Below, one piece after another: positions 1 through 64,000 of a stretch of DNA of 64,000 bases. Within the stretch, counting starts at the first letter, position 1. Every line of letters begins with the position of its first letter. The stretch is from the sequence record MT446390.1; one strand, 5' to 3'. The DNA comes from Escherichia phage TH12. The translations under genes were made by a program, and so were the position numbers. Below the pieces are notes generated by a model. That model searched no databases. It was not told the DNA's origin and saw only the letters and a program-made list of their open reading frames with translations.

Positions 1-1
1 C

Positions 2-406
2 ATAGGCCATTTAGTAACAAAGAACCCGTCTTTAGCCGTAGCTAAAGCTGAACTTGACAGAATGATCGGTCGTAAATGCAACGGTACAATTACCCTTGAT
101 GAGGCTGAAAAGCTATTTAATGAAGACGTCGATAAAGCCGTTCGCGGAATCTTGGGTAATGCTAAACTTAAACCGGTATATGATTCTTTAGACGCGGTTC
201 GTCGATGTGCATTGGTCAATATGGTCTTCCAAATGGGTGTAGCAGGCGTTGCTGGTTTTACTAATTCTCTTCGTATGCTTCAACAGAAACGTTGGGATGA
301 AGCGGCAGTAAATCTCGCCCAATCTAAATGGTATCGTCAGACACCTAATCGCGCGAAACGCGTAATCTCAACATTTAAAACAGGAACTTGGAAAGCGTAT
401 ATATGA
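2..406 (+). CDS. e: Lysozyme (endolysin), 5'-truncated at window edge
   Basis: Open frame from window start; translation [39 protein letters not shown]...[14 protein letters not shown]...QTPNRAKRV matches T4 lysozyme core; stop TGA 404-406. Confidence 0.95.
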
Positions 407-684
407 AAACATATAGTGAATTTTTATCAGAATCTATTCTTAACGAAGCTACTGACACATTTGCAACTAAGCTAGGTGCAGCTTTGGTTGAAGCCGAAAG
501 TCTATTAGCACGTATTTCTGAACTTGCTAGTAAGATAGATACTCGCAAATTTGAACGTACCAGCGATATCGCTAAGCTTGAAGCCTTGTTACGTATGTGC
601 GATAAACCGGAAGAAATCGCTAAGAACGGCTCGCTGATGAAACAACGTCTTGAAAAATATATTTCAGGCGCTTCAGAAAAATAG
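403..684 (+). CDS. Internal head protein-like (capsid-targeting N-terminus MKTYSEF...)
   Basis: ATG 403 overlaps e stop (ATGA); N-terminus resembles T4 internal-protein capsid targeting sequence MKTYQEFIAE; ORF-track start 388 is TTG. Confidence 0.6.
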
Positions 685-685
685 T

Positions 686-740
686 GTTTACTTCCTCCAA
701 GGGTTTTGATACTATACATTCATCAACTACTTGGAGGAAA
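686..740 (+). promoter_or_regulatory. T4-type early promoter (GTTTAC -35, TAnnnT -10) embedded in 10-bp inverted repeat whose distal arm covers the denV SD
   Basis: gtttac 686-691; tactat ~710-715; arms ttcctccaag 692-701 / cttggaggaa 730-739. Confidence 0.6.
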
Positions 741-742
741 TT

Positions 743-1156
743 ATGACTCGTATCAATTTAACACTTGTTTCTGAACTGACCGATCAACATCTTATGGCTG
801 AGTATCGTGAATTACCACGCGTATTTAGTGCAGTCCGTAAACATGTCCAAAACGGTAAACGTGTAAAGGATTTTAAAATCTCTCCAACATTTATCTTAGG
901 CACAGGTCACGTAACATTCTTTTACGACAAACTTGAATTTTTACGTTTACGACAAATCGAGCTAATCGCTGAATGCTTGAAACGTGGTTTCAAAATCAAG
1001 GACACGACAGTCCAGGATATTTCCGACATCCCTGCCGAATTTCGTAATAATTATGTCCCGTCCGAAGCGTCCGTTGCGATAAGTCAAGCACGCTTAGATG
1101 AAAAAATTGCTCAACGTCCTACTTGGTACAAATACTATGGTAAATCAATTTACTAA
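743..1156 (+). CDS. denV: Endonuclease V (pyrimidine-dimer DNA glycosylase)
   Basis: [12 protein letters not shown]...[13 protein letters not shown]...[22 protein letters not shown]...[12 protein letters not shown] matches T4 DenV; 137 aa; SD GGAGG upstream; track start 731 is TTG. Confidence 0.95.
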
Positions 1157-1162
1157 GGAAAA

Positions 1163-1423
1163 ATGAAAATGTATCAAGAATTTATCATTGAAGCAGATGC
1201 CAAAGGTCCTAAATTTAAAGTTAAAGCTTTCATTGGTGATGCCGAAGACTTTGGCTCATTAAAACGTAATGGGTATTCTTTCTTAGGTGGCGATGGTAAA
1301 GAAATCAACACCTATGCAAAACGTAGTGAAATTGCTTATGTTGTAGTAAATCCTAAAGTAGATGTTGACGATATTGGATACGATTTTAACAACTTCGGAA
1401 TTATTTCTGGCGGTAAAGCTTAA
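1163..1423 (+). CDS. Internal head protein-like (CTS-like N-terminus MKMYQEFIIEA)
   Basis: ATG start; N-terminal motif shared with T4 IP capsid-targeting sequence; 86 aa. Confidence 0.6.
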   Translation: MKMYQEFIIEADAKGPKFKVKAFIGDAEDFGSLKRNGYSFLGGDGKEINTYAKRSEIAYVVVNPKVDVDDIGYDFNNFGIISGGKA

Positions 1424-1426
1424 ATT

Positions 1427-1456
1427 GTTTACGCTTAAGTATTAATATGGTATAAT
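1427..1456 (+). promoter_or_regulatory. T4-type early promoter
   Basis: gtttac 1427-1432, 18-bp spacer, tataat 1451-1456, upstream of ATG 1488. Confidence 0.65.
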
Positions 1457-1487
1457 TACTCTATCAAAACAAACAAGGAAACAAAAA

Positions 1488-1790
1488 ATGAAAACATATC
1501 AAGAATTTATTACTGAAGCGCGAGTGAGTGCAGGTAAATTAGAAGCCGCTATAAATAAAAAGGCCCATTCATTTCATGATTTGTCCGATAAAGACCGTAA
1601 GAAACTTGTAAGCCTTTATATTGACAAAGAGCGTATTCTCGCTCTTCCTGGCGCTAATGAAGGTAAACAGGCCAAGCCTTTGAATGCTGTCGAAAAGAAA
1701 ATTGATAACTTTGCTTCTAAATTCGGTATGTCTATGGATGACCTTCAGCAAGCGGCTATCGAAGCAGCTAAAGTAATTAAAGGTAAATAA
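1488..1790 (+). CDS. Internal head protein (IP family; MKTYQEFITEA N-terminus)
   Basis: 100 aa; near-consensus T4 IP capsid-targeting sequence; own early promoter. Confidence 0.7.
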   Translation: MKTYQEFITEARVSAGKLEAAINKKAHSFHDLSDKDRKKLVSLYIDKERILALPGANEGKQAKPLNAVEKKIDNFASKFGMSMDDLQQAAIEAAKVIKGK

Positions 1791-1903
1791 CAGTTTACTT
1801 TCTCCTAGAATTGTGATAGTATATTCATAATTACTTAGAGGGGTAAATACAGAAATGGACAATTCATGCGCCACGGAATGGCCCAACCTAAAAGAGAAAC
1901 TAA

Positions 1904-2443
1904 ATGAGAACATTTTTAACTGGTCCTTATCTATCCCTGATGAATGCTTTTACACACCATTCTGATGTTAGAGTAGAAGAAATTTGTAAGAACGGTTATG
2001 CCCCACCATTTGAAGACGTACTCAAGCAGTACTGTACACTTCGTTTAGACGGCGGCAGACAATCAGGTAAATCGACTGCAGTAACTAATTTTGCTGTTAA
2101 TTGGCTGTATGACGGTGGAACAGTTATTGTTCTTTCTAATACTTCAGCCTATGCTAAAATTTCTGCTGGCAACATTAAAAAAGAATTTTCTCGTTATTCT
2201 AGCGATGATATTCGATTCCGTTTATTTACCGATTCTGTCCGTAGTTTTATTGGCAATGAAGGTTCTAAATTCCGTGGATTAACGCTTTCTCGTATTCTGT
2301 ACATAATTGACGAGCCTATTAAAGCTCCTGATATGGATAAGATTTACAATGTCCATATTAAAACAGTCCAACACTGTTGCAAAAGCAAATATTGCATCGG
2401 CGGTAATGCTCGTCCTCAATTTTTTGTGATTGGAATGCAATGA
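1904..2443 (+). CDS. P-loop NTPase, unknown function
   Basis: Walker A GGRQSGKST, Walker B-like LYIIDEP; 179 aa. Confidence 0.65.
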   Translation: MRTFLTGPYLSLMNAFTHHSDVRVEEICKNGYAPPFEDVLKQYCTLRLDGGRQSGKSTAVTNFAVNWLYDGGTVIVLSNTSAYAKISAGNIKKEFSRYSSDDIRFRLFTDSVRSFIGNEGSKFRGLTLSRILYIIDEPIKAPDMDKIYNVHIKTVQHCCKSKYCIGGNARPQFFVIGMQ

Positions 2444-2748
2444 TGACCACTATTGAAGTTTTTGAATATTGTTATAACAGCCCAGTATGCAATAAAAGGG
2501 CTCTTGTAGAAAATTATGAGATTTACCATTTTAAACCTAAACGATATCGTTTGACTAAAGGCCCGTTCGCAGGGCAGCAGGTTCTTTGTACTGCTCCTAA
2601 TGCACGGTTTATGACTAGTATTCCGCATTTCAAAATGGAATTTATTGATGGGCCGTTTAAGGGATTAATCACTCAAAGTTTAATGGCGTTTAATTCTGAC
2701 CCATTTTTGATTAAAGAAAAAACTTGGATAAATTTATTTTCTAATTGA
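2440..2748 (+). CDS. Hypothetical protein (102 aa)
   Basis: ATGATG start overlapping upstream stop (translational coupling); same-strand compact packing. Confidence 0.55.
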   Translation: MMTTIEVFEYCYNSPVCNKRALVENYEIYHFKPKRYRLTKGPFAGQQVLCTAPNARFMTSIPHFKMEFIDGPFKGLITQSLMAFNSDPFLIKEKTWINLFSN

Positions 2749-2754
2749 GGTTAT

Positions 2755-3117
2755 ATGAAAGCATATCAAATTCTTGAAGGCACACACAAAGGCACTATTT
2801 ATTTTGAAGACGGTACTCAAGCCCGGATTATTGTCTCTAAGACTTTTAAAGAAGACGCTATTGTAGACCCGGAAATTTTCTACGGTTTGAATGCCCGTGA
2901 AATTGAAATTGAACATCAACCTAAAGTTAAAATTGAAGGTGGTCAACACCTGAACGTTAATGTTCTGCGTCGTGAAACTCTGGAAGATGCAGTTAAGCAT
3001 CCAGAAAAATATCCGCAGTTGACCATCCGTGTATCCGGTTATGCAGTTCGCTTTAACTCTCTGACTCCGGAACAGCAGCGTGACGTTATCGCTCGTACCT
3101 TTACTGAGAGTCTATAA
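2755..3117 (+). CDS. GrcA/YfiD-like autonomous glycyl-radical cofactor protein
   Basis: C-terminal [60 protein letters not shown] carries the RVSGY glycyl-radical motif and matches recalled E. coli GrcA/PFL C-terminus; segment is GC-richer than flanks. Confidence 0.85.
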
Positions 3118-3341
3118 TGGCTAAATTGATTATAGAAGGGTCTGAAGATGTTTTAAAATGTTTTGCCGCCTGGTTTAGTTGCTCAGGCGAGCAATCATTC
3201 ATTGAAGCATTTAGAATGGGTGATATTACTGGAAACTATCCGACAACTGATATAATTGTACGTGGATATGGCATTAATGAGCCTATCCAATTAGTCGAAT
3301 ATGACCTTGCCACTGATGAGGAAATTCCTTATGTCGATTGA
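3117..3341 (+). CDS. Hypothetical protein (74 aa)
   Basis: TAATG overlap with upstream stop; compact packing. Confidence 0.5.
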   Translation: MAKLIIEGSEDVLKCFAAWFSCSGEQSFIEAFRMGDITGNYPTTDIIVRGYGINEPIQLVEYDLATDEEIPYVD

Positions 3342-3597
3342 AGACATCAAAGGCTACAAGCCGCATACCGATGATAAAATCGGTAAAGTGAACGCTATTA
3401 AAGATGCAGAAGTCCGTCTTGGATTGTTGTTTGATGCTCTGATTGAAGAAGCATATATCTTGAAAGAAAATGAAACAGAGCAACAAACCAAAGAAGATAT
3501 GGATGCAGTACAGGCTCTTAAGTATGCTAAGCAACATCTAAAAGAAGCCAGCATGTGGGCCTGTCGTGCAGTATTTCGACCTGAGGAAAAATACTAA
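3331..3597 (+). CDS. Hypothetical protein (88 aa)
   Basis: Internal ATG (MSIEDIK) preceded by GAGGA; track start 3301 lies inside upstream gene. Confidence 0.5.
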
Positions 3598-3896
3598 TGG
3601 CTCAAATCCTATCAGGCTTTGGAACTCATTATGAAGCATCTAGACGCATAACTGAAAGCAATCCTTTTGGCCTTGTTCCGAAGCACAAGAAAATTCAAAG
3701 CCTTGATGACTTTGAGAACCGCCTATGGGCCCTCTTTAATGAGTACAAGGCATATCTGAAAGAAGACGCTGACGATTGTCTTGAAGAAGATGAGATTGCG
3801 TATTACGAACAACGCCTTGAACAGCTCAAGAACTTCCATCAGGTTCGTGACGAAGTATCTAAAGCAGTTAAAAAGTTAATTCCTTTCAAAGAGTAG
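3597..3896 (+). CDS. Hypothetical protein (99 aa)
   Basis: ATG overlapping upstream stop (TAATG); compact packing. Confidence 0.55.
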
Positions 3897-3946
3897 TTTA
3901 CTTCTCCTCTAGTTGTGTTACTATAGACTTGTCAACTAGAGGAGAA
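3896..3946 (+). promoter_or_regulatory. T4-type early promoter within 14-bp perfect inverted repeat that includes the regB SD
   Basis: gtttac 3896-3901, tactat 3919-3924; arms ttctcctctagttg 3902-3915 / caactagaggagaa 3933-3946. Confidence 0.65.
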
Positions 3947-3952
3947 ATCAAA

Positions 3953-4411
3953 ATGACTATCAATTCGGAAGTTTTTATCCGCCGTAATAAACTCCGTCGA
4001 ATCTTTGAAACGGAGTTCCGCAAAATAAATGCCGGTATAAAAGATGCTGCAAAGTCTCTTGGACTACCAGGCTTTCATATCAAGTATTCTCAACATCTCT
4101 TAGATCGTGCCATCCAGAGAGAAATAGATGAGAATTACGTTTTTGAATTATTTCATAAAGTAAAAAATCATGTTAAAGAAGTTGCAGAATTTTTATCAAT
4201 GCCGGCACGTCCAGATGTTGATGAAGATTTTGTCGAAGGTGTCGAATATCGCCCAGGCCGTTTAGAAATAACTGATGGAAATCTTTGGTTAGGTCTTACA
4301 GTTTGTCGCGAAAATCCGGCATTCAAAATGAAGACTCTTCAATGTAGAATGGCTATTATTAACAGTAAACGACTACCAGGAAAAGCTTCTAAAGCAGTGA
4401 TTAAAATCTAG
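3953..4411 (+). CDS. regB: RegB site-specific endoribonuclease
   Basis: MTINSEVFIRRNKLRR...HLLDRAIQREIDENYVFELFHK...GVEYRPGRLEITDGNLWLG...PGKASKAVIK matches recalled T4 RegB; 152 aa; track start 3929 is TTG. Confidence 0.85.
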   Translation: MTINSEVFIRRNKLRRIFETEFRKINAGIKDAAKSLGLPGFHIKYSQHLLDRAIQREIDENYVFELFHKVKNHVKEVAEFLSMPARPDVDEDFVEGVEYRPGRLEITDGNLWLGLTVCRENPAFKMKTLQCRMAIINSKRLPGKASKAVIKI

Positions 4412-4419
4412 AGGTAAAC

Positions 4420-4962
4420 ATGAGAAAAGCACTACTCGCTGGTCTATTTGCTCTTTCGTTATCAGCACATAGCTCCGAGCATACTTTTAGTAATGTCCAA
4501 CTCGATAACTTGAATTATGCTTATCAGTTTGGGGAACAGTTTTCTAAGGACGGAAAATTTAAAACGCATGAAAATATGCATAAGAAAGGACTTGGATACA
4601 TAATGGCCGCAATACTATGGCAAGAATCATCCGCAGGTATTAATCTTAAAGATAAGAAAGGTCACCATGCGTATGGAATGTTCCAAAACTATCTACCAAC
4701 AATGAGGGCAAGAATTAACCAGCTTGGTTATAATATGACTGATGCCCAAATTAAGAAAATGCTATCTAAGCGGTCTAATTCAGCAAGATGGGCTTATATC
4801 GAATTTTCTTATTGGTTAAATATACATAACGGGGATATAAGAAAAGCTATATCCTCATATAATGCGGGATGGAAGACAAGTGCTGGAAGTAAATATGCTT
4901 CTGAAGTCCTAGAAAAGGCTAATTACCTTAAATCAAATAAACTACTGGAAATAAAAGAATGA
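4420..4962 (+). CDS. Secreted SLT-domain lytic transglycosylase-like protein
   Basis: N-terminal signal peptide MRKALLAGLFALSLSAHS; SLT motifs ILWQESS...GMFQ and YNAG. Confidence 0.75.
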   Translation: MRKALLAGLFALSLSAHSSEHTFSNVQLDNLNYAYQFGEQFSKDGKFKTHENMHKKGLGYIMAAILWQESSAGINLKDKKGHHAYGMFQNYLPTMRARINQLGYNMTDAQIKKMLSKRSNSARWAYIEFSYWLNIHNGDIRKAISSYNAGWKTSAGSKYASEVLEKANYLKSNKLLEIKE

Positions 4963-5306
4963 CCAAAATGTTGGCTTTAATAGTTAGCTTGGTTTCATTT
5001 AACGCTCTTGCTAATACTACATATACTGATGTAACGGAGTATACAAACAGAACGGCGTCTGATTATTGTGGTAAAAGTCAAGAGTGTAAAGTAGATTTTT
5101 CACAAAAATTGTTATATGCGTATAAAGACGGAGAAAAAGATGGGGCGTCTAGTAGGTTCAAGGCGTCTACTTTAATTAAAAGATACTATAAAAAATGGCA
5201 AATATTAGAATGCTCGGTGGCGGAACCTAAAGATAAGGCAGCATGCAATTCTATGGTGGACCGTCTAGTTGACTCTTATACTAGAGGACTTGTAGCAAGT
5301 GATTAA
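4959..5306 (+). CDS. Small secreted protein (signal peptide, 115 aa)
   Basis: ATGA overlap with upstream stop; N-terminus MLALIVSLVSFNALANT is signal-peptide-like. Confidence 0.6.
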   Translation: MTKMLALIVSLVSFNALANTTYTDVTEYTNRTASDYCGKSQECKVDFSQKLLYAYKDGEKDGASSRFKASTLIKRYYKKWQILECSVAEPKDKAACNSMVDRLVDSYTRGLVASD

Positions 5307-5766
5307 AAACTATATCAAGGGCGATATTGTCGCCCTGTTTTCTAAAGGTAATAATATTGCTCATGGGTGCAATTGTTTTCATACAATGGGTGCCGGTGTA
5401 GCAGGTCAATTGGCAAAGGCTTATCCAAAAATTTTAGAAGCCGATAAACTTCAAACCGAATTCGGAGACGAGACTAAACTCGGGACTTATTCGGTTTATG
5501 AAAAATATTTTAAGACCCATAAAGCTTATTGCTTTAATCTTTATACACAGTTTGAGCCGGGACCTAATTTTGAGTACTCTGCTTTAATGAATTGTATAAT
5601 AGAATTAAATGAATTCGGAAAAAATAAGATAACAAAGCCTGTAATTTATATGCCAAGAATTGGTGCAGGTATTGGTGGTGGAAACTGGGATGTCATCGAA
5701 GAGATTTTAGATACGTATTCCACTAAACTAGAAATTGTGATTGTTGATTGGGAACCATTGTTATGA
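5299..5766 (+). CDS. Macro-domain (ADP-ribose-binding/hydrolase-like) protein
   Basis: GDI...IAHGCNC...MGAGVAGQLAK and C-terminal PRIGAGIGGGNW resemble macro-domain glycine-rich loops; 155 aa. Confidence 0.65.
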   Translation: MIKNYIKGDIVALFSKGNNIAHGCNCFHTMGAGVAGQLAKAYPKILEADKLQTEFGDETKLGTYSVYEKYFKTHKAYCFNLYTQFEPGPNFEYSALMNCIIELNEFGKNKITKPVIYMPRIGAGIGGGNWDVIEEILDTYSTKLEIVIVDWEPLL

Positions 5767-5969
5767 GCCAAACAAAAATTCTTACAGGTGCTAAATGCGA
5801 AAAATGCGAATGGCCTGTAGTTTTTGCTTTATGCAATGACGAAATGGCTTGTGATTTTGATTATTGGTGTTACTGTTCGAACAAAGGTTGTAGCAATCAT
5901 AAAGGTGAAGGGTTTTACTCAGGATTTTACCCTTACCCAGATTTCGTTAAAGAAGGTGAACCTAAATGA
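5763..5969 (+). CDS. Cys-rich small protein (68 aa)
   Basis: ATG 5763 overlaps upstream stop (ATGA); CEKCEW...CNDEMACDF...CYCSNKGC. Confidence 0.5.
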   Translation: MSQTKILTGAKCEKCEWPVVFALCNDEMACDFDYWCYCSNKGCSNHKGEGFYSGFYPYPDFVKEGEPK

Positions 5970-6148
5970 AATTGACTAAAGAAGAGAAAACTAAACTGTT
6001 CGAACTTATCCATGACCTATTGGATGAGCAAGCAGCCACTAATGCGTACGATGAATATGCTCCTTTAACAGACGAAGAATATCAAGCATTGATGGAATCA
6101 TTTGACAGGAAAGAACAAGAACTCATTGACTACGTGAATTCACTATAA
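5966..6148 (+). CDS. Hypothetical small acidic protein (60 aa)
   Basis: ATGA overlap; shares LIHDL motif with ORF 7954-8133. Confidence 0.5.
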   Translation: MKLTKEEKTKLFELIHDLLDEQAATNAYDEYAPLTDEEYQALMESFDRKEQELIDYVNSL

Positions 6149-6157
6149 GGGACTCTT

Positions 6158-6739
6158 ATGGCTAGTTTAATTTTTACCTATGCCGCTATGAACGCTGGTA
6201 AGTCTGCTTCATTACTTACTGCCGCACATAACTATAAAGAACGTGGCATGGGTGTATTAGTTCTTAAACCGGCTATTGATACTCGCGATTCAAAAGGTGA
6301 AATAGTCTCCCGTATTGGTATTCGTCAGGATGCCAATATAATTACAAAAGACATGGATATCTTTGAATTTTATAAATGGGCTGCAGCACAAAAGGATATT
6401 CACTGTGTATTTGTTGACGAAGCTCAGTTCTTAACTACTGAAAAGGTGTATCAACTTAGTCGTATTGTTGACGTATACAATGTGCCGGTAATGGCATACG
6501 GACTACGAACAGATTTTAAAGGTAATCTATTTGAAGGTTCTCAAGCATTAATGGCTATTGCCGATAAGCTTGTTGAACTTAAAGGTGTCTGTCATTGTGG
6601 TAAAAAGGCCACTATGGTAGCTAGAGTCACGGAAGACGGACTTCCAATTACAGATGGCAGTCAAATTGAAATTGGTGATACCGATAGATACGTGTCATTA
6701 TGCCGGAAGCATTGGAATGATTTGACAGGGTTGTTATAA
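6158..6739 (+). CDS. tk: Thymidine kinase
   Basis: MASLIFTYAAMNAGKSASLL...VFVDEAQFL...CHCGKKA...LCRKHW matches T4 Tk; 193 aa. Confidence 0.95.
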   Translation: MASLIFTYAAMNAGKSASLLTAAHNYKERGMGVLVLKPAIDTRDSKGEIVSRIGIRQDANIITKDMDIFEFYKWAAAQKDIHCVFVDEAQFLTTEKVYQLSRIVDVYNVPVMAYGLRTDFKGNLFEGSQALMAIADKLVELKGVCHCGKKATMVARVTEDGLPITDGSQIEIGDTDRYVSLCRKHWNDLTGLL

Positions 6740-6766
6740 ATACTAATATCTAACCAAGAGGTATAT

Positions 6767-6979
6767 ATGCAGCAATTAAACGAAAGACAACTTCGTAATC
6801 TTACTGTAACCCAATTGGATGAAATCCGAAGAGAATTAGGACATTCTATTTCTCATTTAAACGAGGATATCCGTCAAACTGGTTCTAAAGCTGATTATAC
6901 ACGCAAGCGCAAGCTGGAAAAATACCTCACAGATGTTAAGGCCGTCCAAAGGCGAAAAATAAATACTGGCCAAAATTAA
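6767..6979 (+). CDS. Hypothetical protein (70 aa)
   Basis: ATG with SD-like AGAGG upstream. Confidence 0.5.
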
Positions 6980-6991
6980 CAGGAGGCCTAT

Positions 6992-7294
6992 ATGGCCTTA
7001 AGAGCGATAGCTGTCATGGCGATGCTGGGGTTTTTTGCAGCAACAACTCCTATCGTTGGTACTGCACATATTGACCCATATTTTGATAACTTTATGGAAT
7101 CAGGGATTAAAAACGTATATACTTTGTTTGAAATTCAAAATGTCGAGAATTCTGAAAAATTCTATAAGTATATGGCAAAGCATTACAAAAATAGCCCCTG
7201 TGATGATGCATTTGAATGTCATGAACAAGGCATAAAAACTGCCAGACAATTTGCTGAGTTCATGAAAATAAAATTAGAGCCTACATCTATCTAA
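6992..7294 (+). CDS. Hypothetical protein with hydrophobic N-terminus (100 aa)
   Basis: SD CAGGAGG upstream; N-terminus MALRAIAVMAMLGFFAATTPIVG is signal/TM-like. Confidence 0.55.
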   Translation: MALRAIAVMAMLGFFAATTPIVGTAHIDPYFDNFMESGIKNVYTLFEIQNVENSEKFYKYMAKHYKNSPCDDAFECHEQGIKTARQFAEFMKIKLEPTSI

Positions 7295-7301
7295 TTTACT
7301 A

Positions 7302-7330
7302 GCCCCTTCCTTATGGTTGGGGCTTTTTGG
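7302..7330 (+). terminator. Putative intrinsic terminator
   Basis: agcccc...ggggct hairpin followed by ttttt. Confidence 0.5.
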
Positions 7331-7339
7331 CATTTAACA

Positions 7340-7368
7340 GTTTACTTCTCCTTGAGATGTGTTATAGT
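7340..7368 (+). promoter_or_regulatory. T4-type early promoter
   Basis: gtttac 7340-7345, 17-bp spacer, tatagt 7363-7368. Confidence 0.6.
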
Positions 7369-7395
7369 AGTCCTTACTTACTAGAGGAGAACGTT

Positions 7396-7575
7396 ATGAC
7401 ACGTAAAGAAAAGATTTCTAAGTTGATGTTTTTGATTGAAGAGTACGCTAATGCGGTATCTGATTGGGAAAATGCTCATGGTTGCGAAGATGGAGACATC
7501 GACATTAACAGGGCTATGAAAAAGATGGCCGACGCTCACACCGAATTGCAAATGTATGTTAACGAGATTATGTGA
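7396..7575 (+). CDS. Hypothetical protein (59 aa)
   Basis: Internal ATG (MTRKEK) after SD AGAGGAG; track start 7327 lies in promoter region. Confidence 0.5.
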   Translation: MTRKEKISKLMFLIEEYANAVSDWENAHGCEDGDIDINRAMKKMADAHTELQMYVNEIM

Positions 7576-7582
7576 GGATATT

Positions 7583-7789
7583 ATGCTTTACGATTATACT
7601 GGAAAATCTGAAGACGGTGTACTTGAACTTTTACCTGAAAGCGCTGAAGATGATGATATGGTGGTGATGTTTTGTAAAAATGGCCCTGGGGATAAGGGAT
7701 GGATTTATCTTCGCCAAGAAAATGACCTAATTGTTTTAGACCCTAAACAAGTTGAAGAACTTTATCAACATTTAAAACACAATCGGTAG
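7583..7789 (+). CDS. Hypothetical acidic protein (68 aa)
   Basis: ATG 7583 after GAGGA; alternative ATG 7556. Confidence 0.5.
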   Translation: MLYDYTGKSEDGVLELLPESAEDDDMVVMFCKNGPGDKGWIYLRQENDLIVLDPKQVEELYQHLKHNR

Positions 7790-7829
7790 TTTACATCTTG
7801 GTAGGACTATGTTATAGTAGTCCTACCAA
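7789..7829 (+). promoter_or_regulatory. T4-type early promoter with 11-bp inverted repeat flanking the -10
   Basis: gtttac 7789-7794, tatagt 7813-7818; arms ttggtaggact 7798-7808 / agtcctaccaa 7819-7829. Confidence 0.6.
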
Positions 7830-7846
7830 AACAAACGGAGAACAAA

Positions 7847-7957
7847 ATGAAACTTTTGCTTATCGCTTATGTTGTAGTACAATACAATTATCCGATGTTT
7901 ACTTATAACATGGTAAACGGCATAGTGAATCTTATTGAAACGAGTATGGTAAAATGA
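7847..7957 (+). CDS. Small ORF (36 aa), uncertain
   Basis: ATG after SD-like ACGGAG; below ORF-track cutoff; stop overlaps next ATG (ATGA). Confidence 0.3.
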   Translation: MKLLLIAYVVVQYNYPMFTYNMVNGIVNLIETSMVK

Positions 7958-8133
7958 CCCGTGAACAAGCTAATAAATTGATGGACCTTATCCATGACCT
8001 ACGTGAAGCCGATTCAGATTTGAATGATGTAGCTTATCACGCGGTAAATGATAACGGAGACTTTTATGAAAATCAGGTTGATGCTTGTCAGAATGATTTG
8101 GTGAATTTTGTTGAAACTTTAATTGGTGAATAA
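7954..8133 (+). CDS. Hypothetical small acidic protein (59 aa), paralog-like to 5966-6148
   Basis: MTREQANKLMDLIHDLREAD resembles KLFELIHDLLDEQ of the 5966 ORF; below track cutoff. Confidence 0.45.
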   Translation: MTREQANKLMDLIHDLREADSDLNDVAYHAVNDNGDFYENQVDACQNDLVNFVETLIGE

Positions 8134-8134
8134 T

Positions 8135-8665
8135 ATGAAAATTGTAATTGAAACAACCGAGTTGTTTGGTGATTTATGTATCGAAAAACGTGGTTATGCT
8201 TACGTTCTGACACAAGAAGATGATTCTGTTACTATTCTTCCTATGGAACTGGACAAGATTTTGAAACTCAATCCACCGGGCCATGCATCTGTAATTAACA
8301 TTGATGAAGACCTTCAAGTTCGTTTTTATCATGGACTTTATAGTGGGGTTAATATCGAAACAGAAGATGAATGCCTTTCTATTAATAATTGGAAAACATT
8401 CGTCACTAAAGTGAAAGAATTCATTGAATCTGAAACAGCCAAAAAGGCCAAACTTCAATGGGCTAAATGCCGTAATGCTTTTATTACAAATCAGGACCGC
8501 CCTGACTATACAACGGTCCTAGGCGTTAATCCTTCTTATGAAGATGGCGATGTTGTAGTTATTCGTCAAATTGATGACCTTCGTCAACATATCGTTACAT
8601 TAGACAAAGATGAAGCAGTTGCTCTTAAAGCTTATCTTGATTCTATTATCCCAACTTTGAAATAA
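8135..8665 (+). CDS. Hypothetical protein (176 aa)
   Basis: Internal ATG (MKIVIETT) directly after upstream stop; track start 8123 not ATG. Confidence 0.6.
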   Translation: MKIVIETTELFGDLCIEKRGYAYVLTQEDDSVTILPMELDKILKLNPPGHASVINIDEDLQVRFYHGLYSGVNIETEDECLSINNWKTFVTKVKEFIESETAKKAKLQWAKCRNAFITNQDRPDYTTVLGVNPSYEDGDVVVIRQIDDLRQHIVTLDKDEAVALKAYLDSIIPTLK

Positions 8666-8674
8666 GGAATTATT

Positions 8675-9148
8675 ATGATTATCAATGAAAACTCTTGGCA
8701 CTTTAAAATTTATGCCGCGTTCAATAGTACATGGAATCGTCCGAAAACGTTGTGTGCTTATTTTTGGAAAACGTTAATCCCAGTATTGTCTGTTTCAATT
8801 ATTGGATTTGCGATTTTAGCAGCAGTCGTAATCATTGGCCAGGAAATTTTAACTAGATTCTTTGTTTTTAGCAGTCTATGGACATTAGTTCCGGCCTCAA
8901 TTGGCGTAGGCATTTTAATGGTAGCAGTCATGTCTCTTATTGCTGTCGGGTTGGTAATTGGCCCGTCTTGGTTGTTAGACAAATATAACGACAGAAAATA
9001 TTATAAAGAAGTTGAGCTCATTGCACAAAACCAAGAACGAATTAAAAATGGACTTGAGCCTATTGAACGTAAGAAATCATTAATAGGTGAATACCTTAAA
9101 GCTCGTAAAGAAAAAGTCTGTCCTACTCTTGAATATAAGGCTAAATGA
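8675..9148 (+). CDS. Membrane protein (157 aa)
   Basis: Two to three hydrophobic helices (LIPVLSVSIIGFAILAAVVIIG; VPASIGVGILMVAVMSLIAVGLVIG). Confidence 0.6.
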   Translation: MIINENSWHFKIYAAFNSTWNRPKTLCAYFWKTLIPVLSVSIIGFAILAAVVIIGQEILTRFFVFSSLWTLVPASIGVGILMVAVMSLIAVGLVIGPSWLLDKYNDRKYYKEVELIAQNQERIKNGLEPIERKKSLIGEYLKARKEKVCPTLEYKAK

Positions 9149-10134
9149 TGAAAACAATTATGAAAGGCTACTTTGGTAGTCACCTTTATGGAACGTCTAC
9201 TCCTGAATCTGACGTCGATTTTAAAGAAATTTATGTCCCTCATGCTCGTGATATCTTGACCGGTAACGTTAAAGAACACATGAGCAAGAACACGAATAAC
9301 ACATCTTCTAAGAACACAAAAGACGACGTGGACCATGAGTTGTATAGTCTCAAATATTTCTTTAAACTAGCTGTGGATGGTGAAACCGTCGCATTAGATA
9401 TGCTTCACACTCCACAAAGTCTAGTAGTTAAATCTGATTTGCCTGATGTATGGAAGTATATTCAAGATAACAGATCTCGTTTCTATACCACTAACATGAA
9501 ATCTTATTTAGGGTATGTCCGTAAGCAAGCTTCTAAATATGGCGTCAAGGGTTCTCGTCTGGCTGTTCTCCGCCAAGCCCTTAAACGTTCTAATGAATGG
9601 GGACGATACTTTGATAATGGCGCAGTAATTCGTTTATCACATATGAAGAACGTTCTGCCTGTAGGTGAATTTGCTTCATGGGTTGAAACTGAAAACGAGA
9701 AAACAGGTAAGCAAACATTCTATAGTCTGTTGGACCGTAAATTCCAAGACACGTTAACCAATAAAGAGTTCAATGCCATCCTGGTTAAACTTGAAGAGAA
9801 CTACGGTGAACGTGCTCGTAAGGCAGAAGCCAATGAAGGTATTGATTGGAAAGCATTGAGTCATGCATGCCGTGGTGGACTTCAGCTCTTAGAAATTTAC
9901 AAAACCGGCGACCTGGTTTACCCGCTTCAGGATGCTCCATTTATTCTCGATGTTAAGCTTGGTAAACATACGTTTAAAACCGTACAGGAATTCTTAGAAG
10001 ATATCGTTGACCAAGTTGAACATGCGGCAGAACAAGCTGCTAAGAACGGTATGCAGCAAAAAGTAGATATGAGTTTCTGGGATGACTTCCTTGAGCAAGT
10101 CTACTTAGAAAACCACAATTCATACTATAAATGA
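9145..10134 (+). CDS. Pol-beta-superfamily nucleotidyltransferase-like protein
   Basis: N-terminal GS-x10-DVD motif (GYFGSHLYGTSTPESDVDF) typical of minimal nucleotidyltransferases; 329 aa. Confidence 0.65.
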   Translation: MMKTIMKGYFGSHLYGTSTPESDVDFKEIYVPHARDILTGNVKEHMSKNTNNTSSKNTKDDVDHELYSLKYFFKLAVDGETVALDMLHTPQSLVVKSDLPDVWKYIQDNRSRFYTTNMKSYLGYVRKQASKYGVKGSRLAVLRQALKRSNEWGRYFDNGAVIRLSHMKNVLPVGEFASWVETENEKTGKQTFYSLLDRKFQDTLTNKEFNAILVKLEENYGERARKAEANEGIDWKALSHACRGGLQLLEIYKTGDLVYPLQDAPFILDVKLGKHTFKTVQEFLEDIVDQVEHAAEQAAKNGMQQKVDMSFWDDFLEQVYLENHNSYYK

Positions 10135-10135
10135 T

Positions 10136-10153
10136 AAGGGCCTTCGGGCCCTT
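10136..10153 (+). terminator. Hairpin terminator candidate (UUCG loop)
   Basis: aagggcc-ttcg-ggccctt; weak T-tract. Confidence 0.5.
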
Positions 10154-10181
10154 TAGGGGGTCAAAATATTTTTAAAAAGTA

Positions 10182-10210
10182 GTGTACATGTTTTTAGGAT
10201 ATGTTATTAT
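10182..10210 (+). promoter_or_regulatory. T4-type early promoter
   Basis: gtgtac 10182-10187, 17-bp spacer, tattat 10205-10210, followed by tatagacctatcaa element. Confidence 0.55.
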
Positions 10211-10249
10211 AGACCTATCAAAACGAAATGAGTAAATTTGGAGAATAAA

Positions 10250-11230
10250 ATGTTCAACGTTCAAATCAAAAAAGGTATCTATCGTAATAATGAAATCTCC
10301 GGTTCTTATGTTGCCACAAAGACATGGTTCCCAGCAAAGCTTAATCCTGAATGTTCCCACTTAGGTGACGGTAAAATTTTCGTTATGATTGATGGTTCTG
10401 AACGTGGAGTATGGGTCTTCAAATCAGACATCGTAATGGAAGGAGTTGAGACGACACCAGTTGCAGTTGTTGAAAGCACTGAAGATATGAAAACTCGTAT
10501 CAACAAACGCTTTAAAGTAATGAACATGATGACGAATGGCATTATCGATGGCAAAATTCGTTCACTCATTATTTCAGGTGCAGCTGGTATTGGTAAGACG
10601 TATTCTCTGGATAAAGCGCTTAATAATGCTAATGATAATGGTTTCATCAAATACAAAAGCATTAATGGTAAAATCTCTGGTATTGGCCTTTACGAACAAC
10701 TTTGGCTCAACCGTGATGCAGACAGCGTTCTCTTAATCGACGATGTTGATGTATTCTCGGATATGGATATCTTGAACCTTCTTAAAGCAGCATTAGATAC
10801 TGGTGATAAACGCAAAGTTTGCTGGAGCACTGCATCATCTTATCTTGATGATAAGGGTATCGATAAAGAATTTGAGTTTGAAGGTACTATTGTTTTCATT
10901 ACAAACGTTGATATCGATAAAGAGTTAGAACGCGGTTCGAAACTTGCTCCGCACCTTCAAGCTTTAGTATCTCGTTCAGTGTATCTCGACCTTGGAGTAC
11001 ACTCTAATGAAGAGATTATGGTTCGAGTTGAAGATGTAATATTATCTACTGACATGATGCAGAAACGTGGTCTGACGGATGCAGAAACGTATAAAGCATT
11101 GTCCTGGATGAAGGCTAACGTATCTCGTCTTCGCAATGTATCATTACGTACGGCTCTTTATGTAGCAGATTTTATTTCAACCGATAAAGATGGTTGGGAG
11201 GAAATCTCTGAAGTAACTTTACTGAAATAA
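10250..11230 (+). CDS. AAA+ ATPase-like protein
   Basis: Walker A ISGAAGIGKT, Walker B VLLIDDVD; 326 aa; track start 10238 is TTG. Confidence 0.7.
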   Translation: MFNVQIKKGIYRNNEISGSYVATKTWFPAKLNPECSHLGDGKIFVMIDGSERGVWVFKSDIVMEGVETTPVAVVESTEDMKTRINKRFKVMNMMTNGIIDGKIRSLIISGAAGIGKTYSLDKALNNANDNGFIKYKSINGKISGIGLYEQLWLNRDADSVLLIDDVDVFSDMDILNLLKAALDTGDKRKVCWSTASSYLDDKGIDKEFEFEGTIVFITNVDIDKELERGSKLAPHLQALVSRSVYLDLGVHSNEEIMVRVEDVILSTDMMQKRGLTDAETYKALSWMKANVSRLRNVSLRTALYVADFISTDKDGWEEISEVTLLK

Positions 11231-11362
11231 GCTTATAGGAAGTTCTGAGGTAAGCCATAAAGATGAATAATCATATGGCTTACCTCAAAGAAGGACACCA
11301 GGAACCTACTGAGGGCATAGAAATATTTAAAATAATGATGTACAAATCAAAGAGGATATGTT

Positions 11363-11650
11363 ATGGATTTTATGCAAAAAAATAAAGCCGCAGTCGAACT
11401 CTATGCTCATCGTATGGTTAGTTCTACAATGCAATATAGCGAGGAAGTTCGCCAGGACTCTTCCTTGAAAGGAAAAACTAAAGCCTTAATTACCTTAGAT
11501 CGTTTGCAAAAGAATGCCATAGAGATGCTCCAGTACGACAAGAGTGTATATAAGAAAGAACAGGAAGAGAAACTTAAATCTGAAAAGTTACAGAAAACCC
11601 CGAAGTCGGTTTGGTTCAGTGGAAAAAATACTGAAAAAAGTTTCTTTTAG
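11363..11650 (+). CDS. Hypothetical protein (95 aa)
   Basis: ATG after AGAGGA. Confidence 0.55.
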   Translation: MDFMQKNKAAVELYAHRMVSSTMQYSEEVRQDSSLKGKTKALITLDRLQKNAIEMLQYDKSVYKKEQEEKLKSEKLQKTPKSVWFSGKNTEKSFF

Positions 11651-11708
11651 TTGTTTACAAGGTCTATGGTTGTGTTATTATAGACCTATCAACTACTGGA
11701 GGTAAAAC

Positions 11709-12236
11709 ATGAACGCTAAAGATATTTTCAACCTGGTAAATTATAACGACGGTAAATTTAAATCTGAAGCACAGAGCAAGTTCTTTAATGACGTTGCTTA
11801 TGGTAACGAGATTACCGTGGATGGAGGTCAGATTTTCAAATCTCGCTGGAATTGGATTGCTATCATCGATTCAGTTGGAATTGTGGAAGTCTACAAAAAC
11901 ACTAACAAAAAACGTACATTATTCTGGTCTCGTGAAACTAACGAACAGTACAAAAAGGATAAAGCATCTCGTTTATCCAAAGTAACCCAGGAAGATATCG
12001 AGTTTATCAAGAAAGATATCGAGATGTACGAAAATTTAATAGCTGAAGACCAGGCAGTACTCGATAAGTTTGATGAAATTAAAGCTTCTCGTGAAATCCC
12101 TGACTTCATGAAAGAAACAGTAAACGAACGATACGCTCTCACTTCAGAACGTATTGCAAACTATACAAAACAGAAAGCAGAACGTATTAGTACTCTTCGG
12201 AAATTTGAAGAACGTTTAAAGACGGTTCACGCATAA
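11709..12236 (+). CDS. Hypothetical protein (175 aa)
   Basis: ATG after TGGAGG; early promoter upstream. Confidence 0.6.
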   Translation: MNAKDIFNLVNYNDGKFKSEAQSKFFNDVAYGNEITVDGGQIFKSRWNWIAIIDSVGIVEVYKNTNKKRTLFWSRETNEQYKKDKASRLSKVTQEDIEFIKKDIEMYENLIAEDQAVLDKFDEIKASREIPDFMKETVNERYALTSERIANYTKQKAERISTLRKFEERLKTVHA

Positions 12237-12298
12237 ACGCTTTACCCAAGGACGGGTTATAATGGTTTTGAGTTCCAATTCAATCTGAGGAAATAGTT

Positions 12299-13294
12299 AT
12301 GAGCATTATATCTGATGCGGTAAAACATGAAATTAACGGTTTATGTGCTTCACAGATTAAAGTGTGGTTTAAAGACCATAACGATCGCAGAGCACTTAAT
12401 TATGAGCAAATTGCTATCCAAGTTCATCAATTACTGACTAGTAAATTTGATTTTCATATGCCATCTGAAATCTATACTAATCTGCCACGAGCACTTATTA
12501 AAGCGTGTAAAGGTTATGGAAAATCAATGGCTGATGGAATCTTCAGCGCGCTGAATAAACTTAACGTTCTGTCGATGATTAACTCTAACAATATCCTGCG
12601 TAATCTAGGACGTACTGATTTGTTCGGACGTGAACAGTGTAAAATGCCTTTGAAATGGATTGTTGCTCATCTTAACGAGAACCAAACACGTTTTATGGCC
12701 GTAACAGCACGTTTACAAATGGGCTTAGATCGTCAGATGAACTTTAAAACTCATCCATGTTATTCAGGTTCAACAGACTTTTATAAATGCGAGCTTCAAA
12801 AGGTCGGTGGCAAAACTGTCTTAGTAGTTCGTGTAACGTTTGAAGGACGACGTCAAGGATATTTTGACATAATCGGCTCTGGTCTTAAACATTGTGGATT
12901 TATCAACGAAGTTGATATCAAGCGAGACAGCGTTGGATACCGTATTGGGTATGTTTGTACTCTTAAAGAAGAGATTTCAGGACCAGCACCAGGACTAAAA
13001 GACGTTAGATATAAAGACGAGCTCGTTGAAGAAATAAAAGAAGTTGAATATGATATCAACCAAGAAGATGCTCTTAAAGACCTTATTGACGAACTAAACC
13101 AAGACGTTATTCCGGTTCAGAAATTTGAATCAAAACATGCTGAGCAAATCAAATACTTTGAAGCTTTGATTAACGAACTTAATGTAACTATTCAACAGAC
13201 TGACGATGAAATCTCACGATTAGCAGGCTTAAATGGTAAAAATAAAACAGAACGAGCTAATCTTATTCAAGTAGTAAAACTTCTTAAGGAATGA
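12299..13294 (+). CDS. Hypothetical protein (331 aa) with C-terminal coiled-coil-like segment
   Basis: ATG after TGAGGA; heptad-like C-terminus. Confidence 0.65.
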   Translation: MSIISDAVKHEINGLCASQIKVWFKDHNDRRALNYEQIAIQVHQLLTSKFDFHMPSEIYTNLPRALIKACKGYGKSMADGIFSALNKLNVLSMINSNNILRNLGRTDLFGREQCKMPLKWIVAHLNENQTRFMAVTARLQMGLDRQMNFKTHPCYSGSTDFYKCELQKVGGKTVLVVRVTFEGRRQGYFDIIGSGLKHCGFINEVDIKRDSVGYRIGYVCTLKEEISGPAPGLKDVRYKDELVEEIKEVEYDINQEDALKDLIDELNQDVIPVQKFESKHAEQIKYFEALINELNVTIQQTDDEISRLAGLNGKNKTERANLIQVVKLLKE

Positions 13295-13323
13295 TGTACA
13301 ACCAAGGATGGTTGGAGTATAAT
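13295..13323 (+). promoter_or_regulatory. Early promoter with spacer stem-loop (caacc-AAGGAT-ggttg) abutting TATAAT
   Basis: tgtaca 13295-13300, spacer hairpin, tataat 13318-13323. Confidence 0.6.
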
Positions 13324-13349
13324 AAATTTTTCAACATGAGGAATATAAA

Positions 13350-14309
13350 ATGGCTTTTATTACACGTAGAGAACTTATCAAAGAATTTACCTCGAACGCA
13401 TATACTCCAGGACCTAATCCTATCCGTATGCCTGTAAAGACTCCTGAAGAGATTGAGGAAATCTGTTCGTATTATGGGATTACTTCTCGTATGTTTACTC
13501 AATTTGAATGTGTTACTAACACGCCCGTTAAAGAGTTCATTAAAAATGGTGAGTTCAGCCGTTTATTAGCCAAACAGAAACTTCGTAATTTTTGTATTGG
13601 CGGTTGTGGACAATATTTCGCTAAGCAGTTCCGGAATAACCTTAACAATCTGATGGCCATTGCTTCTCGTATTCGTCCTCAAGCAATTAACATGAAACAT
13701 TTGAAATATACTTACGATAAGTTAGAAATCATGGTTATCAGTGAGAACGAGTTCACTCTTACGTATAAACCTAAGAATGATAACGTTGCTCGTGTATTCC
13801 ACCAAGCGCTAGAAGTGTTAGGCGATAATATCCATGAGATTAAAGCAATTTATTCTCGTGAGCTTAATATTATCGACCCTATCAAGAATAAGGGCCATAT
13901 CGCTATCCAGGCTCGTGTATCTATTGGTAAAAAGGTTCCTGCGCCATGGTGGCACAAAGACTCTGAATACTATCAAAATCTTAAAAAGGAAAATGCAACG
14001 TTCGAAGGCAATATCACAGCAACACCAGTCGGTAATGCAGAGGTTCTAAGCGCATATTCTCCGACACAACCCGGTATGTTTAAAGGTTTGCCAAATGTGT
14101 GCAAACTGTCGGCAGTAAAACTAAATGTTTCTAATGACCTTCTTCCGGCCGAAGATTATCATTACAACCAAATCAAGGCTACTGTAGACCAACTGTCCGT
14201 TGAACTTGACAAAGCACAAGCTAAGCTTCGTGATGCTCAAAGTGTTGTAACGAATCTCCAGTTGCAGTACTCTAAACTTTTTAATGCAATGAATGCATTA
14301 AAATCATAA
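13350..14309 (+). CDS. Hypothetical protein (319 aa) with C-terminal coiled-coil-like segment
   Basis: ATG after TGAGGA; own promoter. Confidence 0.65.
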   Translation: MAFITRRELIKEFTSNAYTPGPNPIRMPVKTPEEIEEICSYYGITSRMFTQFECVTNTPVKEFIKNGEFSRLLAKQKLRNFCIGGCGQYFAKQFRNNLNNLMAIASRIRPQAINMKHLKYTYDKLEIMVISENEFTLTYKPKNDNVARVFHQALEVLGDNIHEIKAIYSRELNIIDPIKNKGHIAIQARVSIGKKVPAPWWHKDSEYYQNLKKENATFEGNITATPVGNAEVLSAYSPTQPGMFKGLPNVCKLSAVKLNVSNDLLPAEDYHYNQIKATVDQLSVELDKAQAKLRDAQSVVTNLQLQYSKLFNAMNALKS

Positions 14310-14313
14310 AACG

Positions 14314-14343
14314 GTTTACAACCAAGGATGGTTGGAGTATAAT
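14314..14343 (+). promoter_or_regulatory. Early promoter with spacer stem-loop (caacc-AAGGAT-ggttg) abutting TATAAT
   Basis: gtttac 14314-14319, tataat 14338-14343; 26-nt identical to 13298-13323 and 56460-56485. Confidence 0.6.
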
Positions 14344-14371
14344 GAATCTATCTTAACGAGAGGAAAATATT

Positions 14372-15322
14372 ATGACACGTTCACATTACATTGAATACTT
14401 TGCCGGTCTTATCGCTAACGTTCATGCCCAGCGCGCTGTTGGTGCACTAGGATTTGATGTTCCACACCGAGATGTAGTAAGTGGTATTCTTCGCGATTTT
14501 GGTACATACACAGGTCAAGAAAATCATATCTGTAAAGATACTCAGAATGCGTATTCTCATTCATTAGGGACACTGCTTCAATGGTTCAAACGTTCTCGTT
14601 TATTATCTTCTACTGTAGCTCGCGATAACATTAAAAACTTTATGAAACCGAGCTTTATTAAATCTGTGACATCTAAAACCGATTTGGTTGAATTCACTAT
14701 TGTTAATGATGTTAAAAAGACTCATTTGGCTGATTGGTTATCTACCATTCCTGAAACTAAATTCGCTGATAAATTTGCTTGTGAATTCAATAACCAAGTG
14801 AATATGCTTTTTAAACATTCTCGTAAATTATTCACGGGCGGTGATGGTCGTACAAATAAAGTTCATGTTAAAGATTGGGTTACTGCAGTATTCAAACCGA
14901 CCGGTAATGGTAACGCATCATTATCAATTGATATCCAGGTTCCTTATTACTACTCACGTAATCTCGGTACCATGAAAGCTGAAGAAATTAATAAGCATAA
15001 CAAAACCGTTCGTTCATTGTCTTATAAACTTATTACATTGTTAGAGACTATGGATGTTGTTGAAACGTTCGACGAATCCGAAGATAACGGTTCAATGTTA
15101 TACAGTTCTCGCACCCGAATTAAGCTGAAGAACCCTAACGAGTATAAACTTAAGACTATTAAAGAACCTAAAGTAGAAAAAGTTGACAACTTGAGCGAAG
15201 AACGTGAATATCTCAAATCTCGTCTGAAAGAAGTCGAAGCCCAGATTAAAGAACAGACTAAATCATTAAAAGCTCTGAATGCAAAAGCTGATGGTTTACG
15301 AAATGCTATTGAGGTTTTATAA
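14372..15322 (+). CDS. Hypothetical protein (316 aa) with C-terminal coiled-coil-like segment
   Basis: ATG after AGAGGA; C-terminus LKSRLKEVEAQIKEQTKSLKALNAKADGLRNAIEVL. Confidence 0.65.
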   Translation: MTRSHYIEYFAGLIANVHAQRAVGALGFDVPHRDVVSGILRDFGTYTGQENHICKDTQNAYSHSLGTLLQWFKRSRLLSSTVARDNIKNFMKPSFIKSVTSKTDLVEFTIVNDVKKTHLADWLSTIPETKFADKFACEFNNQVNMLFKHSRKLFTGGDGRTNKVHVKDWVTAVFKPTGNGNASLSIDIQVPYYYSRNLGTMKAEEINKHNKTVRSLSYKLITLLETMDVVETFDESEDNGSMLYSSRTRIKLKNPNEYKLKTIKEPKVEKVDNLSEEREYLKSRLKEVEAQIKEQTKSLKALNAKADGLRNAIEVL

Positions 15323-15627
15323 TGAAACTACGTCTTTTAGAGGATATTGATATGAGCACTAATCATGGCTTGGTTAAGTTTATTGACGATAGTTCAAAGA
15401 TTGAATTTGTTCAGCGAGATAAAATCCACGGTGAAGAAGAGTTCGTTCCTCCGGCATGGAACGAAATCATGAAAATGGTTGAACGACGTGAAAATGCTGC
15501 CAAATCGGCGGCAAAACATCCATGCCCGGAATGTGGAACTATCCAAGTCCAACTGGTTAACTGGACCACTGATAACTTGAAATTGAAATGCCGTAAATGC
15601 TTCCACAAATTTGAGAGAATATTATAA
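15322..15627 (+). CDS. Zinc-ribbon protein (101 aa)
   Basis: C-terminal CPECG...CRKC motif; TAATG overlap with upstream stop. Confidence 0.6.
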   Translation: MKLRLLEDIDMSTNHGLVKFIDDSSKIEFVQRDKIHGEEEFVPPAWNEIMKMVERRENAAKSAAKHPCPECGTIQVQLVNWTTDNLKLKCRKCFHKFERIL

Positions 15628-16040
15628 TGAGATATAGCCTTCGTTGTTTTATCGCAGCTTTAGTTTTTGCCGTTATTCCATTCATTTGGAACAGTCAGAA
15701 TACTTACATGGAAACTAAAGTAATTCCTGTGGAGGTAGTGGAATTAATCTCAGGCCAATCTACAGGAAAATATTCTAAATTAGAATTTATTGCAGTCTAT
15801 AAAGATGAGCAAGGACGAGTTTTTGACAGGCGTGTATCGCCATCGTTTTATACGCTTCTGAATAAAGGTGATACGATAGCTATAGAAATTCGTGAGATGG
15901 ATATCAAACAAACTACTAAAGATAACTTGATTTGGTTCTTTGGTACAGTGTTGTTGGTTTCTATTTGTATCACAGGTTTTATTACATGTATTGTATTTGG
16001 CATTGCATATTTAATCGATGAAAGGAAAAATAATGTTTAA
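15627..16040 (+). CDS. Membrane protein (137 aa)
   Basis: N- and C-terminal hydrophobic helices. Confidence 0.6.
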   Translation: MRYSLRCFIAALVFAVIPFIWNSQNTYMETKVIPVEVVELISGQSTGKYSKLEFIAVYKDEQGRVFDRRVSPSFYTLLNKGDTIAIEIREMDIKQTTKDNLIWFFGTVLLVSICITGFITCIVFGIAYLIDERKNNV

Positions 16041-16296
16041 AGTGTACGGGTATGACTCTACTATTCATAAATGCATTTATTGCGATAATGCGAAACGACT
16101 GCTGACTGTTAAGAAACAGCCATTCGAATTCATTAACGTTATGCCAGAAAAAGGTGTATTCGATGATGAGAAAATTGCTGAGCTTCTGGTTAAGCTTGGA
16201 CGTGAATCACAAGTTGGATTGACTATGCCTCAAGTGTTTGCTCCTGACGGAAGTCACATTGGTGGATTTGACCAACTACGAGAATATTTTAAATGA
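16033..16296 (+). CDS. nrdC: Thioredoxin/glutaredoxin NrdC
   Basis: MFKVYGYDSTIHKCIYCDNAKRLL...QVFAPDGSHIGGFDQLREYFK matches T4 NrdC; 87 aa; track start 16018 lies upstream. Confidence 0.9.
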   Translation: MFKVYGYDSTIHKCIYCDNAKRLLTVKKQPFEFINVMPEKGVFDDEKIAELLVKLGRESQVGLTMPQVFAPDGSHIGGFDQLREYFK

Positions 16297-16589
16297 GTAT
16301 TGATTTAACTTTCCCTGGCCCTTATGACCAGAACGAATTAGAAACTTTGTTATATCAAGAAATGTGCTCTCGTGCTAAGAACGATATTCAGTATGCTATT
16401 GATAATCCATGGGGCGAATTTCGGGTAATGATGGGTAATAGAATCATCGGTGTCCAATGGCGATTCGTTGGCCTTGAGCCTGAGGACTATGAAGAAAACG
16501 AGCATGGTGACTGGATTCCTGTTGGTGAATACCACTGGGAATACGGTGGTCCTGACTTCGAAGTTTCCTGTGCATGGGTAGAACAATAA
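16293..16589 (+). CDS. Hypothetical protein (98 aa), bracketed by a direct repeat
   Basis: ATGA overlap with nrdC stop; flanked by repeats 16279-16296 / 16594-16611. Confidence 0.55.
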   Translation: MSIDLTFPGPYDQNELETLLYQEMCSRAKNDIQYAIDNPWGEFRVMMGNRIIGVQWRFVGLEPEDYEENEHGDWIPVGEYHWEYGGPDFEVSCAWVEQ

Positions 16590-16607
16590 ACTGCGAGAAT
16601 ATTTTAA

Positions 16608-16943
16608 ATGAACGATATTGATTTCGCCAAAGCATATAAATTTGTAGCAACTCTTCTCGGTCCTGACGCTCCTACTAAGCTTGAAGTTTTAAATTCTATT
16701 CCGACTTCATTGGTTCGAGATGCTGAAATATGGACATGGGACGACTCGGCTGTTTGTGAAGATCTGTACATTCTGATGAATGACATGATGGTTAAAAAGC
16801 CTGAAACAATGGTTACTATTACTGTTGAAGAATATAATCGCCTGCAAGCCATTGAAGAGCTTCTGTGGAACATTGAATGTGACCTGCCGTCAGGGCTAGA
16901 ATCCTGGATTGATTATGAAGAGCTCAATAAACTCCGGGGTTAA
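16608..16943 (+). CDS. Hypothetical acidic protein (111 aa)
   Basis: ATG immediately after second repeat copy. Confidence 0.55.
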   Translation: MNDIDFAKAYKFVATLLGPDAPTKLEVLNSIPTSLVRDAEIWTWDDSAVCEDLYILMNDMMVKKPETMVTITVEEYNRLQAIEELLWNIECDLPSGLESWIDYEELNKLRG

Positions 16944-17071
16944 ACCGTGGTATTCTGCTCGATGGGAGACTGTCGAGCCAGACGTCGAAACGGTTTACAA
17001 CGACGAAGAACCATGTTATGATGAACCTTCAATAAATGAATTAATTGATATGGAAATGGGAAGAGATTATT

Positions 17072-17242
17072 ATGCAAGTTAAATTATTGTACCGTTTATT
17101 AAAAAATGGCAAGCATGATTGGTATTTGCTTATTAAAACCGATCCGAATTTTTTCTCTGGACAACCATTTACAGTTCGTCCTACTAAACGTCAGCTTCGC
17201 AAAGCTAAACGTTCTCATCGTAACTTTTATAGAGAATATTGA
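17072..17242 (+). CDS. Small basic protein (56 aa), paralog-like to 45627-45839
   Basis: Internal ATG (MQVKLLY) after GGGAAGAG; C-terminal FTVRPTKRQLRKAKR matches FAVRPTKRQIRQEKR. Confidence 0.45.
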   Translation: MQVKLLYRLLKNGKHDWYLLIKTDPNFFSGQPFTVRPTKRQLRKAKRSHRNFYREY

Positions 17243-17243
17243 T

Positions 17244-17657
17244 ATGAATATTTCTGAAACTCGCGGTAAATGGTTCAAGATTGTTAAAGAAGACGAAGAA
17301 CTACAAGACAAGTTTCCTGAATTAAAGAAAGGAACAATCATCAAGGTAATTGGTACTACTACCGAAGATGGTTATGGCGACCATGGCATTATCGAAGTGA
17401 TGTTGAACACAGGTGAGAAACTTTGCATCTATGACCGTGATACTTCTCTTTGGTGCTTCTGGGAATCCCATTCAATAGATGAACTCGAAGAAATTGACCA
17501 AGTAGTTTGTGATGGTGGACTTGGTGAATTCGAAGGTGAACGTATTTCTTATGCTTTAGCTAAATTAGCTGGTCAAGAAAATAATGACGGTTATGAAGGT
17601 AATCTGATGCAAGCCGCAGCGGAATACATTGAATATTTAGAAAGACGTTTAAGTTAA
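17244..17657 (+). CDS. Hypothetical acidic protein (137 aa)
   Basis: Internal ATG (MNISETRG); track start 17106 lies inside upstream gene. Confidence 0.55.
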   Translation: MNISETRGKWFKIVKEDEELQDKFPELKKGTIIKVIGTTTEDGYGDHGIIEVMLNTGEKLCIYDRDTSLWCFWESHSIDELEEIDQVVCDGGLGEFEGERISYALAKLAGQENNDGYEGNLMQAAAEYIEYLERRLS

Positions 17658-17692
17658 TAAATACCCTTATCTATTTAAGGTAAGGGTTTATT

Positions 17693-18166
17693 ATGTTATT
17701 ATCTGGCAAATTATACAAAGAAGAAAAACAAAAATTTTATGATGCACAGAACGGTAAGTGTCCTATTTGCCACCGTGAATTAGACCCTGATGTTCAAGGT
17801 AACCATCTTGACCACGACCACGAGTTAAACGGGCCAAAAGCCGGTAGAGTTCGTGGATTACTCTGTAATCTGTGCAACGCAGCAGAAGGCCAAATGAAGC
17901 ATAAGTTCAACCGTTCTGGTCTTAAAGGTCAAAACGTTGATTACCTCGAATGGCTTGAAGCTCTTCTTGCTTATTTGAAACAAGATTATTCTGATAATAA
18001 TATCCATCCTAATTTTGTTCCAGACAAAACTAAAGAGTTCTCAAGACTAGGTAAAGAGGAAATGATGGCTGAGATGCTTCAAAGAGGATTTGAATATACT
18101 GAATCTGATACTAAAACACAATTAATAGCTTCATTCAAAAAGCAGCTTAGAAAGAGTTTAAAATGA
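17693..18166 (+). CDS. 49: Endonuclease VII (Holliday-junction resolvase)
   Basis: MLLSGKLYKEEKQKFYDAQNGKCPICHREL...HLDHDHELNGPKAG...LCNLCN matches T4 gp49; 157 aa. Confidence 0.95.
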   Translation: MLLSGKLYKEEKQKFYDAQNGKCPICHRELDPDVQGNHLDHDHELNGPKAGRVRGLLCNLCNAAEGQMKHKFNRSGLKGQNVDYLEWLEALLAYLKQDYSDNNIHPNFVPDKTKEFSRLGKEEMMAEMLQRGFEYTESDTKTQLIASFKKQLRKSLK

Positions 18167-19980
18167 AAATTGAAAAAGAAATTGAAGGATTAATTTATAA
18201 AACTAATAAAGATCTTTTGAACGAGAATGCTAATAAAGATTCTCGTGTTTTTCCAACTCAACGGGACCTTATGGCTGGTATTGTGTCTAAGCACATTGCC
18301 AAAAATATGGTCCCGTCTTTTATTATGAATGCGCATGAAAGCGGAATCATTCATATGCATGATATTGATTATTCTCCTGCTCTTCCGTTTACTAATTGTT
18401 GTTTAGTCGATTTAAAGGGGATGCTTGAGAATGGATTTAAATTAGGCAATGCTCAAATTGAAACGCCTAAATCGATTGGTGTTGCTACTGCAATTATGGC
18501 ACAAATTACTGCACAAGTTGCTTCCCATCAGTATGGCGGAACTACATTTGCGAATGTCGATAAAGTTCTTTCTCCTTATGTTAAACGTACATACGCTAAA
18601 CATGTTGAAGATGCAGAAAAATGGCAAATACCAGACATTCTGAATTATGCTCAATCTAAAACAGAAAAAGACGTATACGATGCATTCCAAGCTTATGAAT
18701 ATGAGGTAAATACTCTTTTTAGTTCAAACGGTCAAACGCCTTTTGTAACAATTACATTTGGTACTGGAACTGATTGGACCGAACGAATGATTCAGAAAGC
18801 AATTCTGAAAAATCGGATTAAAGGTCTCGGTCGTGATGGAATAACTCCTATTTTTCCTAAACTTGTTATGTTTGTTGAAGAAGGTGTTAATCTTTATAAA
18901 GATGATCCGAACTATGATATTAAACAACTTGCGTTAGAATGTGCAAGCAAAAGAATGTATCCTGACATTATTTCGGTTAAGAATAATAAAGCTATTACTG
19001 GTTCTTCAGTTCCAGTTTCTCCAATGGGTTGCCGTAGTTTCTTGAGTGTATGGAAAGATTCGACTGGTAATGAAATTCTTGATGGACGTAATAATCTCGG
19101 TGTTGTAACACTGAATCTTCCTCGCATCGCGTTAGATTCTTATATTGGAACACAGTTCAATGAACAGAAATTTGTTGAGCTATTTAATGAACGAATGGAT
19201 CTGTGCTTTGAAGCCTTGATGTGTAGAATTAGTTCCTTAAAAGGAGTTAAAGCGACTGTTGCTCCTATTCTTTACCAAGAAGGTGCATTCGGGGTTCGTC
19301 TTAAACCTGATGACGACATAATTGAGTTATTTAAAAACGGTAGAAGTTCAGTGTCTTTAGGATACATTGGTATTCACGAATTGAATATTCTTGTCGGACG
19401 TGATATTGGACAAGAAATTTTAACTAAAATGAATGCTCATCTTAAACAGTGGACCGAAAGAACTGGATTTGCTTTTAGCTTATATTCTACTCCTGCTGAA
19501 AACCTTTGTTATCGCTTCTGTAAACTTGATACAGAAAAATATGGAAGTGTAAAAGATGTCACTGATAAAGGCTGGTACACTAACAGTTTCCATGTTTCAG
19601 TAGAAGAAAATATTACTCCGTTTGAAAAGATTTCTCGTGAAGCCCCATATCATTTCATTGCGACAGGCGGTCACATTTCTTATGTTGAACTTCCTGATAT
19701 GAAAAATAACCTAAAAGGTCTTGAGGCTGTATGGGATTATGCTGCACAACATTTAGATTATTTTGGTGTTAATATGCCAGTAGATAAATGTTTTACATGT
19801 GGAAGTACTCATGAAATGACTCCTACTGAAAATGGATTTGTTTGTTCAGTTTGCGGAGAAACTGATCCTAAAAAGATGAACACTATAAGAAGGACCTGCG
19901 GTTATTTGGGAAATCCGAACGAGCGCGGATTTAATCTAGGCAAAAATAAAGAAATCATGCATAGGGTTAAACACCAATGA
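18163..19980 (+). CDS. nrdD: Anaerobic ribonucleoside-triphosphate reductase
   Basis: 605 aa; C-terminal glycyl-radical motif RRTCGYLG and zinc-ribbon CFTCGS...CSVCGE. Confidence 0.95.
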   Translation: MKIEKEIEGLIYKTNKDLLNENANKDSRVFPTQRDLMAGIVSKHIAKNMVPSFIMNAHESGIIHMHDIDYSPALPFTNCCLVDLKGMLENGFKLGNAQIETPKSIGVATAIMAQITAQVASHQYGGTTFANVDKVLSPYVKRTYAKHVEDAEKWQIPDILNYAQSKTEKDVYDAFQAYEYEVNTLFSSNGQTPFVTITFGTGTDWTERMIQKAILKNRIKGLGRDGITPIFPKLVMFVEEGVNLYKDDPNYDIKQLALECASKRMYPDIISVKNNKAITGSSVPVSPMGCRSFLSVWKDSTGNEILDGRNNLGVVTLNLPRIALDSYIGTQFNEQKFVELFNERMDLCFEALMCRISSLKGVKATVAPILYQEGAFGVRLKPDDDIIELFKNGRSSVSLGYIGIHELNILVGRDIGQEILTKMNAHLKQWTERTGFAFSLYSTPAENLCYRFCKLDTEKYGSVKDVTDKGWYTNSFHVSVEENITPFEKISREAPYHFIATGGHISYVELPDMKNNLKGLEAVWDYAAQHLDYFGVNMPVDKCFTCGSTHEMTPTENGFVCSVCGETDPKKMNTIRRTCGYLGNPNERGFNLGKNKEIMHRVKHQ

Positions 19981-20447
19981 ATTATGATAGATTTTATCCT
20001 TGCGATTTTGTGAATGGTCCTGGTTGTAGGGTCGTTCTTTTCGTTACGGGGTGTTTGCATAAATGCGAAGGGTGTTATAATAAATCAACATGGAATGCTA
20101 GAAATGGTATTCCATTCACTGGTGAAACACTAGAACAATTAATTGAATGTTTGAATAATTATTATATAGAAGGATTAACTATAACCGGAGGAGACCCTCT
20201 CTATCCTGATAACCGAGATGTTATTCATTACATTGTTCAAACAGTAAAAAATCTTTATCCCAATAAAAGCATTTGGTTGTGGACAGGATATAAGTTTGAA
20301 GATATTAAACAGCTAGAAATGCTTAAATATGTTGATGTTATTATTGATGGGAAGTATGAGAAAAATCTTCCGACCAAAAAGCTGTGGCGAGGATCAGATA
20401 ATCAGCGACTTTGGTCAAATACCGATGGGGTGTGGAAACATGATTAA
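19977..20447 (+). CDS. nrdG: Anaerobic RNR activating enzyme (radical SAM)
   Basis: ATGA overlap with nrdD; radical-SAM cysteine triad GCLHKCEGCYN; 156 aa. Confidence 0.9.
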   Translation: MNYDRFYPCDFVNGPGCRVVLFVTGCLHKCEGCYNKSTWNARNGIPFTGETLEQLIECLNNYYIEGLTITGGDPLYPDNRDVIHYIVQTVKNLYPNKSIWLWTGYKFEDIKQLEMLKYVDVIIDGKYEKNLPTKKLWRGSDNQRLWSNTDGVWKHD

Positions 20448-20550
20448 ATTGAATTACATTATGGATACTATAAATGATATGATTTTTCATTTTGGTCCAG
20501 AATTTTATTCGCAATATGGTTTGCTTATCAATGCTTGGTTAATTAATTAA
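20440..20550 (+). CDS. Small ORF (36 aa), uncertain
   Basis: ATG overlapping nrdG 3' end; below cutoff; track ORF 20329 runs through nrdG in another frame. Confidence 0.3.
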   Translation: MIKLNYIMDTINDMIFHFGPEFYSQYGLLINAWLIN

Positions 20551-20558
20551 GGGTAAAT

Positions 20559-20774
20559 ATGTATAAATTTCGTAAAGGTTTAGCTGATTTTCTTACAACT
20601 GTAACGTTCTTTTTGTTTATGGCAGTTGGAGCTATTTTTCTTATTCCTTTTACTGGTGTATTTTTCGTGATTAGTTTAATTTCTCCAGAAAAGGGCTTAT
20701 CTTCTAATGAGTTCAATGAGCGTCTGGATAAAATTACTAACAAACTGAATTCTGTTCTTGATAAAAAGGCTTAA
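20559..20774 (+). CDS. Small membrane protein (71 aa)
   Basis: Hydrophobic core FLTTVTFFLFMAVGAIFLIPFTGVFFVISLI. Confidence 0.5.
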   Translation: MYKFRKGLADFLTTVTFFLFMAVGAIFLIPFTGVFFVISLISPEKGLSSNEFNERLDKITNKLNSVLDKKA

Positions 20775-20776
20775 TT

Positions 20777-21094
20777 ATGATTAGTTTTGAGCGGTATGTA
20801 GTAGAGAGTTGGAATGGGTTTGATATGTTCGGTAATGACTATTATTTTTACGAATGTAATCTAAATCCTAGTTTTTGGGCTGGACGTGAACGAGATCTCG
20901 AAGAAATTAATGCTCGCGCCGAATTGTTAGGTGAACTGCCTACAGTTTATTTTACATTTGATGAATCTGGATTTGTTATCCAGGTTTATTTTCCTGAAGA
21001 AAACTCTGGTGAGGATTCTGTTAATCCTCCTTATTGGGCTTATCAAGGAATTATTTCTCGTGGAACAAAACTCGAACTTAAAGAACAAGATTGA
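20777..21094 (+). CDS. Hypothetical acidic protein (105 aa)
   Basis: ATG right after upstream stop; stop TGA 21092-21094. Confidence 0.55.
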   Translation: MISFERYVVESWNGFDMFGNDYYFYECNLNPSFWAGRERDLEEINARAELLGELPTVYFTFDESGFVIQVYFPEENSGEDSVNPPYWAYQGIISRGTKLELKEQD

Positions 21095-21383
21095 AATCTA
21101 TGGCATCCCTGAAGAAGTTGGACGTTGTCCAGGATGTTATACTGTTACAAAACTTTTAAAGGAGCTCAATGCTCCTTATACATTTTATAAAGTCCTCACT
21201 AATAATGGTAAGATTGAATATGACCGTCCTTTAATCGTATCTCTTGCTAAACGTGCAGGATTCACTTCACTTAATATTCGTTATCCTGTCATATTTTTAA
21301 ATGGTAAGAAACAAAAGAATATTGCAGAGTTTAAAAAGTCCTTGATTTCATTAGGATACGACTCTGATATCATAGAAGATTGA
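21090..21383 (+). CDS. Glutaredoxin/thioredoxin-like protein (NrdH-like by position), apparent non-AUG start
   Basis: IEIYGIPEEVGRCPGCYT redox-active CxxC; no in-frame ATG/GTG/TTG between upstream stop and domain; proposed ATT 21090 overlapping TGA (ATTGA). Confidence 0.5.
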   Translation: MEIYGIPEEVGRCPGCYTVTKLLKELNAPYTFYKVLTNNGKIEYDRPLIVSLAKRAGFTSLNIRYPVIFLNGKKQKNIAEFKKSLISLGYDSDIIED

Positions 21384-21385
21384 CC

Positions 21386-21412
21386 AGGTGCCGCCTGGTC
21401 TTCTTTATCCCA
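21386..21412 (+). terminator. Putative intrinsic terminator
   Basis: gaccagg-tgccg-cctggtc hairpin followed by ttcttt. Confidence 0.5.
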
Positions 21413-21548
21413 TTTCTAATATAATCTATTGGAACCCTCACTTCACTATCTCCTTGTGCCCCTCTCAAATCAAAAATATTTTCATAAAACAGTTTACATC
21501 CTCGATAGATATGTTAAGATTAAACCATCTGCTATAGAGGAAAACAAA

Positions 21549-21731
21549 ATGACAATTGAAGATAAAGAAATTAAGGTTGACCAGTACTATTCTGTCAACG
21601 GTAATGCAGTACAGATAACCAGAGTTTCAAGCCTGGATGTTTGGTACCGTTCAATCAAATATCCAGAAATTGGTGAAATGCTTTGTGACCGTAGTATCTT
21701 CTGTTCAATTGCGAAGGAAATTAAGCCATGA
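21549..21731 (+). CDS. Hypothetical protein (60 aa)
   Basis: Internal ATG (MTIEDKEIK) after AGAGGA; early-promoter-like gtttac upstream. Confidence 0.5.
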   Translation: MTIEDKEIKVDQYYSVNGNAVQITRVSSLDVWYRSIKYPEIGEMLCDRSIFCSIAKEIKP

Positions 21732-21976
21732 TTAGTTTAGATTCAAAGAAAGTTGTTCTAACCCTTAAAGTTAATGATGAGCGACCGGTATTCGTTACCA
21801 TTTCCGATTTGCATGTTGAAATTGCTAATGGCGTTCGTACTTATCAAACGTCTAAAACTCAATGGGACTATATCCCAATGTTGACGCTTACTCAGCGTTT
21901 AGAATCAATCGGACTTAAAGACCTTTCAGTAAGTGAAGTGAATTTTATCAAACGCATTGTATCAATCAACCTCTGA
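21728..21976 (+). CDS. Hypothetical protein (82 aa)
   Basis: ATGA overlap with upstream stop. Confidence 0.55.
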   Translation: MISLDSKKVVLTLKVNDERPVFVTISDLHVEIANGVRTYQTSKTQWDYIPMLTLTQRLESIGLKDLSVSEVNFIKRIVSINL

Positions 21977-21983
21977 GGTACTT

Positions 21984-22277
21984 ATGGGTAAAACATATCG
22001 TCGTAAAGATTTGAAAGTTCGCGATTACGACTATTTTGGTAAGCGTAAAGCTCCTGATGGTGTTAGCCACAAAGACATGGTTGAAAACATCTTCCGCTCA
22101 GATAAATGGAAACGTATGAAAGGCGTTGATTCTGAAGTCAAGAATGAAATGAATCGACAACTCCGCAAAGAAGTTCGTAAGTTGAAAAAAGATGTTTACA
22201 GTAAAGAAGATTATGATTATAATACTTCTCATACTGAAGCCAAACGTAAAGCTAACGAATGTTATCGTTACAGTTGA
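21984..22277 (+). CDS. Basic protein (97 aa)
   Basis: Internal ATG (MGKTYRRK) after GAGGT; Lys/Arg-rich. Confidence 0.55.
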   Translation: MGKTYRRKDLKVRDYDYFGKRKAPDGVSHKDMVENIFRSDKWKRMKGVDSEVKNEMNRQLRKEVRKLKKDVYSKEDYDYNTSHTEAKRKANECYRYS

Positions 22278-22284
22278 GGAAATT

Positions 22285-22419
22285 ATGAATATCAAACGAA
22301 TGCTTTTTAAGCAGGGATTATATACTTTAAATGTTAATCCAAAGGGTGATACAACTAAATGGTCTGTAAATGACTGGATTAAGTTCATCGATGAAAATGG
22401 GGCATGGAACACAAAATGA
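22285..22419 (+). CDS. Small ORF (44 aa), uncertain
   Basis: ATG after GAGGA; track start 22192 overlaps upstream gene. Confidence 0.35.
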   Translation: MNIKRMLFKQGLYTLNVNPKGDTTKWSVNDWIKFIDENGAWNTK

Positions 22420-22616
22420 ATCCTGAAAATATTGTGTCATGGCAACTTCGTGAAGAACGTGCAGAATTCTTTGCCAATATGAAACTCAACGGTGTTGAGG
22501 ATGAAGACTTTTTACGCTGGTTCTGGATTTACAAATACAAAGAATGCCAACATGCTGTGCTATTGACTTGCGCAATTATGTACGAAGGCTGGAAAGGCGC
22601 TAAAAAGTTCGGTTAA
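22416..22616 (+). CDS. Hypothetical protein (66 aa)
   Basis: ATGA overlap with upstream stop. Confidence 0.5.
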   Translation: MNPENIVSWQLREERAEFFANMKLNGVEDEDFLRWFWIYKYKECQHAVLLTCAIMYEGWKGAKKFG

Positions 22617-22671
22617 TAGTTTATGATGGTAGGAAGATAACACTTCTTCCTACCAATTTGAGGAGAATATC

Positions 22672-22911
22672 ATGGAACAAGAATTAGACATTATTACATC
22701 GAAAAAACGTCTTGAAGTTGTAGTGAATGGCTCAACTATTAAGTTTGTATATGACACTTTAACTGATGCTATTACCGTTAGTTGTGGTGGAAAGGCTTTT
22801 AGTCTAGATTCTACTGAAAACAAATACCCGTTCTATAAAGGTATCTTTGATATGGGTGTTGATATCAGTGTTCGTCAAGCAAACTATTTACATTATCTTA
22901 TCACTAAATAA
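22672..22911 (+). CDS. Hypothetical protein (79 aa)
   Basis: ATG after GAGGAG; upstream inverted repeat ggtaggaag...cttcctacc. Confidence 0.55.
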   Translation: MEQELDIITSKKRLEVVVNGSTIKFVYDTLTDAITVSCGGKAFSLDSTENKYPFYKGIFDMGVDISVRQANYLHYLITK

Positions 22912-22977
22912 CGCACAAACTCTTGAGAGCAGAGTATAATGTTCTCATTGGATAATAAAATAACCGAGGAAAATAAT

Positions 22978-23310
22978 ATGTCTACTAAAATCAAAAACGT
23001 GGTGAACTCTTTCGCTTTCGATAAAGTTGTTAGTCTTCTAGAAAAAGGCGGTATTGTTACTCCTCAAGTTCTTGACGCATGGGAATTCCGTCTTTATGAA
23101 ATCATGCAAAAACACGACCAGAAAATTGGACGTAATTCTATTCGCGAAATTCTAGTACAATATATTCTTTCTGAATTTGACGTTGCTGCATTTGGTGTTG
23201 AATCTAAAGCTTATCAGAAACATGAAATCTCTGAAAAGACTATCCGTCGTATGAAAAATCAACGTAAGAAAAAATTCGTTGACCTGAAAATTGTTAAGGC
23301 GGTAAAATGA
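22978..23310 (+). CDS. Hypothetical protein (110 aa)
   Basis: Internal ATG (MSTKIKN) after CGAGGA. Confidence 0.55.
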   Translation: MSTKIKNVVNSFAFDKVVSLLEKGGIVTPQVLDAWEFRLYEIMQKHDQKIGRNSIREILVQYILSEFDVAAFGVESKAYQKHEISEKTIRRMKNQRKKKFVDLKIVKAVK

Positions 23311-23534
23311 GCGTATTAACAGAAACTTTGATTAATGACCTGCGTCTAGCTGGTTACGAAGTTGGTACAAATAGTCTAGGTCTTCCTCAGATTGAAGGTC
23401 CTGGATTTATTCTAGAATATGAATTTAAACAATGGTGGCTATATGCTACGGTTGACGATGCGTTGAATATTGATTTCGTTGACCAATTTGATTCGCTGGA
23501 TGCTGCTCTTGAAGCAGCAAAGGAACTAGAATGA
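23307..23534 (+). CDS. Hypothetical acidic protein (75 aa)
   Basis: ATGA overlap. Confidence 0.55.
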   Translation: MSVLTETLINDLRLAGYEVGTNSLGLPQIEGPGFILEYEFKQWWLYATVDDALNIDFVDQFDSLDAALEAAKELE

Positions 23535-23800
23535 AACTATCTCGAATCGCTATAACTGAAGAAAAGCTGGGCGAATTTTACGTCGACAACTTTATGAAAG
23601 TTACGTATTTTCCATTTGTTAAAGGTGTCGGTTTTTGGGAAACTCATGTATCTCAATTAAATGAAGGCGACTATAACGAAACACATGAGAACTTTTTAGA
23701 TTTTCTTTATAACGCTGGTCTTACTGAGCTTTATATCGATATCCATGAGTTCAAACGTTTAATGGAAAAAGTATTCCAGGCGTATTGTTTGCTCCGATAG
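23531..23800 (+). CDS. Hypothetical protein (89 aa)
   Basis: ATGA overlap. Confidence 0.55.
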   Translation: MKLSRIAITEEKLGEFYVDNFMKVTYFPFVKGVGFWETHVSQLNEGDYNETHENFLDFLYNAGLTELYIDIHEFKRLMEKVFQAYCLLR

Positions 23801-23872
23801 TATCTCGTGCTTTAAGATAGGTCTCTAAATATTATGATATAATAGACCTATGAATTGAGCCAAGAGGTACTT

Positions 23873-24430
23873 ATGACTGAACAAAAACCTAAAAATAACT
23901 ATGTGAATAATAAAGAGCTTCTCGCCGCTATAATCGAGTGGAAAAAGGAGCTCTTAAATAATAAAGACCCAAACAAAATTATTCGTCAGAATGATACCAT
24001 CGGTTTAGCAATTATGCTTATCGCCGAAGGCCTGTCCAAACGTTTCAACTTTTCAGGATATACCCAGTCTTGGAAGCAGGAGATGATTGCAGATGGGATT
24101 GAAGCCTCTATTAAGGGACTTCATAATTTCGACGAAACTAAGTACAATAACCCACATGCATACATAACTCGAGCTTGTTTTAATGCTTTTGTCCAACGTA
24201 TCAAAAAAGAACGTAAGGAAGTTGCAAAGAAATATAGTTACTTCGTTCATAATGTCTACGACAGTCATGACGATGATATGGTAGCGTTGGTAGATGAAAC
24301 GTTTATTCAAGACATCTACGATAAAATGACGCATTATGAAGAATCCGCTTATAAAGCTCCTGGGGCTGAAAAGAAGGAAGTTGTTAGCGATTCGCCTAGT
24401 TTGGATTTTTTATATGAGGATGACAATTGA
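23873..24430 (+). CDS. 55: Late-transcription sigma factor gp55
   Basis: [27 protein letters not shown]...[38 protein letters not shown] matches T4 gp55; 185 aa; track start 23855 is non-ATG. Confidence 0.95.
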
Positions 24431-24629
24431 TATCTCTAACTACTTAGAAGAACCTTTTGACGAAGCAATCCCTTATTTGGTAAAACTGTTGGGTCGAGAA
24501 TTTAAAATTAATTTTGACATCGACCCTTTGAACCCACATGACGTGTCATTTTCGATAAATGGGACTCCAGTTGAGTACGAGTTCTGTATTGAAGAGGACG
24601 GACGTTTTTATTTTAATTTAATGAGATAA
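24414..24629 (+). CDS. Hypothetical protein (71 aa)
   Basis: Internal ATG overlapping 55 3' end; start uncertain (24414 or 24420). Confidence 0.45.
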
Positions 24630-24630
24630 T

Positions 24631-24954
24631 ATGACTACCGAGATTATTGAAAATAAAGAAGCAGAAGATGCAGTAGCTAAAATGCTACAAGAAATCCAAA
24701 AGAAAAATGAAGCTGAAGCACGTAAAAAATCCGAAAAGATTCTTAAAAAGAATCGTTTTGAACTAAACCGTCTTTATGCTCATGCTCAAGAAGCAGCAAT
24801 TCAAAACAACTTCGAAGCTTACGAATATGCTATTAAGAAATCTCGGGATATTCTACGACAACCATATAATGAAAAGTTAATTAAAATCCAATGGGTTACT
24901 ACTCGTCAGGCTATTGAGGACATCATTAATGGCACTACTTCAAACAAAGTTTAA
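24631..24954 (+). CDS. Hypothetical protein (107 aa)
   Basis: ATG right after upstream stop. Confidence 0.55.
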   Translation: MTTEIIENKEAEDAVAKMLQEIQKKNEAEARKKSEKILKKNRFELNRLYAHAQEAAIQNNFEAYEYAIKKSRDILRQPYNEKLIKIQWVTTRQAIEDIINGTTSNKV

Positions 24955-25224
24955 ACGTCTGAATTTGAACGCAGGGTTCACCCTTAAATTGGGAGGTCCT
25001 CTTTGTGTTAAAATTTCTGAAAAGGAATATCACGACGGTTCTATTACAGAAATTTGTCCGCCTATTGTAAAGGCAGACCCAAAACAACTCGTGTGGGTTG
25101 ATTCATTTCAAGTTAAGAAATGGTGGAAACGATGATAACGTGGACAGGTGGCTAATGAAAGACGAACACCCGGATTTTTAAGCTTATGAATGACAAATAC
25201 GAAAAAGTTTAAGGGGTCATATGA

Positions 25225-25398
25225 ATGACGAATTTGACGGATTTTGATAAGATTAAATCTGACAAAAATGAGATGATACTTCAATTTGAAGCCGCTCGTA
25301 TTAAAGCAGAAAATGAAGGTACTATTACCCGCAAGAAAATCAAGTTCACGTCTAGTCGCGAACCTCTGTACGGTGTGTTAATTGGAAAGGAAGCCTAG
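25225..25398 (+). CDS. Small ORF (57 aa), uncertain
   Basis: ATG after AAGGGG; below track cutoff; ends inside terminator hairpin. Confidence 0.35.
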   Translation: MTNLTDFDKIKSDKNEMILQFEAARIKAENEGTITRKKIKFTSSREPLYGVLIGKEA

Positions 25399-25412
25399 TG
25401 CTTCCTTTTTTT
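25387..25412 (+). terminator. Intrinsic terminator
   Basis: aaggaagc-ctagt-gcttcctt followed by ttttt. Confidence 0.6.
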
Positions 25413-25459
25413 GCTTTATATTCTGGATGATAAAATGAACCAACTAATGAGGAAAACAT

Positions 25460-25603
25460 ATGATTATATTTTTAGGTGTGACCATATTGATATTAGCCTT
25501 CTATCTATTCACTAGGGCGTGCTGGATAGGTTTCTTTAGTGCCCCAGATGGATTAATTTCTGTGGTTTTATTTTGCATTGCGATAACGGCGTTAGACTTA
25601 TGA
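25460..25603 (+). CDS. Small membrane peptide (47 aa), uncertain
   Basis: ATG after TGAGGA; hydrophobic; stop overlaps gene 47 start (ATGA). Confidence 0.4.
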   Translation: MIIFLGVTILILAFYLFTRACWIGFFSAPDGLISVVLFCIAITALDL

Positions 25604-26619
25604 AAATTTTACATTTAGGTGACTTCCATATCGGCGTTAAACAGGACGACCCATGGGTTCAAGATATTCAACGGGATGGTATTCGTCAAGCAATTGAATA
25701 CTCTAAGAAACACGGTATTAAAACTTGGATTCAGTACGGTGATTGGTTTGACGTCCGTAAAGCAATTACACATCGTACGATGGAATTCAATCGTGAAATA
25801 GTTGATATGATTTCTAAGGCAGGCATTCACGTTCATGTCACGATAGGAAACCATGACATGGCGTTTAAGAATACAATAACACCTAACACTGTTTCTGAAT
25901 TGTTAACTCAATTTGAAAACTTTACTATTTACGAACATCCAACTACTGTAGATTTTGACGGATGTCTGATCGATATCGTTCCGTGGATGTGTGAAGAAAA
26001 TACAGGTGAAATCTTAGAGCACATCAAGACTTCTTCCGCAGCGTACTGTGTTGGGCACTGGGAACTGAACGGCTTTTATTTCTATAAAGGAATGAAGTCT
26101 CATGGGCTTGAACCTGATTTCTTAAAGACCTATAAACAAGTCTGGTCTGGCCACTTCCACACAATCTCTGAAGCTGCTAACGTCAAATATATTGGGACAC
26201 CATGGACCCTTACTGCAGGTGATGAGAACGATCCGCGAGGATTCTGGGTATTTGACACTGTTGTTGAACGTATGGAATTTATTCCCAATGAAACGACATG
26301 GCATCGACGAATCACTTATCCATTTAAAGGCAAAATCAATTATTCTGATTATACTAATCTAGCCGTACGTGTTATAGTATCAGAAATTGATTCAGAGTTG
26401 ACTAAATTTGAATCTGAACTTGAAAAAGTAGTTCACTCTCTTCGTATGGTTTCTAAAGTTGATAACAGTGTTGAATCTGATGACGACCAGGAAATCGAGA
26501 TTAAATCACTTCAAGATATCATTAAAGAATATATTGACGCGATTCCGGATATCTCAGACGAAGACAGAGAAGCGCTGGTCAAATATTCCAACGAACTTTA
26601 TATTGAGGCAACACAATGA
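25600..26619 (+). CDS. 47: Mre11-like recombination nuclease subunit gp47
   Basis: MKILHLGDFH...GDWFDV...GNHDM phosphoesterase motifs; 339 aa as in T4. Confidence 0.95.
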   Translation: MKILHLGDFHIGVKQDDPWVQDIQRDGIRQAIEYSKKHGIKTWIQYGDWFDVRKAITHRTMEFNREIVDMISKAGIHVHVTIGNHDMAFKNTITPNTVSELLTQFENFTIYEHPTTVDFDGCLIDIVPWMCEENTGEILEHIKTSSAAYCVGHWELNGFYFYKGMKSHGLEPDFLKTYKQVWSGHFHTISEAANVKYIGTPWTLTAGDENDPRGFWVFDTVVERMEFIPNETTWHRRITYPFKGKINYSDYTNLAVRVIVSEIDSELTKFESELEKVVHSLRMVSKVDNSVESDDDQEIEIKSLQDIIKEYIDAIPDISDEDREALVKYSNELYIEATQ

Positions 26620-26873
26620 CTTTAGATGAATTTAACAATGCTGGGCTTGGGCTTGAAGTTGAAATAGACGTTAAAGATGATGATGGATTCGAGAACACTA
26701 TCAAGTATTGGATTGAGCCATTACGCGTTGAAGGCAATGAAGTTAAAGCCGTTCATGTCTGTACCGACTGGGCTATTGAATTTAGCTTTAATATAATGGA
26801 CAACGATACTCCTGGCTCTATTCTTAAAATGGCTGAAGCGTGTATTGAGGATGCGTATAATGACGAAGACTGA
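26616..26873 (+). CDS. Hypothetical acidic protein (85 aa)
   Basis: ATGA overlap with 47. Confidence 0.55.
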   Translation: MTLDEFNNAGLGLEVEIDVKDDDGFENTIKYWIEPLRVEGNEVKAVHVCTDWAIEFSFNIMDNDTPGSILKMAEACIEDAYNDED

Positions 26874-27099
26874 TTATGAAATCCATCGTCATGAATTTAG
26901 TATTGGTGATGGTTATATTGGTATCGTTGAATGGACTGAGAATTACGAGGAATCAACTCCTCGTTTCTTTGGAACAATGTATGTTACCTGTGAGTACGCA
27001 CCAGGTGTTGTTATGTATGCAGAACTAGATGAATATTTTGCTGATAGGGATGACATGTTAAAATATGTAGAGGACTTCATTCGAAGAGAATACATATGA
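26860..27099 (+). CDS. Hypothetical protein (79 aa)
   Basis: Internal ATG (MTKTDYE); start uncertain (26851 or 26860). Confidence 0.5.
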   Translation: MTKTDYEIHRHEFSIGDGYIGIVEWTENYEESTPRFFGTMYVTCEYAPGVVMYAELDEYFADRDDMLKYVEDFIRREYI

Positions 27100-28784
27100 A
27101 ATCATTTAAATTAAATCGTGTTCGTTATCAAAACATCATGTCGGTAGGTGGGAATCCTATTGATATCCAATTAGATAAAGTCCAAAAGACATTAATCACT
27201 GGTAAAAATGGTGGTGGTAAATCTACGATGTTAGAAGCCATTACTTTCGGACTTTTCGGTAAACCATTTCGTGATGTTAAGAAAGGACAAATCATTAATA
27301 GCACTAACAAGAAAGAGCTCTTAGTTGAGCTTTGGATGGAATTCGATGATAAAAAATACTTCATTAAACGTGGCCAAAAGCCCAATATTTTCGAAATCTC
27401 CGTTGACGGTGTTCGTCTTGATGAATCTGCCAGCAGTCGCGACTTCCAAGAAGAATTTGAACGTAGCATCGGAATGTCATACGCGTCTTTTAAACAGATC
27501 GTTGTGCTTGGGACGGCAGGGTATACCCCTTTCATGGCTCTTAGCACCCCTGCTCGCAGAAAACTTGTTGAAGACTTATTAGAAGTTGGAATACTTGCCG
27601 AAATGGATAAAATCAATAAGTCTCAAGTTCGAGAACTTAATTCCCAGGGACAAGTTCTCGATGCCAAGAAAGATGGTGTTATCCAACAAATTAAGATTTA
27701 TAATGAGAATATCGAACGTCAAAAGAAATTATCTGGTGATAATGTAGCGCGTCTACAGAATATGTATGACGACCTAGCCAAAGAAGCTCGTTCATTAAAA
27801 GCAGAAATTGAAGAAGCTAACGAGCGTCTACTTAATATCGTTCTTGACGAAGACCCTACTGAGGCATTCAACAAGATAGGACAAGAAGCATTCTTGATTA
27901 AATCTAAAATTGACTCATATAACAAAGTTATTAAGATGTATCATGATGGCGGTACATGTCCTACTTGCGCATCACAGTTGCACCAGGGTGACCCTATTGT
28001 CTCTAAGATTACCGATAAGCTTCATGAATGTAATCACTCATTCGAGCAACTTACCTGTCACAGAGATAACCTGAGTGTCCTAGTGGACGAATATAGAGCT
28101 AATGTTAAGACTAAACAGGACCTTGCATCTGATATTCGTACCAAGAAACAAGCAATGATTGCCACTATTGATAAAGCTAAGAAAGTTAAAGCTGCAATAG
28201 AACAAGCCTCGGCGGAATTTATCGACCATGCCGATGAGATAGCTTTGCTTCAAAAAGAACTTGATAAAATCATTAAAACAAAATCGGATATCGTTCTTGA
28301 AAAATACCATCGTGGTATTATCACAGATATGTTAAAAGATTCTGGTATTAAAGGTGCTATCATTAAAAAATATGTGCCTCTGTTCAACAAGCAGATTAAC
28401 CATTATCTTAAAATCATGGAAGCCGATTACGTGTTTTCTATTGATGAAGAATTCAATGAATCTATAAAATCACGTGGTCGTGAAGAGTTCAGTTATGCTT
28501 CATTTAGTCAAGGTGAAAAGGCACGTATCGATATCGCATTGTTGTTTACATGGCGAGATATTGCTGAAAAGGTCTCTGGTGTTAGAATCAATACATTAAT
28601 TATGGACGAAGTCATGGATTCCGCGACTGATTCTGAAGGTATTAAAGCTATTTCAACAATTCTTAACTCTCTAACCGATGCAAACGTGTTTATAATTAGT
28701 CACAGAGACCATGACCCACAAGCTTATGGACAACATCTTCAAATGAGCAAAGTTGGACGATTTACTGTAATGACTGTTTCATAA
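27096..28784 (+). CDS. 46: Rad50/SbcC-like recombination ATPase gp46
   Basis: Walker A TGKNGGGKST; coiled-coil middle with CPTC zinc hook; C-terminal LIMDEV; 562 aa. Confidence 0.95.
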   Translation: MKSFKLNRVRYQNIMSVGGNPIDIQLDKVQKTLITGKNGGGKSTMLEAITFGLFGKPFRDVKKGQIINSTNKKELLVELWMEFDDKKYFIKRGQKPNIFEISVDGVRLDESASSRDFQEEFERSIGMSYASFKQIVVLGTAGYTPFMALSTPARRKLVEDLLEVGILAEMDKINKSQVRELNSQGQVLDAKKDGVIQQIKIYNENIERQKKLSGDNVARLQNMYDDLAKEARSLKAEIEEANERLLNIVLDEDPTEAFNKIGQEAFLIKSKIDSYNKVIKMYHDGGTCPTCASQLHQGDPIVSKITDKLHECNHSFEQLTCHRDNLSVLVDEYRANVKTKQDLASDIRTKKQAMIATIDKAKKVKAAIEQASAEFIDHADEIALLQKELDKIIKTKSDIVLEKYHRGIITDMLKDSGIKGAIIKKYVPLFNKQINHYLKIMEADYVFSIDEEFNESIKSRGREEFSYASFSQGEKARIDIALLFTWRDIAEKVSGVRINTLIMDEVMDSATDSEGIKAISTILNSLTDANVFIISHRDHDPQAYGQHLQMSKVGRFTVMTVS

Positions 28785-28838
28785 ACGCTTTAACACGATG
28801 TGGTTATAATGACCACATCAAATTAAATGGAGAACAAC

Positions 28839-29027
28839 ATGGAGTATTCAACCGGACAACATCTTCTTGTTGTCCCTGAAATTAAAAAATATGTTTTGAC
28901 CAATACGTTTTCAGGTGAAGAACATATTGTTACTGAACAAATGCTCAAATCTGCTTTTAAAGATGAGTATAATAAAATAATGTCTAATCGCAATTCCGCA
29001 TGGACAGTTACTGACTTCTACGAATAA
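28839..29027 (+). CDS. Hypothetical protein (62 aa)
   Basis: Internal ATG after GGAG; upstream inverted repeat gatgtggt-tataat-gaccacatc. Confidence 0.45.
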   Translation: MEYSTGQHLLVVPEIKKYVLTNTFSGEEHIVTEQMLKSAFKDEYNKIMSNRNSAWTVTDFYE

Positions 29028-29039
29028 GAGAGAAATAAT

Positions 29040-29456
29040 ATGTTTACTACTGCTAAAGGTTTCACTGCTGCTGATCTGAAAGTTACTTCTATCCGTACTG
29101 ACGCTAACCCGCATAACCATAATCGTGTTCGTAAAGCATGGGTCCTGCATTGTGATGACGCAAGTGCTAAAAAGCTTCAATCTTTGCCACAAGAAACTCG
29201 TTTTATGATTTATGGTTTTATTGATAACGATGTATCTGATATGTGGATTCATCTGATGCGTAAGCACTATAAAGATTCTATTGAAGCTGGTGGAAAAATC
29301 GTTCTTGATAAAGATGGTTCTGAGCGTCTGGAAGATTTCTACTGTGTTGATGCCGACGAACAATTAATTGCAGCTGGCGAAATTGTTGCTTCTAAAATTC
29401 CAGAATATATTGAATCACTACCTGAAGCTATTAAAAAGCAGATGGTCGCTGCATAA
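29040..29456 (+). CDS. Hypothetical protein, RpbA-like by synteny (138 aa)
   Basis: Located between 46 and 45 where T4 carries rpbA; no motif verified. Confidence 0.5.
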   Translation: MFTTAKGFTAADLKVTSIRTDANPHNHNRVRKAWVLHCDDASAKKLQSLPQETRFMIYGFIDNDVSDMWIHLMRKHYKDSIEAGGKIVLDKDGSERLEDFYCVDADEQLIAAGEIVASKIPEYIESLPEAIKKQMVAA

Positions 29457-29498
29457 TAAATTTGTTATAAACTTTGAATTGTCTTGAAAGGAAATAAA

Positions 29499-30185
29499 AT
29501 GAAACTGTCTAAAGATACTATCGCTATTCTGAAAAACTTTGCCTCTATTAACTCCGGTATTCTGCTGAGTCAAGGTAAATTTATTATGACGCGTGCAGTT
29601 AATGGCACTACTTATGCGGAAGCAAATATCTCTGATGAAATTGATTTTGACGTAGCACTTTATGATTTGAATAGCTTCTTAAGCATTTTGAGTCTAGTGT
29701 CTGACGATGCTGAAATTTCAATGCACACTGACGGCAATATTAAAATTGCCGATACGCGTTCCACAGTTTATTGGCCTGCTGCCGACAAGAGCACCATTGT
29801 TTTTCCTAATAAGCCAATTCAATTCCCAGTGGCTTCTGTGATTACTGAAATTAAAGCTGAAGACCTTCAACAATTGCTTCGAGTTTCACGTGGTCTTCAG
29901 ATTGATACAATTGCTATTACAAATAAAGATGGTAAAATTGTTATCAATGGTTACAATAAAGTTGAAGATTCTGGCTTGACTCGTCCTAAGTATTCTTTGA
30001 CTCTTACCGATTATGATGGTTCTAACAACTTTAACTTCGTAATCAACATGGCTAATATGAAAATCCAGCCAGGTAACTATAAAGTAATGTTGTGGGGAGC
30101 TGGTGATAAAGTTGCAGCCAAGTTTGAAAGCTCTCAAGTAAGTTATGTTATTGCAATGGAAGCCGATTCTACTCACGACTTCTAA
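29499..30185 (+). CDS. 45: Sliding clamp gp45
   Basis: MKLSKDTIAILKNFASINSGILL...EADSTHDF matches T4 gp45; 228 aa; track start 29484 is TTG. Confidence 0.95.
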   Translation: MKLSKDTIAILKNFASINSGILLSQGKFIMTRAVNGTTYAEANISDEIDFDVALYDLNSFLSILSLVSDDAEISMHTDGNIKIADTRSTVYWPAADKSTIVFPNKPIQFPVASVITEIKAEDLQQLLRVSRGLQIDTIAITNKDGKIVINGYNKVEDSGLTRPKYSLTLTDYDGSNNFNFVINMANMKIQPGNYKVMLWGAGDKVAAKFESSQVSYVIAMEADSTHDF

Positions 30186-30217
30186 GTCAAAGCTTTACGT
30201 TTAATGTAGTACGATTA

Positions 30218-30235
30218 TGGAGGAGAAATCCTCCA
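30218..30235 (+). promoter_or_regulatory. Stable hairpin in gene 44 leader (possible translational operator)
   Basis: tggagga-gaaa-tcctcca, 7-bp stem with GAAA loop, 25 nt upstream of ATG 30261. Confidence 0.45.
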
Positions 30236-30260
30236 GATTAATGATAATGAGGAAAATTAC

Positions 30261-31223
30261 ATGATTACTATCAATTCCAAAGAACACATTCTAGAACAGA
30301 AATATCGTCCTTCTTCCATTGACGAATGTATTCTGCCTGCGTATGACCATGAAATATTCAAGTCTTTAGTATCTAAAGGAAAACTTCCTCATATTATTTT
30401 GCACTCTCCTTCTCCTGGTACAGGTAAAACAACCGTAGCAAAAGCATTATGTAATGATATCAATGCCGAAATGATGTTCGTCAACGGTTCTGATTGTAAG
30501 ATTGATTTTGTGCGTGGTCCGTTAACTGCATTCGCTCGTTCAGTCTCAATGGAAGGCAAGCCTAAAGTTATTGTTATTGACGAATTTGACCGTAGTGGCC
30601 TTGCCGAATCACAACGTCACCTTCGTACGTTTATGGAAGAATTCTCTAGTAACTGCTCTATTATTATCACTGCTAACAATATTGATGGAATTATTGAACC
30701 ATTACGTAGTCGTTGTCGAGTTATCGAATTCGGTCGTCCGACTGAAGAAGATAAAATCTCGATGATGAAGAAAATGATTCATCGTATGGTTGAAATCTGT
30801 AAGAACGAAAATATCGAAATCGCTGATATGAAAGTTGTTGCAGCTCTGGTTAAAAAGAACTTCCCAGACTTTCGTCGTACAATTGGCCAATTAGACCAGT
30901 ACTCGTCTAAAGGTGTTCTTGATGCAGGTATTCTGTCTATCGTAACTAATGACCGTGGCACAGTCTCCGATGTTATCGAAGCAATGAAGAACAAAGATAT
31001 CAAACAACTTCGTGCATTAGCTCCAAAATATGCTGCAGATTATTCATGGTTCATCGATAAATTAGTTTCAGAATGTTATGATCAAGTTGCACCTGGTAAA
31101 AGTATTATTTCGCTTTACGAAATTGCAGGCGAAAATAATAAGTTTCATGGACTAGCAAGTAATATTGAATTACATGTTATGTATATGCTTCTTCAACTGA
31201 CCTGCGAACTGACTTGGAAATAA
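30261..31223 (+). CDS. 44: Clamp-loader large subunit gp44 (AAA+)
   Basis: Walker [12 protein letters not shown], Walker B VIVIDEFD; 320 aa. Confidence 0.95.
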
Positions 31224-31224
31224 T

Positions 31225-31788
31225 ATGAACTTATTCGATGATGACGTCCAGCTTAACGAGCACCAAATTGCATGGAAGTCTAATGACGCTGATGCGATTC
31301 AAAAATGTGCTGATATGTTTAAAGAAAAACCTGAGAATGAATTCTTTAAAATCATTAATGCTATTAATGAAAAGAAATCTATGTCAATTGCTCAGGTCGA
31401 CTACTCAAAATTTATGGTTGAGAACTCATTATCACAGTTTCCAGAATGTATGCCAGCCGTTTACATGATGAACTTAGTCGGTTCTGAATTAAGTGATGAA
31501 GCGCACTTCAACTATATGATGGCGGCAATTCCACGTGGTCGTCGATTCTCTAAATGGGCTAAACTAGTCGAAGACACTTCAGAGTTACTAGTTATCAAAC
31601 TGTTGATGAAACATTACACAATCAACATGAATGATGCTACCGAGTATAAGCGGCTCCTTGAAAAAAATAACAAGTTGCCAATAGTCCTTAAAGAACTGAA
31701 GGCCATGGTCACTGATGAATTTCTCAAAGAAGTTACTAAAAACGTAAAAGAACAAAAACAATTTAAAAAATTAGCATTGGAATGGTAA
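31225..31788 (+). CDS. 62: Clamp-loader small subunit gp62
   Basis: Directly downstream of 44, upstream of regA as in T4; 187 aa. Confidence 0.85.
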
Positions 31789-31790
31789 AA

Positions 31791-32159
31791 ATGATTGAAA
31801 TTAAATTGAAGAACCCTGAAGATTTTCTGAAAGTCAAAGAGACTCTAACCCGTATGGGCATCGCTAATAACAAAGATAAAGTCCTTTATCAGTCCTGTCA
31901 TATCCTCCAAAAGCAAGGTAAATATTACATCGTCCACTTTAAAGAAATGCTGCGTATGGACGGACGTCAGGTTGATATTGATGGTGAAGACTATCAGCGA
32001 CGTGATTCGATTGCTCAGCTGCTTGAAGACTGGGGATTGATTGTTATTGAAGACTCTGCTCGTGAAGATCTGTTTGGCCTGACTAATAACTTCCGTGTTA
32101 TCTCTTTTAAACAGAAAGATGACTGGACTTTGAAAGCAAAATACACAATTGGTAATTAA
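31791..32159 (+). CDS. regA: Translational repressor RegA
   Basis: MIEIKLKNPEDFLKVKETLTRMGIANNKDKVLYQSCHILQK...NNFRVISFKQK matches T4 RegA; 122 aa. Confidence 0.9.
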   Translation: MIEIKLKNPEDFLKVKETLTRMGIANNKDKVLYQSCHILQKQGKYYIVHFKEMLRMDGRQVDIDGEDYQRRDSIAQLLEDWGLIVIEDSAREDLFGLTNNFRVISFKQKDDWTLKAKYTIGN

Positions 32160-32162
32160 AGC

Positions 32163-32193
32163 AATGGGACTTCGGTCCCATTTGGAGTATAAT
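32163..32193 (+). promoter_or_regulatory. UUCG hairpin followed by GGAG-TATAAT (-10-like) upstream of gene 43
   Basis: aatgggac-ttcg-gtcccatt 32163-32182; tataat 32188-32193. Confidence 0.45.
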
Positions 32194-32240
32194 AAGTTCA
32201 TCAACAAACAAAAGACAATAACTCGTCTAAAGGAAATTAA

Positions 32241-34952
32241 ATGAAAGAATTTTACTTAACGGTTGAACAGATTGGTGATTCAATTTTTGAACGTTACATC
32301 GATTCTAATGGCCGTGAACGTACTCGTGAAGTAGAATATAAACCATCGTTGTTTGCACATTGTCCAGAAAGTCAGGCTACTAAATATTTCGATATCTACG
32401 GTAAACCTTGTACTCGTAAGTTGTTCGCTAATATGCGTGATGCCTCCCAATGGATTAAACGCATGGAAGATATCGGACTTGAAGCACTTGGCATGGACGA
32501 TTTCAAATTGGCGTATTTGTCTGACACTTATAACTATGAAATCAAATACGACCATACAAAAATTCGTGTGGCTAACTTCGACATCGAAGTAACATCTCCG
32601 GATGGGTTCCCTGAGCCGTCACAAGCAAAACATCCGATTGATGCTATCACCCATTATGACTCAATTGACGACAGGTTCTACGTATTTGATCTATTGAATT
32701 CTCCGTATGGTAATGTAGAAGAATGGTCTATCGAAATTGCGGCTAAGCTTCAAGAACAAGGCGGTGATGAAGTTCCATCTGAAATTATCGATAAAATCAT
32801 TTATATGCCATTCGATAACGAAAAAGAATTGTTGATGGAATATCTCAACTTCTGGCAACAGAAAACTCCTGTCATTTTGACTGGATGGAACGTTGAGTCA
32901 TTTGATATTCCATATGTGTATAACCGAATCAAGAATATTTTTGGCGAATCTACTGCGAAACGTTTATCACCACATCGTAAAACTCGTGTTAAAGTTATCG
33001 AAAACATGTATGGTTCTCGTGAAATCATTACATTGTTCGGTATCTCTGTTCTTGATTACATTGACCTTTACAAAAAATTCTCTTTTACCAATCAACCGTC
33101 GTATTCTCTGGATTACATTTCAGAATTTGAATTGAACGTTGGTAAACTGAAATATGACGGCCCTATTTCTAAGCTTCGTGAAAGCAATCACCAACGATAT
33201 ATAAGCTATAACATCATCGACGTGTATCGTGTATTGCAAATTGATGCTAAGCGCCAGTTCATCAACTTGAGTTTGGACATGGGTTATTATGCTAAGATAC
33301 AGATTCAATCTGTGTTTAGCCCAATTAAAACATGGGATGCTATTATTTTTAATAGCCTTAAAGAGCAGAACAAGGTGATTCCACAAGGTCGTTCTCACCC
33401 GGTTCAACCTTATCCTGGCGCTTTTGTTAAGGAACCTATTCCAAATCGATACAAATATGTAATGAGTTTCGACCTTACATCTCTGTATCCAAGTATTATT
33501 CGCCAAGTGAATATTAGCCCAGAAACAATAGCAGGAACGTTTAAAGTAGCTCCATTGCATGATTATATTAACGCAATCGCTGAACGTCCTTCAGATGTGT
33601 ACAGTTGCTCCCCTAACGGCATGATGTATTATAAAGACCGTGATGGTGTAGTTCCAACTGAAATCACTAAGGTCTTTAATCAACGTAAAGAACATAAAGG
33701 TTACATGCTTGCAGCTCAACGTAATGGTGAAATAATTAAAGAGGCATTGCATAATCCTAATCTTTCTGTTGACGAACCATTAGATGTTGATTATCGTTTC
33801 GACTTCACTGATGAGATTAAAGAAAAGATTAAAAAGTTGTCTGCTAAATCTCTTAATGAAATGTTGTTTAGAGCTCAACGTACTGAAGTTGCAGGTATGA
33901 CTGCACAGATTAACCGTAAATTGCTCATCAACTCACTTTATGGTGCACTTGGCAACGTTTGGTTCCGTTATTATGATTTGCGTAATGCTACTGCAATCAC
34001 AACATTTGGTCAAATGGCTTTACAATGGATTGAACGTAAAGTTAATGAATATCTGAACGAAGTTTGTGGTACAGAAGGTGAAGCTTTCGTTCTTTATGGT
34101 GATACAGACTCTATTTACGTATCTGCAGATAAAATTATTGATAAGGTTGGTGAATCTAAATTCCGTGATACCAACCATTGGGTAGACTTCTTAGATAAGT
34201 TCGCACGTGAACGTATGGAACCAGCTATTGATAAAGGTTTCCGTGAAATGTGTGAATACATGAACAATAAACAACACTTAATGTTCATGGACCGAGAAGC
34301 TATCGCTGGTCCTCCGCTTGGTTCTAAAGGTATTGGCGGATTCTGGACTGGTAAGAAACGTTATGCATTAAACGTGTGGGATATGGAAGGAACCAGATAC
34401 GCTGAGCCTAAACTCAAAATCATGGGTCTCGAAACACAGAAATCTTCGACCCCTAAAGCAGTACAGAAAGCTCTTAAAGAATGTATTCGCCGTATGCTTC
34501 AAGAAGGTGAAGAATCATTACAAGAATATTTTAAAGAGTTTGAAAAAGAATTCCGTCAATTGAATTATATTAGCATCGCGTCGGTATCTTCTGCGAATAA
34601 CATTGCTAAATATGACGTTGGTGGATTCCCTGGTCCTAAATGTCCGTTCCATATTCGTGGAATTCTGACATATAACCGAGCTATCAAAGGTAATATTGAT
34701 GCTCCACAAGTTGTAGAAGGCGAAAAGGTATACGTTCTGCCTTTACGTGATGGAAACCCGTTCGGTGATAAATGTATCGCATGGCCTTCTGGTACTGAAA
34801 TCACAGATTTAATTAAAGACGACGTACTTCATTGGATGGACTACACTGTTCTCCTTGAGAAGACATTTATTAAACCACTTGAAGGATTCACATCAGCAGC
34901 GAAACTCGATTACGAGAAGAAAGCATCTCTGTTCGATATGTTCGATTTTTGA
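32241..34952 (+). CDS. 43: DNA polymerase (family B) gp43
   Basis: 903 aa; N-terminus MKEFYLTVEQIGDSIFERYIDSNGRERTREVEYKPSLF matches recalled RB69 gp43; exo FDIEV, pol motifs DxxSLYPS and YGDTDS. Confidence 0.98.
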   Translation: MKEFYLTVEQIGDSIFERYIDSNGRERTREVEYKPSLFAHCPESQATKYFDIYGKPCTRKLFANMRDASQWIKRMEDIGLEALGMDDFKLAYLSDTYNYEIKYDHTKIRVANFDIEVTSPDGFPEPSQAKHPIDAITHYDSIDDRFYVFDLLNSPYGNVEEWSIEIAAKLQEQGGDEVPSEIIDKIIYMPFDNEKELLMEYLNFWQQKTPVILTGWNVESFDIPYVYNRIKNIFGESTAKRLSPHRKTRVKVIENMYGSREIITLFGISVLDYIDLYKKFSFTNQPSYSLDYISEFELNVGKLKYDGPISKLRESNHQRYISYNIIDVYRVLQIDAKRQFINLSLDMGYYAKIQIQSVFSPIKTWDAIIFNSLKEQNKVIPQGRSHPVQPYPGAFVKEPIPNRYKYVMSFDLTSLYPSIIRQVNISPETIAGTFKVAPLHDYINAIAERPSDVYSCSPNGMMYYKDRDGVVPTEITKVFNQRKEHKGYMLAAQRNGEIIKEALHNPNLSVDEPLDVDYRFDFTDEIKEKIKKLSAKSLNEMLFRAQRTEVAGMTAQINRKLLINSLYGALGNVWFRYYDLRNATAITTFGQMALQWIERKVNEYLNEVCGTEGEAFVLYGDTDSIYVSADKIIDKVGESKFRDTNHWVDFLDKFARERMEPAIDKGFREMCEYMNNKQHLMFMDREAIAGPPLGSKGIGGFWTGKKRYALNVWDMEGTRYAEPKLKIMGLETQKSSTPKAVQKALKECIRRMLQEGEESLQEYFKEFEKEFRQLNYISIASVSSANNIAKYDVGGFPGPKCPFHIRGILTYNRAIKGNIDAPQVVEGEKVYVLPLRDGNPFGDKCIAWPSGTEITDLIKDDVLHWMDYTVLLEKTFIKPLEGFTSAAKLDYEKKASLFDMFDF

Positions 34953-34992
34953 TATAATGCCATGGACGGTAAACTAATTAAATGAGAGAAAT

Positions 34993-35628
34993 ATGAAAAC
35001 TACACCAATCACTATCGCTATTGACGCAATCGTAAAACAAGCTTCATCTCTTGCCACTATGGCTAAAGTAATTAGTCAAAACTCTGCCCGATATAATGCT
35101 ATTCTTGAAACTCTTCGTCGCCCTGGACTGAGTAATTATGAAAGCCGAGTAATTATTACAGGTGTTGGTAAGAACGCTAATATCGCAACTAAAGCTTCCG
35201 AGACTTTTGCTTCACTAGGTATTCCTAGCATGTATTTGAACACCGGGCATTATTCTCATGGCGACGCAGGGTTTATTGCACCTAATGATGTATTAGTTCA
35301 CATCAGTCGTTCTGGTAAGACTGAAGAAATGATAGGTGTTGCTAAACATCTTCGTATGATTCGTCCTCAGGTTAAACAGATTCTGTTACATTGTAACCCT
35401 GACATTCCGCAAGAATACGAAGCTCTTTTTGATTATACGTTCTGTACAGGCATCGCGGTAGAGGTTGATGAGAATTCTCTGGCTCCGACCATGTCCACTA
35501 CATTGTTGTTAGCGCTTATCGATACGTTTGCTATCAACCTTTCGTCTGAACGTGGATTTACCTCTAATGACTTCCTTAAGTTCCACCCTGGTGGTGCACT
35601 AGGTGCCATGTTACGAGGCGAACAATGA
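34993..35628 (+). CDS. SIS-domain sugar-phosphate isomerase (arabinose-5-phosphate isomerase-like)
   Basis: SIS motifs ITGVGKNANIATK, SRSGKTEE, HPGGALG; 211 aa. Confidence 0.8.
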   Translation: MKTTPITIAIDAIVKQASSLATMAKVISQNSARYNAILETLRRPGLSNYESRVIITGVGKNANIATKASETFASLGIPSMYLNTGHYSHGDAGFIAPNDVLVHISRSGKTEEMIGVAKHLRMIRPQVKQILLHCNPDIPQEYEALFDYTFCTGIAVEVDENSLAPTMSTTLLLALIDTFAINLSSERGFTSNDFLKFHPGGALGAMLRGEQ

Positions 35629-35768
35629 AAGCAATAACAATAGGACTTTTACTATTGATGCTTGTCATGACTATCTACTGGAGCTTAACGGCTCCAGTAA
35701 TGATTCCGACTCTTATAATCGGATGGATTATGATTGGACTACAAACAAAGTATGAATGCTTTAACTAG
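35625..35768 (+). CDS. Small membrane peptide (47 aa), uncertain
   Basis: ATGA overlap with SIS gene stop; hydrophobic; below track cutoff. Confidence 0.4.
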   Translation: MKAITIGLLLLMLVMTIYWSLTAPVMIPTLIIGWIMIGLQTKYECFN

Positions 35769-35809
35769 AATAGTGTACAATACACCTACTTACCAATGAG
35801 GACCACAAC

Positions 35810-37495
35810 ATGAAAAAAGCTGTTATTCTTGGTGCTGGACTGGCAACTCGTTTGTATCCAATAACGCACCATATTCCTAAGGTGCTTGTTAACTATAAAC
35901 AAGACACTATTCTGAGCAATTTGTATACAATTTATTCTGACCTTGGTGCAGATGAAATTATTGTAGTAGTTCATTCAAAATTTGTTGAAACTGTTCGAGC
36001 TTATTGTGAGCAAGAAGGGTTCAATGTGACTATTCGTACAGTTGATGAAGCGTATGGTTCTGCTTATGCTCTTGCTAAATTATACAAAGATTTAGATGGC
36101 CATAATGTAATTGTTAACTGGTGTGATATTATTCCTGATTTTGGTTCATGGTCTTGGAATGTTAACGCAATCTATGTTAAGGGTGACGAATGTCGATATA
36201 ATTTCGACGGTGAAAATATCACTAGCGTAGGTTCAACAGGTGGTAATGTTGTAGGAATTTATCAGTTCAAAGACTGGGAATTCTATATGGGTTCTACTGA
36301 TGAGGAAATTCATGAATACTGCAAAGGACGTGATTTCGTAGAATTCCTTTACGGCAGCGCATTCAATAAATCAGAGCTTATGAATCTAATTGATTTAGGT
36401 GATATGCCTAAACTTGAAAAAGCTCATGAAGTTCGTGAACTTAATCGTAGTTTTAATGCAGTTGAAATTGGTGAAGAAACTGTAACTAAATTCGCATTAA
36501 CCGAACAGGGCCGAGCTCTTCAGAAAGATGAGATTTCATGGTATCTTAAAGTGAAATCAGATTCAGTTCCTCAGTTAGTTTCTGTTAATGAAAATAACTT
36601 TGAAATGGAACGCATTAAAGGTAAGCCGGCATTTGAATATATTAAATCCAAATCGAGTCTTGCTCGTCCACAAATTGTTGATGCAATTTTAGATGCACTG
36701 AAATTCAGCACAGACACTTATTTTGTAAGTCCTGAAACTGTTCGTCGTGATTTCACTAAAGAATTCTATACGAAAGTTATTGATCGTTGTGAAAGCATTC
36801 AACCATTGATTGATTCATTTGGTAAAATCACACATGTGAACTACACTAAGATTGGACGTCTGAAGCCAATGCTGAAACAAGCTTTAGAACACCTTATTCG
36901 TTATCATAACCGTTCTCAGGGACAGTACTCTGTTATTCATGGTGACCCGAACTTCAGTAATACTATGATTACTGATAACGGCGAAGTCAAGTTTATCGAC
37001 CCTCGTGGATATTTTGGCGAAACCAAGATTTACGGGCCAAAATTGTACGATGAAGCTAAAGTGCTTTATGCTGTTTCAGGTTATGATGAATTCAATGCTA
37101 ATCCGACCTGGGGACAGTTTACTATTGATGAAACAACTTGTAATGTGACTATTAACATCAATCCATTAATTTACAAATATGGAAAGATGAGTTCGTTTAA
37201 CGAGTATCATCATTTGGCGGTGGCAATTATCTGGATTGCATTAGGTGGTTATTTCAAGAATAATCCACTTAAAGCGGTAGCCGCATATTATAAAGGTATG
37301 GAACTTCTGACTAAGCAATTACGCAACATGGGCCGTGTACTTCAAGACGGCTCTATTAGTTATGACGTAGCAGAACCTGTAACGGCTACTCTGATTACAA
37401 AAAATCCTGGTAAATGGGTACTAACTGATAAAGAAACTGGTGTTTCCTATCGTCCAATCGGTGGCGATATCACTCATCAATGGGAACGAATCTAA
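35810..37495 (+). CDS. Bifunctional sugar-1-phosphate nucleotidyltransferase / APH-fold sugar kinase
   Basis: N-term AVILGAGLATRLYPITHHIPKVLV (NDP-sugar pyrophosphorylase G-loop); C-term VIHGDPNFSNTMI...FIDPRG (APH/choline-kinase-type motifs); 561 aa. Confidence 0.75.
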   Translation: MKKAVILGAGLATRLYPITHHIPKVLVNYKQDTILSNLYTIYSDLGADEIIVVVHSKFVETVRAYCEQEGFNVTIRTVDEAYGSAYALAKLYKDLDGHNVIVNWCDIIPDFGSWSWNVNAIYVKGDECRYNFDGENITSVGSTGGNVVGIYQFKDWEFYMGSTDEEIHEYCKGRDFVEFLYGSAFNKSELMNLIDLGDMPKLEKAHEVRELNRSFNAVEIGEETVTKFALTEQGRALQKDEISWYLKVKSDSVPQLVSVNENNFEMERIKGKPAFEYIKSKSSLARPQIVDAILDALKFSTDTYFVSPETVRRDFTKEFYTKVIDRCESIQPLIDSFGKITHVNYTKIGRLKPMLKQALEHLIRYHNRSQGQYSVIHGDPNFSNTMITDNGEVKFIDPRGYFGETKIYGPKLYDEAKVLYAVSGYDEFNANPTWGQFTIDETTCNVTININPLIYKYGKMSSFNEYHHLAVAIIWIALGGYFKNNPLKAVAAYYKGMELLTKQLRNMGRVLQDGSISYDVAEPVTATLITKNPGKWVLTDKETGVSYRPIGGDITHQWERI

Positions 37496-37881
37496 TGCAC
37501 CGTGTAGAAAACATGCTTAATCTTTGTTTTGATGTCGATGATTGTATAACAGAGTGGAATAACAATCGTGATTACGTGAACTTCAAACCAGACGTCGAAA
37601 TGGTGTCTGCCATTAATGCCCTGTATGATGCAGGGCATACCATAACGCTTTACACTGCTCGTGGTATGAAGTCAGTAGGTCCTGGTCGTATAGCAATTGA
37701 CATTCTCCCAAGTCTGATTCAGAACTTGGCAAACATTGGCTTGAAGTACCATAATTTGCTAACACATAAACCAGTATATGATTGGATTATCGACGACAAA
37801 GCTATGCGTCCTGACGAATTCAAAGCTCTTATGAATAAAGGCGAATTCGAAACATTTAAATCGTATAAACCGAATCTATAA
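37495..37881 (+). CDS. HAD-superfamily phosphatase-like protein
   Basis: Motif I FDVDDCIT near N-terminus; TAATG overlap with upstream stop; 128 aa. Confidence 0.65.
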   Translation: MHRVENMLNLCFDVDDCITEWNNNRDYVNFKPDVEMVSAINALYDAGHTITLYTARGMKSVGPGRIAIDILPSLIQNLANIGLKYHNLLTHKPVYDWIIDDKAMRPDEFKALMNKGEFETFKSYKPNL

Positions 37882-37939
37882 TAATTTAAGTAAGACCTGC
37901 AAAAAAACCATCGCATCAATTAACGCGAGATGCAAAAAA

Positions 37940-39100
37940 ATGAATACTTTTAAAATCGGAACGAATTTTGATTTAGCTCTTCTTGATAAAATCGTAGAGC
38001 TCAATAAAACCTATCCTAATAGCTTGATAAACGAAGTATATGGCTCTACAAGAGAAATGGCTTTTGTAGCAGCCAGACCTGATTTTAGGCTTCCTGACGT
38101 TGACAAAAAGATGTTAGAAGACTACGTTAAACGTTGTAACGAATTAGGTATTTGCTTTAACTATACACTCAACACGATAAATCCTGGTTCAAAAAGAGAA
38201 CTAGTTGAGTGGAAGAAGAAAGCTATTCAGGATTATGTTCAGTATCTTTGGTCAATAGGCGTATGGCGTATTACTATCGCTAACCCTGTTGTTATGGAAA
38301 TTGTTCGTGAAGTCAATAAAGATATTGAGATTGAAGTTTCAACAATTCTACATGTCGATGCGGTAACTCAAATCAAATACTTACATGACCAATATAACAT
38401 CAAAAAGGTCTGTTGCGGAATTCATAAGAACCGTTCAGTTTCTTTCCTGAAGCGTGCAGCAGAGTTTTGCAATAAGAACAATATAATATTTGAAGTTCTT
38501 GTAAATGAGTTCTGTTCTAATGCTGGTAAAGGGTATACAACACATTGTAGTTATCGTGACTCTTGCTATATTTTCCATAGTACTGATGTTACAGCTGATG
38601 ATGCTAAATCCTTAAATGGATATCCAATGCAACACTGCATTAAAGCTCGTGATACAGACCCATTTAACTGGTTGAGAACTCGTTTTGTTCGTCCTCAAGA
38701 TTTGAAACTTTATAATGATATTGGTATCACTCAATTCAAAGTTTCAGGACGTACAGGTAGCACAGACTACATTTTGAAAGTTCTTGAAGCATACGCTTCT
38801 GAAAAGTTTGAAGGTAATTTGTTAGAACTGTGGAAGCCTTTAGAGACTATTTTCACTCTTGAAAATGAGACTGAGTTTTCACATACAGTAAATATTGAAA
38901 CCTCTTTGTTAGATGGCTTTTTAGAAAAAAGGTGGTTCAGACATCCAGATTTTGATTGTGCTAATGAAATCTGTGGGTCAACGTGTACATATTGTGAAAG
39001 GTATTATAAACGTCAATTATCTAAAAACGGGTTAGCAGAAAACTCCATATCTATTATTGATATAACTAACTCTGATGACGCTTTGAGGTACCCGGAATGA
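37940..39100 (+). CDS. Cys-rich enzyme, tentatively peptidase-U32-like (Fe-S?)
   Basis: 386 aa; Cys clusters VCCG, EFCSNAGKGYTTHCSYRDSCY, DCANEICGSTCTYC; family call is weak by-eye resemblance only. Confidence 0.6.
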   Translation: MNTFKIGTNFDLALLDKIVELNKTYPNSLINEVYGSTREMAFVAARPDFRLPDVDKKMLEDYVKRCNELGICFNYTLNTINPGSKRELVEWKKKAIQDYVQYLWSIGVWRITIANPVVMEIVREVNKDIEIEVSTILHVDAVTQIKYLHDQYNIKKVCCGIHKNRSVSFLKRAAEFCNKNNIIFEVLVNEFCSNAGKGYTTHCSYRDSCYIFHSTDVTADDAKSLNGYPMQHCIKARDTDPFNWLRTRFVRPQDLKLYNDIGITQFKVSGRTGSTDYILKVLEAYASEKFEGNLLELWKPLETIFTLENETEFSHTVNIETSLLDGFLEKRWFRHPDFDCANEICGSTCTYCERYYKRQLSKNGLAENSISIIDITNSDDALRYPE

Positions 39101-39336
39101 TTTCTAGAAAAAGTTTTAATTATAAACTTAACGAAGAGATTTTGACTATGAAACTGAACACTAACGAACAAATTCTTAAAAAGGCCCTTATGGGCCTGTT
39201 TGAAACCAAAGCGGCTAAAGTGATTAAAGAACCTGTTCAATTGGAATACTACACTGATGCATTCCTTCATAGTGTTCTTGGAAGTATAGATTCTGAAGCT
39301 TTACGTTATATCAACATTGTCAAGAAATTCAAATAA
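39097..39336 (+). CDS. Hypothetical protein (79 aa)
   Basis: ATGA overlap; GAGGT upstream. Confidence 0.5.
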   Translation: MISRKSFNYKLNEEILTMKLNTNEQILKKALMGLFETKAAKVIKEPVQLEYYTDAFLHSVLGSIDSEALRYINIVKKFK

Positions 39337-39378
39337 GCTTTATGAATTGAGTATATAATAAATTGTATTGAGGTAAAT

Positions 39379-40095
39379 ATGGGAAAACATAACACAATGA
39401 AATATATCAAAGCCGCAGATTTTCAAACCGCATTTAAAGCAGTCAATCGTGAAATTTTAGAAAACCCCGAATTCGTAACTGATTCTCGTATTGGACGTTG
39501 TAATGAAATTGGGTCTATGACAGTAGTTGTTGACACTCCATCATCATTCAAAATGACCGACCCACGTATTAACCGCATCTCTTATGAATATGCCGAAGAC
39601 TTCTGGAAGTTTATGATTTCTGGTGGTACCAACGCAGAAGAAGCGTTTAAGGCATATCCTAATGTCGCTAAATTTATTTCTAAACCAAAATCAGATGTTT
39701 TGCCGGCGAACTTCAACACTTTCTATGGTCCTCGCATTGCGGCCCAATTACCAACTCTTCTAAAAGAACTTAAAGAAAAACCTAACTCTCGAAGAGTTGT
39801 GTTCCAAATTCTAGAAAGTTCTGATCAGGCTTTGCTTGATTCGGACGAAACACTTGAATATCCATGTACTGACTCAGTAACTTATTATATTCGTGATGGT
39901 AAGCTTTATACCCACTGTCATATGCGTTCTCAGAACTGTGCTGTTGTTATGCAGTTGGATTTTTATCTCCAAGGAAAATTACTTCATTATATCGCTAACG
40001 AATGTGGTGTAGAAGTTGGTGATTATACTCATACCATGGTAAGTGCCCATGTGTTTGAACGTGATTTTGATTATGTTAAAGGATTCCTTGACTAA
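39379..40095 (+). CDS. 42: dCMP hydroxymethylase homolog (thymidylate-synthase superfamily), divergent
   Basis: KPNSRRVVFQIL vs T4 NPDSRRGIMIY; PCTDSVTYYIRDGK...HMRSQN vs T4 MCTNTVQYLIRDKK...NMRSND; SAHVFERDF vs SLHVYSRHF; 238 aa. Confidence 0.75.
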   Translation: MGKHNTMKYIKAADFQTAFKAVNREILENPEFVTDSRIGRCNEIGSMTVVVDTPSSFKMTDPRINRISYEYAEDFWKFMISGGTNAEEAFKAYPNVAKFISKPKSDVLPANFNTFYGPRIAAQLPTLLKELKEKPNSRRVVFQILESSDQALLDSDETLEYPCTDSVTYYIRDGKLYTHCHMRSQNCAVVMQLDFYLQGKLLHYIANECGVEVGDYTHTMVSAHVFERDFDYVKGFLD

Positions 40096-40994
40096 TGGCT
40101 ATTTTCCGCGTACCAATCTTGAGTATGCGGTCTTATGAAACTGGACAGTATGCTATCCTTAAGGATGGCAACTTCCAACTTCATTTGCACCGTGCTAATC
40201 CGGGTGATGTGATTACATATCCACGTAATGCATCTGATATTAAAGAATGCGAACGTCTTTTCCCAGAATTTAAGTTTGTTCCATTATGGTATAAAGATAA
40301 CGCGTATAACACTCGTAAATATTTCTGGACTGAAAATGAATTTGTGGTTGATTCATTAATTGATTATTATGATTGTGATTTTCTAATCACAGATATCACT
40401 GGTTATGGCGGCGCTTTTGATGTGGAATTCAATTTCAATATCACTGCAGACCCTAATAAACCACGTTTTTATATTGATGAATTCTTAAAAACCGACATGT
40501 TGTCTGTTAATCGTTCACTTCAAACTACTGTGTTGAATGAACGTCAAAAAGGAGTGCTGGTTAACGCAGGTGCAGATGGTAATAAGATTATCGTAACGCA
40601 GAAAGTTATACGTCCTTCCATCATGCAGCGTCTTGTAGGTGATTTGGCTCCTATTCATCTAGATGGTATTTTTCATCCATTTCGAATTAGTGACCCATGT
40701 TATCGTTTTGAACAAGTGGTTGAATGTGCAATTCAATTAGGTCAACCGCTTTATATAACCGATCCAAATAATAGCTTCGACAGAAATAAGTATCCTGAAG
40801 AAGCGCTGATTCGAATTTTTAAACCAACTAAAACTGAGTACTATCAAATTCTTAAAGGACGTCCGAAAATTCAATATTTCGAAAATCCTGAAGAAGTATT
40901 CCATCCAGGTCTTGGTGAGTTCATCTACTTTAATGCTTTAATTTCTTCGCCGTATAATATACCTAAATACGAAGATGTCGTAATCGAGGAATAA
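40095..40994 (+). CDS. Hypothetical protein (299 aa) at the T4 beta-gt position
   Basis: TAATG overlap with 42 homolog; no family recognised. Confidence 0.6.
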   Translation: MAIFRVPILSMRSYETGQYAILKDGNFQLHLHRANPGDVITYPRNASDIKECERLFPEFKFVPLWYKDNAYNTRKYFWTENEFVVDSLIDYYDCDFLITDITGYGGAFDVEFNFNITADPNKPRFYIDEFLKTDMLSVNRSLQTTVLNERQKGVLVNAGADGNKIIVTQKVIRPSIMQRLVGDLAPIHLDGIFHPFRISDPCYRFEQVVECAIQLGQPLYITDPNNSFDRNKYPEEALIRIFKPTKTEYYQILKGRPKIQYFENPEEVFHPGLGEFIYFNALISSPYNIPKYEDVVIEE

Positions 40995-40995
40995 A

Positions 40996-41544
40996 ATGGC
41001 TAAAATTATTTTAGTAGACGGCCCAGATAATGCTGGTAAAACAACTTTCATTAATGACATAATGGAAATTAGTGAAAGATATGTAAAGATTGATTTCCCT
41101 AAACGAACAGTTGATGGACGTTTCGATGTTAAGTCTCGAAATGAAGTTGGTTGTTTCGAAACGATGTTGAATTATTTAGACCCTACTAAGATTTATCTGT
41201 TAGACCGTGGATATATTAGTAACTGGGTTTATGGACGTATTCGACAAGATGCGGACTCGGTTCTTGACGTTTATGAACAGGACTATGTTCGTCTTTGCCA
41301 AAACCATGATGTGTTCACAATTATTTTAACACGTAACGAAATGACTGAAAGTTTTGAAGACGACCTTATTACTTTGTCTTCATTCGGTTTTAATACAGTC
41401 GTTTCACATTTTGAAGAGTTTGCAATTCATAACAAAATCCAAACATATCAATTACTTAATCATGATGGTGCTAACAAAGTTATAGGATTTAATGCAAGCG
41501 AACGTAATTGTTTGATTACAGAAATCATCAAATGGGCTCGTTAA
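40996..41544 (+). CDS. P-loop kinase, thymidylate/dNMP-kinase-like
   Basis: Walker A ILVDGPDNAGKTT; LLDRGYISNWVYGR resembles Tmk DR(Y/H) region; 182 aa. Confidence 0.6.
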   Translation: MAKIILVDGPDNAGKTTFINDIMEISERYVKIDFPKRTVDGRFDVKSRNEVGCFETMLNYLDPTKIYLLDRGYISNWVYGRIRQDADSVLDVYEQDYVRLCQNHDVFTIILTRNEMTESFEDDLITLSSFGFNTVVSHFEEFAIHNKIQTYQLLNHDGANKVIGFNASERNCLITEIIKWAR

Positions 41545-41562
41545 GAGCCATTTAAAGTTTTA

Positions 41563-41589
41563 AATGCTGTATAACCCTTAGTATATAAT
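41563..41589 (+). promoter_or_regulatory. Candidate MotA-dependent middle promoter for uvsX
   Basis: aaTGCTgtA MotA-box-like 41563-41571, 12-bp gap, tataat 41584-41589. Confidence 0.45.
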
Positions 41590-41642
41590 CGTCTTATCTT
41601 TTAAACATGAGTAAAATATAATGATGCCTATGGAAAAATACA

Positions 41643-42815
41643 ATGTCTGATTTAAAATCTCGTCTGATTAAAGCTTCTACTTCTAAAATGACTGCGGACT
41701 TGACTAAGTCTAAGCTGTTTAATAATCGTGATGAAGTCCCTACTCGTATTCCGATGTTGAATATCGCACTAGGTGGTGCTCTGAATGCAGGATTGCAATC
41801 AGGCTTGACTATTTTTGCTGCACCTTCTAAACACTTTAAAACGCTGTTTGGACTAACTATGGTTGCAGCGTATATGAAGAAATATAAAGATGCAATCTGT
41901 TTGTTTTATGACTCAGAATTTGGTGCTTCAGAATCTTATTTTCGTTCAATGGGTGTTGATTTAGACCGTGTAGTTCATACTCCGATTCAATCTGTCGAAC
42001 AACTTAAAGTTGATATGACTAATCAGCTTGACGCGATTGAACGCGGTGATAAAGTTATTATCTTTATCGATTCAATCGGTAATACTGCATCTAAGAAAGA
42101 AACCGAAGATGCATTGAATGAGAAAGTCGTAGGTGATATGTCTCGTGCTAAGGCACTTAAATCTCTGTTCCGTATTGTGACTCCTTATCTGACTATTAAA
42201 GATATTCCATGTGTTGCAATCAACCATACAGCAATGGAAATCGGCGGATTGTATCCTAAAGAGATTATGGGCGGTGGTACAGGTATTCTTTATTCTGCCA
42301 ACACGGTATTTTTTATCTCTAAACGTCAGGTTAAAGAAGGTACAGAATTGACCGGTTATGACTTCACGTTGAAAGCGGAAAAATCTCGTACAGTTAAAGA
42401 GAAATCTACTTTCCCGATCACGGTTAATTTTGATGGCGGTATTGACCCATTCAGTGGCTTGTTAGAAATGGCAACTGAAATTGGTTTTGTAGTTAAGCCT
42501 AAAGCCGGGTGGTATGCTCGTGAATTCCTTGACGAAGAAACAGGCGAAATGATTCGTGAAGAGAAATCATGGCGTGCTAAAGCTACTGATTGTGTAGAAT
42601 TCTGGGGACCTTTGTTTAAACATAAGCCTTTCCGAGATGCAATTGAAACTAAATATAAACTAGGTGCTATCTCTTCTATTAAAGAAGTTGATGACGCTGT
42701 TAACGACCTTATTAATTGCAAAGCAACAACTAAAGTTCCGGTTAAAGCTTCTGATGCTCCGTCTGCAGCAGATATAGAAAACGACCTTGACGAAATGGAA
42801 GATTTCGATGAATAA
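41643..42815 (+). CDS. uvsX: RecA-like recombinase UvsX
   Basis: MSDLKSRLIKASTSKMTADLT...matches T4 UvsX N-terminus; C-terminal acidic tail; 390 aa. Confidence 0.95.
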   Translation: MSDLKSRLIKASTSKMTADLTKSKLFNNRDEVPTRIPMLNIALGGALNAGLQSGLTIFAAPSKHFKTLFGLTMVAAYMKKYKDAICLFYDSEFGASESYFRSMGVDLDRVVHTPIQSVEQLKVDMTNQLDAIERGDKVIIFIDSIGNTASKKETEDALNEKVVGDMSRAKALKSLFRIVTPYLTIKDIPCVAINHTAMEIGGLYPKEIMGGGTGILYSANTVFFISKRQVKEGTELTGYDFTLKAEKSRTVKEKSTFPITVNFDGGIDPFSGLLEMATEIGFVVKPKAGWYAREFLDEETGEMIREEKSWRAKATDCVEFWGPLFKHKPFRDAIETKYKLGAISSIKEVDDAVNDLINCKATTKVPVKASDAPSAADIENDLDEMEDFDE

Positions 42816-43149
42816 TCTCGATGATTTAAATCTAGAAATCGTTGATGAATCCCCTTCTTCGGAAGGGGAAGACATTCGCAAAGAACGAGTGTTTAATGAA
42901 TCTCTTAAAATTATCCGTTCAGCAATGGAAAATGTCATTCAAGAGATTCTGATTACACTTGAAGACGGTTCTCATCATATAGTCTATATTACAAAACTAG
43001 ACTGGGTTGATGGTAAAATCGTAATGGACTTTGCAGTTCTTGACCAGGACAGAAAAGCAGAACTTGCACCACATGTTGAAAAATGTGTTACAATGCAGGT
43101 ACAACAAGCTTTTAATGAACGAACCAAGAAAAAATTTAAATTCTTTTAA
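42808..43149 (+). CDS. Hypothetical protein, gp40-like by synteny (113 aa)
   Basis: Internal ATG overlapping uvsX stop; sits between uvsX and 41 as T4 gene 40. Confidence 0.5.
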   Translation: MNNLDDLNLEIVDESPSSEGEDIRKERVFNESLKIIRSAMENVIQEILITLEDGSHHIVYITKLDWVDGKIVMDFAVLDQDRKAELAPHVEKCVTMQVQQAFNERTKKKFKFF

Positions 43150-43158
43150 GGAGTTATC

Positions 43159-44601
43159 GTGGTAGAAATTATTTTGTCTCATCTCGTATATGACCAGGCT
43201 TATTTTTCTAAGGTCTGGCCTTATATGGATTCTGATTACTTTGAGCGTGGACCGGCAAAAAATGTCTTTAAAATTATAAAGAACCACGTTAACGAATATA
43301 ACGCAATGCCATCCATTAATGCATTAAAGGTGGCTTTAGATAACAGTTCTTTAACTGAAGCCGAATATAAAGGAACTTCAGACTTAATTGAAAAATTGGC
43401 TGATACTCCTGAAGACCACGAATGGTTGGTTAAAGAAACTGAGAAATATGTCCAGCAAAAAGCGATGTATAATGCTACATCCAAAATCATTGAGATTCAG
43501 TCTAATGCTGAACTACCTCCAGAACAACGTAACAAGAAAATGCCTGATGTAGGAGCTATTCCTGATATTATGCGTCAAGCACTTTCAATTTCGTTCGATA
43601 GTTATGTTGGACATGACTGGATGGAAGACTACGAAGCACGCTGGCTTTCTTATCTAAATAAAGCACGTAAGGTCCCGTTCAAATTAAACATTTTGAATAA
43701 AATAACCAAAGGTGGTGCAGAAACAGGTACACTAAACGTTTTAATGGCCGGTGTTAACGTCGGTAAATCTTTAGGCCTTTGTTCACTTGCTGCAGATTAT
43801 CTTCAAACAGGTCATAATGTTCTTTATATTTCCATGGAAATGGCTGAAGAAGTTTGTGCTAAGCGTATAGATGCAAACATGCTTGACGTATCACTCGATG
43901 ATATCGATGATGGTAACGTATCTTATGCTGAATATAAAGCCAAGATGGAAAAATGGCGTTCAAAAACAACATTAGGACGTTTAGTAGTTAAACAGTATCC
44001 TACTGGTGGAGCTAATGCTAATACATTCCGTGCGTTGCTTAATGAGTTAAAACTTAAGAAGAACTTTGTGCCATCTGTAATCATGGTTGATTACTTAGGT
44101 ATTTGTGGGTCTTGTCGTATCAGAGTTTACACTGAAAATAGCTACACATTAGTTAAAGCTATCGCAGAAGAACTTCGTGCATTAGCAGTAGAATCTGAAA
44201 CAGTTCTATGGACTGCAGCTCAAGTAGGACGTGCAGCATGGGATGCTTCAGACATGAACATGAGTGATATCGCAGAATCAGCAGGTTTACCAGCAACGGC
44301 AGATTTCATGTTGGCCGTAATTGAAACCGAAGAACTTGCACAAGCTGAACAACAACTTATCAAACAAATCAAATCACGATACGGTGATAAGAATAAGTGG
44401 AACAAGTTCTTGATGGGTGTACGTAAAGGCAATCAGAAATGGGTTGAGATTGAGCAAGAAGGCATGAACACACCTAACACAGTAAATGAAAACGCAGGTG
44501 CTCAGATGCGTCAGGCAGAGGTGAATCGTACGGAACGCGTAGGTAAAGCCAAAGCAACACGTGCTGACCTAGATAGCTTAGCCAATGAGTTAAAATTTTA
44601 A
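43159..44601 (+). CDS. 41: Replicative DNA helicase gp41 (DnaB-like)
   Basis: GTG start after TAAGGAG; MVEIILSHLVYDQAYFSKVWPYMDS and Walker A GVNVGKS; 480 aa. Confidence 0.95.
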   Translation: MVEIILSHLVYDQAYFSKVWPYMDSDYFERGPAKNVFKIIKNHVNEYNAMPSINALKVALDNSSLTEAEYKGTSDLIEKLADTPEDHEWLVKETEKYVQQKAMYNATSKIIEIQSNAELPPEQRNKKMPDVGAIPDIMRQALSISFDSYVGHDWMEDYEARWLSYLNKARKVPFKLNILNKITKGGAETGTLNVLMAGVNVGKSLGLCSLAADYLQTGHNVLYISMEMAEEVCAKRIDANMLDVSLDDIDDGNVSYAEYKAKMEKWRSKTTLGRLVVKQYPTGGANANTFRALLNELKLKKNFVPSVIMVDYLGICGSCRIRVYTENSYTLVKAIAEELRALAVESETVLWTAAQVGRAAWDASDMNMSDIAESAGLPATADFMLAVIETEELAQAEQQLIKQIKSRYGDKNKWNKFLMGVRKGNQKWVEIEQEGMNTPNTVNENAGAQMRQAEVNRTERVGKAKATRADLDSLANELKF

Positions 44602-44605
44602 TAAA

Positions 44606-44625
44606 AAGGAGACTTCGGTCTCCTT
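44606..44625 (+). terminator. UUCG hairpin (terminator/processing candidate)
   Basis: aaggagac-ttcg-gtctcctt; short T-tract. Confidence 0.5.
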
Positions 44626-44689
44626 TCGGGGTTTACATCTTCCTCTAGGCATGATATGATGAACTTACACCAACCAAGAGGAAAACATT

Positions 44690-45064
44690 ATGAATATGTC
44701 TCAAGCAATTTTTACTGCAATCACAGAAAACACAACTGTTGAAGTAGTTTCTCCACTGGCAACCTACGTTATTCTTGCCCCTAAAACTATTGTATCTCGT
44801 ATGGAAAACATGGGCAAACGTATCGTACAAATTGTCGGAGCCGGAAATCAAAAACTTGATTATCTGCGAACCATCAAAGCTTATGAACATTTCCAACTCG
44901 AAAAAGGTTCTCCTATCCGGGTAGAACTCGTAAATGGTGATATCGTTCGAGCAATGTTCCATCATTTCTATGCATTGAATGACCCATCTAAAGCGGTTCG
45001 TTTAATTGCATACGACGCAAACCAAAACGAAATCAACGCAGATATATCTAAATTACGTTTTTAA
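44690..45064 (+). CDS. Hypothetical protein (124 aa)
   Basis: ATG after AGAGGA; early-promoter-like gtttac upstream. Confidence 0.6.
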   Translation: MNMSQAIFTAITENTTVEVVSPLATYVILAPKTIVSRMENMGKRIVQIVGAGNQKLDYLRTIKAYEHFQLEKGSPIRVELVNGDIVRAMFHHFYALNDPSKAVRLIAYDANQNEINADISKLRF

Positions 45065-45115
45065 GTTTACTTCTCCGGTAGTTGTGTTATTATAGACCTA
45101 TCAACTACTGGAGAA
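45065..45115 (+). promoter_or_regulatory. T4-type early promoter with 14-bp inverted repeat sequestering the SD
   Basis: gtttac 45065-45070, tattat 45088-45093; arms ttctccggtagttg / caactactggagaa. Confidence 0.6.
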
Positions 45116-45119
45116 CAAA

Positions 45120-45437
45120 ATGAAAACCATCGATTGTAAAGCAGAATTTAAGATTTTTTATCACGGTTCAAGTAGTTCAGCTAACATCGAAAACATGCTT
45201 TGTCCTCCTGAAGAAACAGGAGTTCTGTCTGAAACTGGACGTAAGAAAAACTTGGATCGTGTATTCTTTACTGAAGATATCGGTTTAGCAAAGATTTATG
45301 CAGGACGAGCAGCACGCTCTTATGGAGGTGAACCACGTCTCTATCGAGTAATTTCTCCGGTAGACGTAGTTCAAATGAATAATACTAAAGGTGCTACAGT
45401 TTATCACGCTGAATGGGCCTTCTGTGAGGAAATATGA
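45120..45437 (+). CDS. Hypothetical protein (105 aa)
   Basis: ATG after TGGAG. Confidence 0.6.
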   Translation: MKTIDCKAEFKIFYHGSSSSANIENMLCPPEETGVLSETGRKKNLDRVFFTEDIGLAKIYAGRAARSYGGEPRLYRVISPVDVVQMNNTKGATVYHAEWAFCEEI

Positions 45438-45625
45438 GCAAATTAACTAAAGTTACTTTTATCGGTTGGTTTAAAAGCGGCGAGATGTTCACTAAAGATA
45501 TCATGTTATCAGGTGATCGCGAAGAAATCGAGTGGGTTGCGGTACAACTTGCTGAAGTGAACAAAGCATTAGTTAAAGCATTTGTTAATGACGAGAAAGT
45601 TTTTGAAGCTGATTTCAGAGGATAA
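45434..45625 (+). CDS. dmd: Dmd (discriminator of mRNA degradation; RnlA/LsoA antitoxin)
   Basis: VTFIGWFKSGEMFTKDIML...AEVNKALVKAFVNDEKVFEADFRG matches recalled T4 Dmd; 63 aa. Confidence 0.8.
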   Translation: MSKLTKVTFIGWFKSGEMFTKDIMLSGDREEIEWVAVQLAEVNKALVKAFVNDEKVFEADFRG

Positions 45626-45626
45626 T

Positions 45627-45839
45627 ATGTATTCAACTGTGTTTAAACCATCGACATACGAATTTGCATCAACTACACAATGGAAAGCTCTTATTCTGGA
45701 AGGATGGGAACTAATGATGGACTGCGAAGCATCTGAAAAGTTTCCACACGGCAAAGTGGACTTCGTTAAATTTGCTGTACGTCCGACTAAACGACAAATT
45801 CGTCAAGAAAAACGCAAATTTCGCAAAAGTTTAAAATAG
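45627..45839 (+). CDS. Small basic protein (70 aa), paralog-like to 17072-17242
   Basis: ATG after GAGGA; C-terminal FAVRPTKRQIRQEKRKFRK. Confidence 0.5.
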   Translation: MYSTVFKPSTYEFASTTQWKALILEGWELMMDCEASEKFPHGKVDFVKFAVRPTKRQIRQEKRKFRKSLK

Positions 45840-45899
45840 CTGTTTACAAGCACTACATAATGTGTTACTATCTTTCTATCAACTACAGAGGAAATTGAA

Positions 45900-46268
45900 A
45901 TGAAAAAATTAATCACTTTAGCAATGGTATTTGGATTAACCGGATGTGGTGCCCATGGCTTTATCCCTAATAATGTTGGCCAATTGATTTATAACCCGAA
46001 TGTTAAACAGTACAACCAACCTAAAGTTGAAGTGGAAGACCCGGTTACTGTAGGTAATCGAATGATTCAAGCTGATGCCCATGCTCAACGTTATCGTGAT
46101 TCTGATACTGTAGCATTGTCAAAAGAACAACGCGTTAAAGAACATTGTCTACAGGCTACTGAAATCGCATTCATTCGCTATGTTGAAACAACTGGTAAAG
46201 AGCCTTCCCAGAAACAAATCGCGAATAACTACGTCCAGTGTATTGAACGTTTAAACAAATTTAATTAA
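45900..46268 (+). CDS. Lipoprotein (122 aa)
   Basis: Signal peptide MKKLITLAMVFGLTGC with lipobox LTGC; own early promoter. Confidence 0.65.
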   Translation: MKKLITLAMVFGLTGCGAHGFIPNNVGQLIYNPNVKQYNQPKVEVEDPVTVGNRMIQADAHAQRYRDSDTVALSKEQRVKEHCLQATEIAFIRYVETTGKEPSQKQIANNYVQCIERLNKFN

Positions 46269-46329
46269 TTGGTTTACGCCAAAGTTAAAACAAGATACTA
46301 TAAACATAACAAATCAAGAGGAAATTAAC

Positions 46330-46578
46330 ATGGAATTATTCGTAGCTAGTTCAGTAGCAGTTTTAATCGCAGGTATTGGTTCAATCATCATTTACATGTT
46401 GCCTTGGGTAATCGCACTTATTCGTGGCACAAAAAGCACAACAGCAATCTTCTTTGTATCTTTACTCTTTAACTGGACGATGATTGGTTGGATTGGAACT
46501 TTAATTTGGTCTATCGTTGCCGAAAAGAAATCTGCTCAGCAGCCTCAACAAGTAATTATTATTCGCGAAAAAGAATAA
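46330..46578 (+). CDS. Superinfection-immunity (Imm)-family membrane protein
   Basis: LPWVIALIRGTKSTTAIFFVSLLFNWTMIGWIGTLIWSI resembles Imm-family signature; 82 aa, two TM. Confidence 0.65.
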   Translation: MELFVASSVAVLIAGIGSIIIYMLPWVIALIRGTKSTTAIFFVSLLFNWTMIGWIGTLIWSIVAEKKSAQQPQQVIIIREKE

Positions 46579-46641
46579 ACTTGTTTACATTATAGATGGA
46601 CTATGGTATAGTAGTCCTATCAAATCAACTAAGGAGTTAAA

Positions 46642-46935
46642 ATGAAAAAGTTATCATTGGCAGCAATCTTACTCGCAGTATCATGTGCACCAGCTCCAGT
46701 TACAGCAGGTTATGATAAAGACCTCTGTGAGTGGTCAATGACTGCAAATCAAGAAGATGTTGAACAACAAATCTTCTCTGATATCGTGAACATCACTAAA
46801 CGAGACCGTCCTAATATGGTTAATAAAGTTGTTGAACAACTTAAGTCTGGCGGTATCATGCAGTACAACTATGTTTTGTATTGTGACCCTAATTTCGATA
46901 ACAAAGATATCGTAACCGAAATCACAGGTGAGTAA
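46642..46935 (+). CDS. sp: Spackle-like periplasmic superinfection-exclusion protein
   Basis: Signal peptide MKKLSLAAILLAVSCAPAPVTA then GYDKDLCEWSMTA...SGGIMQYNYVLYCD, as recalled for T4 Sp (61.3); 97 aa. Confidence 0.7.
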   Translation: MKKLSLAAILLAVSCAPAPVTAGYDKDLCEWSMTANQEDVEQQIFSDIVNITKRDRPNMVNKVVEQLKSGGIMQYNYVLYCDPNFDNKDIVTEITGE

Positions 46936-46936
46936 T

Positions 46937-47587
46937 ATGATTTATTATATGCACAAAAATGCACCATTTAAATATGGTAAATTTCCTAATGCACAATGTT
47001 ATAATATAACGCCGAATGAAAATAATAACGGATACCATATTGGTGTAATTTTTGTAATTGTTAAAGATAATGAAATCGTTGCCTGGGCAGATTTTAAAGG
47101 TACAACATATGATGTTAATCCTGTGCCTTTCACATATTACAATATAATGGATTTGGCATATGATTATAATTGGTTTACTCATGATACTCTGGCACATGTT
47201 GAAGGCGTAGGATTTGATATCTCTTATTCTAGTTATTCATTATGTCCTATGAGCCGAGCTCACGGTAAAGATGTATCATATCTTTCAATTCGGAAACGTG
47301 TAAACTTCAAACGTAGTACAGAGTATGTTGGTGGACTCTTTGTTAAAGATAATAAAATAACTCGTATTAGTTATCCTTTAAGTGTAGGTCAAAAAGATGT
47401 TGATGTTGATTTAGACTTAACTGAAAGTAACATTAATCGTATTGCTTCTGTATATTTTGATATCGATGAAAAAATTGTAGTGTGTGGATACGAATTACCA
47501 CCTGAAGAAAAGGTTGAAGCAATTGAAGTCGAATTAGAAATTTCTGTTGATGACCAAATATTTAATGCATTTATGAATCGAGGTTAA
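46937..47587 (+). CDS. Hypothetical protein (216 aa), AT-rich
   Basis: ATG after AGGTGAG; track start 46928 is GTG. Confidence 0.6.
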   Translation: MIYYMHKNAPFKYGKFPNAQCYNITPNENNNGYHIGVIFVIVKDNEIVAWADFKGTTYDVNPVPFTYYNIMDLAYDYNWFTHDTLAHVEGVGFDISYSSYSLCPMSRAHGKDVSYLSIRKRVNFKRSTEYVGGLFVKDNKITRISYPLSVGQKDVDVDLDLTESNINRIASVYFDIDEKIVVCGYELPPEEKVEAIEVELEISVDDQIFNAFMNRG

Positions 47588-47588
47588 A

Positions 47589-47786
47589 ATGACTACTGCA
47601 ATTTGCACTGGTTCTAAAATTAGTGTTTTTACAAGTTTTGAAGATTATGAAGTTGTTTCAAAACACCAATACAATATTAGCGTAAAAGCTAATGATGGTG
47701 TAATTTGGAATATTCCACACTATGAAGACACTACATATGAAGTCACAGATGCGAACGGTGATAAAGCGATCTTTGTGATTGATTAA
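47589..47786 (+). CDS. Hypothetical protein (65 aa)
   Basis: ATG after GAGGT. Confidence 0.5.
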   Translation: MTTAICTGSKISVFTSFEDYEVVSKHQYNISVKANDGVIWNIPHYEDTTYEVTDANGDKAIFVID

Positions 47787-47805
47787 ATATACTCAGGAGG
47801 TACCT

Positions 47806-48273
47806 ATGGGTATTATTAACACTGCAATAGATTCTGTTTACGCATATAAGTTTATTCGACTAATGCAAAAACCTTTTACCGAATGGAAAGCGTACGAAGC
47901 CAAAATAATCGACGAACGTGGAAGTGTTCTTAAACGTCCTTCTACTCCCGAAGAGAAAGCGGCTTATACACCTTTTCATGCTTCAGTTCGTTCAATGAAG
48001 CGAATGATGAGTACTGTTCCAGGTCTTAATGGAATGGCCTCAATGATGTCTGCCTGGAGTGCTGTAGCTTCACGCTATAACATTACAGAAGAACAGCAGA
48101 AAGAAATATTTAAAGAACTCCCTTTATTTGAGGATATGGTGGCTGGTGATTCAGGTGGCAGTCCTCAAGCTATTGCATCAGGAACTACTACAGGTGCAAT
48201 TGTAAATAAAGGTCCAGAACAAATTCCTTCCAAGAAAAGAAAGCGAATTAAAGTAAATATTAATAAGTTGTGA
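47806..48273 (+). CDS. Hypothetical protein (155 aa)
   Basis: Internal ATG after AGGAGG. Confidence 0.55.
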   Translation: MGIINTAIDSVYAYKFIRLMQKPFTEWKAYEAKIIDERGSVLKRPSTPEEKAAYTPFHASVRSMKRMMSTVPGLNGMASMMSAWSAVASRYNITEEQQKEIFKELPLFEDMVAGDSGGSPQAIASGTTTGAIVNKGPEQIPSKKRKRIKVNINKL

Positions 48274-48312
48274 TAAGATGGCCTTATTAATTTAAGGCCT
48301 CTGGAGAATACT

Positions 48313-49335
48313 ATGGCTGAATGGATAGATAATGAATTTGCTTATCGTGCGTTTTCTCACCTCCCTCGTTTTAGACAAATCAATAATTCAAGCACATTTA
48401 AATTAACATTTCGTTGTCCAGTTTGTGGCGACTCTCAGACAGATGCAATGAAAGCCCGCGGATGGTATTATGGCGGTACTCCAGGTAATGTGCATTGCTA
48501 TAACTGTCAATATCATAATACAATTTCTGGATACTTAAAAGAGTACGATGAAGAGCTTTATCGCGAGTATCTAATGGAAGTTCGTAAAGAAAAAGCTAGA
48601 ATGGAACCAAAGATTGAAAAGGTTCCTGAAGCTAAGCCGGAGCCAGAGAAAAAGACTATAAATTCTTTGCCGTCTTGTTCTCGTCTGGACAAGTTGCCTG
48701 AAGAGCATCCTATTGTGAAATATGTTAAGTCTCGGTGTATTCCTAAAGAATCATGGAACAGATTATGGTTCACATTAGAATGGCCCAAATTGGTCAACAA
48801 GATTCAACCTGGTACGTATAAGAAAGAGATTCCTGAACCGCGTTTAGTGATTCCTATTTTTAATAAAGATGGGAAGGCCGAGTCATTCCAAGGACGTGCA
48901 CTTCGTAAAGATGCTCCTCAGAAATATATCACTATTAAAGCGTTTGAGTCTGCAACAAAAATTTATGGTGTTGAACGTGTTAAGGAAGGAGACGTCTGGG
49001 TAATGGAAGGTCCTATTGATAGTTTATTCATACCCAATGCAATCGCTATTACAGGCGGCTCAATAGATTTAGATGTGGTACCATTTAAAGAACGTCGGGT
49101 ATGGGTAATGGATAATGAACCTAGGCATCCAGATACTATAGCTCGTATGAAGCGATTAGTTGATGCAGGCGAACGTGTCATGTTCTGGGACCGAGCTCCA
49201 TGGAGATCAAAGGATGTGAATGATATGGTAATGAAAGAAAATGCAACACCACAAGAAATTTTAGAATATATGAAACAGAATATTTCAAGTGGGTTGCATG
49301 CTAAAATGAGATTATCTCGTTATTCGAAGATTTAA
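48313..49335 (+). CDS. 61: DNA primase gp61
   Basis: N-terminal zinc ribbon CPVCGDS...CYNC and TOPRIM-like region; 340 aa; position upstream of 56. Confidence 0.9.
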   Translation: MAEWIDNEFAYRAFSHLPRFRQINNSSTFKLTFRCPVCGDSQTDAMKARGWYYGGTPGNVHCYNCQYHNTISGYLKEYDEELYREYLMEVRKEKARMEPKIEKVPEAKPEPEKKTINSLPSCSRLDKLPEEHPIVKYVKSRCIPKESWNRLWFTLEWPKLVNKIQPGTYKKEIPEPRLVIPIFNKDGKAESFQGRALRKDAPQKYITIKAFESATKIYGVERVKEGDVWVMEGPIDSLFIPNAIAITGGSIDLDVVPFKERRVWVMDNEPRHPDTIARMKRLVDAGERVMFWDRAPWRSKDVNDMVMKENATPQEILEYMKQNISSGLHAKMRLSRYSKI

Positions 49336-49529
49336 ACAAGCCCTATAATAGCAAAGGCCAAATCAACTACAGTATCCAATGGAACAGAAGGAACTATAAT
49401 ACCATTAGCAACTAACAATGGTGCAATCCCGAAGTTCCATGAAATAATGCCACCTACAACTATTGCAGCGATAGCAGTTTTCTTTTTATTGCCTTTAATA
49501 GCGTTGATTAACGATGGAAGTTTAAACAT
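49332..49529 (-). CDS. Small membrane protein (65 aa), only minus-strand gene called
   Basis: On minus strand ATG preceded by AAGGAG at 5-nt spacing; two hydrophobic helices; fills an otherwise ORF-free gap between 61 and 56. Confidence 0.6.
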   Translation of the reverse strand: MFKLPSLINAIKGNKKKTAIAAIVVGGIISWNFGIAPLLVANGIIVPSVPLDTVVDLAFAIIGLV

Positions 49530-49618
49530 AATATCTCCTTAGTTACCTATTATTTATTACGCTTTATAAAATTAATGTTAGAATTAAACTCTCTTACACT
49601 GAATTGAAAGGAAAAATA

Positions 49619-50140
49619 ATGGCGCACTTTAACGAATGTTCACAACTTATTTCTGGTGTTGATAAAGCAGAAGAAGCTTATTTTAATGCTCTGATTCACG
49701 AAGATAAAGACCCACTGCAGGTAATGCTTGATATGCAGAAATCTTTACAGGTTCGTTTGGCAAATGACAAGCCTGAACATAACAAACATCCTGATGAATT
49801 GGCTACTGCCGGTGATGTTGTTGATTGGCTGCGTAATCAGAAAGATTATATTGATGATGAATTCCGTGAACTGTTGACTTCACTTGGCGGTATGAGCAAT
49901 GGTGAAAAAGCCGCCAGCAGTGTATGGAAGCCGTGGAAAGCACAACATGCCGAATATCGTAATCGTCGTATCGATGAACTGTCTCCTGAAGACCAGCTTG
50001 AAATTAAATTCGAGATGATTGATATCCTCCACTTTGTTCTGAACATGTTCCAAGGCCTTGGACTTACTGCAGAAGAAATCTTTAAACTTTACTACTTGAA
50101 AAACCAACACAACTTTGAACGCCAGGATAATGGTTACTAA
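49619..50140 (+). CDS. 56: dCTP/dCDP pyrophosphatase gp56
   Basis: 173 aa; internal ATG (MAHFNEC); MazG-like; position between 61 and soc. Confidence 0.85.
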   Translation: MAHFNECSQLISGVDKAEEAYFNALIHEDKDPLQVMLDMQKSLQVRLANDKPEHNKHPDELATAGDVVDWLRNQKDYIDDEFRELLTSLGGMSNGEKAASSVWKPWKAQHAEYRNRRIDELSPEDQLEIKFEMIDILHFVLNMFQGLGLTAEEIFKLYYLKNQHNFERQDNGY

Positions 50141-50146
50141 TTAAGT

Positions 50147-50154
50147 TATAAATA
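50147..50154 (+). promoter_or_regulatory. T4 late promoter (TATAAATA) for soc
   Basis: Exact TATAAATA ~35 nt upstream of soc ATG. Confidence 0.65.
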
Positions 50155-50185
50155 CACCTGTAATTAAACAACAAAGGAGTTAATT

Positions 50186-50422
50186 ATGGGTGGTTACGTT
50201 AATATCAAAACCTTTACACATCCGGCTGGCGAAGGCAAAGAAGTTAAAGGTATGGAAGTTTCTGTACCGTTTGAGATTTATTCAAACGAACATCGAATTG
50301 CAGATTCCCATTACCAAATCTTTCCATCAGAAAAGGCAGCTTATTCTGATGTCGTTTCTGATGCAGCAACTTGGAAAACTAAGAACGCTGCAATGTTTAC
50401 CCCTACACCAGTAAGTGGTTAA
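50186..50422 (+). CDS. soc: Small outer capsid protein Soc
   Basis: GYVNIKTF...HYQIFPSEKAAYS...matches T4 Soc pattern; 78 aa; SD AAGGAG. Confidence 0.85.
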   Translation: MGGYVNIKTFTHPAGEGKEVKGMEVSVPFEIYSNEHRIADSHYQIFPSEKAAYSDVVSDAATWKTKNAAMFTPTPVSG

Positions 50423-50430
50423 ATAATTTA

Positions 50431-50456
50431 AGGAATCCTTCGGGATTCCTTTTTTC
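50431..50456 (+). terminator. Intrinsic terminator
   Basis: aggaatcc-ttcg-ggattcct followed by ttttt. Confidence 0.7.
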
Positions 50457-50523
50457 GTTTCTAGAGTTTACAACCACTAAAAACTGTGTTAAGATATTCT
50501 TACTTACTCAAGAGGAGAACAAT

Positions 50524-50751
50524 ATGTTAAATCGTTGGATTAAACCTAATAACACATTAGGTGCTTTGATTGCTCAAGAAGTTTCGTTGAAATACGGTCT
50601 TGGATATTACGATGATGTAGTCGTACACTCATTCATGATGGATGGTGAAGACGTCAAATTTAATGCCGAAATCCGTTGGGATGATGGTGGTGTTCGTTTT
50701 GTTCGAGGAACAATTAATGCTTACGATGCTGAAGAAGTTTTTTGCTGTTAA
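50524..50751 (+). CDS. Hypothetical protein (75 aa)
   Basis: ATG after AGAGGAG; early-promoter-like gtttac upstream. Confidence 0.55.
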   Translation: MLNRWIKPNNTLGALIAQEVSLKYGLGYYDDVVVHSFMMDGEDVKFNAEIRWDDGGVRFVRGTINAYDAEEVFCC

Positions 50752-50764
50752 ACCAGGCGAAGGT

Positions 50765-50953
50765 ATGATGCCTATTCCTGATACACACGAAAAAAGTTGG
50801 GAATACATTGGTGACGGCATGATGGAAGAAGTTGTTCGTCCTAAGTCTGCTTTAAACTCTTCAAGTTATAATCATTCATACGTATCGTCTTGGCCTGGTG
50901 ATTCCGGGTCAAGTTATTCTGATTGTGGTTCAAGCTCAGGGAGCTGCGAATGA
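50765..50953 (+). CDS. Hypothetical Ser-rich protein (62 aa)
   Basis: Internal ATGATG just after upstream stop; track start 50642 overlaps upstream gene. Confidence 0.4.
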   Translation: MMPIPDTHEKSWEYIGDGMMEEVVRPKSALNSSSYNHSYVSSWPGDSGSSYSDCGSSSGSCE

Positions 50954-51129
50954 ACAAGATAGTTAAATGGTTTAAAAGCTGGGACGATGGTGTCGGTCCA
51001 GAAGATTGGCTGGATGTTCTTGAAGAGAATATGGCTAAAGAATTCCAGAAACATGAAGAAAAGCTCGTCGAAGATGAAGGCGAACGTATTGTAAAACTTT
51101 ATATGGGTGAACCATCGAGGAAATTATAA
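50950..51129 (+). CDS. Hypothetical protein (59 aa)
   Basis: ATGA overlap. Confidence 0.45.
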   Translation: MNKIVKWFKSWDDGVGPEDWLDVLEENMAKEFQKHEEKLVEDEGERIVKLYMGEPSRKL

Positions 51130-51593
51130 TGGATGCTATGCTATTTAAAATGTATTTGCTTGAAGCCAAGTCATTTAAACATATACCGGTGGAAGATAAG
51201 ACTCCACTAGAAATAGCTATTCTCATTAACAAAAGTCTAAATAATCCGCAATATATCGTAGAAGAATTCTGTAAATTGCAGATTCCTAAAGGTTACAAAA
51301 TTCGTGTAGAGCGAGTTGGAGCTATTACTCGTTCTAAAAATTCTCCGTTTAGTCTTGAAGAAGGCATAAAGGACTTAGGTTATGAATCTACGGAAAATGC
51401 AGTTTATGTGAATCCTGAAAAGCGTTTAGACTTGTTTGAAAAGCGAGACCATAAGTATTTTGCCAAAAAATACTTTATTACATCATTAGCAGATTTAGTC
51501 CATTTGCAACGAGCTATTTGGAAATTTTTTAAGACAAAAGGTGTAGCACTAGAAACATTCTCTGAACCAGCTAGTTTTTATCTAGGTGAATAA
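51129..51593 (+). CDS. Hypothetical protein (154 aa)
   Basis: TAATG overlap; CGAGGA upstream. Confidence 0.6.
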   Translation: MDAMLFKMYLLEAKSFKHIPVEDKTPLEIAILINKSLNNPQYIVEEFCKLQIPKGYKIRVERVGAITRSKNSPFSLEEGIKDLGYESTENAVYVNPEKRLDLFEKRDHKYFAKKYFITSLADLVHLQRAIWKFFKTKGVALETFSEPASFYLGE

Positions 51594-51594
51594 T

Positions 51595-51774
51595 ATGGAC
51601 CTTATGAGTATGTTTGACGAGCCTGAAGTTGAGGCTCCTAAAGTGCATCGTAGTGAACTTGTTGATGAACTAGATAGTATTATACAACGACACGGCTTTA
51701 GTTTACCTGTTGAAGCCCTGAAAGACCTTGCATCTTATTATGACGACCCTCCACCATGGAGTCCTTGGAAATGA
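51595..51774 (+). CDS. Hypothetical acidic protein (59 aa)
   Basis: Internal ATG after AGGTGA. Confidence 0.45.
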   Translation: MDLMSMFDEPEVEAPKVHRSELVDELDSIIQRHGFSLPVEALKDLASYYDDPPPWSPWK

Positions 51775-51935
51775 AAGAGAAATTTAAAGAGAAATTCTTA
51801 CTAGAAATCAAGGAAAAAGACTTTGAGACATGGTACCGAATGGTGAAAGGGTTGACATTGCTTTTTAAAGCATCCTTATTCATGTTAGAACAACCCGGTC
51901 CTGATGGTCCTTTAGTAGGAAAGCTTAAAAAGTAG
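51771..51935 (+). CDS. Small ORF (54 aa), uncertain
   Basis: ATGA overlap; below track cutoff. Confidence 0.35.
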   Translation: MKEKFKEKFLLEIKEKDFETWYRMVKGLTLLFKASLFMLEQPGPDGPLVGKLKK

Positions 51936-51990
51936 TTTACATTCCCTCCTCTCGTGTTATGATAGGCTTATCTTTAAATGGAGGTCTATC

Positions 51991-52572
51991 ATGACATGTC
52001 AATCTGAACTTCAAGAACGCGAATACCTAACAAATCTGATTGATAGCAAATTCACCCGCCAAGAACAAAACATTCTCTGGGCTTGCACTGATTCTAAGGA
52101 AGACCCAGATTTCCACTATGAATTAGACCATCTTGTCCGTAAGCATATGACTTCTACAGTACCAGTAGAACTCTACCGTGGTGTAACTCCAGAAGAAGTA
52201 GAACGTCTTTCCCTTCTTTCTGTTGGATGCCATTGGTCTCCTGGACGCGCGACATCATTCACAACTGATTTCAGTACAGCTCGTCAATTCTCTGGGAGAT
52301 GGGAATATCAAACGTACACTATTCTTAGTCTTCGAAATGCTCCATTCATTTTTGATTACTACCAAAACATGGTTAACATTATACTCGCTGGAAAGAATCC
52401 TAAGCATGTTATGGAAGAAACGCGTGTTGACGTCCTAGATATGATTGAATCTGAACAAGAATACATGGTCTCAGGTATCTCTAGATTTGAGATTGTGGAA
52501 ATTGAAGACTTAGAATATGACCCTTTATCTCGGTTATACAAAATCATTCATTTGAAAATGTTGAATTTTTAG
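51991..52572 (+). CDS. modB: ADP-ribosyltransferase ModB-like
   Basis: R-S-ExE-type elements (LYRG; SFTTDFSTA; EQEYMV); paralog of next gene; position as T4 modB. Confidence 0.65.
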   Translation: MTCQSELQEREYLTNLIDSKFTRQEQNILWACTDSKEDPDFHYELDHLVRKHMTSTVPVELYRGVTPEEVERLSLLSVGCHWSPGRATSFTTDFSTARQFSGRWEYQTYTILSLRNAPFIFDYYQNMVNIILAGKNPKHVMEETRVDVLDMIESEQEYMVSGISRFEIVEIEDLEYDPLSRLYKIIHLKMLNF

Positions 52573-52629
52573 TGTACAAACTCTTCCGATGATGATATTA
52601 TACTTTTATCAACCACAGGAGAAACCTAA

Positions 52630-53238
52630 ATGTTTATGCCGTATAACGAGTGTGAAATTGAAGAAATGGTTCGTCGTGCTCAAAACCCCGAATATCAAGA
52701 TGTATTGCAGTACGAAATTGATAGTCAATTCAGCGACATTGAACAAAGTGTACTGTGGCAGTGTATGGAAAACAAGCCAGATAGCATCCAACAGGAGTTA
52801 AGTTCAATCGTTCGTAGAAATTGGACGTCTTCTGTTCCTGAGACAATGTATCGTGGAATCTCTAAGAAAACTATGGCCACACTTGATGATAAAGGCATTG
52901 GTAGTATTATTAAATTTGACAGAGTAATGAGCTTCAGCCCAGTGTTCGGTGTAGCACGTAACTTTGCTTCGTATAATTTTTACGGAACATTTAATATGTT
53001 CTGCATCAAAGATGCACCATTTGCTTTCAACTTCCGTGAACATATGCTTAATATGATTCTGGCTGCGCCATCTTGCGAGTTCAATGGAGCTTTCCCTGAA
53101 GCAACAAGACGGTCTAATGCTAGACTTATATCTGACGAATGCGAATTTATGCTCCCTATAGGGACTACACTGCGTGTAGATTCTATTATTCAAGATGGAC
53201 GTTATACAATCTGGAATCTGTCTATTGTCAGTTACTGA
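52630..53238 (+). CDS. modA: ADP-ribosyltransferase ModA-like
   Basis: MYRG; SFSPVFGVA; DECEFML; paralog of 51991 ORF; position as T4 modA. Confidence 0.65.
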   Translation: MFMPYNECEIEEMVRRAQNPEYQDVLQYEIDSQFSDIEQSVLWQCMENKPDSIQQELSSIVRRNWTSSVPETMYRGISKKTMATLDDKGIGSIIKFDRVMSFSPVFGVARNFASYNFYGTFNMFCIKDAPFAFNFREHMLNMILAAPSCEFNGAFPEATRRSNARLISDECEFMLPIGTTLRVDSIIQDGRYTIWNLSIVSY

Positions 53239-53392
53239 CTGAATTAGAATAACCGGATGGAACTCAGAACCATTATAACACATAAAAAATTAAAGCATTT
53301 TATGAAAAAAAGAGTGTACACTACCTGAGGGCATGATATTATAGACTTATCAGCTAAATGACCTTAACGTCCGTAAGACAGAGGAAAATATT

Positions 53393-54139
53393 ATGTTATC
53401 AAATAATAAAATTAACAAAATCAATCGTCGTCTTGACCACACCAGAGCTTCTGCGAAGAGACGCTCTAAGGATTTTAACTTAGACTTTAATTACCTTAAA
53501 AACATTCTTGATCAAAAGGTCTGCGCTTACTCAGGTGAATCTTTCAATAACTCTGTTGAAGGTGAGAAATTATCCTTAGAACGTTTTAATAACGATATCG
53601 GCTACATTAAAGGTAATGTTATCCCAGTTAAGAAAAAATATAACACGGCTCGTTCTGATTTAACATTAGAAGAACTTATTGAGAAACGTGATGCCATTGC
53701 AAGACGTATCGCTAATCCTTCTGCCCGTAAAGTAGAGAAACTTAATCTCGACGAGAAGAAATGGGCCCAAATCAAAAAGGTTTATGGTACTATTTTAAAA
53801 ATCCGAGCAAAACGTGAAAATCGTGTTAAGCATATGGCGAACATGTTGAAAAATCAACCTTTATCTAACGAATCTAAACTTAGAATTGTTGCTTTGAAAG
53901 CACGCATTAATGGCTCACATCAAGCAGAAGGCCATGAACTTACTAAACTCAACGTTCTTCTTAAAGGCTCTGACTGGAAAACTAAAACTAAATTAACCGA
54001 TGCTGAATCGCTTTTCGATACATATGATAAAGTTATCCAAGGTCTGCAACGTTTTGAAAAGATTGGTTTCATTGGTAAATTAAAATTGAAACGTGGCTTA
54101 CCACTTAGCGCATCATTATTCCAACTGATTAAAGGTTAA
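53393..54139 (+). CDS. Basic protein, Srd-like by synteny (248 aa)
   Basis: Between modA and dda as T4 srd; no motif verified. Confidence 0.5.
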   Translation: MLSNNKINKINRRLDHTRASAKRRSKDFNLDFNYLKNILDQKVCAYSGESFNNSVEGEKLSLERFNNDIGYIKGNVIPVKKKYNTARSDLTLEELIEKRDAIARRIANPSARKVEKLNLDEKKWAQIKKVYGTILKIRAKRENRVKHMANMLKNQPLSNESKLRIVALKARINGSHQAEGHELTKLNVLLKGSDWKTKTKLTDAESLFDTYDKVIQGLQRFEKIGFIGKLKLKRGLPLSASLFQLIKG

Positions 54140-54141
54140 TT

Positions 54142-54453
54142 ATGGTTTATGTATATGCAATAGTTTATCGAGATATGGAAGGATTTACTGTCCCGGTTCC
54201 ACTTGATGAGCATCGTCCTGCAGTATTTTTTAGAAAGGATATTGCAGATAAAGTTTTCGATACTTTGAAAACACAGTATAAAACAGATTTAAAAATGGGA
54301 GTTCTAAGAATGGTCGAAACTCCGCGTAAGTTCTGGTTTAATAAGCTTGAAATGAAACACGTTAAACTAGATGCGGAGACGCAAAGATTGTATCAACGAA
54401 TCCTGGACACAGGCCGTATTGTTAGTATTCCAATTGCAGGGACTTTACGATGA
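54142..54453 (+). CDS. Hypothetical protein (103 aa)
   Basis: ATG right after upstream stop. Confidence 0.55.
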   Translation: MVYVYAIVYRDMEGFTVPVPLDEHRPAVFFRKDIADKVFDTLKTQYKTDLKMGVLRMVETPRKFWFNKLEMKHVKLDAETQRLYQRILDTGRIVSIPIAGTLR

Positions 54454-55763
54454 TATTTGATGATTTGACTGAAGGCCAGAAAAACGCCTTCAACGTTGTT
54501 ATGGAAGCTATTAAAGAAAAGAAACATCACGTAACTATTAATGGGCCTGCCGGTACAGGTAAAACAACCCTTACTAGATTCATCGTTGAAGCCCTTATTT
54601 CTTCTGGAGAATCAGGTATTATTTTAGCAGCCCCTACACATGCTGCTAAAAAGGTTCTAAGCAAACTTGCAGGCCAAGAAGCATCGACTATTCATAGCAT
54701 TCTTAAAATCAACCCAACTACATACGAAGAAAACGTATTATTTGAACAGAAAAAGGTTCCAGACTTAGCCTTGTGTCGTGTACTGTTATTTGATGAAGCG
54801 TCAATGTGCGACCGTTCTCTGTTTAAAATAATGTTAGCTAGTATCCCTAAATGGTGTACAGTAATTGGAATTGGTGACCGATGTCAGATTCGACCTGTAG
54901 ACCCAGGCGAATCAACTGCGTATCTAAGTCCTTTCTTCACTCACAAAGACTTCGTGCAATGCAACCTTACAGAAGTTAAACGTAGCAATGCGCCAATTAT
55001 TGATGTTGCGACCGATATTCGTAATGGCAAATGGATTTACGATAAAGTAGTTGATGGGCACGGTGTTCATGGATATACAGACCTTAAATCGTATATGATG
55101 AACTATTTTAACGTCGTTAAAACTCCTGAAGACCTTTTCGAAAATCGAATGATGGCATTCACAAATAAGTCGGTGGATAAGTTGAATTCAATTATTCGCC
55201 GAAAACTTCTCGAAACAGAAAAGCCATTTATTAAAGATGAAGTCATTGTTCTACAAGAGCCGTTTACCAAGACGTATAAGCTAGATGGCAAAAATATGAC
55301 CGAAATGCTTTTCAATAACGGGCAATTCGTTCGTATTCGGGATGCTGTAGAAACGTCTACATTCGTTAAAGCACGTGGTGTTTCAGGCGAATATATGATA
55401 CGATACTGGAATCTTACAGTAGAAACATATGGCGACGATGATGAATACGTCCGCGAGGATATAAAGGTTATTTCTTCTGAAGAAGAGCTTTATAAATTCA
55501 ATTTGTTTTTGGCTAAGACTGCAGAAACATACAAATTCTGGAATAAAGGTGGTAAAGCTCCATGGAGTGAATTCTGGGATGCTAAACGTATGTTCACTAA
55601 GGTGAAGGCACTACCAGTATCAACCTTCCATAAGGCCCAGGGTATGTCTGTTGACACGGCCTTTGTTTATACACCGTGTATCCATTATGCCGATTCAGAA
55701 TTAGCTAAACAGTTATTGTATGTCGGCACAACTCGTGGTCGTTTTGACGTCCATTTTATTTGA
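54450..55763 (+). CDS. dda: SF1 DNA helicase Dda
   Basis: Walker A GPAGTGKTT, Walker B LLFDEASM; 437 aa. Confidence 0.95.
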   Translation: MIFDDLTEGQKNAFNVVMEAIKEKKHHVTINGPAGTGKTTLTRFIVEALISSGESGIILAAPTHAAKKVLSKLAGQEASTIHSILKINPTTYEENVLFEQKKVPDLALCRVLLFDEASMCDRSLFKIMLASIPKWCTVIGIGDRCQIRPVDPGESTAYLSPFFTHKDFVQCNLTEVKRSNAPIIDVATDIRNGKWIYDKVVDGHGVHGYTDLKSYMMNYFNVVKTPEDLFENRMMAFTNKSVDKLNSIIRRKLLETEKPFIKDEVIVLQEPFTKTYKLDGKNMTEMLFNNGQFVRIRDAVETSTFVKARGVSGEYMIRYWNLTVETYGDDDEYVREDIKVISSEEELYKFNLFLAKTAETYKFWNKGGKAPWSEFWDAKRMFTKVKALPVSTFHKAQGMSVDTAFVYTPCIHYADSELAKQLLYVGTTRGRFDVHFI

Positions 55764-55772
55764 GAGAAAATT

Positions 55773-56450
55773 ATGAGCACTGATGTTATTATAGATTTTG
55801 AAACATTCGGCAATACATCAAAAGCGGCTGTTATTGACCTTGCGGTTATTGCATATAATTCCGACCCTGAAGTTGTTGAATCATTTGAAGAACTTGTTCA
55901 ACGTGGTAAGCGAATTAAATTTAATTTAGCTTCTCAAAAAGGGAAGCGAGTTTTCGCTAAATCCACTATGAAATGGTGGAAAGAACAATCAGCAGAAGCA
56001 CGTAAAAACCTTGCTCCGTCTGAAGATGATGTCACTACGCTTGAAGGCATTAAAATCTTTTTAGACTATTGCCGAGCTAATAAAGTTGACCAATGGAAAT
56101 CACAGATGTGGTGCCGTGGTATGAGCTTTGACTTCCCGATCTTGGTCGATTTGATTCGTGACCTCTATCGTGATGAAGGTGTTCTTGAACCGGATATTGA
56201 TACTGATAAATTAGAACCGGTTAAATTCTGGGCTCAACGTGATATTCGTACGGCAATCGAAGCTTACTCGTTGACACGAGGATTAAGTATGTGTCCATTA
56301 CCGATGGGTACGCTAAAAGGATTCGTTGCCCATGATAGTGTTCATGATTGTGCTAAAGATATTTTGATGTTAAAATATGCTCAGCGTTATGCGCTTGGCC
56401 TTGAAGATGTCCCTGAGAATCCTGACCCGTTAAGTGTAAAACAGCGATAA
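55773..56450 (+). CDS. dexA: Exonuclease A (DEDD family)
   Basis: IDFETFG exo motif, FDFPILVDLIRD, HDSVHDCAKD; 225 aa. Confidence 0.85.
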   Translation: MSTDVIIDFETFGNTSKAAVIDLAVIAYNSDPEVVESFEELVQRGKRIKFNLASQKGKRVFAKSTMKWWKEQSAEARKNLAPSEDDVTTLEGIKIFLDYCRANKVDQWKSQMWCRGMSFDFPILVDLIRDLYRDEGVLEPDIDTDKLEPVKFWAQRDIRTAIEAYSLTRGLSMCPLPMGTLKGFVAHDSVHDCAKDILMLKYAQRYALGLEDVPENPDPLSVKQR

Positions 56451-56455
56451 AAACA

Positions 56456-56485
56456 GTTTACAACCAAGGATGGTTGGAGTATAAT
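56456..56485 (+). promoter_or_regulatory. Early promoter with spacer stem-loop (caacc-AAGGAT-ggttg)
   Basis: gtttac 56456-56461; tataat 56480-56485. Confidence 0.6.
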
Positions 56486-56515
56486 CTTTCTATCTTAACC
56501 AAACGGGAAAACATT

Positions 56516-57010
56516 ATGAATATCAATACCACGGCTACTTACATCCTGAAAGACGAAAAACAAATCAACTGGTACAGTGCTTCAGTGCGAGCTTATGAAA
56601 AGTTTTGTGAAATTTTAGGTGCCACTCAAGGTAATAGTTTCACTATTGTTAACTTCATCAAACAAGTTGAAGGCCCTTGGTTATTCTTAGAAATTAAAAA
56701 TTCATATGGTACAATTTCTACTACCGCCCTTCCAAGCACCGACTTTGAACTGTTGATTGAAGAAGTAGAACCCGTTAAAGATATCTGTATTGATATGGAT
56801 ATCACTTGTATGTACGGTACTCTGATTAAGCCTATTGAGCCTACTGATTTGTTGTGTAAATATGTTTCAATTCGACGCCCATTCGCTGGTCCAGTAAATG
56901 GATGGGTAACTGACCAATGGATTGAAGACGATGTTGAACTTCTGAACGTTGTTCATGCAGGTGATTTTAGTGTAGTTCCACGTAGTGCTGTGGTTAATAT
57001 CCTTAATTAA
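56516..57010 (+). CDS. Paralog family member 1 (164 aa)
   Basis: Internal ATG (MNINTT); C-terminal NGWVTDQWIEDDVELLNVVHAGDFSVV shared with next two genes. Confidence 0.6.
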   Translation: MNINTTATYILKDEKQINWYSASVRAYEKFCEILGATQGNSFTIVNFIKQVEGPWLFLEIKNSYGTISTTALPSTDFELLIEEVEPVKDICIDMDITCMYGTLIKPIEPTDLLCKYVSIRRPFAGPVNGWVTDQWIEDDVELLNVVHAGDFSVVPRSAVVNILN

Positions 57011-57013
57011 TGT

Positions 57014-57042
57014 TGTACATCCAAGGACGGATGGAGTATAAT
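57014..57042 (+). promoter_or_regulatory. Early promoter with compensated spacer stem-loop (catcc-AAGGAC-ggatg)
   Basis: tgtaca 57014-57019; tataat 57037-57042. Confidence 0.6.
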
Positions 57043-57072
57043 GAATTCAACTTAAACAAAGAGAGAGAAATT

Positions 57073-57528
57073 ATGATTACTATTGGTGAAATTAAGCGTG
57101 TATCATCTGCATCTCGTTCTAAAGCTGCAGGTCGTCTGGTTGAAGTTGTCGGACTTCGTACTAATGGTACTGGACGTGTTAAAGAAGTTAAAGTTCGAAT
57201 CATTCCTAGTTCCGGAAAAACTGAAACTCAGTACGCTTACGTAAGTCCTAAATTCTTGGAAACTCATGTGAGCGCTCATTTTGCTTCTACTGAACCTAAT
57301 GTACAGTTCAAATGGGCCTTGTGTAAAGGTGTTGAATTCCAGACTGATAAAGAATTTGACTTCATCGATGAATACGGTTATCCAAGCAAAACTGATACTA
57401 TGTGCGGCTTCATTAGTGACCAATGGGTTGAAGATGGTGAAAAGTTATACAATATCGTATTCTTAGGTGACTTCCGAGTTGTTAAAGAATCTGAAATCAC
57501 TCGCTATGTGTCTCCTCGTAAAGCTTAA
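57073..57528 (+). CDS. Paralog family member 2 (151 aa)
   Basis: Internal ATG (MITIGEIK); SRSKAAGRLVEV...GFISDQWVEDGEKLYNIVFLGDFRVV. Confidence 0.6.
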   Translation: MITIGEIKRVSSASRSKAAGRLVEVVGLRTNGTGRVKEVKVRIIPSSGKTETQYAYVSPKFLETHVSAHFASTEPNVQFKWALCKGVEFQTDKEFDFIDEYGYPSKTDTMCGFISDQWVEDGEKLYNIVFLGDFRVVKESEITRYVSPRKA

Positions 57529-57537
57529 GGAATTATT

Positions 57538-57957
57538 ATGAATATTGTAAATCTCTCTACAGGTGATTACGTATATGTATCTGTTGCTTCTCGCTCTAAA
57601 GTTGCCGGGAAGTTGGTTGAAGTTCTTTCTGTGAGTGATCCGGTTTTTGGTCGTAACCAAGTTAAAGTTCGTGATGCTAATGGTAATATTGGCTACGTCT
57701 CAAGCCAGTTCATTGAGCCAGAAGAAAAAGCGTTCAAATGGGGACTATGCAGATCAGTTTCTGTTGAAAAAGACCATGAATTCACTATTGCTGCGGCAAC
57801 TGATGGAACGCCATGGAAAACTAAGCAAATCGGCGGATTTATTAGCGACCGTTGGGTAGAAGATGGTGTTAAGCTTTATAACATCGTTTTCGCTGGTCAG
57901 TTCATGGTAGTTCCTGAATTCCAAATTAAAAAATATAGCCCAGCTGCTTTCGCATAA
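57538..57957 (+). CDS. Paralog family member 3 (139 aa)
   Basis: SRSKVAGKLVEV...GFISDRWVEDGVKLYNIVFAGQFMVV. Confidence 0.65.
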   Translation: MNIVNLSTGDYVYVSVASRSKVAGKLVEVLSVSDPVFGRNQVKVRDANGNIGYVSSQFIEPEEKAFKWGLCRSVSVEKDHEFTIAAATDGTPWKTKQIGGFISDRWVEDGVKLYNIVFAGQFMVVPEFQIKKYSPAAFA

Positions 57958-57961
57958 AGTT

Positions 57962-58012
57962 GTTTACTTCTCCTCTGGTTTTGATATTATAACCATATCA
58001 ACCAGAGGAGAA
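57962..58012 (+). promoter_or_regulatory. T4-type early promoter with 13-bp perfect inverted repeat sequestering the SD
   Basis: gtttac 57962-57967, tattat 57985-57990; arms ttctcctctggtt 57968-57980 / aaccagaggagaa 58000-58012. Confidence 0.65.
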
Positions 58013-58016
58013 TAAT

Positions 58017-58541
58017 ATGTTAGTTTACCGCGTAGAACGTAGTTTTTGTACTCAACGTGAATCATTACCAGGAATTGCTATCGAAGACGGTAAAGCCGTC
58101 AGAATTTGGGAAACCTCTTGGAATAAAGAACCTCGCTCGCCATACGGTTGGTCGGGCACCGACAACTCTGAAGAAACATGGGAGTTCCTTGATAAACATG
58201 GAATACTCTCAGGTAACTTCTACCATCACGGCGACAACTATAATGTCCCTAATCGTCCTACAGTAAATGAAGACAAACTCCTTGAACAAAATATCTTAAG
58301 ATACTATAGAATTGAGCACACATTTGAATTGAGTGAAGATTGGGCTCAAGGGTTCTATTTTGGATTTGAAAGTGTTGATGCGGTTTATGCATGGTTTGAT
58401 GACCAGGTGGATGTTGAACTCTTGAAAGCTAAAGGATACTACATCGCGGTCTATGAAGCACCTGATTTCATCCTCGGAAGTTGTCAATTAATGTTTAGAC
58501 GTTCATTGGCAGAACAAGTTGATTTTATTTTGCTAAAATGA
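58017..58541 (+). CDS. Hypothetical protein (174 aa)
   Basis: ATG after GAGGAG. Confidence 0.6.
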   Translation: MLVYRVERSFCTQRESLPGIAIEDGKAVRIWETSWNKEPRSPYGWSGTDNSEETWEFLDKHGILSGNFYHHGDNYNVPNRPTVNEDKLLEQNILRYYRIEHTFELSEDWAQGFYFGFESVDAVYAWFDDQVDVELLKAKGYYIAVYEAPDFILGSCQLMFRRSLAEQVDFILLK

Positions 58542-58598
58542 TGTACAACAACTATGGTCTATGATACTATAGACCTATCAAAACAAGAGGAGAATATT

Positions 58599-58826
58599 AT
58601 GAAACGTCAAATCATTAAAAACGTAACTACTGATTCAAATATCGATGAGTTTGAAGATGTTCTGTTTAATCCTGATTTAGTTGTTGTACAGAAAAACTGG
58701 ACTGAATTTTTATGCTACACTGAAGTGGTTTACGTTTACGAAAAACTAGGCGATGAAATGCCTATCTATGGTATCTTCCGTGAAATCACTGAAAATGGTA
58801 CAACTTATTGGAAGGAAACTTACTAA
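58599..58826 (+). CDS. Hypothetical protein (75 aa)
   Basis: Internal ATG after AGAGGAG; track start 58554 lies in promoter. Confidence 0.5.
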
Positions 58827-59236
58827 TGGCTAATAAATTCCGCGTTAACTTATGGTACCAATTTAAAGATAAACGTGCCCAAGAAGAGTTTATTAAAAAC
58901 CACACTGATAATGGGATTTATGCACGACGTCTTGGCCTGGAACCATTTAAAGTATTAGATGTTGACCATCTTGGTCGTCCTACTAAAATTGTGACATCTA
59001 CTGGCATGGTTGGATACGCAACAGGCGGTGATATTCTTGATGAAAACTTTATCTGGCTCTCTACTAGTGAAGCAGAGTTTTTTGATGAAGTGGGAAATCC
59101 GTATCAAGCGTCCGAAGAGCAAGATTCTGGTGAACTTGACGAATTGTCTGAATTTCCGGTGATGACAATTACTATCGAAAATAACGACCAGGCATGGTCT
59201 TTGTATCAAATGTTGAAAGCACATTTTAAGGAATAA
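58826..59236 (+). CDS. Hypothetical acidic protein (136 aa)
   Basis: TAATG overlap. Confidence 0.55.
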
Positions 59237-59241
59237 TAATA

Positions 59242-59421
59242 ATGCCGTTATACGACTATAAATGTCAATCTGAAGGTTGTGGCCATGAATATGAAAAAAT
59301 TAAAAGGATTTCTGAACGAGAAAACGATGTTTGCCCTGAATGTCATCGTCTGTCTACTCGTCGGGTTTCTGCTCCTAAACATGTGAACGGTGGTTTTTAC
59401 GACTTACTTAAGAAGGGTTAA
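59242..59421 (+). CDS. Zinc-ribbon small protein (59 aa)
   Basis: CQSEGCGH...CPECH two CxxC pairs; below track cutoff. Confidence 0.5.
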   Translation: MPLYDYKCQSEGCGHEYEKIKRISERENDVCPECHRLSTRRVSAPKHVNGGFYDLLKKG

Positions 59422-59423
59422 TT

Positions 59424-59849
59424 ATGGCTTTTAAAGGTTTTGAAGTTGGTAAGAAATATCGTATTATCAAAGGACAGGAAGATAATTTCTTGAGAATTCT
59501 TAATACGACTGGTAAACGTCTTAATACTAATCTGCATACTACTTTATTGTCCAAAGATTTTATTGTGGAAGAGATGATTGGTTACGGTGTTTCAATGATT
59601 GCTGTAGAAGCCGTAGGCGATTATGGCCGAACTATTCATAGTATGCAAGGTGATATTCTGCTTTATGGTGCAGAATTTAAATTCTTTGAAGAAGTTCAGG
59701 AACCAGATACAGCTGTCGATTTCAAAAAAGGCTCTATAGAATTTGTTGATGGTTCGGTGATCGTATCAGGCGATGTGGTCATTACAGTTAAAAGTGAACA
59801 AGGGCGTTTGGCTGTAATTGATGCACTTCAGAAAATTAAATTTAAATAA
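59424..59849 (+). CDS. Hypothetical protein (141 aa)
   Basis: ATG right after upstream stop. Confidence 0.6.
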   Translation: MAFKGFEVGKKYRIIKGQEDNFLRILNTTGKRLNTNLHTTLLSKDFIVEEMIGYGVSMIAVEAVGDYGRTIHSMQGDILLYGAEFKFFEEVQEPDTAVDFKKGSIEFVDGSVIVSGDVVITVKSEQGRLAVIDALQKIKFK

Positions 59850-59866
59850 GGGCTTCGGCCCTTTTT
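59848..59866 (+). terminator. Intrinsic terminator
   Basis: aagggc-ttcg-gccctt followed by ttttt. Confidence 0.65.
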
Positions 59867-59912
59867 GCTTTAGATTTCGGATGATAGAATACCTTCATAA
59901 CGAGGAGACAAT

Positions 59913-61733
59913 ATGATTAAAAATGAAATTAAGGTATTGTCAGATGTAGAACATATTAAGAAACGTAGTGGTATGTATATTGGTTCTTCTGCTAAAGAAG
60001 CCCACGAGCGTTTTTTGTTTGGTAAATATCAACAAGTTGAATATGTTCCAGGTCTGGTTAAATTAATCGATGAGATTATTGACAACTCGGTTGATGAAGC
60101 TATTCGTACATCATTTAAGTTTGCAAATAAAATTGATGTGCAAATTAAAAATAATCAAGTTTCGGTGGAAGATAATGGACGTGGTATTCCTCAAGGTTTA
60201 GTTACCGACCAAACAGGTGAACAAATTCCTGGGCCTGTAGCAGCCTGGACTATTCCAAAGGCCGGTGGTAACTTTGGCGATGACTCTGAACGCAAGACTG
60301 GTGGTATGAACGGCGTCGGGAGTAGTTTAACTAATATCTTCTCTACGTTGTTTACAGGCATTACGTCAGATGGCGAAAATGAAATCACTGTTAACTGTTC
60401 AAACGGAATGGAAAACAAATCATGGTCTTCTAAGAAATCTAAAGGTAAAGGCACTAAAGTAATCTTCACTCCTGATTTCACTTCATTTGAAGAGCATAAT
60501 TTATCTCAAATTTATTTAGATATTACTTTAGACCGACTTCAAACATTGGCAGTCGTTTATCCTGATATCAAGTTCACATTTAATGGTAAAAAGGTTGATG
60601 GTAATTTTAAACGATTTGCTAAACAATTTGGTGAAGATAACATCATTCAAGAAAATGATAAAGTCTCTATAGCATTCACAACATCACCAGATGGCTTCCG
60701 TCATTTAACTTATGTGAATAACATCCATACTAAAAACGGCGGTCATCATGTTGAATGTGTAATGGATGATATCTGTGAACATCTTTTGCCTGGTATTAAA
60801 AAGAAATATAAGGGTATTGAAGTCACTAAAGCTCGTGTTAAAGAATGTCTCACAATGTTGATGTTTATTAGAGACATGAGCAACATGCGTTTTGATTCTC
60901 AGACTAAAGAACGTTTAACGTCAACGTATGGTGATATTCGTAATCATATCCAATTAGATGCTAAGAAAATTGCTCAGGCACTTCTTAAAAATGAAGCCTT
61001 GATTATGCCTATTGTTGAAGCAGCATTAGCTCGTAAATTGGCGGCAGAAAAGGCTGCAGAAACTAAAGCGGCTAAAAAGGCAACTAAAGCTAAGGTTCAT
61101 AAGCATATTAAAGCTAACCAATGTGGTAAAGATGCAGATACGACATTGTTCTTAACAGAAGGTGATTCGGCAATTGGTTATCTCATTGATGTTCGTGACC
61201 GTGAACTACATGGTGGATTCCCATTACGTGGTAAGGTGATGAATAGCTGGGGTATGTCATATGCTGATATGATGAAGAACAAAGAGCTCTTTGATATCTG
61301 TGCTATCACAGGTCTTATTCTTGGTGAAAAGGCAGAGAATACGAACTATCGTAATATTGCAATTATGACTGATGCCGATCATGACGGCCTTGGAAGTATT
61401 TATCCGGCTTTGCTTGCTTTCTTTAGTAATTGGCCTGAATTGTTTGAACAAGGACGTATTCGCTTTGTTAAAACGCCTGTAATTATTGCACAAATTGGCA
61501 AAACTCAAAAATGGTTTTATACTGTAGCTGAGTATGAAGAAGTTAAAGATACACTGCCTAAGCATAGTATTCGATACATCAAGGGATTGGGCTCACTTCA
61601 GCGGGATGAATATAAAGAAATGATTCAAAACCCTGTGTACGACGTAGTTAAACTTCCTGAAAATTGGAAAGAACTATTTGAAATGCTCATGGGTAACGAC
61701 CCTGAACTCCGTAAAGATTGGATGCTTGGTTAA
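59913..61733 (+). CDS. 39: Topoisomerase II ATPase subunit, uninterrupted gp39/gp60 fusion form
   Basis: 606 aa; GHKL ATPase IDNSVDE...EDNGRGIP...GGMNGVGSS and TOPRIM-like TEGDSA...DADHDG in one ORF. Confidence 0.9.
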   Translation: MIKNEIKVLSDVEHIKKRSGMYIGSSAKEAHERFLFGKYQQVEYVPGLVKLIDEIIDNSVDEAIRTSFKFANKIDVQIKNNQVSVEDNGRGIPQGLVTDQTGEQIPGPVAAWTIPKAGGNFGDDSERKTGGMNGVGSSLTNIFSTLFTGITSDGENEITVNCSNGMENKSWSSKKSKGKGTKVIFTPDFTSFEEHNLSQIYLDITLDRLQTLAVVYPDIKFTFNGKKVDGNFKRFAKQFGEDNIIQENDKVSIAFTTSPDGFRHLTYVNNIHTKNGGHHVECVMDDICEHLLPGIKKKYKGIEVTKARVKECLTMLMFIRDMSNMRFDSQTKERLTSTYGDIRNHIQLDAKKIAQALLKNEALIMPIVEAALARKLAAEKAAETKAAKKATKAKVHKHIKANQCGKDADTTLFLTEGDSAIGYLIDVRDRELHGGFPLRGKVMNSWGMSYADMMKNKELFDICAITGLILGEKAENTNYRNIAIMTDADHDGLGSIYPALLAFFSNWPELFEQGRIRFVKTPVIIAQIGKTQKWFYTVAEYEEVKDTLPKHSIRYIKGLGSLQRDEYKEMIQNPVYDVVKLPENWKELFEMLMGNDPELRKDWMLG

Positions 61734-61747
61734 TTGATAGATGTCCT

Positions 61748-61775
61748 AAGCTCCTTCGGGAGCTTCATTTTAATT
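61748..61775 (+). terminator. Hairpin terminator candidate
   Basis: aagctcc-ttcg-ggagctt then cattttaatttt. Confidence 0.55.
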
Positions 61776-61791
61776 TTAATAAGGCTTAATT

Positions 61792-62892
61792 ATGAAAGTT
61801 ATGTTTATCCCATCTCGCGCAGTCCCATTTAACCCAGAACGTGTACAAGGTGGTCTTGAAGCAGTACATTTAAATGTGTTGAAATATCTTGTGTCCATCG
61901 GTGCTGATATTGATTATATCGGCTTTGATAATGACACATTTGGTGATTGGAAGGTTAATCATCATCCTGTTGGTCATCTGACTAAATTCAGTCTAGGTAT
62001 GAGTTATACTATGGCTCGTAAGATTGTTGAACTAGCCGGCATCCATGAATACGATTTCGTTGTTACTATGGAACCGACTAAACTAACCGTTCAGGCAATT
62101 AAAGACGCAGGTCTCTCTAAAGTTCATAAGAATTTTATGGCAACACCATTTGAACCGGTATCTCGTGGCATTGTTCAAATTTGGGACCAGACTATTCAAA
62201 TTCATAAGAACGGTGGTAAGAGTTATGCTCCTACTAAAGCCTTCCGTGAATTTGAACGTAAATATTGTTATATGACTTCAGGTCTGACTGACAAAATTGA
62301 TTATGATTATTGGCGAGCAAATCCGTTGTTTGAAGCCGAAGATTATCCGGTTATTTGTTTGAATGAGAAACCTGAAGTTCTTCCGGCGACTGATCTGATT
62401 ATTAGTGCACAACGTTATGACACTAAAATGCGTCGTACTGATGTTGCTCTTGAAGCGATTAAAGCACTAGGCGAAAATGGTGCAGGATACTGTCCTAGTA
62501 AATGGGCACCACCGGCTAAGTATCCTGTTATTATTGATGCTCCACACAGTGAAATCATGGAACGTCTTAAAACAGCTAAAGCACTTATTAATACGTGTCC
62601 TGACACAGGTACGGTAGAGAATAGTTCTATTGAAGCCATCTCTAAAGGTGTCCCTGTAATCCAGTTAGTTTTTAAGGATTATCCTCATGCGACATTTGAA
62701 TATGACCCAGATACTGTGCGTGTAGAAATTGATTCCTCTACTCCTAAGAAAGAAGTAGTTGCGCTTTACACAAAAGCTGTATTAGAATTCACTGACACAT
62801 ACGAAGCTCGAGTTAAACGCGCTGAAGCAGTGTGGAAGAAGTATAATCGAGATGCAGTTGTTGCGATGTGGGATAAAATCTTCACAGCGTAA
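61792..62892 (+). CDS. Candidate GT-B-fold glycosyltransferase (possible DNA glycosyltransferase)
   Basis: 366 aa; C-terminal TGTVENSSIEAISKGVPVIQ resembles GT-B nucleotide-sugar-binding E-x7-E region; fold not verified. Confidence 0.6.
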   Translation: MKVMFIPSRAVPFNPERVQGGLEAVHLNVLKYLVSIGADIDYIGFDNDTFGDWKVNHHPVGHLTKFSLGMSYTMARKIVELAGIHEYDFVVTMEPTKLTVQAIKDAGLSKVHKNFMATPFEPVSRGIVQIWDQTIQIHKNGGKSYAPTKAFREFERKYCYMTSGLTDKIDYDYWRANPLFEAEDYPVICLNEKPEVLPATDLIISAQRYDTKMRRTDVALEAIKALGENGAGYCPSKWAPPAKYPVIIDAPHSEIMERLKTAKALINTCPDTGTVENSSIEAISKGVPVIQLVFKDYPHATFEYDPDTVRVEIDSSTPKKEVVALYTKAVLEFTDTYEARVKRAEAVWKKYNRDAVVAMWDKIFTA

Positions 62893-62984
62893 ATCCTGAA
62901 TAGCCTGAGGCACTATTACACATAAGATGATAGATTATATGGTCTTTAGTAATAGTGCCCTAGGAATCTACTGAAGAGAATATT

Positions 62985-63185
62985 ATGAGAACATATAACG
63001 TGGACTTGGAACTTTTTGATAAAGCAGTGCTCCGGGAATTCCGGCTTATCCAAAGATTTTTTGATATCGAGTCAGCAGAGTCCTTTAAAGAACGCTTTAA
63101 AGAAATTCGATATAAAATACAAACCGATACAGCTACTAAAGAAGAACTTCTTGAAGTAGCAGAAATTTTTAAACGTAACTTGTGA
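62985..63185 (+). CDS. Small protein (66 aa), rIIA.1-like by position
   Basis: ATG after GAAGAG; immediately upstream of rIIA. Confidence 0.55.
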   Translation: MRTYNVDLELFDKAVLREFRLIQRFFDIESAESFKERFKEIRYKIQTDTATKEELLEVAEIFKRNL

Positions 63186-63197
63186 TGAGAGAAAAAT

Positions 63198-64000
63198 ATG
63201 ATTATTGAAACGGCTAAAGAAACGATTATTGGTTCTGGTGGTAAAAGCACAGCATTTACTATTCAAGGCAATAGCAAAGTTTATAAGATTTTGTCTAATG
63301 ACCTTTATACAAACAAAGAATTGGCTTGTGTACGTGAATTAATTACAAACTGTATCGATGGACAAATTCTTAACGGTTGCACTGATAAGTTTATTGTTCA
63401 GGCTCCAGGTCGTTTAGACCCACGTTTTGTAGTTCGTGATTTTGGACCGGGTATGAGCGATTTCACCATTCGAGGTAATGACGAAGAGCCAGGAATCTAT
63501 AACTCATATTTTGCTTCAACTAAAACATCGAGTAACGATTTCATTGGTGGATTCGGACTCGGCTCTAAAGCTCCATTAGCATATACTGATACGTTTAACC
63601 TTACGTCTTATCATAATGGTGAAGTTCGTGGTTACGTAATCTACCAAGATGACACAGGTCCACAGATTAAGCCGACCTTTGTAGATAAGATGGGTCCTGA
63701 TGACCGTACGGGTGTAGAAGTAGTTGTACCGGTTAACCCGGAAGATTTTGGAAAGTTTGCATCCGAAATTGCATATGTTATGCGTCCTCTAGGTGATATT
63801 GCAGAAGTTCGTGGTGTTAAAGATATTAAATACTTCCCAGAATTTGATGATGTATATTTGGCCAAGGAAGCTCCATGGGGTGAACGTGGTAATATCATGG
63901 CTGTTTATGGCGGTATTGTATATCCAATCGGAAGTGTTATTAAAGAACAAACATGGATGATGACACGATGCACTACAGCTTATATTAAATTCCCTATGGG
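63198..64000 (+). CDS. rIIA: rIIA protein, 3'-truncated at window edge
   Basis: [55 protein letters not shown]...DFGPGMSDF...GGIVYPIG matches T4 rIIA N-terminal region; open to window end. Confidence 0.95.

Follow-up and report, generated by a model that had tools for sequence, protein, structure and literature searches.

What does a single minus-strand reading frame encode, and how is it expressed, in a region where some 120 neighbouring genes all run the other way? The question is raised by an ORF at positions 49332-49529 (minus strand) of a 64,000-nucleotide stretch of Escherichia phage TH12 (MT446390.1), referred to here as the window. Around this ORF the DNA is 97-98% identical to that of RB69/JS09-type coliphages (genus Mosigvirus, Tevenvirinae) and collinear to the base with phage JS09, in which the coordinates of JS09_0153 match those of the ORF. 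The plus strand carries an early/middle block comprising denV, nrdC, 55, 46, 45, 43, uvsX, 41, dmd, imm, sp and 61, which continues through 56, soc, modA/B, dda and 39 up to rIIA.1. The ORF is convergent with gene 61 (DNA primase; 48313-49335, plus strand) and divergent from gene 56 (dCTPase; 49620-50140, plus strand). The two convergent genes share the tetranucleotide TTAA at 49332-49335, in which the primase stop occupies 49333-49335 and the TAA stop of the ORF is the complement of 49332-49334; the 4-nt overlap with the primase stop described in the initial annotation of this DNA is therefore confirmed, and an identical overlap is found in T4, in Moon-, Gelderland- and Marfavirus and in Enterobacter phage MY742. 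The same annotation had the ORF filling the only sizeable ORF-free gap of the area. At 268 nt, however, the gap is unremarkable, since the window holds other plus-strand gaps of 270-334 nt.

The ORF is a genuine protein-coding gene. It is intact and runs from an ATG to a TAA over 65 codons, yielding a 65-residue product, MFKLPSLINAIKGNKKKTAIAAIVVGGIISWNFGIAPLLVANGIIVPSVPLDTVVDLAFAIIGLV. Under a codon model trained on long plus-strand genes it reaches a coding score of 19.4 bits, the highest among the minus-strand ORFs of the window (next: 10.6 bits), and JS09_0153 is the sole opposite-strand CDS between JS09_056 and JS09_0178, a stretch of about 120 genes; both observations agree with its earlier description as the lone convincing minus-strand ORF. 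The perfect Shine-Dalgarno sequence AAGGAG reported upstream of the ATG is indeed there (49535-49540, minus strand) at a spacing of 5 nt, and AAGGAG followed at 4-9 nt by ATG occurs only this once on the minus strand of the entire 64-kb window. GGAGG or AAGGAG is present at the equivalent place in nine of ten convergent copies of the gene, the exception being Dhakavirus NC-G with TGGAG only.

The gene is also already known, in that databases list the same protein as a hypothetical protein. JS09, PhAPEC2 and other phages carry annotated hypothetical proteins with 100% identity to the product, and novelty is accordingly low. Its RB69 orthologue, RB69ORF029w, differs by two residues, and the T4 orthologue, about 52% identical, is named Dam.1 (T4Tp032) in the T4T record. 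In length, in their position convergent with gene 61 and in the 4-nt overlap of the stop codons, RB69ORF029w, JS09_0153 and Dam.1 agree with the gene in the window; the T4 locus differs in that dam lies between Dam.1 and gene 56. The protein matches phrog_2024 over its full length (residues 1-65 on profile positions 1-65 of 65, E=1.4e-26), the T4T protein gives E=1.5e-31, and the PHROG label of this family is function unknown. While the gene carries an annotation in hundreds of genomes, the T4 RefSeq record NC_000866.4 holds the orthologous ORF intact at 17738-17938 (plus strand) and yet leaves it unannotated, a gap in one of the best-studied viruses. Neither the existing annotation of the gene nor its wide conservation had been picked up in the initial annotation.

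A tblastn search returned a homologue in 734 phage records. Among T4-like phages of enterobacteria, at least ten lineages have a homologue adjoining the primase gene, including Mosig-, Tequatro-, Dhaka-, Gapriver-, Moon-, Gelderland-, Marfa- and Jiaodavirus and Enterobacter phage MY742; it sits at the gene 61 3' end, with 56 (or dam) on its other side, and of nine lineages examined, eight have it convergent with gene 61. When 101 distinct sequences are aligned, across which overall identity to the window protein drops to about 20%, W31 and N32 prove conserved in 100%, P37 and G43 in 99%, and P47, E/D52 and G63 in 98%; the resulting core, W-N-[FYL]-x3-P-x5-G-x3-P-x4-[DE] ... G, is complete in the window protein (W31, N32, P37, G43, P47, D52, G63). 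The gene is under purifying selection. Variable sites within Mosigvirus are distributed over the three codon positions as 7/0/16; JS09 and RB69 are separated by 12 synonymous and 2 nonsynonymous changes (P=3e-6 under neutrality); dN/dS among the more divergent pairs is 0.05-0.2, with a value of 0.09 at pS=0.71 between Mosig- and Dhakavirus. Together with the TTAA overlap, the conservation in 734 records and the purifying selection support the initial claim of a real gene convergent with the primase gene.

The exception to convergence is itself informative. In Jiaodavirus (~140 Klebsiella phage records) the gene is inverted, such that it shares its strand with 61 and 56; it is flanked there by two hairpins and nevertheless retains the protein core WNY..VP.....HG...PP.PLE, which indicates that the protein, and not the antisense relationship to gene 61, is what has been conserved. 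Two types of paralogue can be distinguished, type a starting MLKL.SLI.AIKG and type b starting MGT.FYQIWKL. Gaprivervirus carries a and b in tandem, in that order; the b copy has decayed in PSD2001 and TH22; in Dhakavirus NC-G b is frameshifted and lies upstream of a; and b is the only type in Marfavirus. The family appears to be confined to T4-like phages of Enterobacteriaceae. A HMMER search with a Mosigvirus-weighted profile against 1.84 billion cluster representatives matched only two clusters, and a word-indexed profile search recovered 92 proteins of ~47-69 residues, all from T4-like phage contigs and none with an informative name. Foldseek against viral structures likewise returned family members only. 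Pfam, NCBIfam and PADLOC scans of the protein and 11 diverse homologues gave no meaningful match, and a PDB profile search gave only chance matches to transmembrane helices (E>0.09).

The product had been described as a small two-helix membrane protein. Its membrane character holds up, while the two-pass hairpin does not: one membrane-length hydrophobic segment is present. Residues 1-17 are basic and amphipathic, with five lysines (K3, K12, K15-17) and no acidic residue. A hydrophobicity-scale scan, run on values reportedly those of Hessa et al. 2005, finds a single membrane-competent segment at residues ~18-41 (dG 2.4 or lower) instead of two. The second segment, 44-62, is a poor one with a dG of about +8 and contains P47, P50, D52 and D56. 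'Two hydrophobic helices' is fair as a description of hydropathy, but a protein that crosses the membrane twice is not supported. The same holds across the family, the second-best 19-mer in 14 of 14 homologues having a dG of +5 to +12, two to three prolines and one to two acidic residues. What follows the membrane segment is a 24-residue acidic tail (residues 42-65; G43, P47, P50, an acidic residue at 52, D56) with no basic and two acidic residues, whose hydrophobic end, nine residues long, closes with AFAIIGLV. An AlphaFold2 model built on a shallow 8-sequence alignment (mean pLDDT 80) has helices at 3-11 and 15-41 and a short one of 12 residues at 51-62. For RB69ORF029w the supplement of Nolan et al. 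2006 gives one TMHMM transmembrane segment at 21-41 and no signal peptide (PMC1524935).

Given a charge of +5/0 on the N-terminal side of the segment and 0/-2 on the C-terminal side, the positive-inside rule makes N-in/C-out the likeliest topology: on simple scales and the shallow 8-sequence AlphaFold2 model, the protein would have its N-terminus in the cytoplasm, span the inner membrane once and expose a short C-terminal tail at the periplasmic face. The most conserved part of the protein is, on this predicted layout, the outer end of the membrane helix plus the tail that follows it, a pattern suggesting a specific contact on the periplasmic side of the inner membrane.

Signals upstream of the gene are suggestive of late transcription. 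A late-promoter-like box, AATAAATA, lies on the minus strand at 49551-49558, 21 nt 5' of the ATG, with AAGGAG contained in these 21 nt; it is the variant of TATAAATA with A at -13. As a putative promoter it would place the transcription start at ~49544-49546 (minus strand), with a predicted leader of ~16 nt. The T4 late promoter is TATAAATA at -13 to -6, perfect at 32 of 50 listed sites; A(-13) is its commonest natural variant (9 of 50 sites), and variant T4 late promoters are active in vitro, some being tied to 5' ends found in vivo (PMC2988020). Position -13 is commonly A or T in late promoters predicted for RB69 and its T4-like relatives, and Nolan et al., who scanned RB69 for late promoters with an HMM, list no site ahead of RB69ORF029w (PMC1524935). 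Marfavirus and Enterobacter phage MY742 have a perfect TATAAATA in the corresponding position. The equivalent box is GATAAATA in T4 and CATAAATA in Gapriver- and Dhakavirus, where it precedes a two-gene unit, and it is degraded further, to a weaker ATTAAATA, in Moon- and Gelderlandvirus. The core of the box, ATAAATA, occurs 8 times in the window versus 29.3+-5.6 times in dinucleotide-preserving shuffles, a depletion of about fourfold. The plus strand has five copies, four of which precede a start codon by 24-31 nt, namely those of an rI.1-like ORF, rI, gene 49 and soc; ahead of rI and gene 49 the box takes the AATAAATA form. Of the three minus-strand copies, one is that ahead of the ORF.

Polarity points the same way. 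Early and middle transcripts of T4 share one polarity, the opposite one being used by late transcripts only (PMC2988020), and the ORF stands opposite to all of its ~120 early/middle neighbours. With this polarity and a one-mismatch variant of the TATAAATA box shortly upstream of the CDS, late expression of the ORF can be inferred with good support from the sequence. The separate regulation that the initial annotation had read from its orientation thus gains support and a specific form, that of a putative late promoter 21 nt upstream of the start codon. Late-only expression would not be universal in the family, as in Jiaodavirus the gene runs in the direction of the early genes and lacks a late box. 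On the other side of the intergenic region, gene 56 has a MotA-type middle promoter of its own (GCTTTA, 12 nt, TAGAAT; 49561-49584, plus strand) corresponding to RB69 Pm:16038, score 21.6 (PMC1524935 supplement), and would therefore be independent of read-through across the ORF; middle promoter and late box lie back-to-back in one 88-nt spacer.

Taken together, we consider it likely that the gene encodes a late bitopic inner-membrane protein of T-even-type phages that is kept off early and middle read-through by its orientation. The late timing, the N-in/C-out topology and the insulation by orientation are the parts of this reading that we infer. The protein would consist of a basic cytoplasmic N-terminus, one transmembrane helix (~18-41) ending in the conserved W-N-[FYL]..P.....G, and an acidic, proline-kinked tail of 24 residues at the periplasmic face bearing ...P.[VIM]..[DE]. 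A gp55-type late promoter, AATAAATA, would drive the gene, which also has a strong ribosome-binding site to itself. Being inverted relative to the early and middle units, the gene would be absent from every early and middle transcript, would not be expressed by read-through from them, and would be translated only once late transcription begins.

Other late-promoter genes embedded among early and middle genes reach a comparable end by different means. In T4, hairpins that sequester the ribosome-binding site prevent soc and gene 49 (and e) from being translated on early read-through RNA. Like the ORF, these genes have a TATAAATA-type promoter among early/middle genes, but they keep the early polarity where the ORF is inverted, and in the window the boxes of soc (TATAAATA) and gene 49 (AATAAATA) lie 29-31 nt before the ATG as compared with 21 nt here. 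Inversion may thus represent a second T-even way of silencing a late gene in an early region, next to the hidden ribosome-binding site.

As to what such a protein might do, its predicted topology class (N-in, one transmembrane helix, C-out) is shared by the T4 antiholin RI, holin T and i-spanin PseT.3, all of which are expressed late and act at the periplasmic face. None of the three has sequence or profile similarity to the window protein, and their periplasmic parts measure roughly 70-180 residues versus ~24 here. We tentatively suggest, and would not put it higher than a fair minority chance, that the protein plays a role at the periplasmic face in a late envelope event, namely the timing or inhibition of lysis or the protection of the envelope of the infected cell, in which case it would probably bind a partner in the membrane or periplasm through the conserved WN..P..G..P..E surface. 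As a guess, candidate late processes are the timing or inhibition of lysis, the assembly of proheads at the membrane and protection of the envelope, the Pfam, NCBIfam, PADLOC and PDB searches having revealed no link to lysis or any other process. A bolder version, to which we give a somewhat smaller chance, is that this is an overlooked, near-universal and strictly late T-even membrane protein that constitutes a missing part of a classic late envelope process; it would act through the same periplasm-facing surface, for instance in lysis timing or inhibition, in the assembly of membrane-bound proheads or in protecting the cell late from secondary infection, and the inversion would serve as a device against early synthesis of a protein harmful to the membrane.

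If this bolder version is true, the gene has been absent from annotation-based screens of T4. Given that the orthologue is unannotated in the T4 RefSeq record, it may never have been a target in screens designed from annotated CDSs. One example is the RBS-targeted knock-down libraries, whose stated design basis is "all annotated CDSs"; the CRISPRi-ART and HIDEN-SEQ papers make no mention of the locus. Literature searches for 'dam.1' and 'RB69ORF029w' returned no papers, and none of the literature searched contained published transcript, peptide or phenotype data for the gene in any phage. A T4 dRNA-seq preprint reports 150 phage transcription start sites of which 22 are antisense (bioRxiv 10.1101/2024.04.04.588121). 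As a conserved, purifying-selected and probably late membrane protein, the product makes a cheap and well-defined target for knock-out.

Alternatively, the gene could be an accessory host-interaction gene, conferring superinfection exclusion or counter-defence against membrane-associated abortive infection in the manner of dmd, imm or sp. It lies in the 41-56 segment together with dmd, imm, imm.1 and sp; the duplication and decay seen in the a/b tandem of Gaprivervirus and in the decayed b copies of PSD2001, TH22 and NC-G represent a turnover typical of accessory genes, and the family appears limited to phages of Enterobacteriaceae. Imm and Sp, encoded 2.5-3 kb upstream of the ORF in the window, are likewise small membrane or periplasmic T-even proteins of the same segment. 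They differ, however, in being products of early plus-strand genes, in their unrelated sequences and in having known phenotypes, and the known exclusion and counter-defence genes nearby are early and on the other strand. Both position and sequence are, moreover, unusually stable for a participant in an arms race, being maintained in at least ten lineages at a low dN/dS, and PADLOC finds no match. We therefore regard an accessory role of this kind as unlikely.

That the product is a holin or holin-like lysis effector, i.e. a small late protein permeabilising the inner membrane, is very unlikely, even though it is small, membrane-embedded and probably late and the member from phage OE5505 is named 'Holin' in the BFVD/UniProt tables. 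This label is without visible basis, the same protein being a 'hypothetical protein' in GenBank, and no Pfam or NCBIfam holin family is matched by any of 11 diverse members at a threshold as lax as E<=10. Charge is clustered at the N-terminus, and the charged hydrophilic C-terminus typical of holins is missing. T-even phages already have holin T, and no lysis gene adjoins the ORF.

The convergent arrangement suggests yet another function, this one in cis. A late transcript starting at 49545 (minus strand) could run into gene 61 antisense and lower late primase expression, whether by duplex RNA or by transcriptional collision, with the ORF incidental or secondary. The two convergent genes overlap by 4 nt, and a search of both strands at 48200-50300 turned up no terminator-like hairpin, and hence none between the ORF and gene 61; convergence is retained in eight of the nine lineages examined, and T4 is known to transcribe both strands of some sites at different times (PMC2988020). 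Constraint, however, acts at the level of the protein (variable sites of 7/0/16 in Mosigvirus and a dN/dS of ~0.1), with residues conserved at 20-50% overall identity. The Jiaodavirus inversion abolishes any antisense to gene 61 and the protein is still retained, and in Dhakavirus NC-G a hairpin, ATAGGGAG-GAAA-CTCCCTAT, separates the homologue from gene 61. There is also no RNA structure signal (z = +1.5 and 0.0) and no Rfam match. In view of the protein constraint, the inversion and the Dhakavirus hairpin, antisense control is highly improbable as the selected function; a side effect of antisense read-through on gene 61 mRNA is possible. A non-coding RNA at the locus was likewise considered and rejected, with no Rfam match and fold energies no better than those of shuffled sequences on both strands.

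Finally, that the ORF is a chance one in an AT-rich spacer, spread by annotation pipelines, has next to no probability: it is short, has no known domain and is missing from the T4 RefSeq annotation, and 65 open codons after a given ATG are ~2% probable on the minus strand, but the comparative data refute this origin, as the protein is conserved in 734 records and down to ~20-30% identity with key residues at 98-100%, is under purifying selection, has the best minus-strand coding score, keeps its Shine-Dalgarno sequence and promoter box, and was retained after inversion. We note that the runner-up by coding score among the minus-strand ORFs of the window, at 8758-8982, lies inside a plus-strand membrane-protein gene.

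The spacer between the small minus-strand ORF and gene 56 carries, on the plus strand, a MotA-type middle promoter for gene 56 at 49561-49584 (GCTTTA, 12 nt, TAGAAT), the counterpart of which in RB69 is Pm:16038 (Nolan et al. 2006). This promoter stands back-to-back with the putative late box of the small ORF on the minus strand, an arrangement which, read from the motifs, makes the 88-nt spacer a divergent middle/late control region whose late box is predicted.

The core of that box, ATAAATA, is approximately 3.7-fold rarer than expected across the whole window (8 observed; 29.3±5.6 expected), with copies at 1551, 6736, 6959, 17657 and 50148 on the plus strand and at 2802, 49557 and 61403 on the minus strand. 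All but one of the five plus-strand copies lie 24-31 nt upstream of an ATG, namely those of an rI.1-like ORF (6767), rI (6992), gene 49 (17693) and soc (50186). No convincing ORF was found downstream of the copies at 1551 (+), 2802 (-) and 61403 (-), the longest being 41 aa.

The gene order of the window around imm and between genes 61 and 56 is the known RB69-type arrangement: it differs from that of T4 in the placement of imm.1 and imm between 61.4 and sp (45900-46935) and in the absence of dam between 61 and 56 (49336-49619). The 309-nt "gap" left between dam and 61 in the T4 RefSeq record (NC_000866.4) contains an intact ORF for Dam.1, the T4 copy of the small ORF, at 17738-17938 on the plus strand (2739-2939 of the T4 locus L003), where RefSeq has no annotation. 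Dam.1 is annotated in T4T (HM137666), and the two proteins are one residue apart (A/T at position 25).

Other relatives carry two types of paralogue, a and b, at the compared loci L005 (1501-1907), L021 (668-1074), L006 and L018 (both about 1700-1800) and L019 of Dhakavirus NC-G (478-700). The two occur in tandem in Gaprivervirus UPEC01 and VR25; PSD2001 and TH22 have a truncated or decayed b, and NC-G has a b copy with a frameshift, situated upstream of its a copy. "DNA packaging ATPase", the label given to the b copy in UPEC01 and SAKp28, is wrong.

In Jiaodavirus Klebsiella phage vB_KpnM_17-11 (L017, 1397-1640) the homologue is inverted and so points in the same direction as 61 and 56; it has a hairpin (GGGGC-CAAA-GCCCC) immediately 5' of its ATG, with no obvious SD at that ATG, and terminates in another, GGAGGATT-GCTTTAAG-AATCCTCC. 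In Dhakavirus NC-G the small ORF is separated from the primase stop by a hairpin, ATAGGGAG-GAAA-CTCCCTAT, followed by ATTTT (L019, 898-930), whereas in most other lineages examined the two overlap by 4 nt without a hairpin.

The second-best minus-strand ORF of the window by codon score (8758-8982; 74 aa, 10.6 bits) is probably a by-product of the composition of the overlapping plus-strand gene, since it lies entirely within this membrane-protein gene, a homologue of RB69ORF104c.

Follow-up and report, generated by a model that had tools for sequence, protein, structure and literature searches.

The early region that follows dexA in Escherichia phage TH12 is probably a motB.1-motB-motB′ cluster, in which three adjacent genes share a C-terminal barrel, two of them form a KOW-type pair from an old duplication, and the three products perform related but non-redundant jobs. 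We read the jobs as related but non-redundant because the same C-terminal domain is held under purifying selection in all three proteins, whereas charge and N-terminal domain have diverged. As a discovery this carries little weight, since a Pfam entry exists, RefSeq has the name 'MotB-like transcriptional regulator' for two of the three genes, and two motB genes together with motB.1 have already been published for RB69 (Patterson-West et al. 2021, PMC7827196). The additions made here are minor: 207 phage records with the second MotB type, the occurrence of hybrid motB genes, frameshifted motB.1 genes in the T4 and RB69 references, and an apparent SH3/Tudor-like character of the common C-terminal domain. 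A preliminary description of this DNA, which saw a tandem triplication of a diversifying host-interaction or anti-defence family with a promoter for each gene, had observed something real apart from the third promoter; its interpretation was partly right, in that this is a host-takeover family, but the family is neither diversifying nor a simple triplication.

We analysed a window of 64,000 nucleotides (MT446390.1), which matches Mosigvirus phages, e.g. LH01 and PhAPEC2, at 97-98% nucleotide identity and whose source we assign to Mosigvirus (RB69-like T-even phages). The three genes, here called M1, M2 and M3, lie on the same strand between dexA and cef, in the order dda-dexA-M1-M2-M3-motB.2-cef-goF-39.2-...-39; 3' of motB.2 follow cef, a goF-like gene, a zinc-ribbon ORF, a 141-aa ORF and topoisomerase gene 39. 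The synteny dda-dexA...cef-goF-39 is conserved in the phages compared (T4, RB69, PhAPEC2 and RB10). All three ORFs downstream of dexA are on the + strand, with exactly the limits that had been given for them. The region comprises:

54450-55763, + strand: dda, upstream of dexA
55773-56450, + strand: dexA, directly 5' of M1
56450-56499, + strand: predicted early-promoter cassette before M1, TTTACA-17-TATAAT at 56457-56485, 11/12 matches in the promoter scan
56516-57010, + strand: M1 = motB.1, 164 aa, intact ORF
57007-57056, + strand: predicted early-promoter cassette before M2, TGTACA-17-TATAAT at 57014-57042, of the same repeat family as that of M1
57073-57528, + strand: M2 = motB, 151 aa
57527-57537, + strand: M2-M3 junction, Shine-Dalgarno AAGGA overlapping the M2 stop, 9 nt from stop to M3 ATG
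57538-57957, + strand: M3 = second MotB paralogue (motB′), 139 aa
57947-58012, + strand: boundary element after M3, a copy of the 64-nt promoter and stem-loop repeat, TTTACT-16-TATTAT
58017-58541, + strand: motB.2, 174 aa, corresponding to T4 MotB.2 (BLASTP against T4 proteins)

The start codons of M1, M2 and M3 were set by alignment to the T4 proteins: M1 begins MNINTTATY as against MIKINTAYQ in T4 MotB.1, and M2 begins MITIGEIKRVS as against MIINIGELARVS in T4 MotB; some gene callers give M2 an upstream-extended start (172 aa).

Alignment of the three proteins revealed that M2 and M3 are 43% identical over 145 columns along their full length (E 7e-32), whereas M1 aligns with M2 (E 3e-9) and M3 (E 7e-10) at the C-terminus only, over 29-36 residues of 42-52% identity; all these values lie far past chance similarity. 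Profile comparison showed that the homology covers the entire C-terminal domain, M1 ~108-164 corresponding to M2 78-151, with the blocks LLCK.V.I and (A/G)LC(K/R).V aligned and a loop insertion in MotB. The core G-aromatic-[VI]-[TS]-D-[QR]-W-[VI]-E-D ... L-x-N-[VI]-V stands at the C-terminal end of each protein, and the common block noticed earlier was recovered in M1, M2 and M3 as G(W/F)(V/I)(T/S)D(Q/R)W(V/I)ED..(L/K)L(L/Y)N(V/I)V..G.F.VV, while the N-terminal segment SRSK(A/V)AG(R/K)LVEV, ascribed to the second and third members, was found in M2 (SRSKAAGRLVEV) and M3 (SRSKVAGKLVEV) only. Scores against PF17613 (motB) are 32.5 bits for M1, 132.4 for M2 and 75 for M3, the Pfam gathering threshold being 25, and the PHROG matches are consistent, to MotB-like or MotB.1 families (M1 to phrog_2333, E 3e-81). 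On these comparisons we conclude that M1 is the orthologue of T4 MotB.1, M2 the orthologue of T4 MotB, and M3 a second MotB. M2, like M3, has the KOW-type N-terminus with SRSK(A/V)AG(K/R)LVEV and the dexA-cef position of MotB proper (Category 1 of Patterson-West et al. 2021); M1 combines T4 MotB.1 orthology with a five-stranded N-terminal sheet in its AlphaFold2 (AF2) model, the LSm label of that domain coming from the literature. Of the earlier triplication, then, a single paralogous family remains, but the homology of M1 to the others is confined to its last 55-70 residues, its N-terminal domain being unrelated.

A six-frame HMM scan of the 64 kb window found exactly three copies of the family, and neither a fourth copy nor a free-standing 29-aa motif peptide was found in the window by these searches. 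MotB.2 has no sequence relationship to M1, M2 or M3. The MotB family is a narrow one. When 1.84 billion representative proteins were searched with a profile built on the C-terminal domains of M1, M2 and M3, no more than 28 clusters matched, 25 of which are ~100-250 aa long and carry the domain at their C-terminal end, and Foldseek matches to viral models were mostly proteins of T4-like phages.

Comparison with T4 places the pair and its neighbour in a familiar setting. T4 MotB (motB, PF17613, PHROG 1671) aligns end to end with M2 and M3, with which it shares, besides a linker, the N-terminal KOW-type motif SRSKAAGKLVEV and a C-terminal core of G(Y/F)I(T/S)DQWVEDGVKLYN(V/I)VF, and its gene has the same home in the early region from dexA to cef; T4 differs in having a single motB, whose product is 48% identical to M2 and 37% to M3 (BLASTP against T4 proteins). 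M3 differs from T4 MotB in its near-neutral N-terminal domain and much shorter linker. T4 MotB.1 (PHROG 2333; 37% identity over 134 aa) resembles M1, which is 48% identical to RB10 MotB.1, in that its gene adjoins motB and in the DLLCK...GWVTDQWIEDGVELLNVVHAG C-terminal domain, but M1 has a linker insert of ~20 residues (DMDITCMYGTLIKP) that the T4 protein lacks. RB69 has the same arrangement (RB69p011 and RB69p010, 151 and 139 aa, 9-nt spacing): M2 is 96% identical to RB69 MotB, and M3 has the same length and position as RB69p010. MotB homologues, MotB and MotB.1 included, have been sorted into classes with a common C-terminal domain and differing N-terminal domains (PMC7827196).

The three proteins are built from the following parts:

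M1: acidic N-terminal domain (helix and beta sheet), low-confidence linker with DMDITCMYGTLIKP, MotB-type C-terminal domain ~108-164
M2: basic KOW-type N-terminal barrel (SRSKAAGRLVEV), disordered linker 62-85, C-terminal beta barrel 86-146
M3: KOW-type N-terminal domain (SRSKVAGKLVEV, near neutral), short linker, MotB C-terminal domain

Structure prediction with family alignments gave, for M1 and M2 alike, AF2 models of two beta domains with a low-confidence linker. In the M2 model (pLDDT 84.6) the N-terminal strands span residues 7-57, linker 62-85 has low confidence, and the C-terminus forms five strands at 86-146 with pLDDT >90; in the M1 model (pLDDT 79) residues 8-83 form one helix and five strands, followed by a linker at ~84-115 and C-terminal strands at 116-163. 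No OB-fold, cold-shock or eIF5A chain was among the best 60 structural matches of either whole model, and a PDB sequence search with M2 returned no match at E up to 1. In the C-terminal domains of both models a short helix separates strand 4 from strand 5, a feature typical of SH3-like barrels. Because of this helix and the lack of an OB-fold among either set of 60 matches to the whole models, the C-terminal domain common to the proteins appears to be SH3/Tudor-like and not the cold-shock-type OB-fold predicted for MotB by HHpred (PMC7827196). Kim et al. 2025 (PMC12152347) assign an LSm-like barrel to the N-terminal domain of MotB.1 and relate it to GoF and Frd.2. Two further ORFs in the window, 59424-59849 (141 aa, before gene 39) and 58826-59236 (goF-like), match PHROG 622, and the former also matches the N-terminal positions of a full-length M1-family profile weakly (E 0.09) and phrog_2333 (E 4e-4), which fits the published GoF/Frd.2/MotB.1 N-terminal domain family. 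The motif DMDITCMYGTLIKP occupies M1 linker residues 92-106 (about 56789-56833) and is absent from T4-type MotB.1; it recurs at the extreme N-terminus of the MotB.1-like proteins P0132, P0147 and P0160, and Klebsiella-phage relatives have a related motif, a pattern that looks like that of a mobile short linear motif.

Consensus matches from a sequence scan, which stand here for promoters in place of mapped 5' ends, support a T4-type early promoter of their own for M1 and M2, but the promoter that had been credited to M3 was not recovered: there is no + strand promoter-like site at 57043-57962, and no site in the 3' end of M2 reached the scan criteria. Given a 9-nt junction without a promoter, M3 is most likely co-transcribed with M2 as a bicistronic unit. 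This 9-nt spacing is kept in all related phages examined (PhAPEC2, RB69, SF, JS09, LF82-41, RB10 and Sf23).

The promoters before M1 and M2 belong to a 50-nt cassette repeat (family D2) with five copies in the window, at 1421-1470, 13288-13337, 14308-14357, 56450-56499 and 57007-57056. The cassette consists of GTTTACAACCAAGGATGGTTGGAGTATAAT and a leader, the copies at 14308 and 56450 being 92% identical, and the 22-mer CCAAGGAYGGWTGGAGTATAAT occurs 4 times as against 0 expected. The ORFs at 12299-15322, two of which have the same cassette 5', were considered as another tandem family and showed no detectable mutual similarity. The element after M3 belongs to a 64-nt repeat (family D1), likewise with five copies in the window (3881-3944, 10167-10230, 11638-11701, 45050-45113 and 57947-58010), each made of GTTTAC…TATTAT and a stem-loop; at least four of the copies have a 3' stem arm whose last bases are the GGAG of the Shine-Dalgarno downstream. 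In the hairpin predicted after M3 (-23.9 kcal/mol, z -5.7) the motB.2 Shine-Dalgarno is base-paired; in such cassettes the ribosome site would be masked in read-through transcripts and exposed in transcripts begun inside the cassette. PeSL cassettes of T4-type phages were reportedly described by Arbiol et al. in 2010 and by Comeau et al. in 2014. The 64-nt element resembles these promoter-early stem-loop elements (PMC4122927). Repeated TTTACW-N16/17-TAYWAT cassettes flank both M1 and M2 and also the boundary 3' of M3, where the cassette has a strong stem-loop; the cassettes before M1 and M2 differ in having no obvious stem-loop. Gene order also varies, being dexA-motB.2-motB.1-motB in T4 and RB10 and dexA-motB.1-motB-motB′-motB.2 in the window, where the displaced motB.2 sits 3' of the promoter and stem-loop cassette. 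This difference in order suggests that the PeSL-like cassette may have helped to move motB.2 from the place it has in T4.

What the cluster does can be approached through T4 MotB, an early protein that binds host and modified T4 DNA non-specifically, alters H-NS binding to DNA, co-purifies with H-NS and StpA, is toxic in E. coli and raises burst size about 2-fold (PMC6070864, PMC7827196). The biological role of the family is still soft, since knock-down of T4 motB barely altered the phage transcriptome and deletion of motB.1 had no burst phenotype (PMC12152347). By analogy, M2 would be the functional equivalent of T4 MotB. Net charges of the N-terminal and C-terminal domains are +8 and -4 in M2, +1 and +2 in M3, and -5 and -4 in M1 (-10 for the whole of M1); the N-terminal +8 of M2 is compatible with DNA binding of the T4 MotB kind, the +1 of M3 and the -5 of M1 less so. 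The charge pattern makes it more likely that DNA is bound by the N-terminal domain and a partner by the C-terminal domain; it argues against the shared C-terminal domain as the DNA-binding part, and the conservation of that domain even in acidic MotB.1 likewise favours partner binding or self-association over DNA binding.

We therefore propose the following scheme. Right after infection, host RNA polymerase would most likely read M1 and M2 from the two repeated T4-type early promoters, M3 being carried on the M2 transcript. All three proteins are predicted to end in a common five-stranded beta-barrel of 55-70 residues, tied by a flexible linker to an N-terminal barrel, which in M2 and M3, full-length paralogues from an old tandem duplication, would be of KOW type and in M1 of an unrelated fold, LSm-like according to the literature. 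M2, with its strongly basic KOW domain, would coat DNA non-specifically and shift H-NS and StpA on it, with a modest gain in phage yield, as for T4 MotB. In near-neutral M3 and acidic M1 the C-terminal domain would have been kept while charge and N-terminal domain diverged, making them diverged partners rather than spare copies; the C-terminal domain would serve as a shared partner-binding or self-association module, with DNA contacted via the basic KOW domain. A more specific and rather unlikely version has the C-terminal domain as an SH3/Tudor-type docking or hetero-association module that brings the three N-terminal barrels to one host target, e.g. H-NS/StpA filaments; if it held, MotB.1, MotB and MotB′ would be a three-part nucleoid-remodelling set (basic KOW, neutral KOW, acidic LSm-like) and not independent proteins.

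Of the readings that depart from this scheme, one takes the proteins for RNA-directed or transcription/translation-coupled factors, whose N-terminal barrels, KOW (NusG/Spt5-like) or LSm-like, would engage RNA polymerase, ribosomes or mRNA and not the nucleoid; it would suit the historical name 'modifier of transcription', and we consider it distinctly unlikely.

The age and constancy of the genes bear on whether the copies are interchangeable. Pairwise Nei-Gojobori estimates (simple counting, 7-9 orthologue sequences per gene) gave a median dN/dS among orthologues of 0.17 for M1, 0.22 for M2 and 0.15 for M3, as against 0.065 for dexA; folded domains taken singly gave 0.13-0.27, and the linkers alone reach 0.43-0.50. 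M1, M2 and M3 are thus under purifying selection, with no median or domain value above 1, which contradicts their earlier characterization as diversifying. Between M2 and M3, dN is 0.51 and dS 1.73 (saturated). In a neighbour-joining tree rooted with a Klebsiella-phage relative, where long-branch effects are possible, the M3 clade stood outside all other MotB orthologues in 271/300 bootstraps. An initial neighbour-joining tree had grouped M3 with two odd sequences; as both proved to be chimeras of N-terminal and C-terminal domains, they were removed and the bootstraps redone. The saturated dS, the outside position of M3 and the different N-terminal domain of M1 run counter to a recent triplication, and we conclude that the cluster is an old motB duplication beside a gene with a different N-terminal domain. 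Of 778 phage records with a match to M3, 207 carry an M3-type protein (at least 80% identity) and 0 lie at 60-80%. M3-type proteins are at least 86% identical across two phage genera; the type is also found in Tequatrovirus RB10 and Sf23, where it follows motB at the same 9-nt spacing. The second MotB type is therefore common and old, and no oddity of RB69.

These data weigh on the idea that the copies are a matter of dosage, M2, M3 and, via its C-terminal domain, M1 doing the same job and extra copies raising early MotB activity. The conserved C-terminal domain of all three and the KOW motif common to M2 and M3 speak for it, as does the sufficiency of one motB in T4 and many Tequatrovirus phages. 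So does a set of hybrid motB genes, P0035 (L012 1373-1894) and P0103 (L013 3001-3492, L014, L015), whose N-terminal domain and linker are of M2 type or T4 type and whose C-terminal domain, joined on at FKW..LC, is of M3 type. Each hybrid is the sole MotB-proper gene of its own contig, P0103 in at least three samples; that such genes replace the pair in these contigs suggests that the domains are interchangeable, and the pair has apparently been collapsed to a hybrid by recombination of one tandem paralogue with the other. Redundancy is nevertheless very improbable: M2 and M3 retain only 43% identity with saturated dS, each paralogue forms its own clade separately under purifying selection, their charge distributions differ strongly, and the identity of M3-type proteins across two genera is unexpected for a spare copy.

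The preliminary description had favoured a fast-diversifying anti-defence or host-range family whose tandem copies track variable host targets. The early region is indeed plastic, with many repeated promoter cassettes, swapped N-terminal domains, linker indels and chimeras, and genes have moved between genera: compared with RB10, the window shows a dS of 0.37 (M2) and 0.53 (M3) as against 2.1 (dexA) and 1.6 (M1), which indicates exchange of the motB pair. We hold the anti-defence reading to be very doubtful all the same, given dN/dS of 0.13-0.27 in every folded domain without an excess of replacements, known targets (H-NS/StpA and DNA) that are conserved in the host, no defence system known to be countered, and T4 motB and motB.1 mutant phenotypes that are mild or absent on laboratory strains. 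To our knowledge, no counter-defence activity has been reported for the MotB family in the literature surveyed. Of 'host-interaction or anti-defense', the host-takeover part accords with the action of T4 MotB on DNA, H-NS and StpA, and for the anti-defence part we found no evidence. A possible glimpse of the family's earlier shape is offered by Klebsiella phage Biddle_MM4 (L005 2980-3360), whose sole family member is a 126-aa protein with a MotB-like KOW N-terminal domain and a MotB.1-type C-terminal domain 72% identical to that of M1; this protein may be near the ancestral form.

Some side results are of modest practical use for workers on T-even early genes: the commonness and age of the second MotB type, the charge pattern that speaks against DNA binding by the shared C-terminal domain, and the frameshifts described below. 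In T4 (NC_000866, L001 3484-3653, minus strand) the unannotated gap between motB and cef encodes …FAKGVDTLLKRIAPLFN*, the C-terminal end of an 89-aa gene that in RB10 comes after the second motB; this remnant suggests that a deletion removed both the second motB and the greater part of the 89-aa gene from T4. The 29-aa 'Category 3' peptide of Patterson-West 2021 and the 119-aa T4 MotB.1 used experimentally both stem from frameshifted reference sequences. In the RB69 reference NC_004928, two 1-nt insertions leave motB.1 (L006 3377-3873, minus strand) in two pieces, RB69p013 (132 aa) and RB69p012 (29 aa), whereas the gene in the window is intact at 164 aa; because of this split we identify the 29-aa peptide, on the sequence, as the tail of a broken motB.1 and as no separate gene. 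In the T4 reference (NC_000866 4143-4420, minus strand; 119 aa) a 1-nt shift stops motB.1 inside the conserved motif, …GGWVTDQWIGRWR, and the continuation lies in the next frame, LEDGVELLNVVHAGEYSVVPRSAVVAILN; owing to this frameshift, the published work on a 13.8-kDa MotB.1 may have used a protein without most of the C-terminal domain. An intact MotB.1 of 143 aa is encoded by resequenced T4 OZ209023 (L016 987-1418) and represented by P0115, on 256 contigs.

Follow-up and report, generated by a model that had tools for sequence, protein, structure and literature searches.

The window analyzed here is the whole 64,000-nucleotide stretch of DNA from Escherichia phage TH12 (MT446390.1), and all features described below lie on its plus strand. 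At 59913..61733, the ORF list contains a single ORF of 606 aa, with an ATG start and a TAA stop; the longest ORF that overlaps it in another frame is 102 aa. The ORF, a PHROG match and PDB matches identify this locus as gene 39 ('60plus39'), which encodes the large ATPase/TOPRIM subunit of a phage type IIA DNA topoisomerase. PHROG 543 ('DNA topoisomerase II large subunit') matches aa 1-604 with E=2e-286. Many records of Mosigvirus, the RB69-like coliphages, match the window at 97-98.6% identity and have the gene order goF - 39.2 - ORF005c - 39 - ORF003c - rIIA.1 - rIIA in common with it. RB69, LF82-4, p000v, phiC120 and Shf125875 all belong to the same genus-level lineage, with a 1821-nt gene and the same flanking genes as in the window. 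The gene 39 product is identical to gp39 of LF82-4 and 100% identical to gp39 of phage p000v, and gene 39 of RB69 (NP_861694 / AAP75906) has the same 1821 nt and is annotated '60plus39', in a record that notes the T4 split.

The product carries the GHKL, transducer and TOPRIM domains that characterize a type IIA ATPase/TOPRIM subunit. The GHKL ATP-binding domain (aa 47-190; 60051..60482) was delimited by Pfam HATPase_c (PF02518, E=3e-11, above the gathering score) and by motif positions, with the N-box Asn in DNSVDE (aa 57; 60081-60098), the G1 box DNGRG (aa 87; 60171-60185) and the G2 box GGMNGVG (aa 130; 60300-60320) located by motif search. The transducer domain (aa 249-385; 60657..61067) corresponds to a match to Pfam DNA_gyraseB (PF00204, E=2.8e-14), likewise above the gathering score, and holds the QTK-loop lysine in the motif QTK (aa 330; 60900-60908). 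TOPRIM and its C-terminal associated domain (aa 411-603; 61143..61721) were placed by Pfam, by motifs and by structure-sequence alignments. Here, Pfam Toprim (PF01751, aa 411-519) reached 17.5 bits (gathering score 23.1) and TOPRIM_C (PF16898, aa 520-603) reached 27.2 bits (gathering score 29); for phage gp39, scores slightly under these thresholds are usual. The sub-threshold scores are compensated by the PDB alignments, in which T6 gp39, ParE and TOP2A match without interruption across this domain. The motif search also located EGDSA with the catalytic Glu (aa 416; 61158-61172), PLRGK (aa 437; 61221-61235) and DADHDG, the DxDxD metal-binding motif (aa 487; 61371-61388), so that the TOPRIM catalytic Glu and DxDxD are both on one polypeptide.

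Gene 39 is bounded by predicted expression signals. Directly after the stop of the upstream ORF, the terminator scan, which found 6 candidates where 1.4 were expected, placed a terminator-like UUCG-tetraloop hairpin (AAGGGCTTCGGCCCTT) followed by a T-run (59848..59863). RB69, T6 and T4 have the same hairpin architecture upstream of gene 39, and the fPS-90 record has a terminator annotated at the equivalent place. The hairpin is followed by a putative MotA-dependent middle promoter (59864..59890), predicted from the sequence, in which a MotA-box-like TTTGCTTTA (59864-59872) is separated by 12 bp from the -10 element TAGAAT (59885-59890). The assignment of TTTGCTTTA uses the MotA-box consensus of T4. 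This promoter arrangement is kept upstream of gene 39 in T4 and T6 (TTAGCTTTA ... TATAAT), a 'predicted middle promoter' is annotated at the corresponding place in the fPS-90 record, and MotA is encoded by the window's closest relative. A sigma-70 promoter scan gave no more matches than in shuffled sequence. Gene 39 is probably transcribed from this MotA-type middle promoter just upstream of it. A Shine-Dalgarno sequence, GAGGAG (59903..59908), lies 4 nt upstream of the ATG. Downstream of the gene, the terminator scan placed another terminator-like UUCG-tetraloop hairpin (AAGCTCCTTCGGGAGCTT) with a T-rich tail (61748..61765), which is conserved in RB69, Shf125875 and LF82-4.

T4, according to both its sequence record and our reconstruction from that sequence, encodes the subunit in two genes, 39 and 60, and translation has to bypass 50 nt. 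The window ORF is collinear with T4 gp39 and then gp60: aa 1-474 align with gp39 1-473 at 79.1% identity, and aa 473-604 align with gp60 27-158 at 82.6% identity (~80% to gp39+gp60). No frameshift, internal stop or gap was required to align the ORF to the two T4 proteins, and its product also aligns with an engineered T4 gp39-gp60 fusion (PDB 8yo3_C). The T4 break separates two TOPRIM motifs, the EGDSA glutamate (aa 416) and DxDxD (aa 487), and so falls within that domain; a three-way protein alignment with T4 and T6 places the equivalent of the break in the window at codons Ala474-Glu-Asn-Thr477 (61332..61343). At the split, T4 has 71 extra residues, comprised of a 43-aa gp39 tail and a 28-aa gp60 head, plus mobA, which is a pseudogene in T4, and 60.1. 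Both the window and T6 have a 71-column gap at this site in the three-way alignment, and the window has neither an insertion nor a remnant there by comparison with T4 and T6; the blastn match of gene 39 to T4 is interrupted at window 61333/61397. In the sequence comparison, the gp39 tail, the gp60 head, mobA, ORF 60.1 and the 50-nt gap with its GGA take-off and landing codons were all missing from the window gene.

The site equivalent to the T4 gene 60 bypass was located by comparison with RB69, T6 and T4, and reads GAC GGC CTT GGA (Asp-Gly492-Leu493-Gly; 61383..61394). T4 has GAT GGA [TAG + 47 nt ... GGA] TTA GGT at the bypass, whereas at 61383-61394 of the window the GGA take-off codon, the stop codon and the 50-nt gap are all missing. 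Rfam at gathering thresholds and a tRNA scan gave no matches in the whole window, and therefore no known structured RNA or recoding element was found in it. Thus, gene 39 shows neither the two ORFs with mobA between them nor the bypass gap of a T4-type split; it is the single collinear ORF, free of cassette-encoded extensions, that defines an unsplit T-even gene 39.

The same state is found in T6 and T2, whose gp39 is unsplit (605 aa in T6), with GHKL, transducer and TOPRIM in the order seen in the window. Window aa 1-604 align to 1-603 of T6 gp39 (cryo-EM structure, PDB 8ylu_C) with 1150 bits, 81.2% identity and one single-residue indel, and with zero gaps across the T4 insertion site. T6, however, belongs to another genus (Tequatrovirus), and its gp39 has ~19% of residues substituted and a C-terminal end different from that of the window.

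These comparisons bear out what the first-pass annotation had read from this locus. Its account of T4, with the subunit divided between genes 39 and 60 and a bypass of 50 nt, agrees with the T4 record and the reconstruction, and its description of GHKL and TOPRIM regions contiguous in a 606-aa ORF is supported by the ORF, its domains and the missing T4-specific parts, with collinearity to gp39 and gp60 and no bypass element or frameshift in the alignment. Its likening of the gene to RB69-type phages fits both the 97-98.6% identity to Mosigvirus and the 1821-nt '60plus39' gene of RB69. The wording needs correction in one respect: it implied that the T4 break lies between GHKL and TOPRIM, rather than inside TOPRIM. 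We are close to certain that an RB69-like T-even phage (Mosigvirus) carries its gene 39 here, at 59913-61733, intact and in the unsplit 'parental' state, and nothing speaks against the gene 39 identification.

The 3' end of the gene differs from the rest. Alignments and allele counts distinguish a haplotype linked to a homing endonuclease gene (HEG) in the last ~140 nt (61594..61733). Over this stretch, the window is 100% identical to HEG-positive phiC120 and fPS-90, as against 86-91% to HEG-negative RB69 and Shf125875, both of which are ~99% identical further upstream. The window protein ends in ...LQRDEYKEM...GNDPELRKDWMLG, versus ...LEKSEYR.M...GDDSELRKEWMS in the RB69 type. The alignments also delimit a scar-like segment (61723..61749), in which 19 nt that are extra relative to RB69 (approximately 61723-61741) give the new gene end CTT GGT TAA (LG*), and what is left of the original gene end, ATG TCC TAA, follows the new end at 61741-61749. 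The 3' end is thus 'pristine' in RB69 (…WMS*) and of the HEG-linked haplotype in the window (…WMLG*), where a 19-nt remnant accompanies it. Exactly at the scar site, phiC120 and fPS-90 have a 798-nt gene for an HNH/NUMOD3 endonuclease (gp117 and g003c, respectively), with the same haplotype and the same left junction, LG*, as in the window. The 798-nt ORF itself is absent from the window; the intergenic region at 61734-61791 (58 nt) contains no ORF and no HEG. That the endonuclease of these close relatives interrupts gene 39 was considered and rejected: it sits just after the intact gene, and the phiC120 annotation begins the HEG at the gene 39 stop. This HNH/NUMOD3 endonuclease gene is present at the gene 39 3' end in 28 related records, and the HEG-less state of the window is common to only 5 records.

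Of the HEG cassette, the window therefore retains the flanking haplotype and the LG* junction and not the endonuclease ORF, and a HEG-linked haplotype with a 19-nt remnant and no HEG suggests a past invasion followed by loss. We favor, with some reserve, the reading that the last ~140 nt and the next 19 nt are what is left of a second, different homing element, a free-standing HNH/NUMOD3 endonuclease gene that invaded here and was then lost, and that the HEG-free allele is presumably resistant to cleavage. On the same reading, the same cassette carried ~400 nt of Mosigvirus-type gene 39 into the Tequatrovirus fPS-90, and the gene is a recurrent homing target and a conduit of exchange between genera. 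If this is true, the topoisomerase large-subunit gene has been hit repeatedly by independent homing elements, despite the RB69/T4 barrier. The 3' end is mosaic, and gene 39 is therefore not ancestral and pristine over its full length.

Whether the unsplit state itself is ancestral can be judged from its distribution. The gene 39 ORF has homologues in 2198 phage records; in an even sample of 60 of them, spanning many genera, 55 matched in a single piece. Only 41 records have a complete T4-type insert, defined as at least 80% of it at one location; the matches listed at this coverage are Tequatrovirus T4 and its close relatives. Both S. pneumoniae ParE (7-603) and human TOP2A (10-571) align continuously through both T4 discontinuity points. 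The literature describes the T4 gene as divided by a mobA insertion (PMC2988022), and the MobA element together with the bypass as a mobile cassette with 'parental' Topo2L genes as its targets (bioRxiv 10.1101/2022.08.31.505936), with T2 and T6 unsplit and T4 invaded by the MobA/bypass cassette (PMC2988022; PMC11461880; bioRxiv 10.1101/2022.08.31.505936). An ancestral unsplit state, as the first-pass annotation had proposed, is therefore supported by the distribution, the continuous ParE/Topo II alignments and these reports, by parsimony from the distribution rather than from a reconstructed phylogeny. The proposal does not extend to a pristine 3' end, where the footprint of a different homing endonuclease lies.

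The contiguous ORF could instead be a secondary re-fusion, in which an ancestor's MobA/bypass cassette was precisely lost and the unsplit state is derived. Homing endonuclease genes are often gained and lost at the gene 39 locus; at the 3' end of the gene, another HEG has apparently disappeared from the window, and the loss of either the endonuclease or the bypass cassette is reported for some clades (bioRxiv 10.1101/2022.08.31.505936). However, lineages that lost the cassette keep the element-encoded N-terminal extension or a fused ORF (bioRxiv 10.1101/2022.08.31.505936), while the window has no such remnant and no gaps relative to T6 at the insertion site. Furthermore, its homR region is of Mosigvirus type, with 59/60 positions identical to RB69 and 43/60 to the T4 cassette copy (49/60 to the T6 sequence), and the gene is unsplit in all 146 of the 146 Mosigvirus records found by a 5' probe, as well as in all sampled ones. 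We consider a re-fusion very improbable, and an unsplit state that was never interrupted at this site the better account.

An origin of the ORF from a host gyrB/parE or another GHKL ATPase, rather than orthology with gene 39, has a negligible probability. Several records do name the orthologue 'DNA gyrase subunit B', 'parE' or 'topoisomerase IV subunit B', and ParE/GyrB and the N-terminal half of eukaryotic Topo II have the same type IIA ATPase-TOPRIM architecture and catalytic motifs as the window gp39. The similarity to these cellular enzymes is, however, remote (E=1.5e-48 for ParE, 4juo_C; E=2e-61 for human TOP2A, 6zy5_B; E=2e-37 for GyrB), compared with 81% identity to T6 gp39 and 80% to T4 gp39+gp60, and this difference refutes a host gyrB/parE identity. 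The phage subunit is also shorter (606 aa), lacks the additional GyrB domain and is expected to pair with a short GyrA-like gp52, and the ORF occupies the conserved T-even position between goF/39.2 and rIIA.

Equally hard to credit is that the ORF only appears intact, being a decaying or non-functional copy or one that needs recoding elsewhere in the gene: the T4 topoisomerase is dispensable in some hosts and is among the quasi-core genes (PMC2993671), and the RB69 and Shf125875 records have frame-shifted N-terminal stretches, but all catalytic motifs are intact, the conserved N-terminal HIKKRSGMYIGS motif is identical to that of T4 and T6, the protein is matched in full by the LF82-4 and p000v versions, and the 5' reading frame is unchanged in 58 of the 60 Mosigvirus records sampled. 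The protein in the RB69 reference record is 95% identical to the window gp39, and +2 and +1 indels near codon 14 in that record, which are probably record errors, scramble 13 residues. A real N-terminal divergence behind the 95% was rejected, with the RB69 record as an outlier at 91.8%, against 96-99% in 144 other Mosigvirus records.

By analogy with related enzymes, we infer that gp39 is enzymatically active. It would act as one 606-aa polypeptide with GHKL ATPase, transducer and TOPRIM, conventionally translated from its own Shine-Dalgarno sequence and ATG. Homology to the T6 enzyme of solved structure points to an A2B2 type IIA topoisomerase, in which two gp39 subunits combine with two of the GyrA-like cleavage subunit gp52. 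Such an enzyme would cut both strands of one DNA duplex transiently and, with the use of ATP, move a second duplex through the opening. By tblastn, no gp52 homologue was found within the window; in LF82-4, the closest relative, gene 52 lies ~7 kb beyond gene 39, past rIIA and rIIB, a position outside the window, and encodes a gp52 of 441 aa. The T2 and T6 enzymes are two-subunit, and T6 Topo II is without the C-terminal beta-pinwheel and GyrA-box of gyrase and thus resembles eukaryotic Topo II (PMC11461880). No MobA cassette would ever have entered the window gene, unlike in T4 and a few relatives, where it divides the gene within TOPRIM and brings in the 50-nt gap; the ~70-aa TOPRIM insertion of T4 is not needed for activity (PMC11461880). 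Only at its extreme 3' end would the gene have been altered, through a different free-standing HNH/NUMOD3 endonuclease that is no longer present.

The unsplit gene 39 is already annotated and published, and its annotated orthologues number in the hundreds. The first-pass reading is therefore supported but known, and its importance beyond correct annotation is small. The T4 split and bypass are understood, as products of a mobile MobA cassette, by reference to the 'parental' unsplit gene that is well documented in RB69-like, T2 and T6 phages. The window provides one more Mosigvirus example, and studies of MobA homing and bypass could use it for clean comparison or as a naive target sequence. 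A modest addition is that a second homing endonuclease appears to have trafficked through the 3' end of gene 39, leaving its scar here. The co-conversion tract that was apparently moved across genera would illustrate how mosaicism arises in a conserved replication gene.

Gene 39 of the window is a typical phage gp39-family gene and lies clearly outside the T4 split/bypass class. It is a 606-aa ORF (59913–61733, plus strand) with an ATG start and a TAA stop, preceded by a strong Shine-Dalgarno sequence, GAGGAG (59903–59908, plus strand); the longest ORF overlapping it in another frame is only 102 aa. Pfam places HATPase_c at aa 47–190 (E = 3e-11), DNA_gyraseB at aa 249–385 (E = 2.8e-14), and Toprim and TOPRIM_C, both slightly under the gathering score, at aa 411–519 and 520–603. 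In PHROGs, the product matches phrog_543, ‘DNA topoisomerase II large subunit’ (E = 2e-286, aa 1–604). The complete set of catalytic signatures was found: the N-box DNSVDE (aa 57), the G1 box DNGRG (aa 87), the G2 box GGMNGVG (aa 130), the QTK loop (aa 330), TOPRIM EGDSA (aa 416), PLRGK (aa 437), and DADHDG (aa 487).

For comparison with T4 (NC_000866), gene 39 was translated and the coding segments on either side of the annotated 50-nt gap in gene 60 were joined. BLASTP aligned aa 1–474 of the ORF with T4 gp39 1–473 (79.1% identity) and aa 473–604 with gp60 27–158 (82.6% identity), and the two matches are collinear and abutting on the window ORF. In a three-way alignment with T6 gp39, T4 has 71 residues more at the junction than the window and T6, comprising a 43-aa gp39 tail (FEEKEDGEW...RKNL) and a 28-aa gp60 head (MKFVKIDSS...SIK); at this point, both the window and T6 are uninterrupted (...LGEKA-ENT/ENL-NY.NIAIMTDADHDG....). 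At the DNA level, window 59899–61333 matches T4 5342–3911 and window 61397–61724 matches T4 2794–2467, while the ~1.1 kb between the two T4 segments (gp39 tail, mobA, 60.1, gp60 head, and bypass) is absent from the window. The T4 bypass site reads GAT GGA / TAG CCTTCGGGC...ATTGGA / TTA GGT. Since the equivalent window site (61383–61394) reads GAC GGC CTT GGA, direct comparison reveals no GGA take-off codon, in-frame stop or inserted nucleotides there, and the nascent-peptide signal encoded by the T4 gp60 head is absent as well. The first-pass annotation had described a single ORF with GHKL and TOPRIM regions, and the ORF list, Pfam, PHROGs and motifs agree with it; the alignment to gp39 and gp60 that it proposed is collinear and requires neither frameshift nor bypass. 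Its account of T4 was correct as to genes 39 and 60 and the 50-nt gap, but the T4 break falls within TOPRIM, between EGDSA and DxDxD, rather than at a GHKL/TOPRIM boundary.

On the 5′ side of gene 39, a plus-strand UUCG hairpin with a T-run (59848–59863) is followed on the same strand by a candidate MotA-box-like element, TTTGCTTTA (59864–59872), a 12-bp spacer and a candidate −10 element, TAGAAT (59885–59890). This arrangement is conserved in RB69, T6 and T4, and the corresponding region of the fPS-90 record bears annotations for a terminator and a ‘predicted middle promoter’; MotA-dependent middle transcription of gene 39 from a putative promoter is thus a reasonable inference. A second plus-strand UUCG hairpin (61748–61765) stands 3′ of the gene. 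Both flanking hairpins are GC-rich, with a UUCG tetraloop and then a T-rich tail; T4 and T6 likewise have this hairpin type 5′ of gene 39, and the loop of the T4 bypass take-off stem-loop is also UUCG. Terminator-like sites are enriched around gene 39 (6 found versus 1.4 expected). Further upstream, at 56474–57957 (plus strand), three paralogous ORFs of 178, 172 and 139 aa lie in tandem and have in common the C-terminal motif ...FISD.WVEDG.KLYNIVF.G.F.VV...; T4 has one motB at this position. Relatives annotate the 172-aa and 139-aa ORFs as MotB-like transcriptional regulators, and the 178-aa counterpart only as a hypothetical protein.

Window 59000–63500 is 97–98.6% identical over its full length to many Mosigvirus (RB69-like) coliphages, with Escherichia phage LF82-4 as the best match, and has the RB69 gene order: motB paralogues, cef, goF, 39.2, ORF005c, 39, ORF003c, rIIA.1, rIIA. 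The gp39 proteins of LF82-4 and p000v are identical to that of the window. RB69 gene 39 is equal in length (1821 nt) and is named ‘60plus39’ in AY303349; the RB69 RefSeq note already records that an insertion splits the subunit in T4. The RB69 reference (locus L003, NC_004928, 5370–5483) and Shf125875 (locus L010, 494–600) have in common a +2-nt insertion at codon 14 of gene 39, followed by compensating +1 insertions that differ between them. These indels scramble the universally conserved HIKKRSGMYIGS motif, which is intact in T4, T6 and the window and in 58 of the 60 Mosigvirus records sampled, and the RB69 stretch around codon 14 is an outlier at 91.8% identity. The indels are probably record errors; alternatively, they may be real compensated frameshifts.

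Outside the scope of the first-pass claim, the 3′ end of gene 39 carries an endonuclease footprint, a minor but real addition. The gp39 C-terminus is ...RKDWMLG in the window, ...RKEWMS in RB69 and Shf125875, and ...WMSQ in T4 and T6, each followed by the stop. The DNA reads TGG ATG CTT GGT TAA TTGATAG ATG TCC TAA GCTCC... in the window and TGG ATG TCC TAA GCTCC... in RB69; the window thus has 19 extra nt, and the native gene end persists as a relic, ATG TCC TAA, at 61741–61749. At this exact site, phiC120 (locus L004, 3231–4028), fPS-90 (locus L009, 2334–3131), p000v and others have a free-standing 798-nt homing endonuclease gene (HEG), whose product is HNH-like with NUMOD3 motifs (PF07460, E = 4.6e-9). 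The HEG cassette has the same LG-stop left junction as the window, and the HEG ORF itself ends with the native ...WMS and stop. In 100-nt bins, two breakpoints in identity to the window appear around this end. The HEG-less RB69 and Shf125875 are ~99% identical up to ~61590 and 86–91% thereafter; fPS-90, a Tequatrovirus, is 62–79% identical over most of gene 39 and 94–100% over its last ~400 nt, adjoining its HEG. The HEG-linked haplotype in the window spans 61594–61749, covering the final ~140 nt of the gene, the 19-nt remnant and the native-stop relic. The breakpoint pattern bears the signature of homing with flank co-conversion, here across genera, and the ~400-nt fPS-90 tract beside its HEG copy is a Mosigvirus-type co-conversion tract. 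A 251-nt junction probe matched 184 records: about 130 have the RB69-type end, 28 have the HEG, and only five (LF82-4, OLB35, CCU7, phiEC1 and TH58) present the window-like state, with the HEG-linked haplotype and remnant and no HEG. The simplest interpretation is that the HEG once invaded this site and was later deleted, although the window 3′ end may instead be a pre-insertion intermediate.

Across the entire window, LF82-4 is 96–99% identical except for three small variable stretches. Window 5767–6145 (379 nt) and 45615–45875 (261 nt) have no LF82-4 counterpart and encode small ORFs of 60–85 aa with no assigned function, typical T-even variable early-gene filler. At ~25136–25925, ~790 nt that include the 5′ end of the 348-aa gene 47 ORF (25573–26619) have no megablast match to LF82-4, and the HNH endonuclease gene adjoining gene 47 (sbcD-like) in LF82-4 (locus L008, 4212–5027) is absent. 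Here too, a homing-endonuclease site is polymorphic and its flank has diverged. Directly 3′ of gene 39, a 366-aa ORF (61792–62892, plus strand) matches phrog_8302 (unknown function) and has no Pfam match. It is a homologue of RB69 ORF003c, which lies between gene 39 and rIIA.1 in RB69-like phages and is a candidate arabinosyl-hmC DNA transferase with a GT-B fold (PMC6024577); T4 and T6 lack any intervening ORF just before rIIA.1, where gene 60 stands in T4 and the gene 39 end in T6. By DNA polymerase gene 43, LF82-4 (locus L005, 26944–29832; window ~31000–37000 by synteny) annotates an arabinose 5-phosphate isomerase, a phosphoheptose isomerase and a large hypothetical protein (ORF53_52c-like), and the window is ~97% identical across the stretch. 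The RB69-type gene set near gene 43 has been proposed to make the arabinose donor for ara-hmC DNA (PMC6024577).

Homologues of the window ORF were found by tblastn in 2198 phage records. In a sample of 60 spaced evenly down this ranking, the homologue was one piece in 55, from Tequatrovirus, Mosigvirus, jumbo phages and phages of Yersinia, Klebsiella, Aeromonas, Vibrio, Campylobacter and Salmonella (the Salmonella sequences being ~30% identical to the query). The complete T4-type insert (at least 80% of it at one site) was found in only 41 records, those listed at that coverage being T4 and its nearest relatives; diverged versions are scattered among other lineages (S16, a Proteus phage and Acinetobacter phages), as would be expected for a mobile element. 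The ORF aligns with bacterial ParE and human Topo II as a single stretch spanning both T4 discontinuity points. In the literature, the T4 gene is split by mobA insertion ‘as compared to related phage’ (PMC2988022); the topoisomerase has two subunits in T2 and T6 and three in T4, and the ~70-aa TOPRIM insertion of T4 is not needed for activity (PMC11461880). ‘Parental’ Topo2L genes were invaded by a MobA element with a bypass cassette (bioRxiv 10.1101/2022.08.31.505936). A secondary, scarless re-fusion after cassette loss is unlikely, since lineages that lost the MobA element keep remnants (bioRxiv 10.1101/2022.08.31.505936), whereas sequence comparison at the target region found none in window gene 39. 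This region is of Mosigvirus type, matching RB69 at 59 of 60 nt, T6 at 49 and the T4 cassette copy at 43. The distribution argues for an ancestral unsplit gene 39 and the literature agrees; together with the ParE/Topo II alignment they support the first-pass interpretation, and the RB69-type state that it proposed accords with Mosigvirus identity, gene order and the ‘60plus39’ annotation. Both the unsplit gene and its interpretation are already known from the RB69 record annotation and the T2/T6/T4/MobA literature.

Residues 1–604 of the ORF align to T6 gp39 1–603 with 1150 bits and 81% identity (PDB 8ylu and others), and the engineered T4 gp39–gp60 fusion (8yo3) was also matched. Cryo-EM structures and relaxation activity of T6 gp39 have been published (PMC11461880). 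No gene 52 homologue was found by tblastn in the 64-kb window; in LF82-4, gene 39 and gene 52 are ~7 kb apart, with rIIA, rIIB, denB and ndd between them. By homology, gp39 would pair with gp52, two subunits of each, in an A2B2 type IIA topoisomerase. In such an enzyme, ATP would cause the GHKL domains to dimerize, the lysine of the transducer QTK loop would sense the gamma-phosphate, and the acidic residues of TOPRIM would bind Mg2+ for cleavage by the gp52 tyrosine.

Follow-up and report, generated by a model that had tools for sequence, protein, structure and literature searches.

The closest described relative of the gene considered here is ORF003c of phage RB69 (RB69ORF003c; gp3, NP_861693.1), whose HHpred matches to GT-B enzymes, together with a Phyre2 model, led Thomas et al. 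(2018; PMC6024577) to propose it as the likely arabinosyltransferase of that phage. RB69-type DNA carries arabinosylated 5-hydroxycytosine (PMC13326640, PMC13390438), the former assignment as 5-hydroxymethylcytosine (hmC) having been called erroneous (PMC13390438), and the modification of RB69 itself was determined by NMR as beta-D-Araf-(1-3)-alpha-D-Araf-5-hydroxy-2'-deoxycytidine (PMC13326640). The base is provided by RB69 gp48, a thymidylate-synthase-like protein that makes 5-hydroxy-dCMP and not 5-hydroxymethyl-dCMP, and the role given to RB69 gp52:53 is making the donor UDP-Araf (PMC13326640, citing He et al., 2026). Published sugar counts differ between phages, being mono-arabinosylated in the DNA of Shewanella phage Thanatos, di-arabinosylated in RB69, NP, Bas46 and Bas47, and tri-arabinosylated in DLP3. 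A 299-aa type of protein has been proposed as the first (alpha), base-linked arabinosyltransferase acting on 5-hydroxycytosine, and RB69p003 (RB69 gp3) is listed as “beta-arabinosyltransferase 2” (PMC13326640); the role of second arabinofuranosyltransferase has thus already been proposed in papers of 2026. Together with UDP-Araf, DLP3 gp76 and gp77 turn RB69 DNA into the tri-arabinosyl form in vitro, the two being active only jointly, and none of the DLP3 glycosyltransferases worked on 5hoC-DNA by itself (a result which that paper gives without the data; PMC13326640). In a secondary source, deletion of “the arabinosyltransferase Aat”, a gene given there by this name only, is described as having sensitised Bas46 to a plasmid-encoded defence system.

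The DNA analysed here, hereafter the window, is a stretch of 64,000 nucleotides from Escherichia phage TH12 (MT446390.1) and represents a Mosigvirus (RB69-like) genome, in which the 4.1-kb stretch holding our gene is 97–98% identical to about 150 Mosigvirus phages. The open reading frame (ORF) encodes 366 aa from an ATG start at 61792..62892 on the plus strand, exactly where a preliminary description had placed it, and it is preceded by a ribosome-binding site AAGG at 61781–61784 (+), with the ATG 7 nt further downstream. Comparison with three Mosigvirus alleles (RB69, OLB35 and p000v) gave 17–23 synonymous against 1–4 non-synonymous differences and a pN/pS of 0.01–0.06, so that the ORF is under strong purifying selection; since a protein 98% identical over all 366 residues has also been crystallised, we regard it as a real gene. 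The crystallised protein was released in July 2025 under the titles “phage HY126 glycosyltransferase” (PDB 9iqz, apo) and “... with UDP” (9ir0), and RB69 ORF003c is 99.5% identical to our ORF by tblastn. Two to six substitutions separate the ORF from the RB69 and HY126 proteins, none of them in a family-invariant column. Judged by sequence, RB69 ORF003c and the HY126 glycosyltransferase of the crystal structures have their Mosigvirus orthologue in the 366-aa ORF, and this “ORF003c-type” gene is an ordinary feature which was already known; likewise, the idea of a DNA sugar transferase, to which the preliminary description had come from the letters of the DNA, holds no novelty, as RB69 ORF003c was proposed as the arabinosyltransferase in 2018 (PMC6024577). 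In phage records the type is nearly always annotated as “hypothetical protein”, and the sole annotated relative from the representative and word-indexed searches carries a JGI label, “glycosyltransferase involved in cell wall biosynthesis”. PHROG 8302 (“unknown function”) matches residues 1–366 with an E-value of 9e-223, the ORF finds no match in Pfam at E up to 10 nor in NCBIfam, and the ORF003c-family alignment, run as a profile against PDB sequences, matched only 9iqz/9ir0.

The gene lies between topoisomerase and rIIA, as had been described. Its 5' neighbour is the fused gp39+60 topoisomerase II large subunit (59913–61733, +, 606 aa), its 3' neighbours are rIIA.1 at 62985–63185 and rIIA from 63198, and the order of the fused topoisomerase gene, the ORF003c-type gene and rIIA.1/rIIA is that of Mosigvirus. 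The fusion of gp39 and gp60 is as in RB69, without T4's split and gene-60 bypass element. Between the topoisomerase stop and the glycosyltransferase start, a UUCG-tetraloop hairpin (61748..61765, +) is followed by a T-rich tract and then by the AAGG site, and a second G+C-rich hairpin with a UUCG tetraloop at 59848–59863 (+) means that the topoisomerase gene is flanked on both sides; these are putative terminator-like or mRNA-stabilising elements. Upstream of the glycosyltransferase gene, a sigma-70 scan aimed at a T4-type promoter gave nothing above chance, and we therefore make no claim on the timing of its expression. The spacer between the glycosyltransferase gene and rIIA.1 (62893–62984, +) holds a long hairpin with a perfect 11-bp stem, GGCACUAUUAC/GUAAUAGUGCC (-28.6 kcal/mol, z -4.4). 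This spacer is conserved at 99% in four Mosigviruses while synonymous sites of the adjacent gene differ by 7–9%, and the RB69 hairpin carries one uncompensated stem change. Some relatives, including p000v, phiC120, phiE142, a20, F27 and others, differ by a homing endonuclease gene of ~800 bp inserted exactly at the topoisomerase/glycosyltransferase junction (61734–61791 in the window; 2034–2831 in compared locus L005), a gene absent from both this window and RB69. The junction is a hot spot for insertions.

The AlphaFold2 (AF2) model of the 366-aa ORF is weak (pLDDT 61, with residues 115–188 below 50, from a six-sequence alignment) and was used solely for retrieving the deposited structure and the fold class, hence our statements on the fold rest on the deposited structure. 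The protein has the two Rossmann-like domains with an inter-domain cleft that define the GT-B fold, and its next-best fold neighbours after 9iqz/9ir0 are all GT4-type GT-B enzymes, which upholds the earlier assignment to GT-B glycosyltransferases. It is predicted to be a soluble two-domain, GT4-like GT-B enzyme with a UDP-sugar site in the C-terminal domain; the PDB entry title of 9ir0 places UDP on the 98% identical HY126 orthologue. The C-terminal segment that had been likened to a nucleotide-sugar-binding region, TGTVENSSIEAISKGVPVIQ (residues 272–291; 62605..62664, +), can now be described as a modified E-x7-E-type nucleotide-sugar motif, whose residues have putative roles read from invariant columns and alignment. 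It includes seven of the 36 family-invariant positions (T274, E276, S279, E281, A282, G286 and Q291), and it falls on the E-x7-E motif, “PDE-SFGITALEALSRGVPCI”, of the metagenomic protein P0137, a Glycos_transf_1 protein exceeding the Pfam threshold, which is 35% identical to our ORF over residues 248–352 (pairwise E 4e-12). In this alignment the second Glu is E281, the position of the first Glu is taken by T272, an additional invariant E276 stands between them, and the A-x-x-x-G-x-P-V that follows E281 is retained. Two distant family members match GT4-conflict below threshold (E 0.003 and 0.066), and the link of the ORF to CAZy GT4 / Glycos_transf_1 is an indirect one that goes through P0137. 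At the start of the C-terminal domain lies QRYDTKMR (residues 207–214; 62410..62433, +), in which Q207, R208, D210 and R214 are invariant, and the spacing of R208 and R214 resembles what we take to be its counterpart, the diphosphate-binding R/K pair of GT4 enzymes (R...K in PimA/WaaG). In the loop after the first beta-strand, VQGGLEA (residues 18–24; 61843..61863, +), with G20-G21-L22 nearly invariant, would correspond to the glycine loop that GT4-type GT-B enzymes typically have near the N-terminus.

The alpha-gt and beta-gt genes of T4 had been described as missing from their usual sites, and indeed tblastn found no homologue of either in the whole window (E > 2), the gp55–gp47 interval that corresponds to the T4 a-gt site holding small ORFs only. 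The comparison with the T4 enzymes that had been suggested as a check was run, and it revealed no detectable sequence relation: hhalign of the ORF003c-family profile against T4 a-gt and T4 b-gt gave a probability below 1% each, and neither enzyme appears among the top 50–60 fold matches of the 366-aa protein. The same profile gave no signal against the family of the 299-aa island protein described below, so that we no longer claim any specific kinship of the ORF003c type to either the T4 enzymes or the island protein. With deeper profiles, HHpred had matched ORF003c to 1XV5 at E 1.9e-24 (Thomas et al., 2018; PMC6024577), a match that speaks for kinship in fold and no more.

The arabinose island of the window spans 34993–41544 on the upstream side and ends ~20.2 kb before the 366-aa ORF, in agreement with the distance of about 20 kb given earlier. 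It starts with a SIS-domain arabinose-5-phosphate isomerase (RB69 gp55; 34993..35628, +; Pfam SIS; PMC13326640), followed by a bifunctional sugar kinase / NDP-sugar pyrophosphorylase (RB69 gp52:53, AfhE-like; 35810..37495, +) recognised by Pfam NTP_transferase and weak kinase-family matches, and by a HAD-type sugar phosphatase (RB69 gp51, AfhF-like; 37480..37881, +; PMC13326640), which matches the capsule biosynthesis phosphatase family NCBIfam TIGR01689 at E 4e-13, below the family cut-off. A thymidylate-synthase-like gene at 39379..40095 (+), detected by Pfam Thymidylat_synt, encodes a protein that is nearly the same as that of PDB 9iqc/9iqu/9ir2 but shares just 25% identity with T4 gp42, and a small kinase-like protein is encoded by the island as well. 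The synthase is of the 5-hydroxy-dCMP type, and RB69-type DNA has 5-hydroxycytosine (PMC13326640, PMC13390438); on this published chemistry, the acceptor named in the preliminary description, hmC-DNA, would have to be replaced.

One further member of the island is a Peptidase_U32-family protein of 386 aa (37940–39100, +; Pfam E 7e-11, with a weak NCBIfam match to UbiU), which has been entered as “sugar or heterocycle reductase” only (PMC13326640). It is missing from the island of Acinetobacter phage DLP2. Members of the U32 family such as RlhA, TrhP and UbiU/UbiV are needed for oxygen-independent hydroxylations, including that of 5-hydroxycytidine in 23S rRNA, and Acinetobacter, the host of DLP2, is a strict aerobe. 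Because U32 proteins serve oxygen-independent hydroxylations and the thymidylate-synthase-like 5-hydroxy-dCMP synthase uses O2, the U32 protein could provide an anaerobic route to 5-hydroxycytosine, in parallel to the aerobic and anaerobic ribonucleotide reductases of the phage.

Directly adjoining the synthase gene, in the place of T4 beta-gt, lies the gene for the 299-aa island protein (40095..40994, +; equal to RB69 gp46:47). Searches of Pfam, NCBIfam and PDB sequences with this protein gave no match, and its AF2 model shows a compact GT-B-like fold at a pLDDT of 94.8, which Foldseek matched to MshA, UDP-GlcNAc 2-epimerases, HepE, WbnH and other GT-B folds at E-values of about 1e-6. With a GT-B-like protein at the T4 beta-gt site, the window holds two candidate DNA sugar transferases and not one. 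This island glycosyltransferase, with more than 135 protein clusters, was found by tblastn in 348 phage records, covering every arabinosylating lineage sampled, from phages of Escherichia, Klebsiella, Enterobacter, Edwardsiella, Yersinia, Pectobacterium, Serratia, Proteus, Providencia, Shewanella and Acinetobacter. It is labelled “hypothetical” almost everywhere; some records wrongly call it “RNA polymerase binding protein” or fuse it with dCMP hydroxymethylase. The preliminary description had named the 366-aa ORF as the best candidate in the window for the DNA sugar transferase; it is neither the sole nor the best one, given the confident model, the wider distribution and the published candidacy for the first sugar of the 299-aa protein.

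The ORF003c type is distributed more narrowly. It was found by tblastn in 211 records, almost all of them from Mosigvirus or Acinetobacter phages: about 155 are Mosigvirus, with 95–100% identity at one place per record, and about 55 are Acinetobacter phages, with about 42% identity at two places per record. An exhaustive search of 1.84 billion proteins returned ~16 representatives, and word-indexed searches agree that the family is very small. Its presence together with the island is seen in the window, and by host-genus counts the host genera of the family form a subset of those of the island glycosyltransferase. About 137 phage records (348 against 211) have the island and the 299-aa protein without an ORF003c-type gene; JS98, PEi20 and Thanatos-type phages are of this kind, with the island glycosyltransferase only. 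The paralogues of Acinetobacter phage DLP2 (ADLP2_047/048) are 57% identical to each other and 41–43% to the 366-aa ORF, and the pair is located within the island, directly after the genes for the kinase and the 299-aa glycosyltransferase; DLP3 gp77/gp76 are syntenic with it. A divergent member of 394 aa and 34–36% identity, P0130, was also found in a T4-like metagenome contig (L006 3040–4224), where its gene adjoins DNA ligase and dsbA-like genes, a third genomic location of the ORF003c type. When the published sugar counts are set beside the genes, the number of sugars equals one plus the number of ORF003c-type copies in three lineages: none in Thanatos, which has the island glycosyltransferase only, one in RB69-like phages, and two in DLP3, the last by synteny with DLP2.

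From the distribution (348 vs 211 records), the sugar count of one plus the copies, the activity of the DLP3 pair and the published proposal, we assign the ORF003c type to the second step. It is nearly beyond doubt that the 366-aa ORF encodes a GT-B enzyme which uses a UDP-sugar in the arabinosylation pathway, and the earlier claim that it belongs to a DNA-sugar pathway fed by the island stands, with Acinetobacter homologues inside the island and DLP3 gp76 and gp77 using UDP-Araf in vitro (PMC13326640). That it is in particular the second, chain-extending DNA arabinofuranosyltransferase we consider probable. The order in which the two transferases would act is read from the phyletic correlation across three lineages. 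An unlikely alternative, in our estimate, is that the 366-aa ORF is itself the primary transferase putting the first arabinose onto the modified cytosine while the 299-aa protein does something else. This was the view of the preliminary description; the 2018 proposal, drawn from HHpred matches of ORF003c to T4 alpha-gt and GT4 enzymes (PMC6024577), points that way, and by sequence the 366-aa ORF alone in the window has glycosyltransferase character, the island protein being without matches. However, the ~137 records with the island glycosyltransferase and without the ORF003c type include Thanatos, whose DNA is still pentosylated, and the 299-aa protein is a confident GT-B prediction at the T4 beta-gt position beside the synthase.

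A single processive or dual-specificity arabinosyltransferase, by which the 366-aa ORF would attach both sugars and be partly redundant with the island glycosyltransferase, might account for the mixture of mono- and di-arabinosyl forms in the virion DNA of RB69 and NP, and the DLP3 paralogues likewise behave cooperatively in vitro and not as clean single steps. Yet the two linkages differ, alpha to the base and beta between the sugars, one site with one donor does not normally form both, and the number of sugars tracks the number of gene copies, so we give this reading little credence. Much the least probable is a target other than DNA, be it a component of the host envelope or a phage or host protein, in a process unrelated to the island: the gene does lie 20 kb away from it, in the variable early region beside rIIA, and the enzymes closest to it in structure work on lipids, polysaccharides and small molecules, but by host-genus counts the family is found only in island-carrying phages, and DNA is what the syntenic homologues of DLP3 modify in vitro. 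Homologues embedded in the arabinosylation island of Acinetobacter phages led us to reject it.

For the second-step assignment that we prefer, the pathway would run as follows. The island 20 kb upstream would supply 5-hydroxy-dCMP and UDP-arabinofuranose; once 5-hydroxycytosine is in DNA, the 299-aa GT-B protein would link the first alpha-arabinofuranose to the C5 oxygen, and the ORF003c-type enzyme would then transfer a second arabinofuranose from UDP-Araf to O3 of the first sugar, forming the beta-(1-3) bond. The product would be beta-D-Araf-(1-3)-alpha-D-Araf-5-hydroxycytosine, as in RB69-type DNA, and the longer glycan may shield the DNA further against restriction and CRISPR nucleases. 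The two transferases presumably share one donor but leave opposite anomeric configurations, so that one of them should be a retaining and the other an inverting enzyme. Every structural neighbour of the ORF003c type is a retaining GT-B enzyme, and furanosyl nucleotide donors in nature mostly have the 1,2-cis configuration, beta in the case of D-Araf. By our own reasoning, the ORF003c type may thus be retaining and give the beta-(1-3) bond from 1,2-cis UDP-beta-D-Araf, a soft suggestion as the Pfam GT4 models miss the ORF and the first Glu of its E-x7-E is replaced; inversion by the island glycosyltransferase would then give the alpha bond to the base, which fits the assignment of steps. Taking these points together, we tentatively picture the ORF003c type as a portable “glycan-extension cassette”, a joint reading that we hold as possible but somewhat short of an even chance. 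In it, the number of copies would set the chain length; the cassette would have changed place among no fewer than three sites of T4-like genomes, namely the interior of the island, the gap from topoisomerase to rIIA, and the neighbourhood of ligase and dsbA; and a retaining cassette enzyme and an inverting island glycosyltransferase, both starting from the 1,2-cis donor UDP-beta-D-Araf, would make the inter-sugar bond beta and the base-proximal bond alpha.

Arabinosylated 5-hydroxycytosine protects RB69-like phages against restriction enzymes, type I CRISPR-Cas and the Brig1 glycosylase, and which host defences still work depends on the number of sugars. RB69-like phages are common therapy candidates, and an assignment of genes to sugars would make it possible to engineer the DNA of a phage, or to predict it with nothing but the genome sequence at hand. 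The value of the present analysis lies in correct annotation and not in discovery, with the chemistry updated from hmC and one transferase to 5-hydroxycytosine and two sequential transferases.

Among known systems, the retaining GT4-type enzymes PimA, WaaG, BshA, MshA and GlgM are the best non-self fold matches, sharing with the ORF003c type the two Rossmann-like domains and, as predicted for the latter, the C-terminal nucleotide-sugar site with ...E-A-x-x-x-G-x-P-V. They are about 10–14% identical to our ORF, which differs from them in its altered E-x7-E (T in place of the first Glu, with the extra E276) and in its proposed acceptor, a sugar on DNA. [quoted passage not shown] In function it is presumably nearer to the beta-alpha-glucosyltransferase of T2/T6, which adds a second glucose. 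RB69 ORF003c and the HY126 glycosyltransferase are practically the same protein as ours, encoded at the same site from the fused topoisomerase gene to rIIA.1. The Acinetobacter pair (of DLP2, and of DLP3 by synteny), proposed as beta-arabinosyltransferases 2 and 3, belongs to the same family over the full length and keeps all the invariant motifs; it differs in being two tandem copies within the island that go with a tri-arabinose product, while Mosigvirus has one copy 20 kb away.
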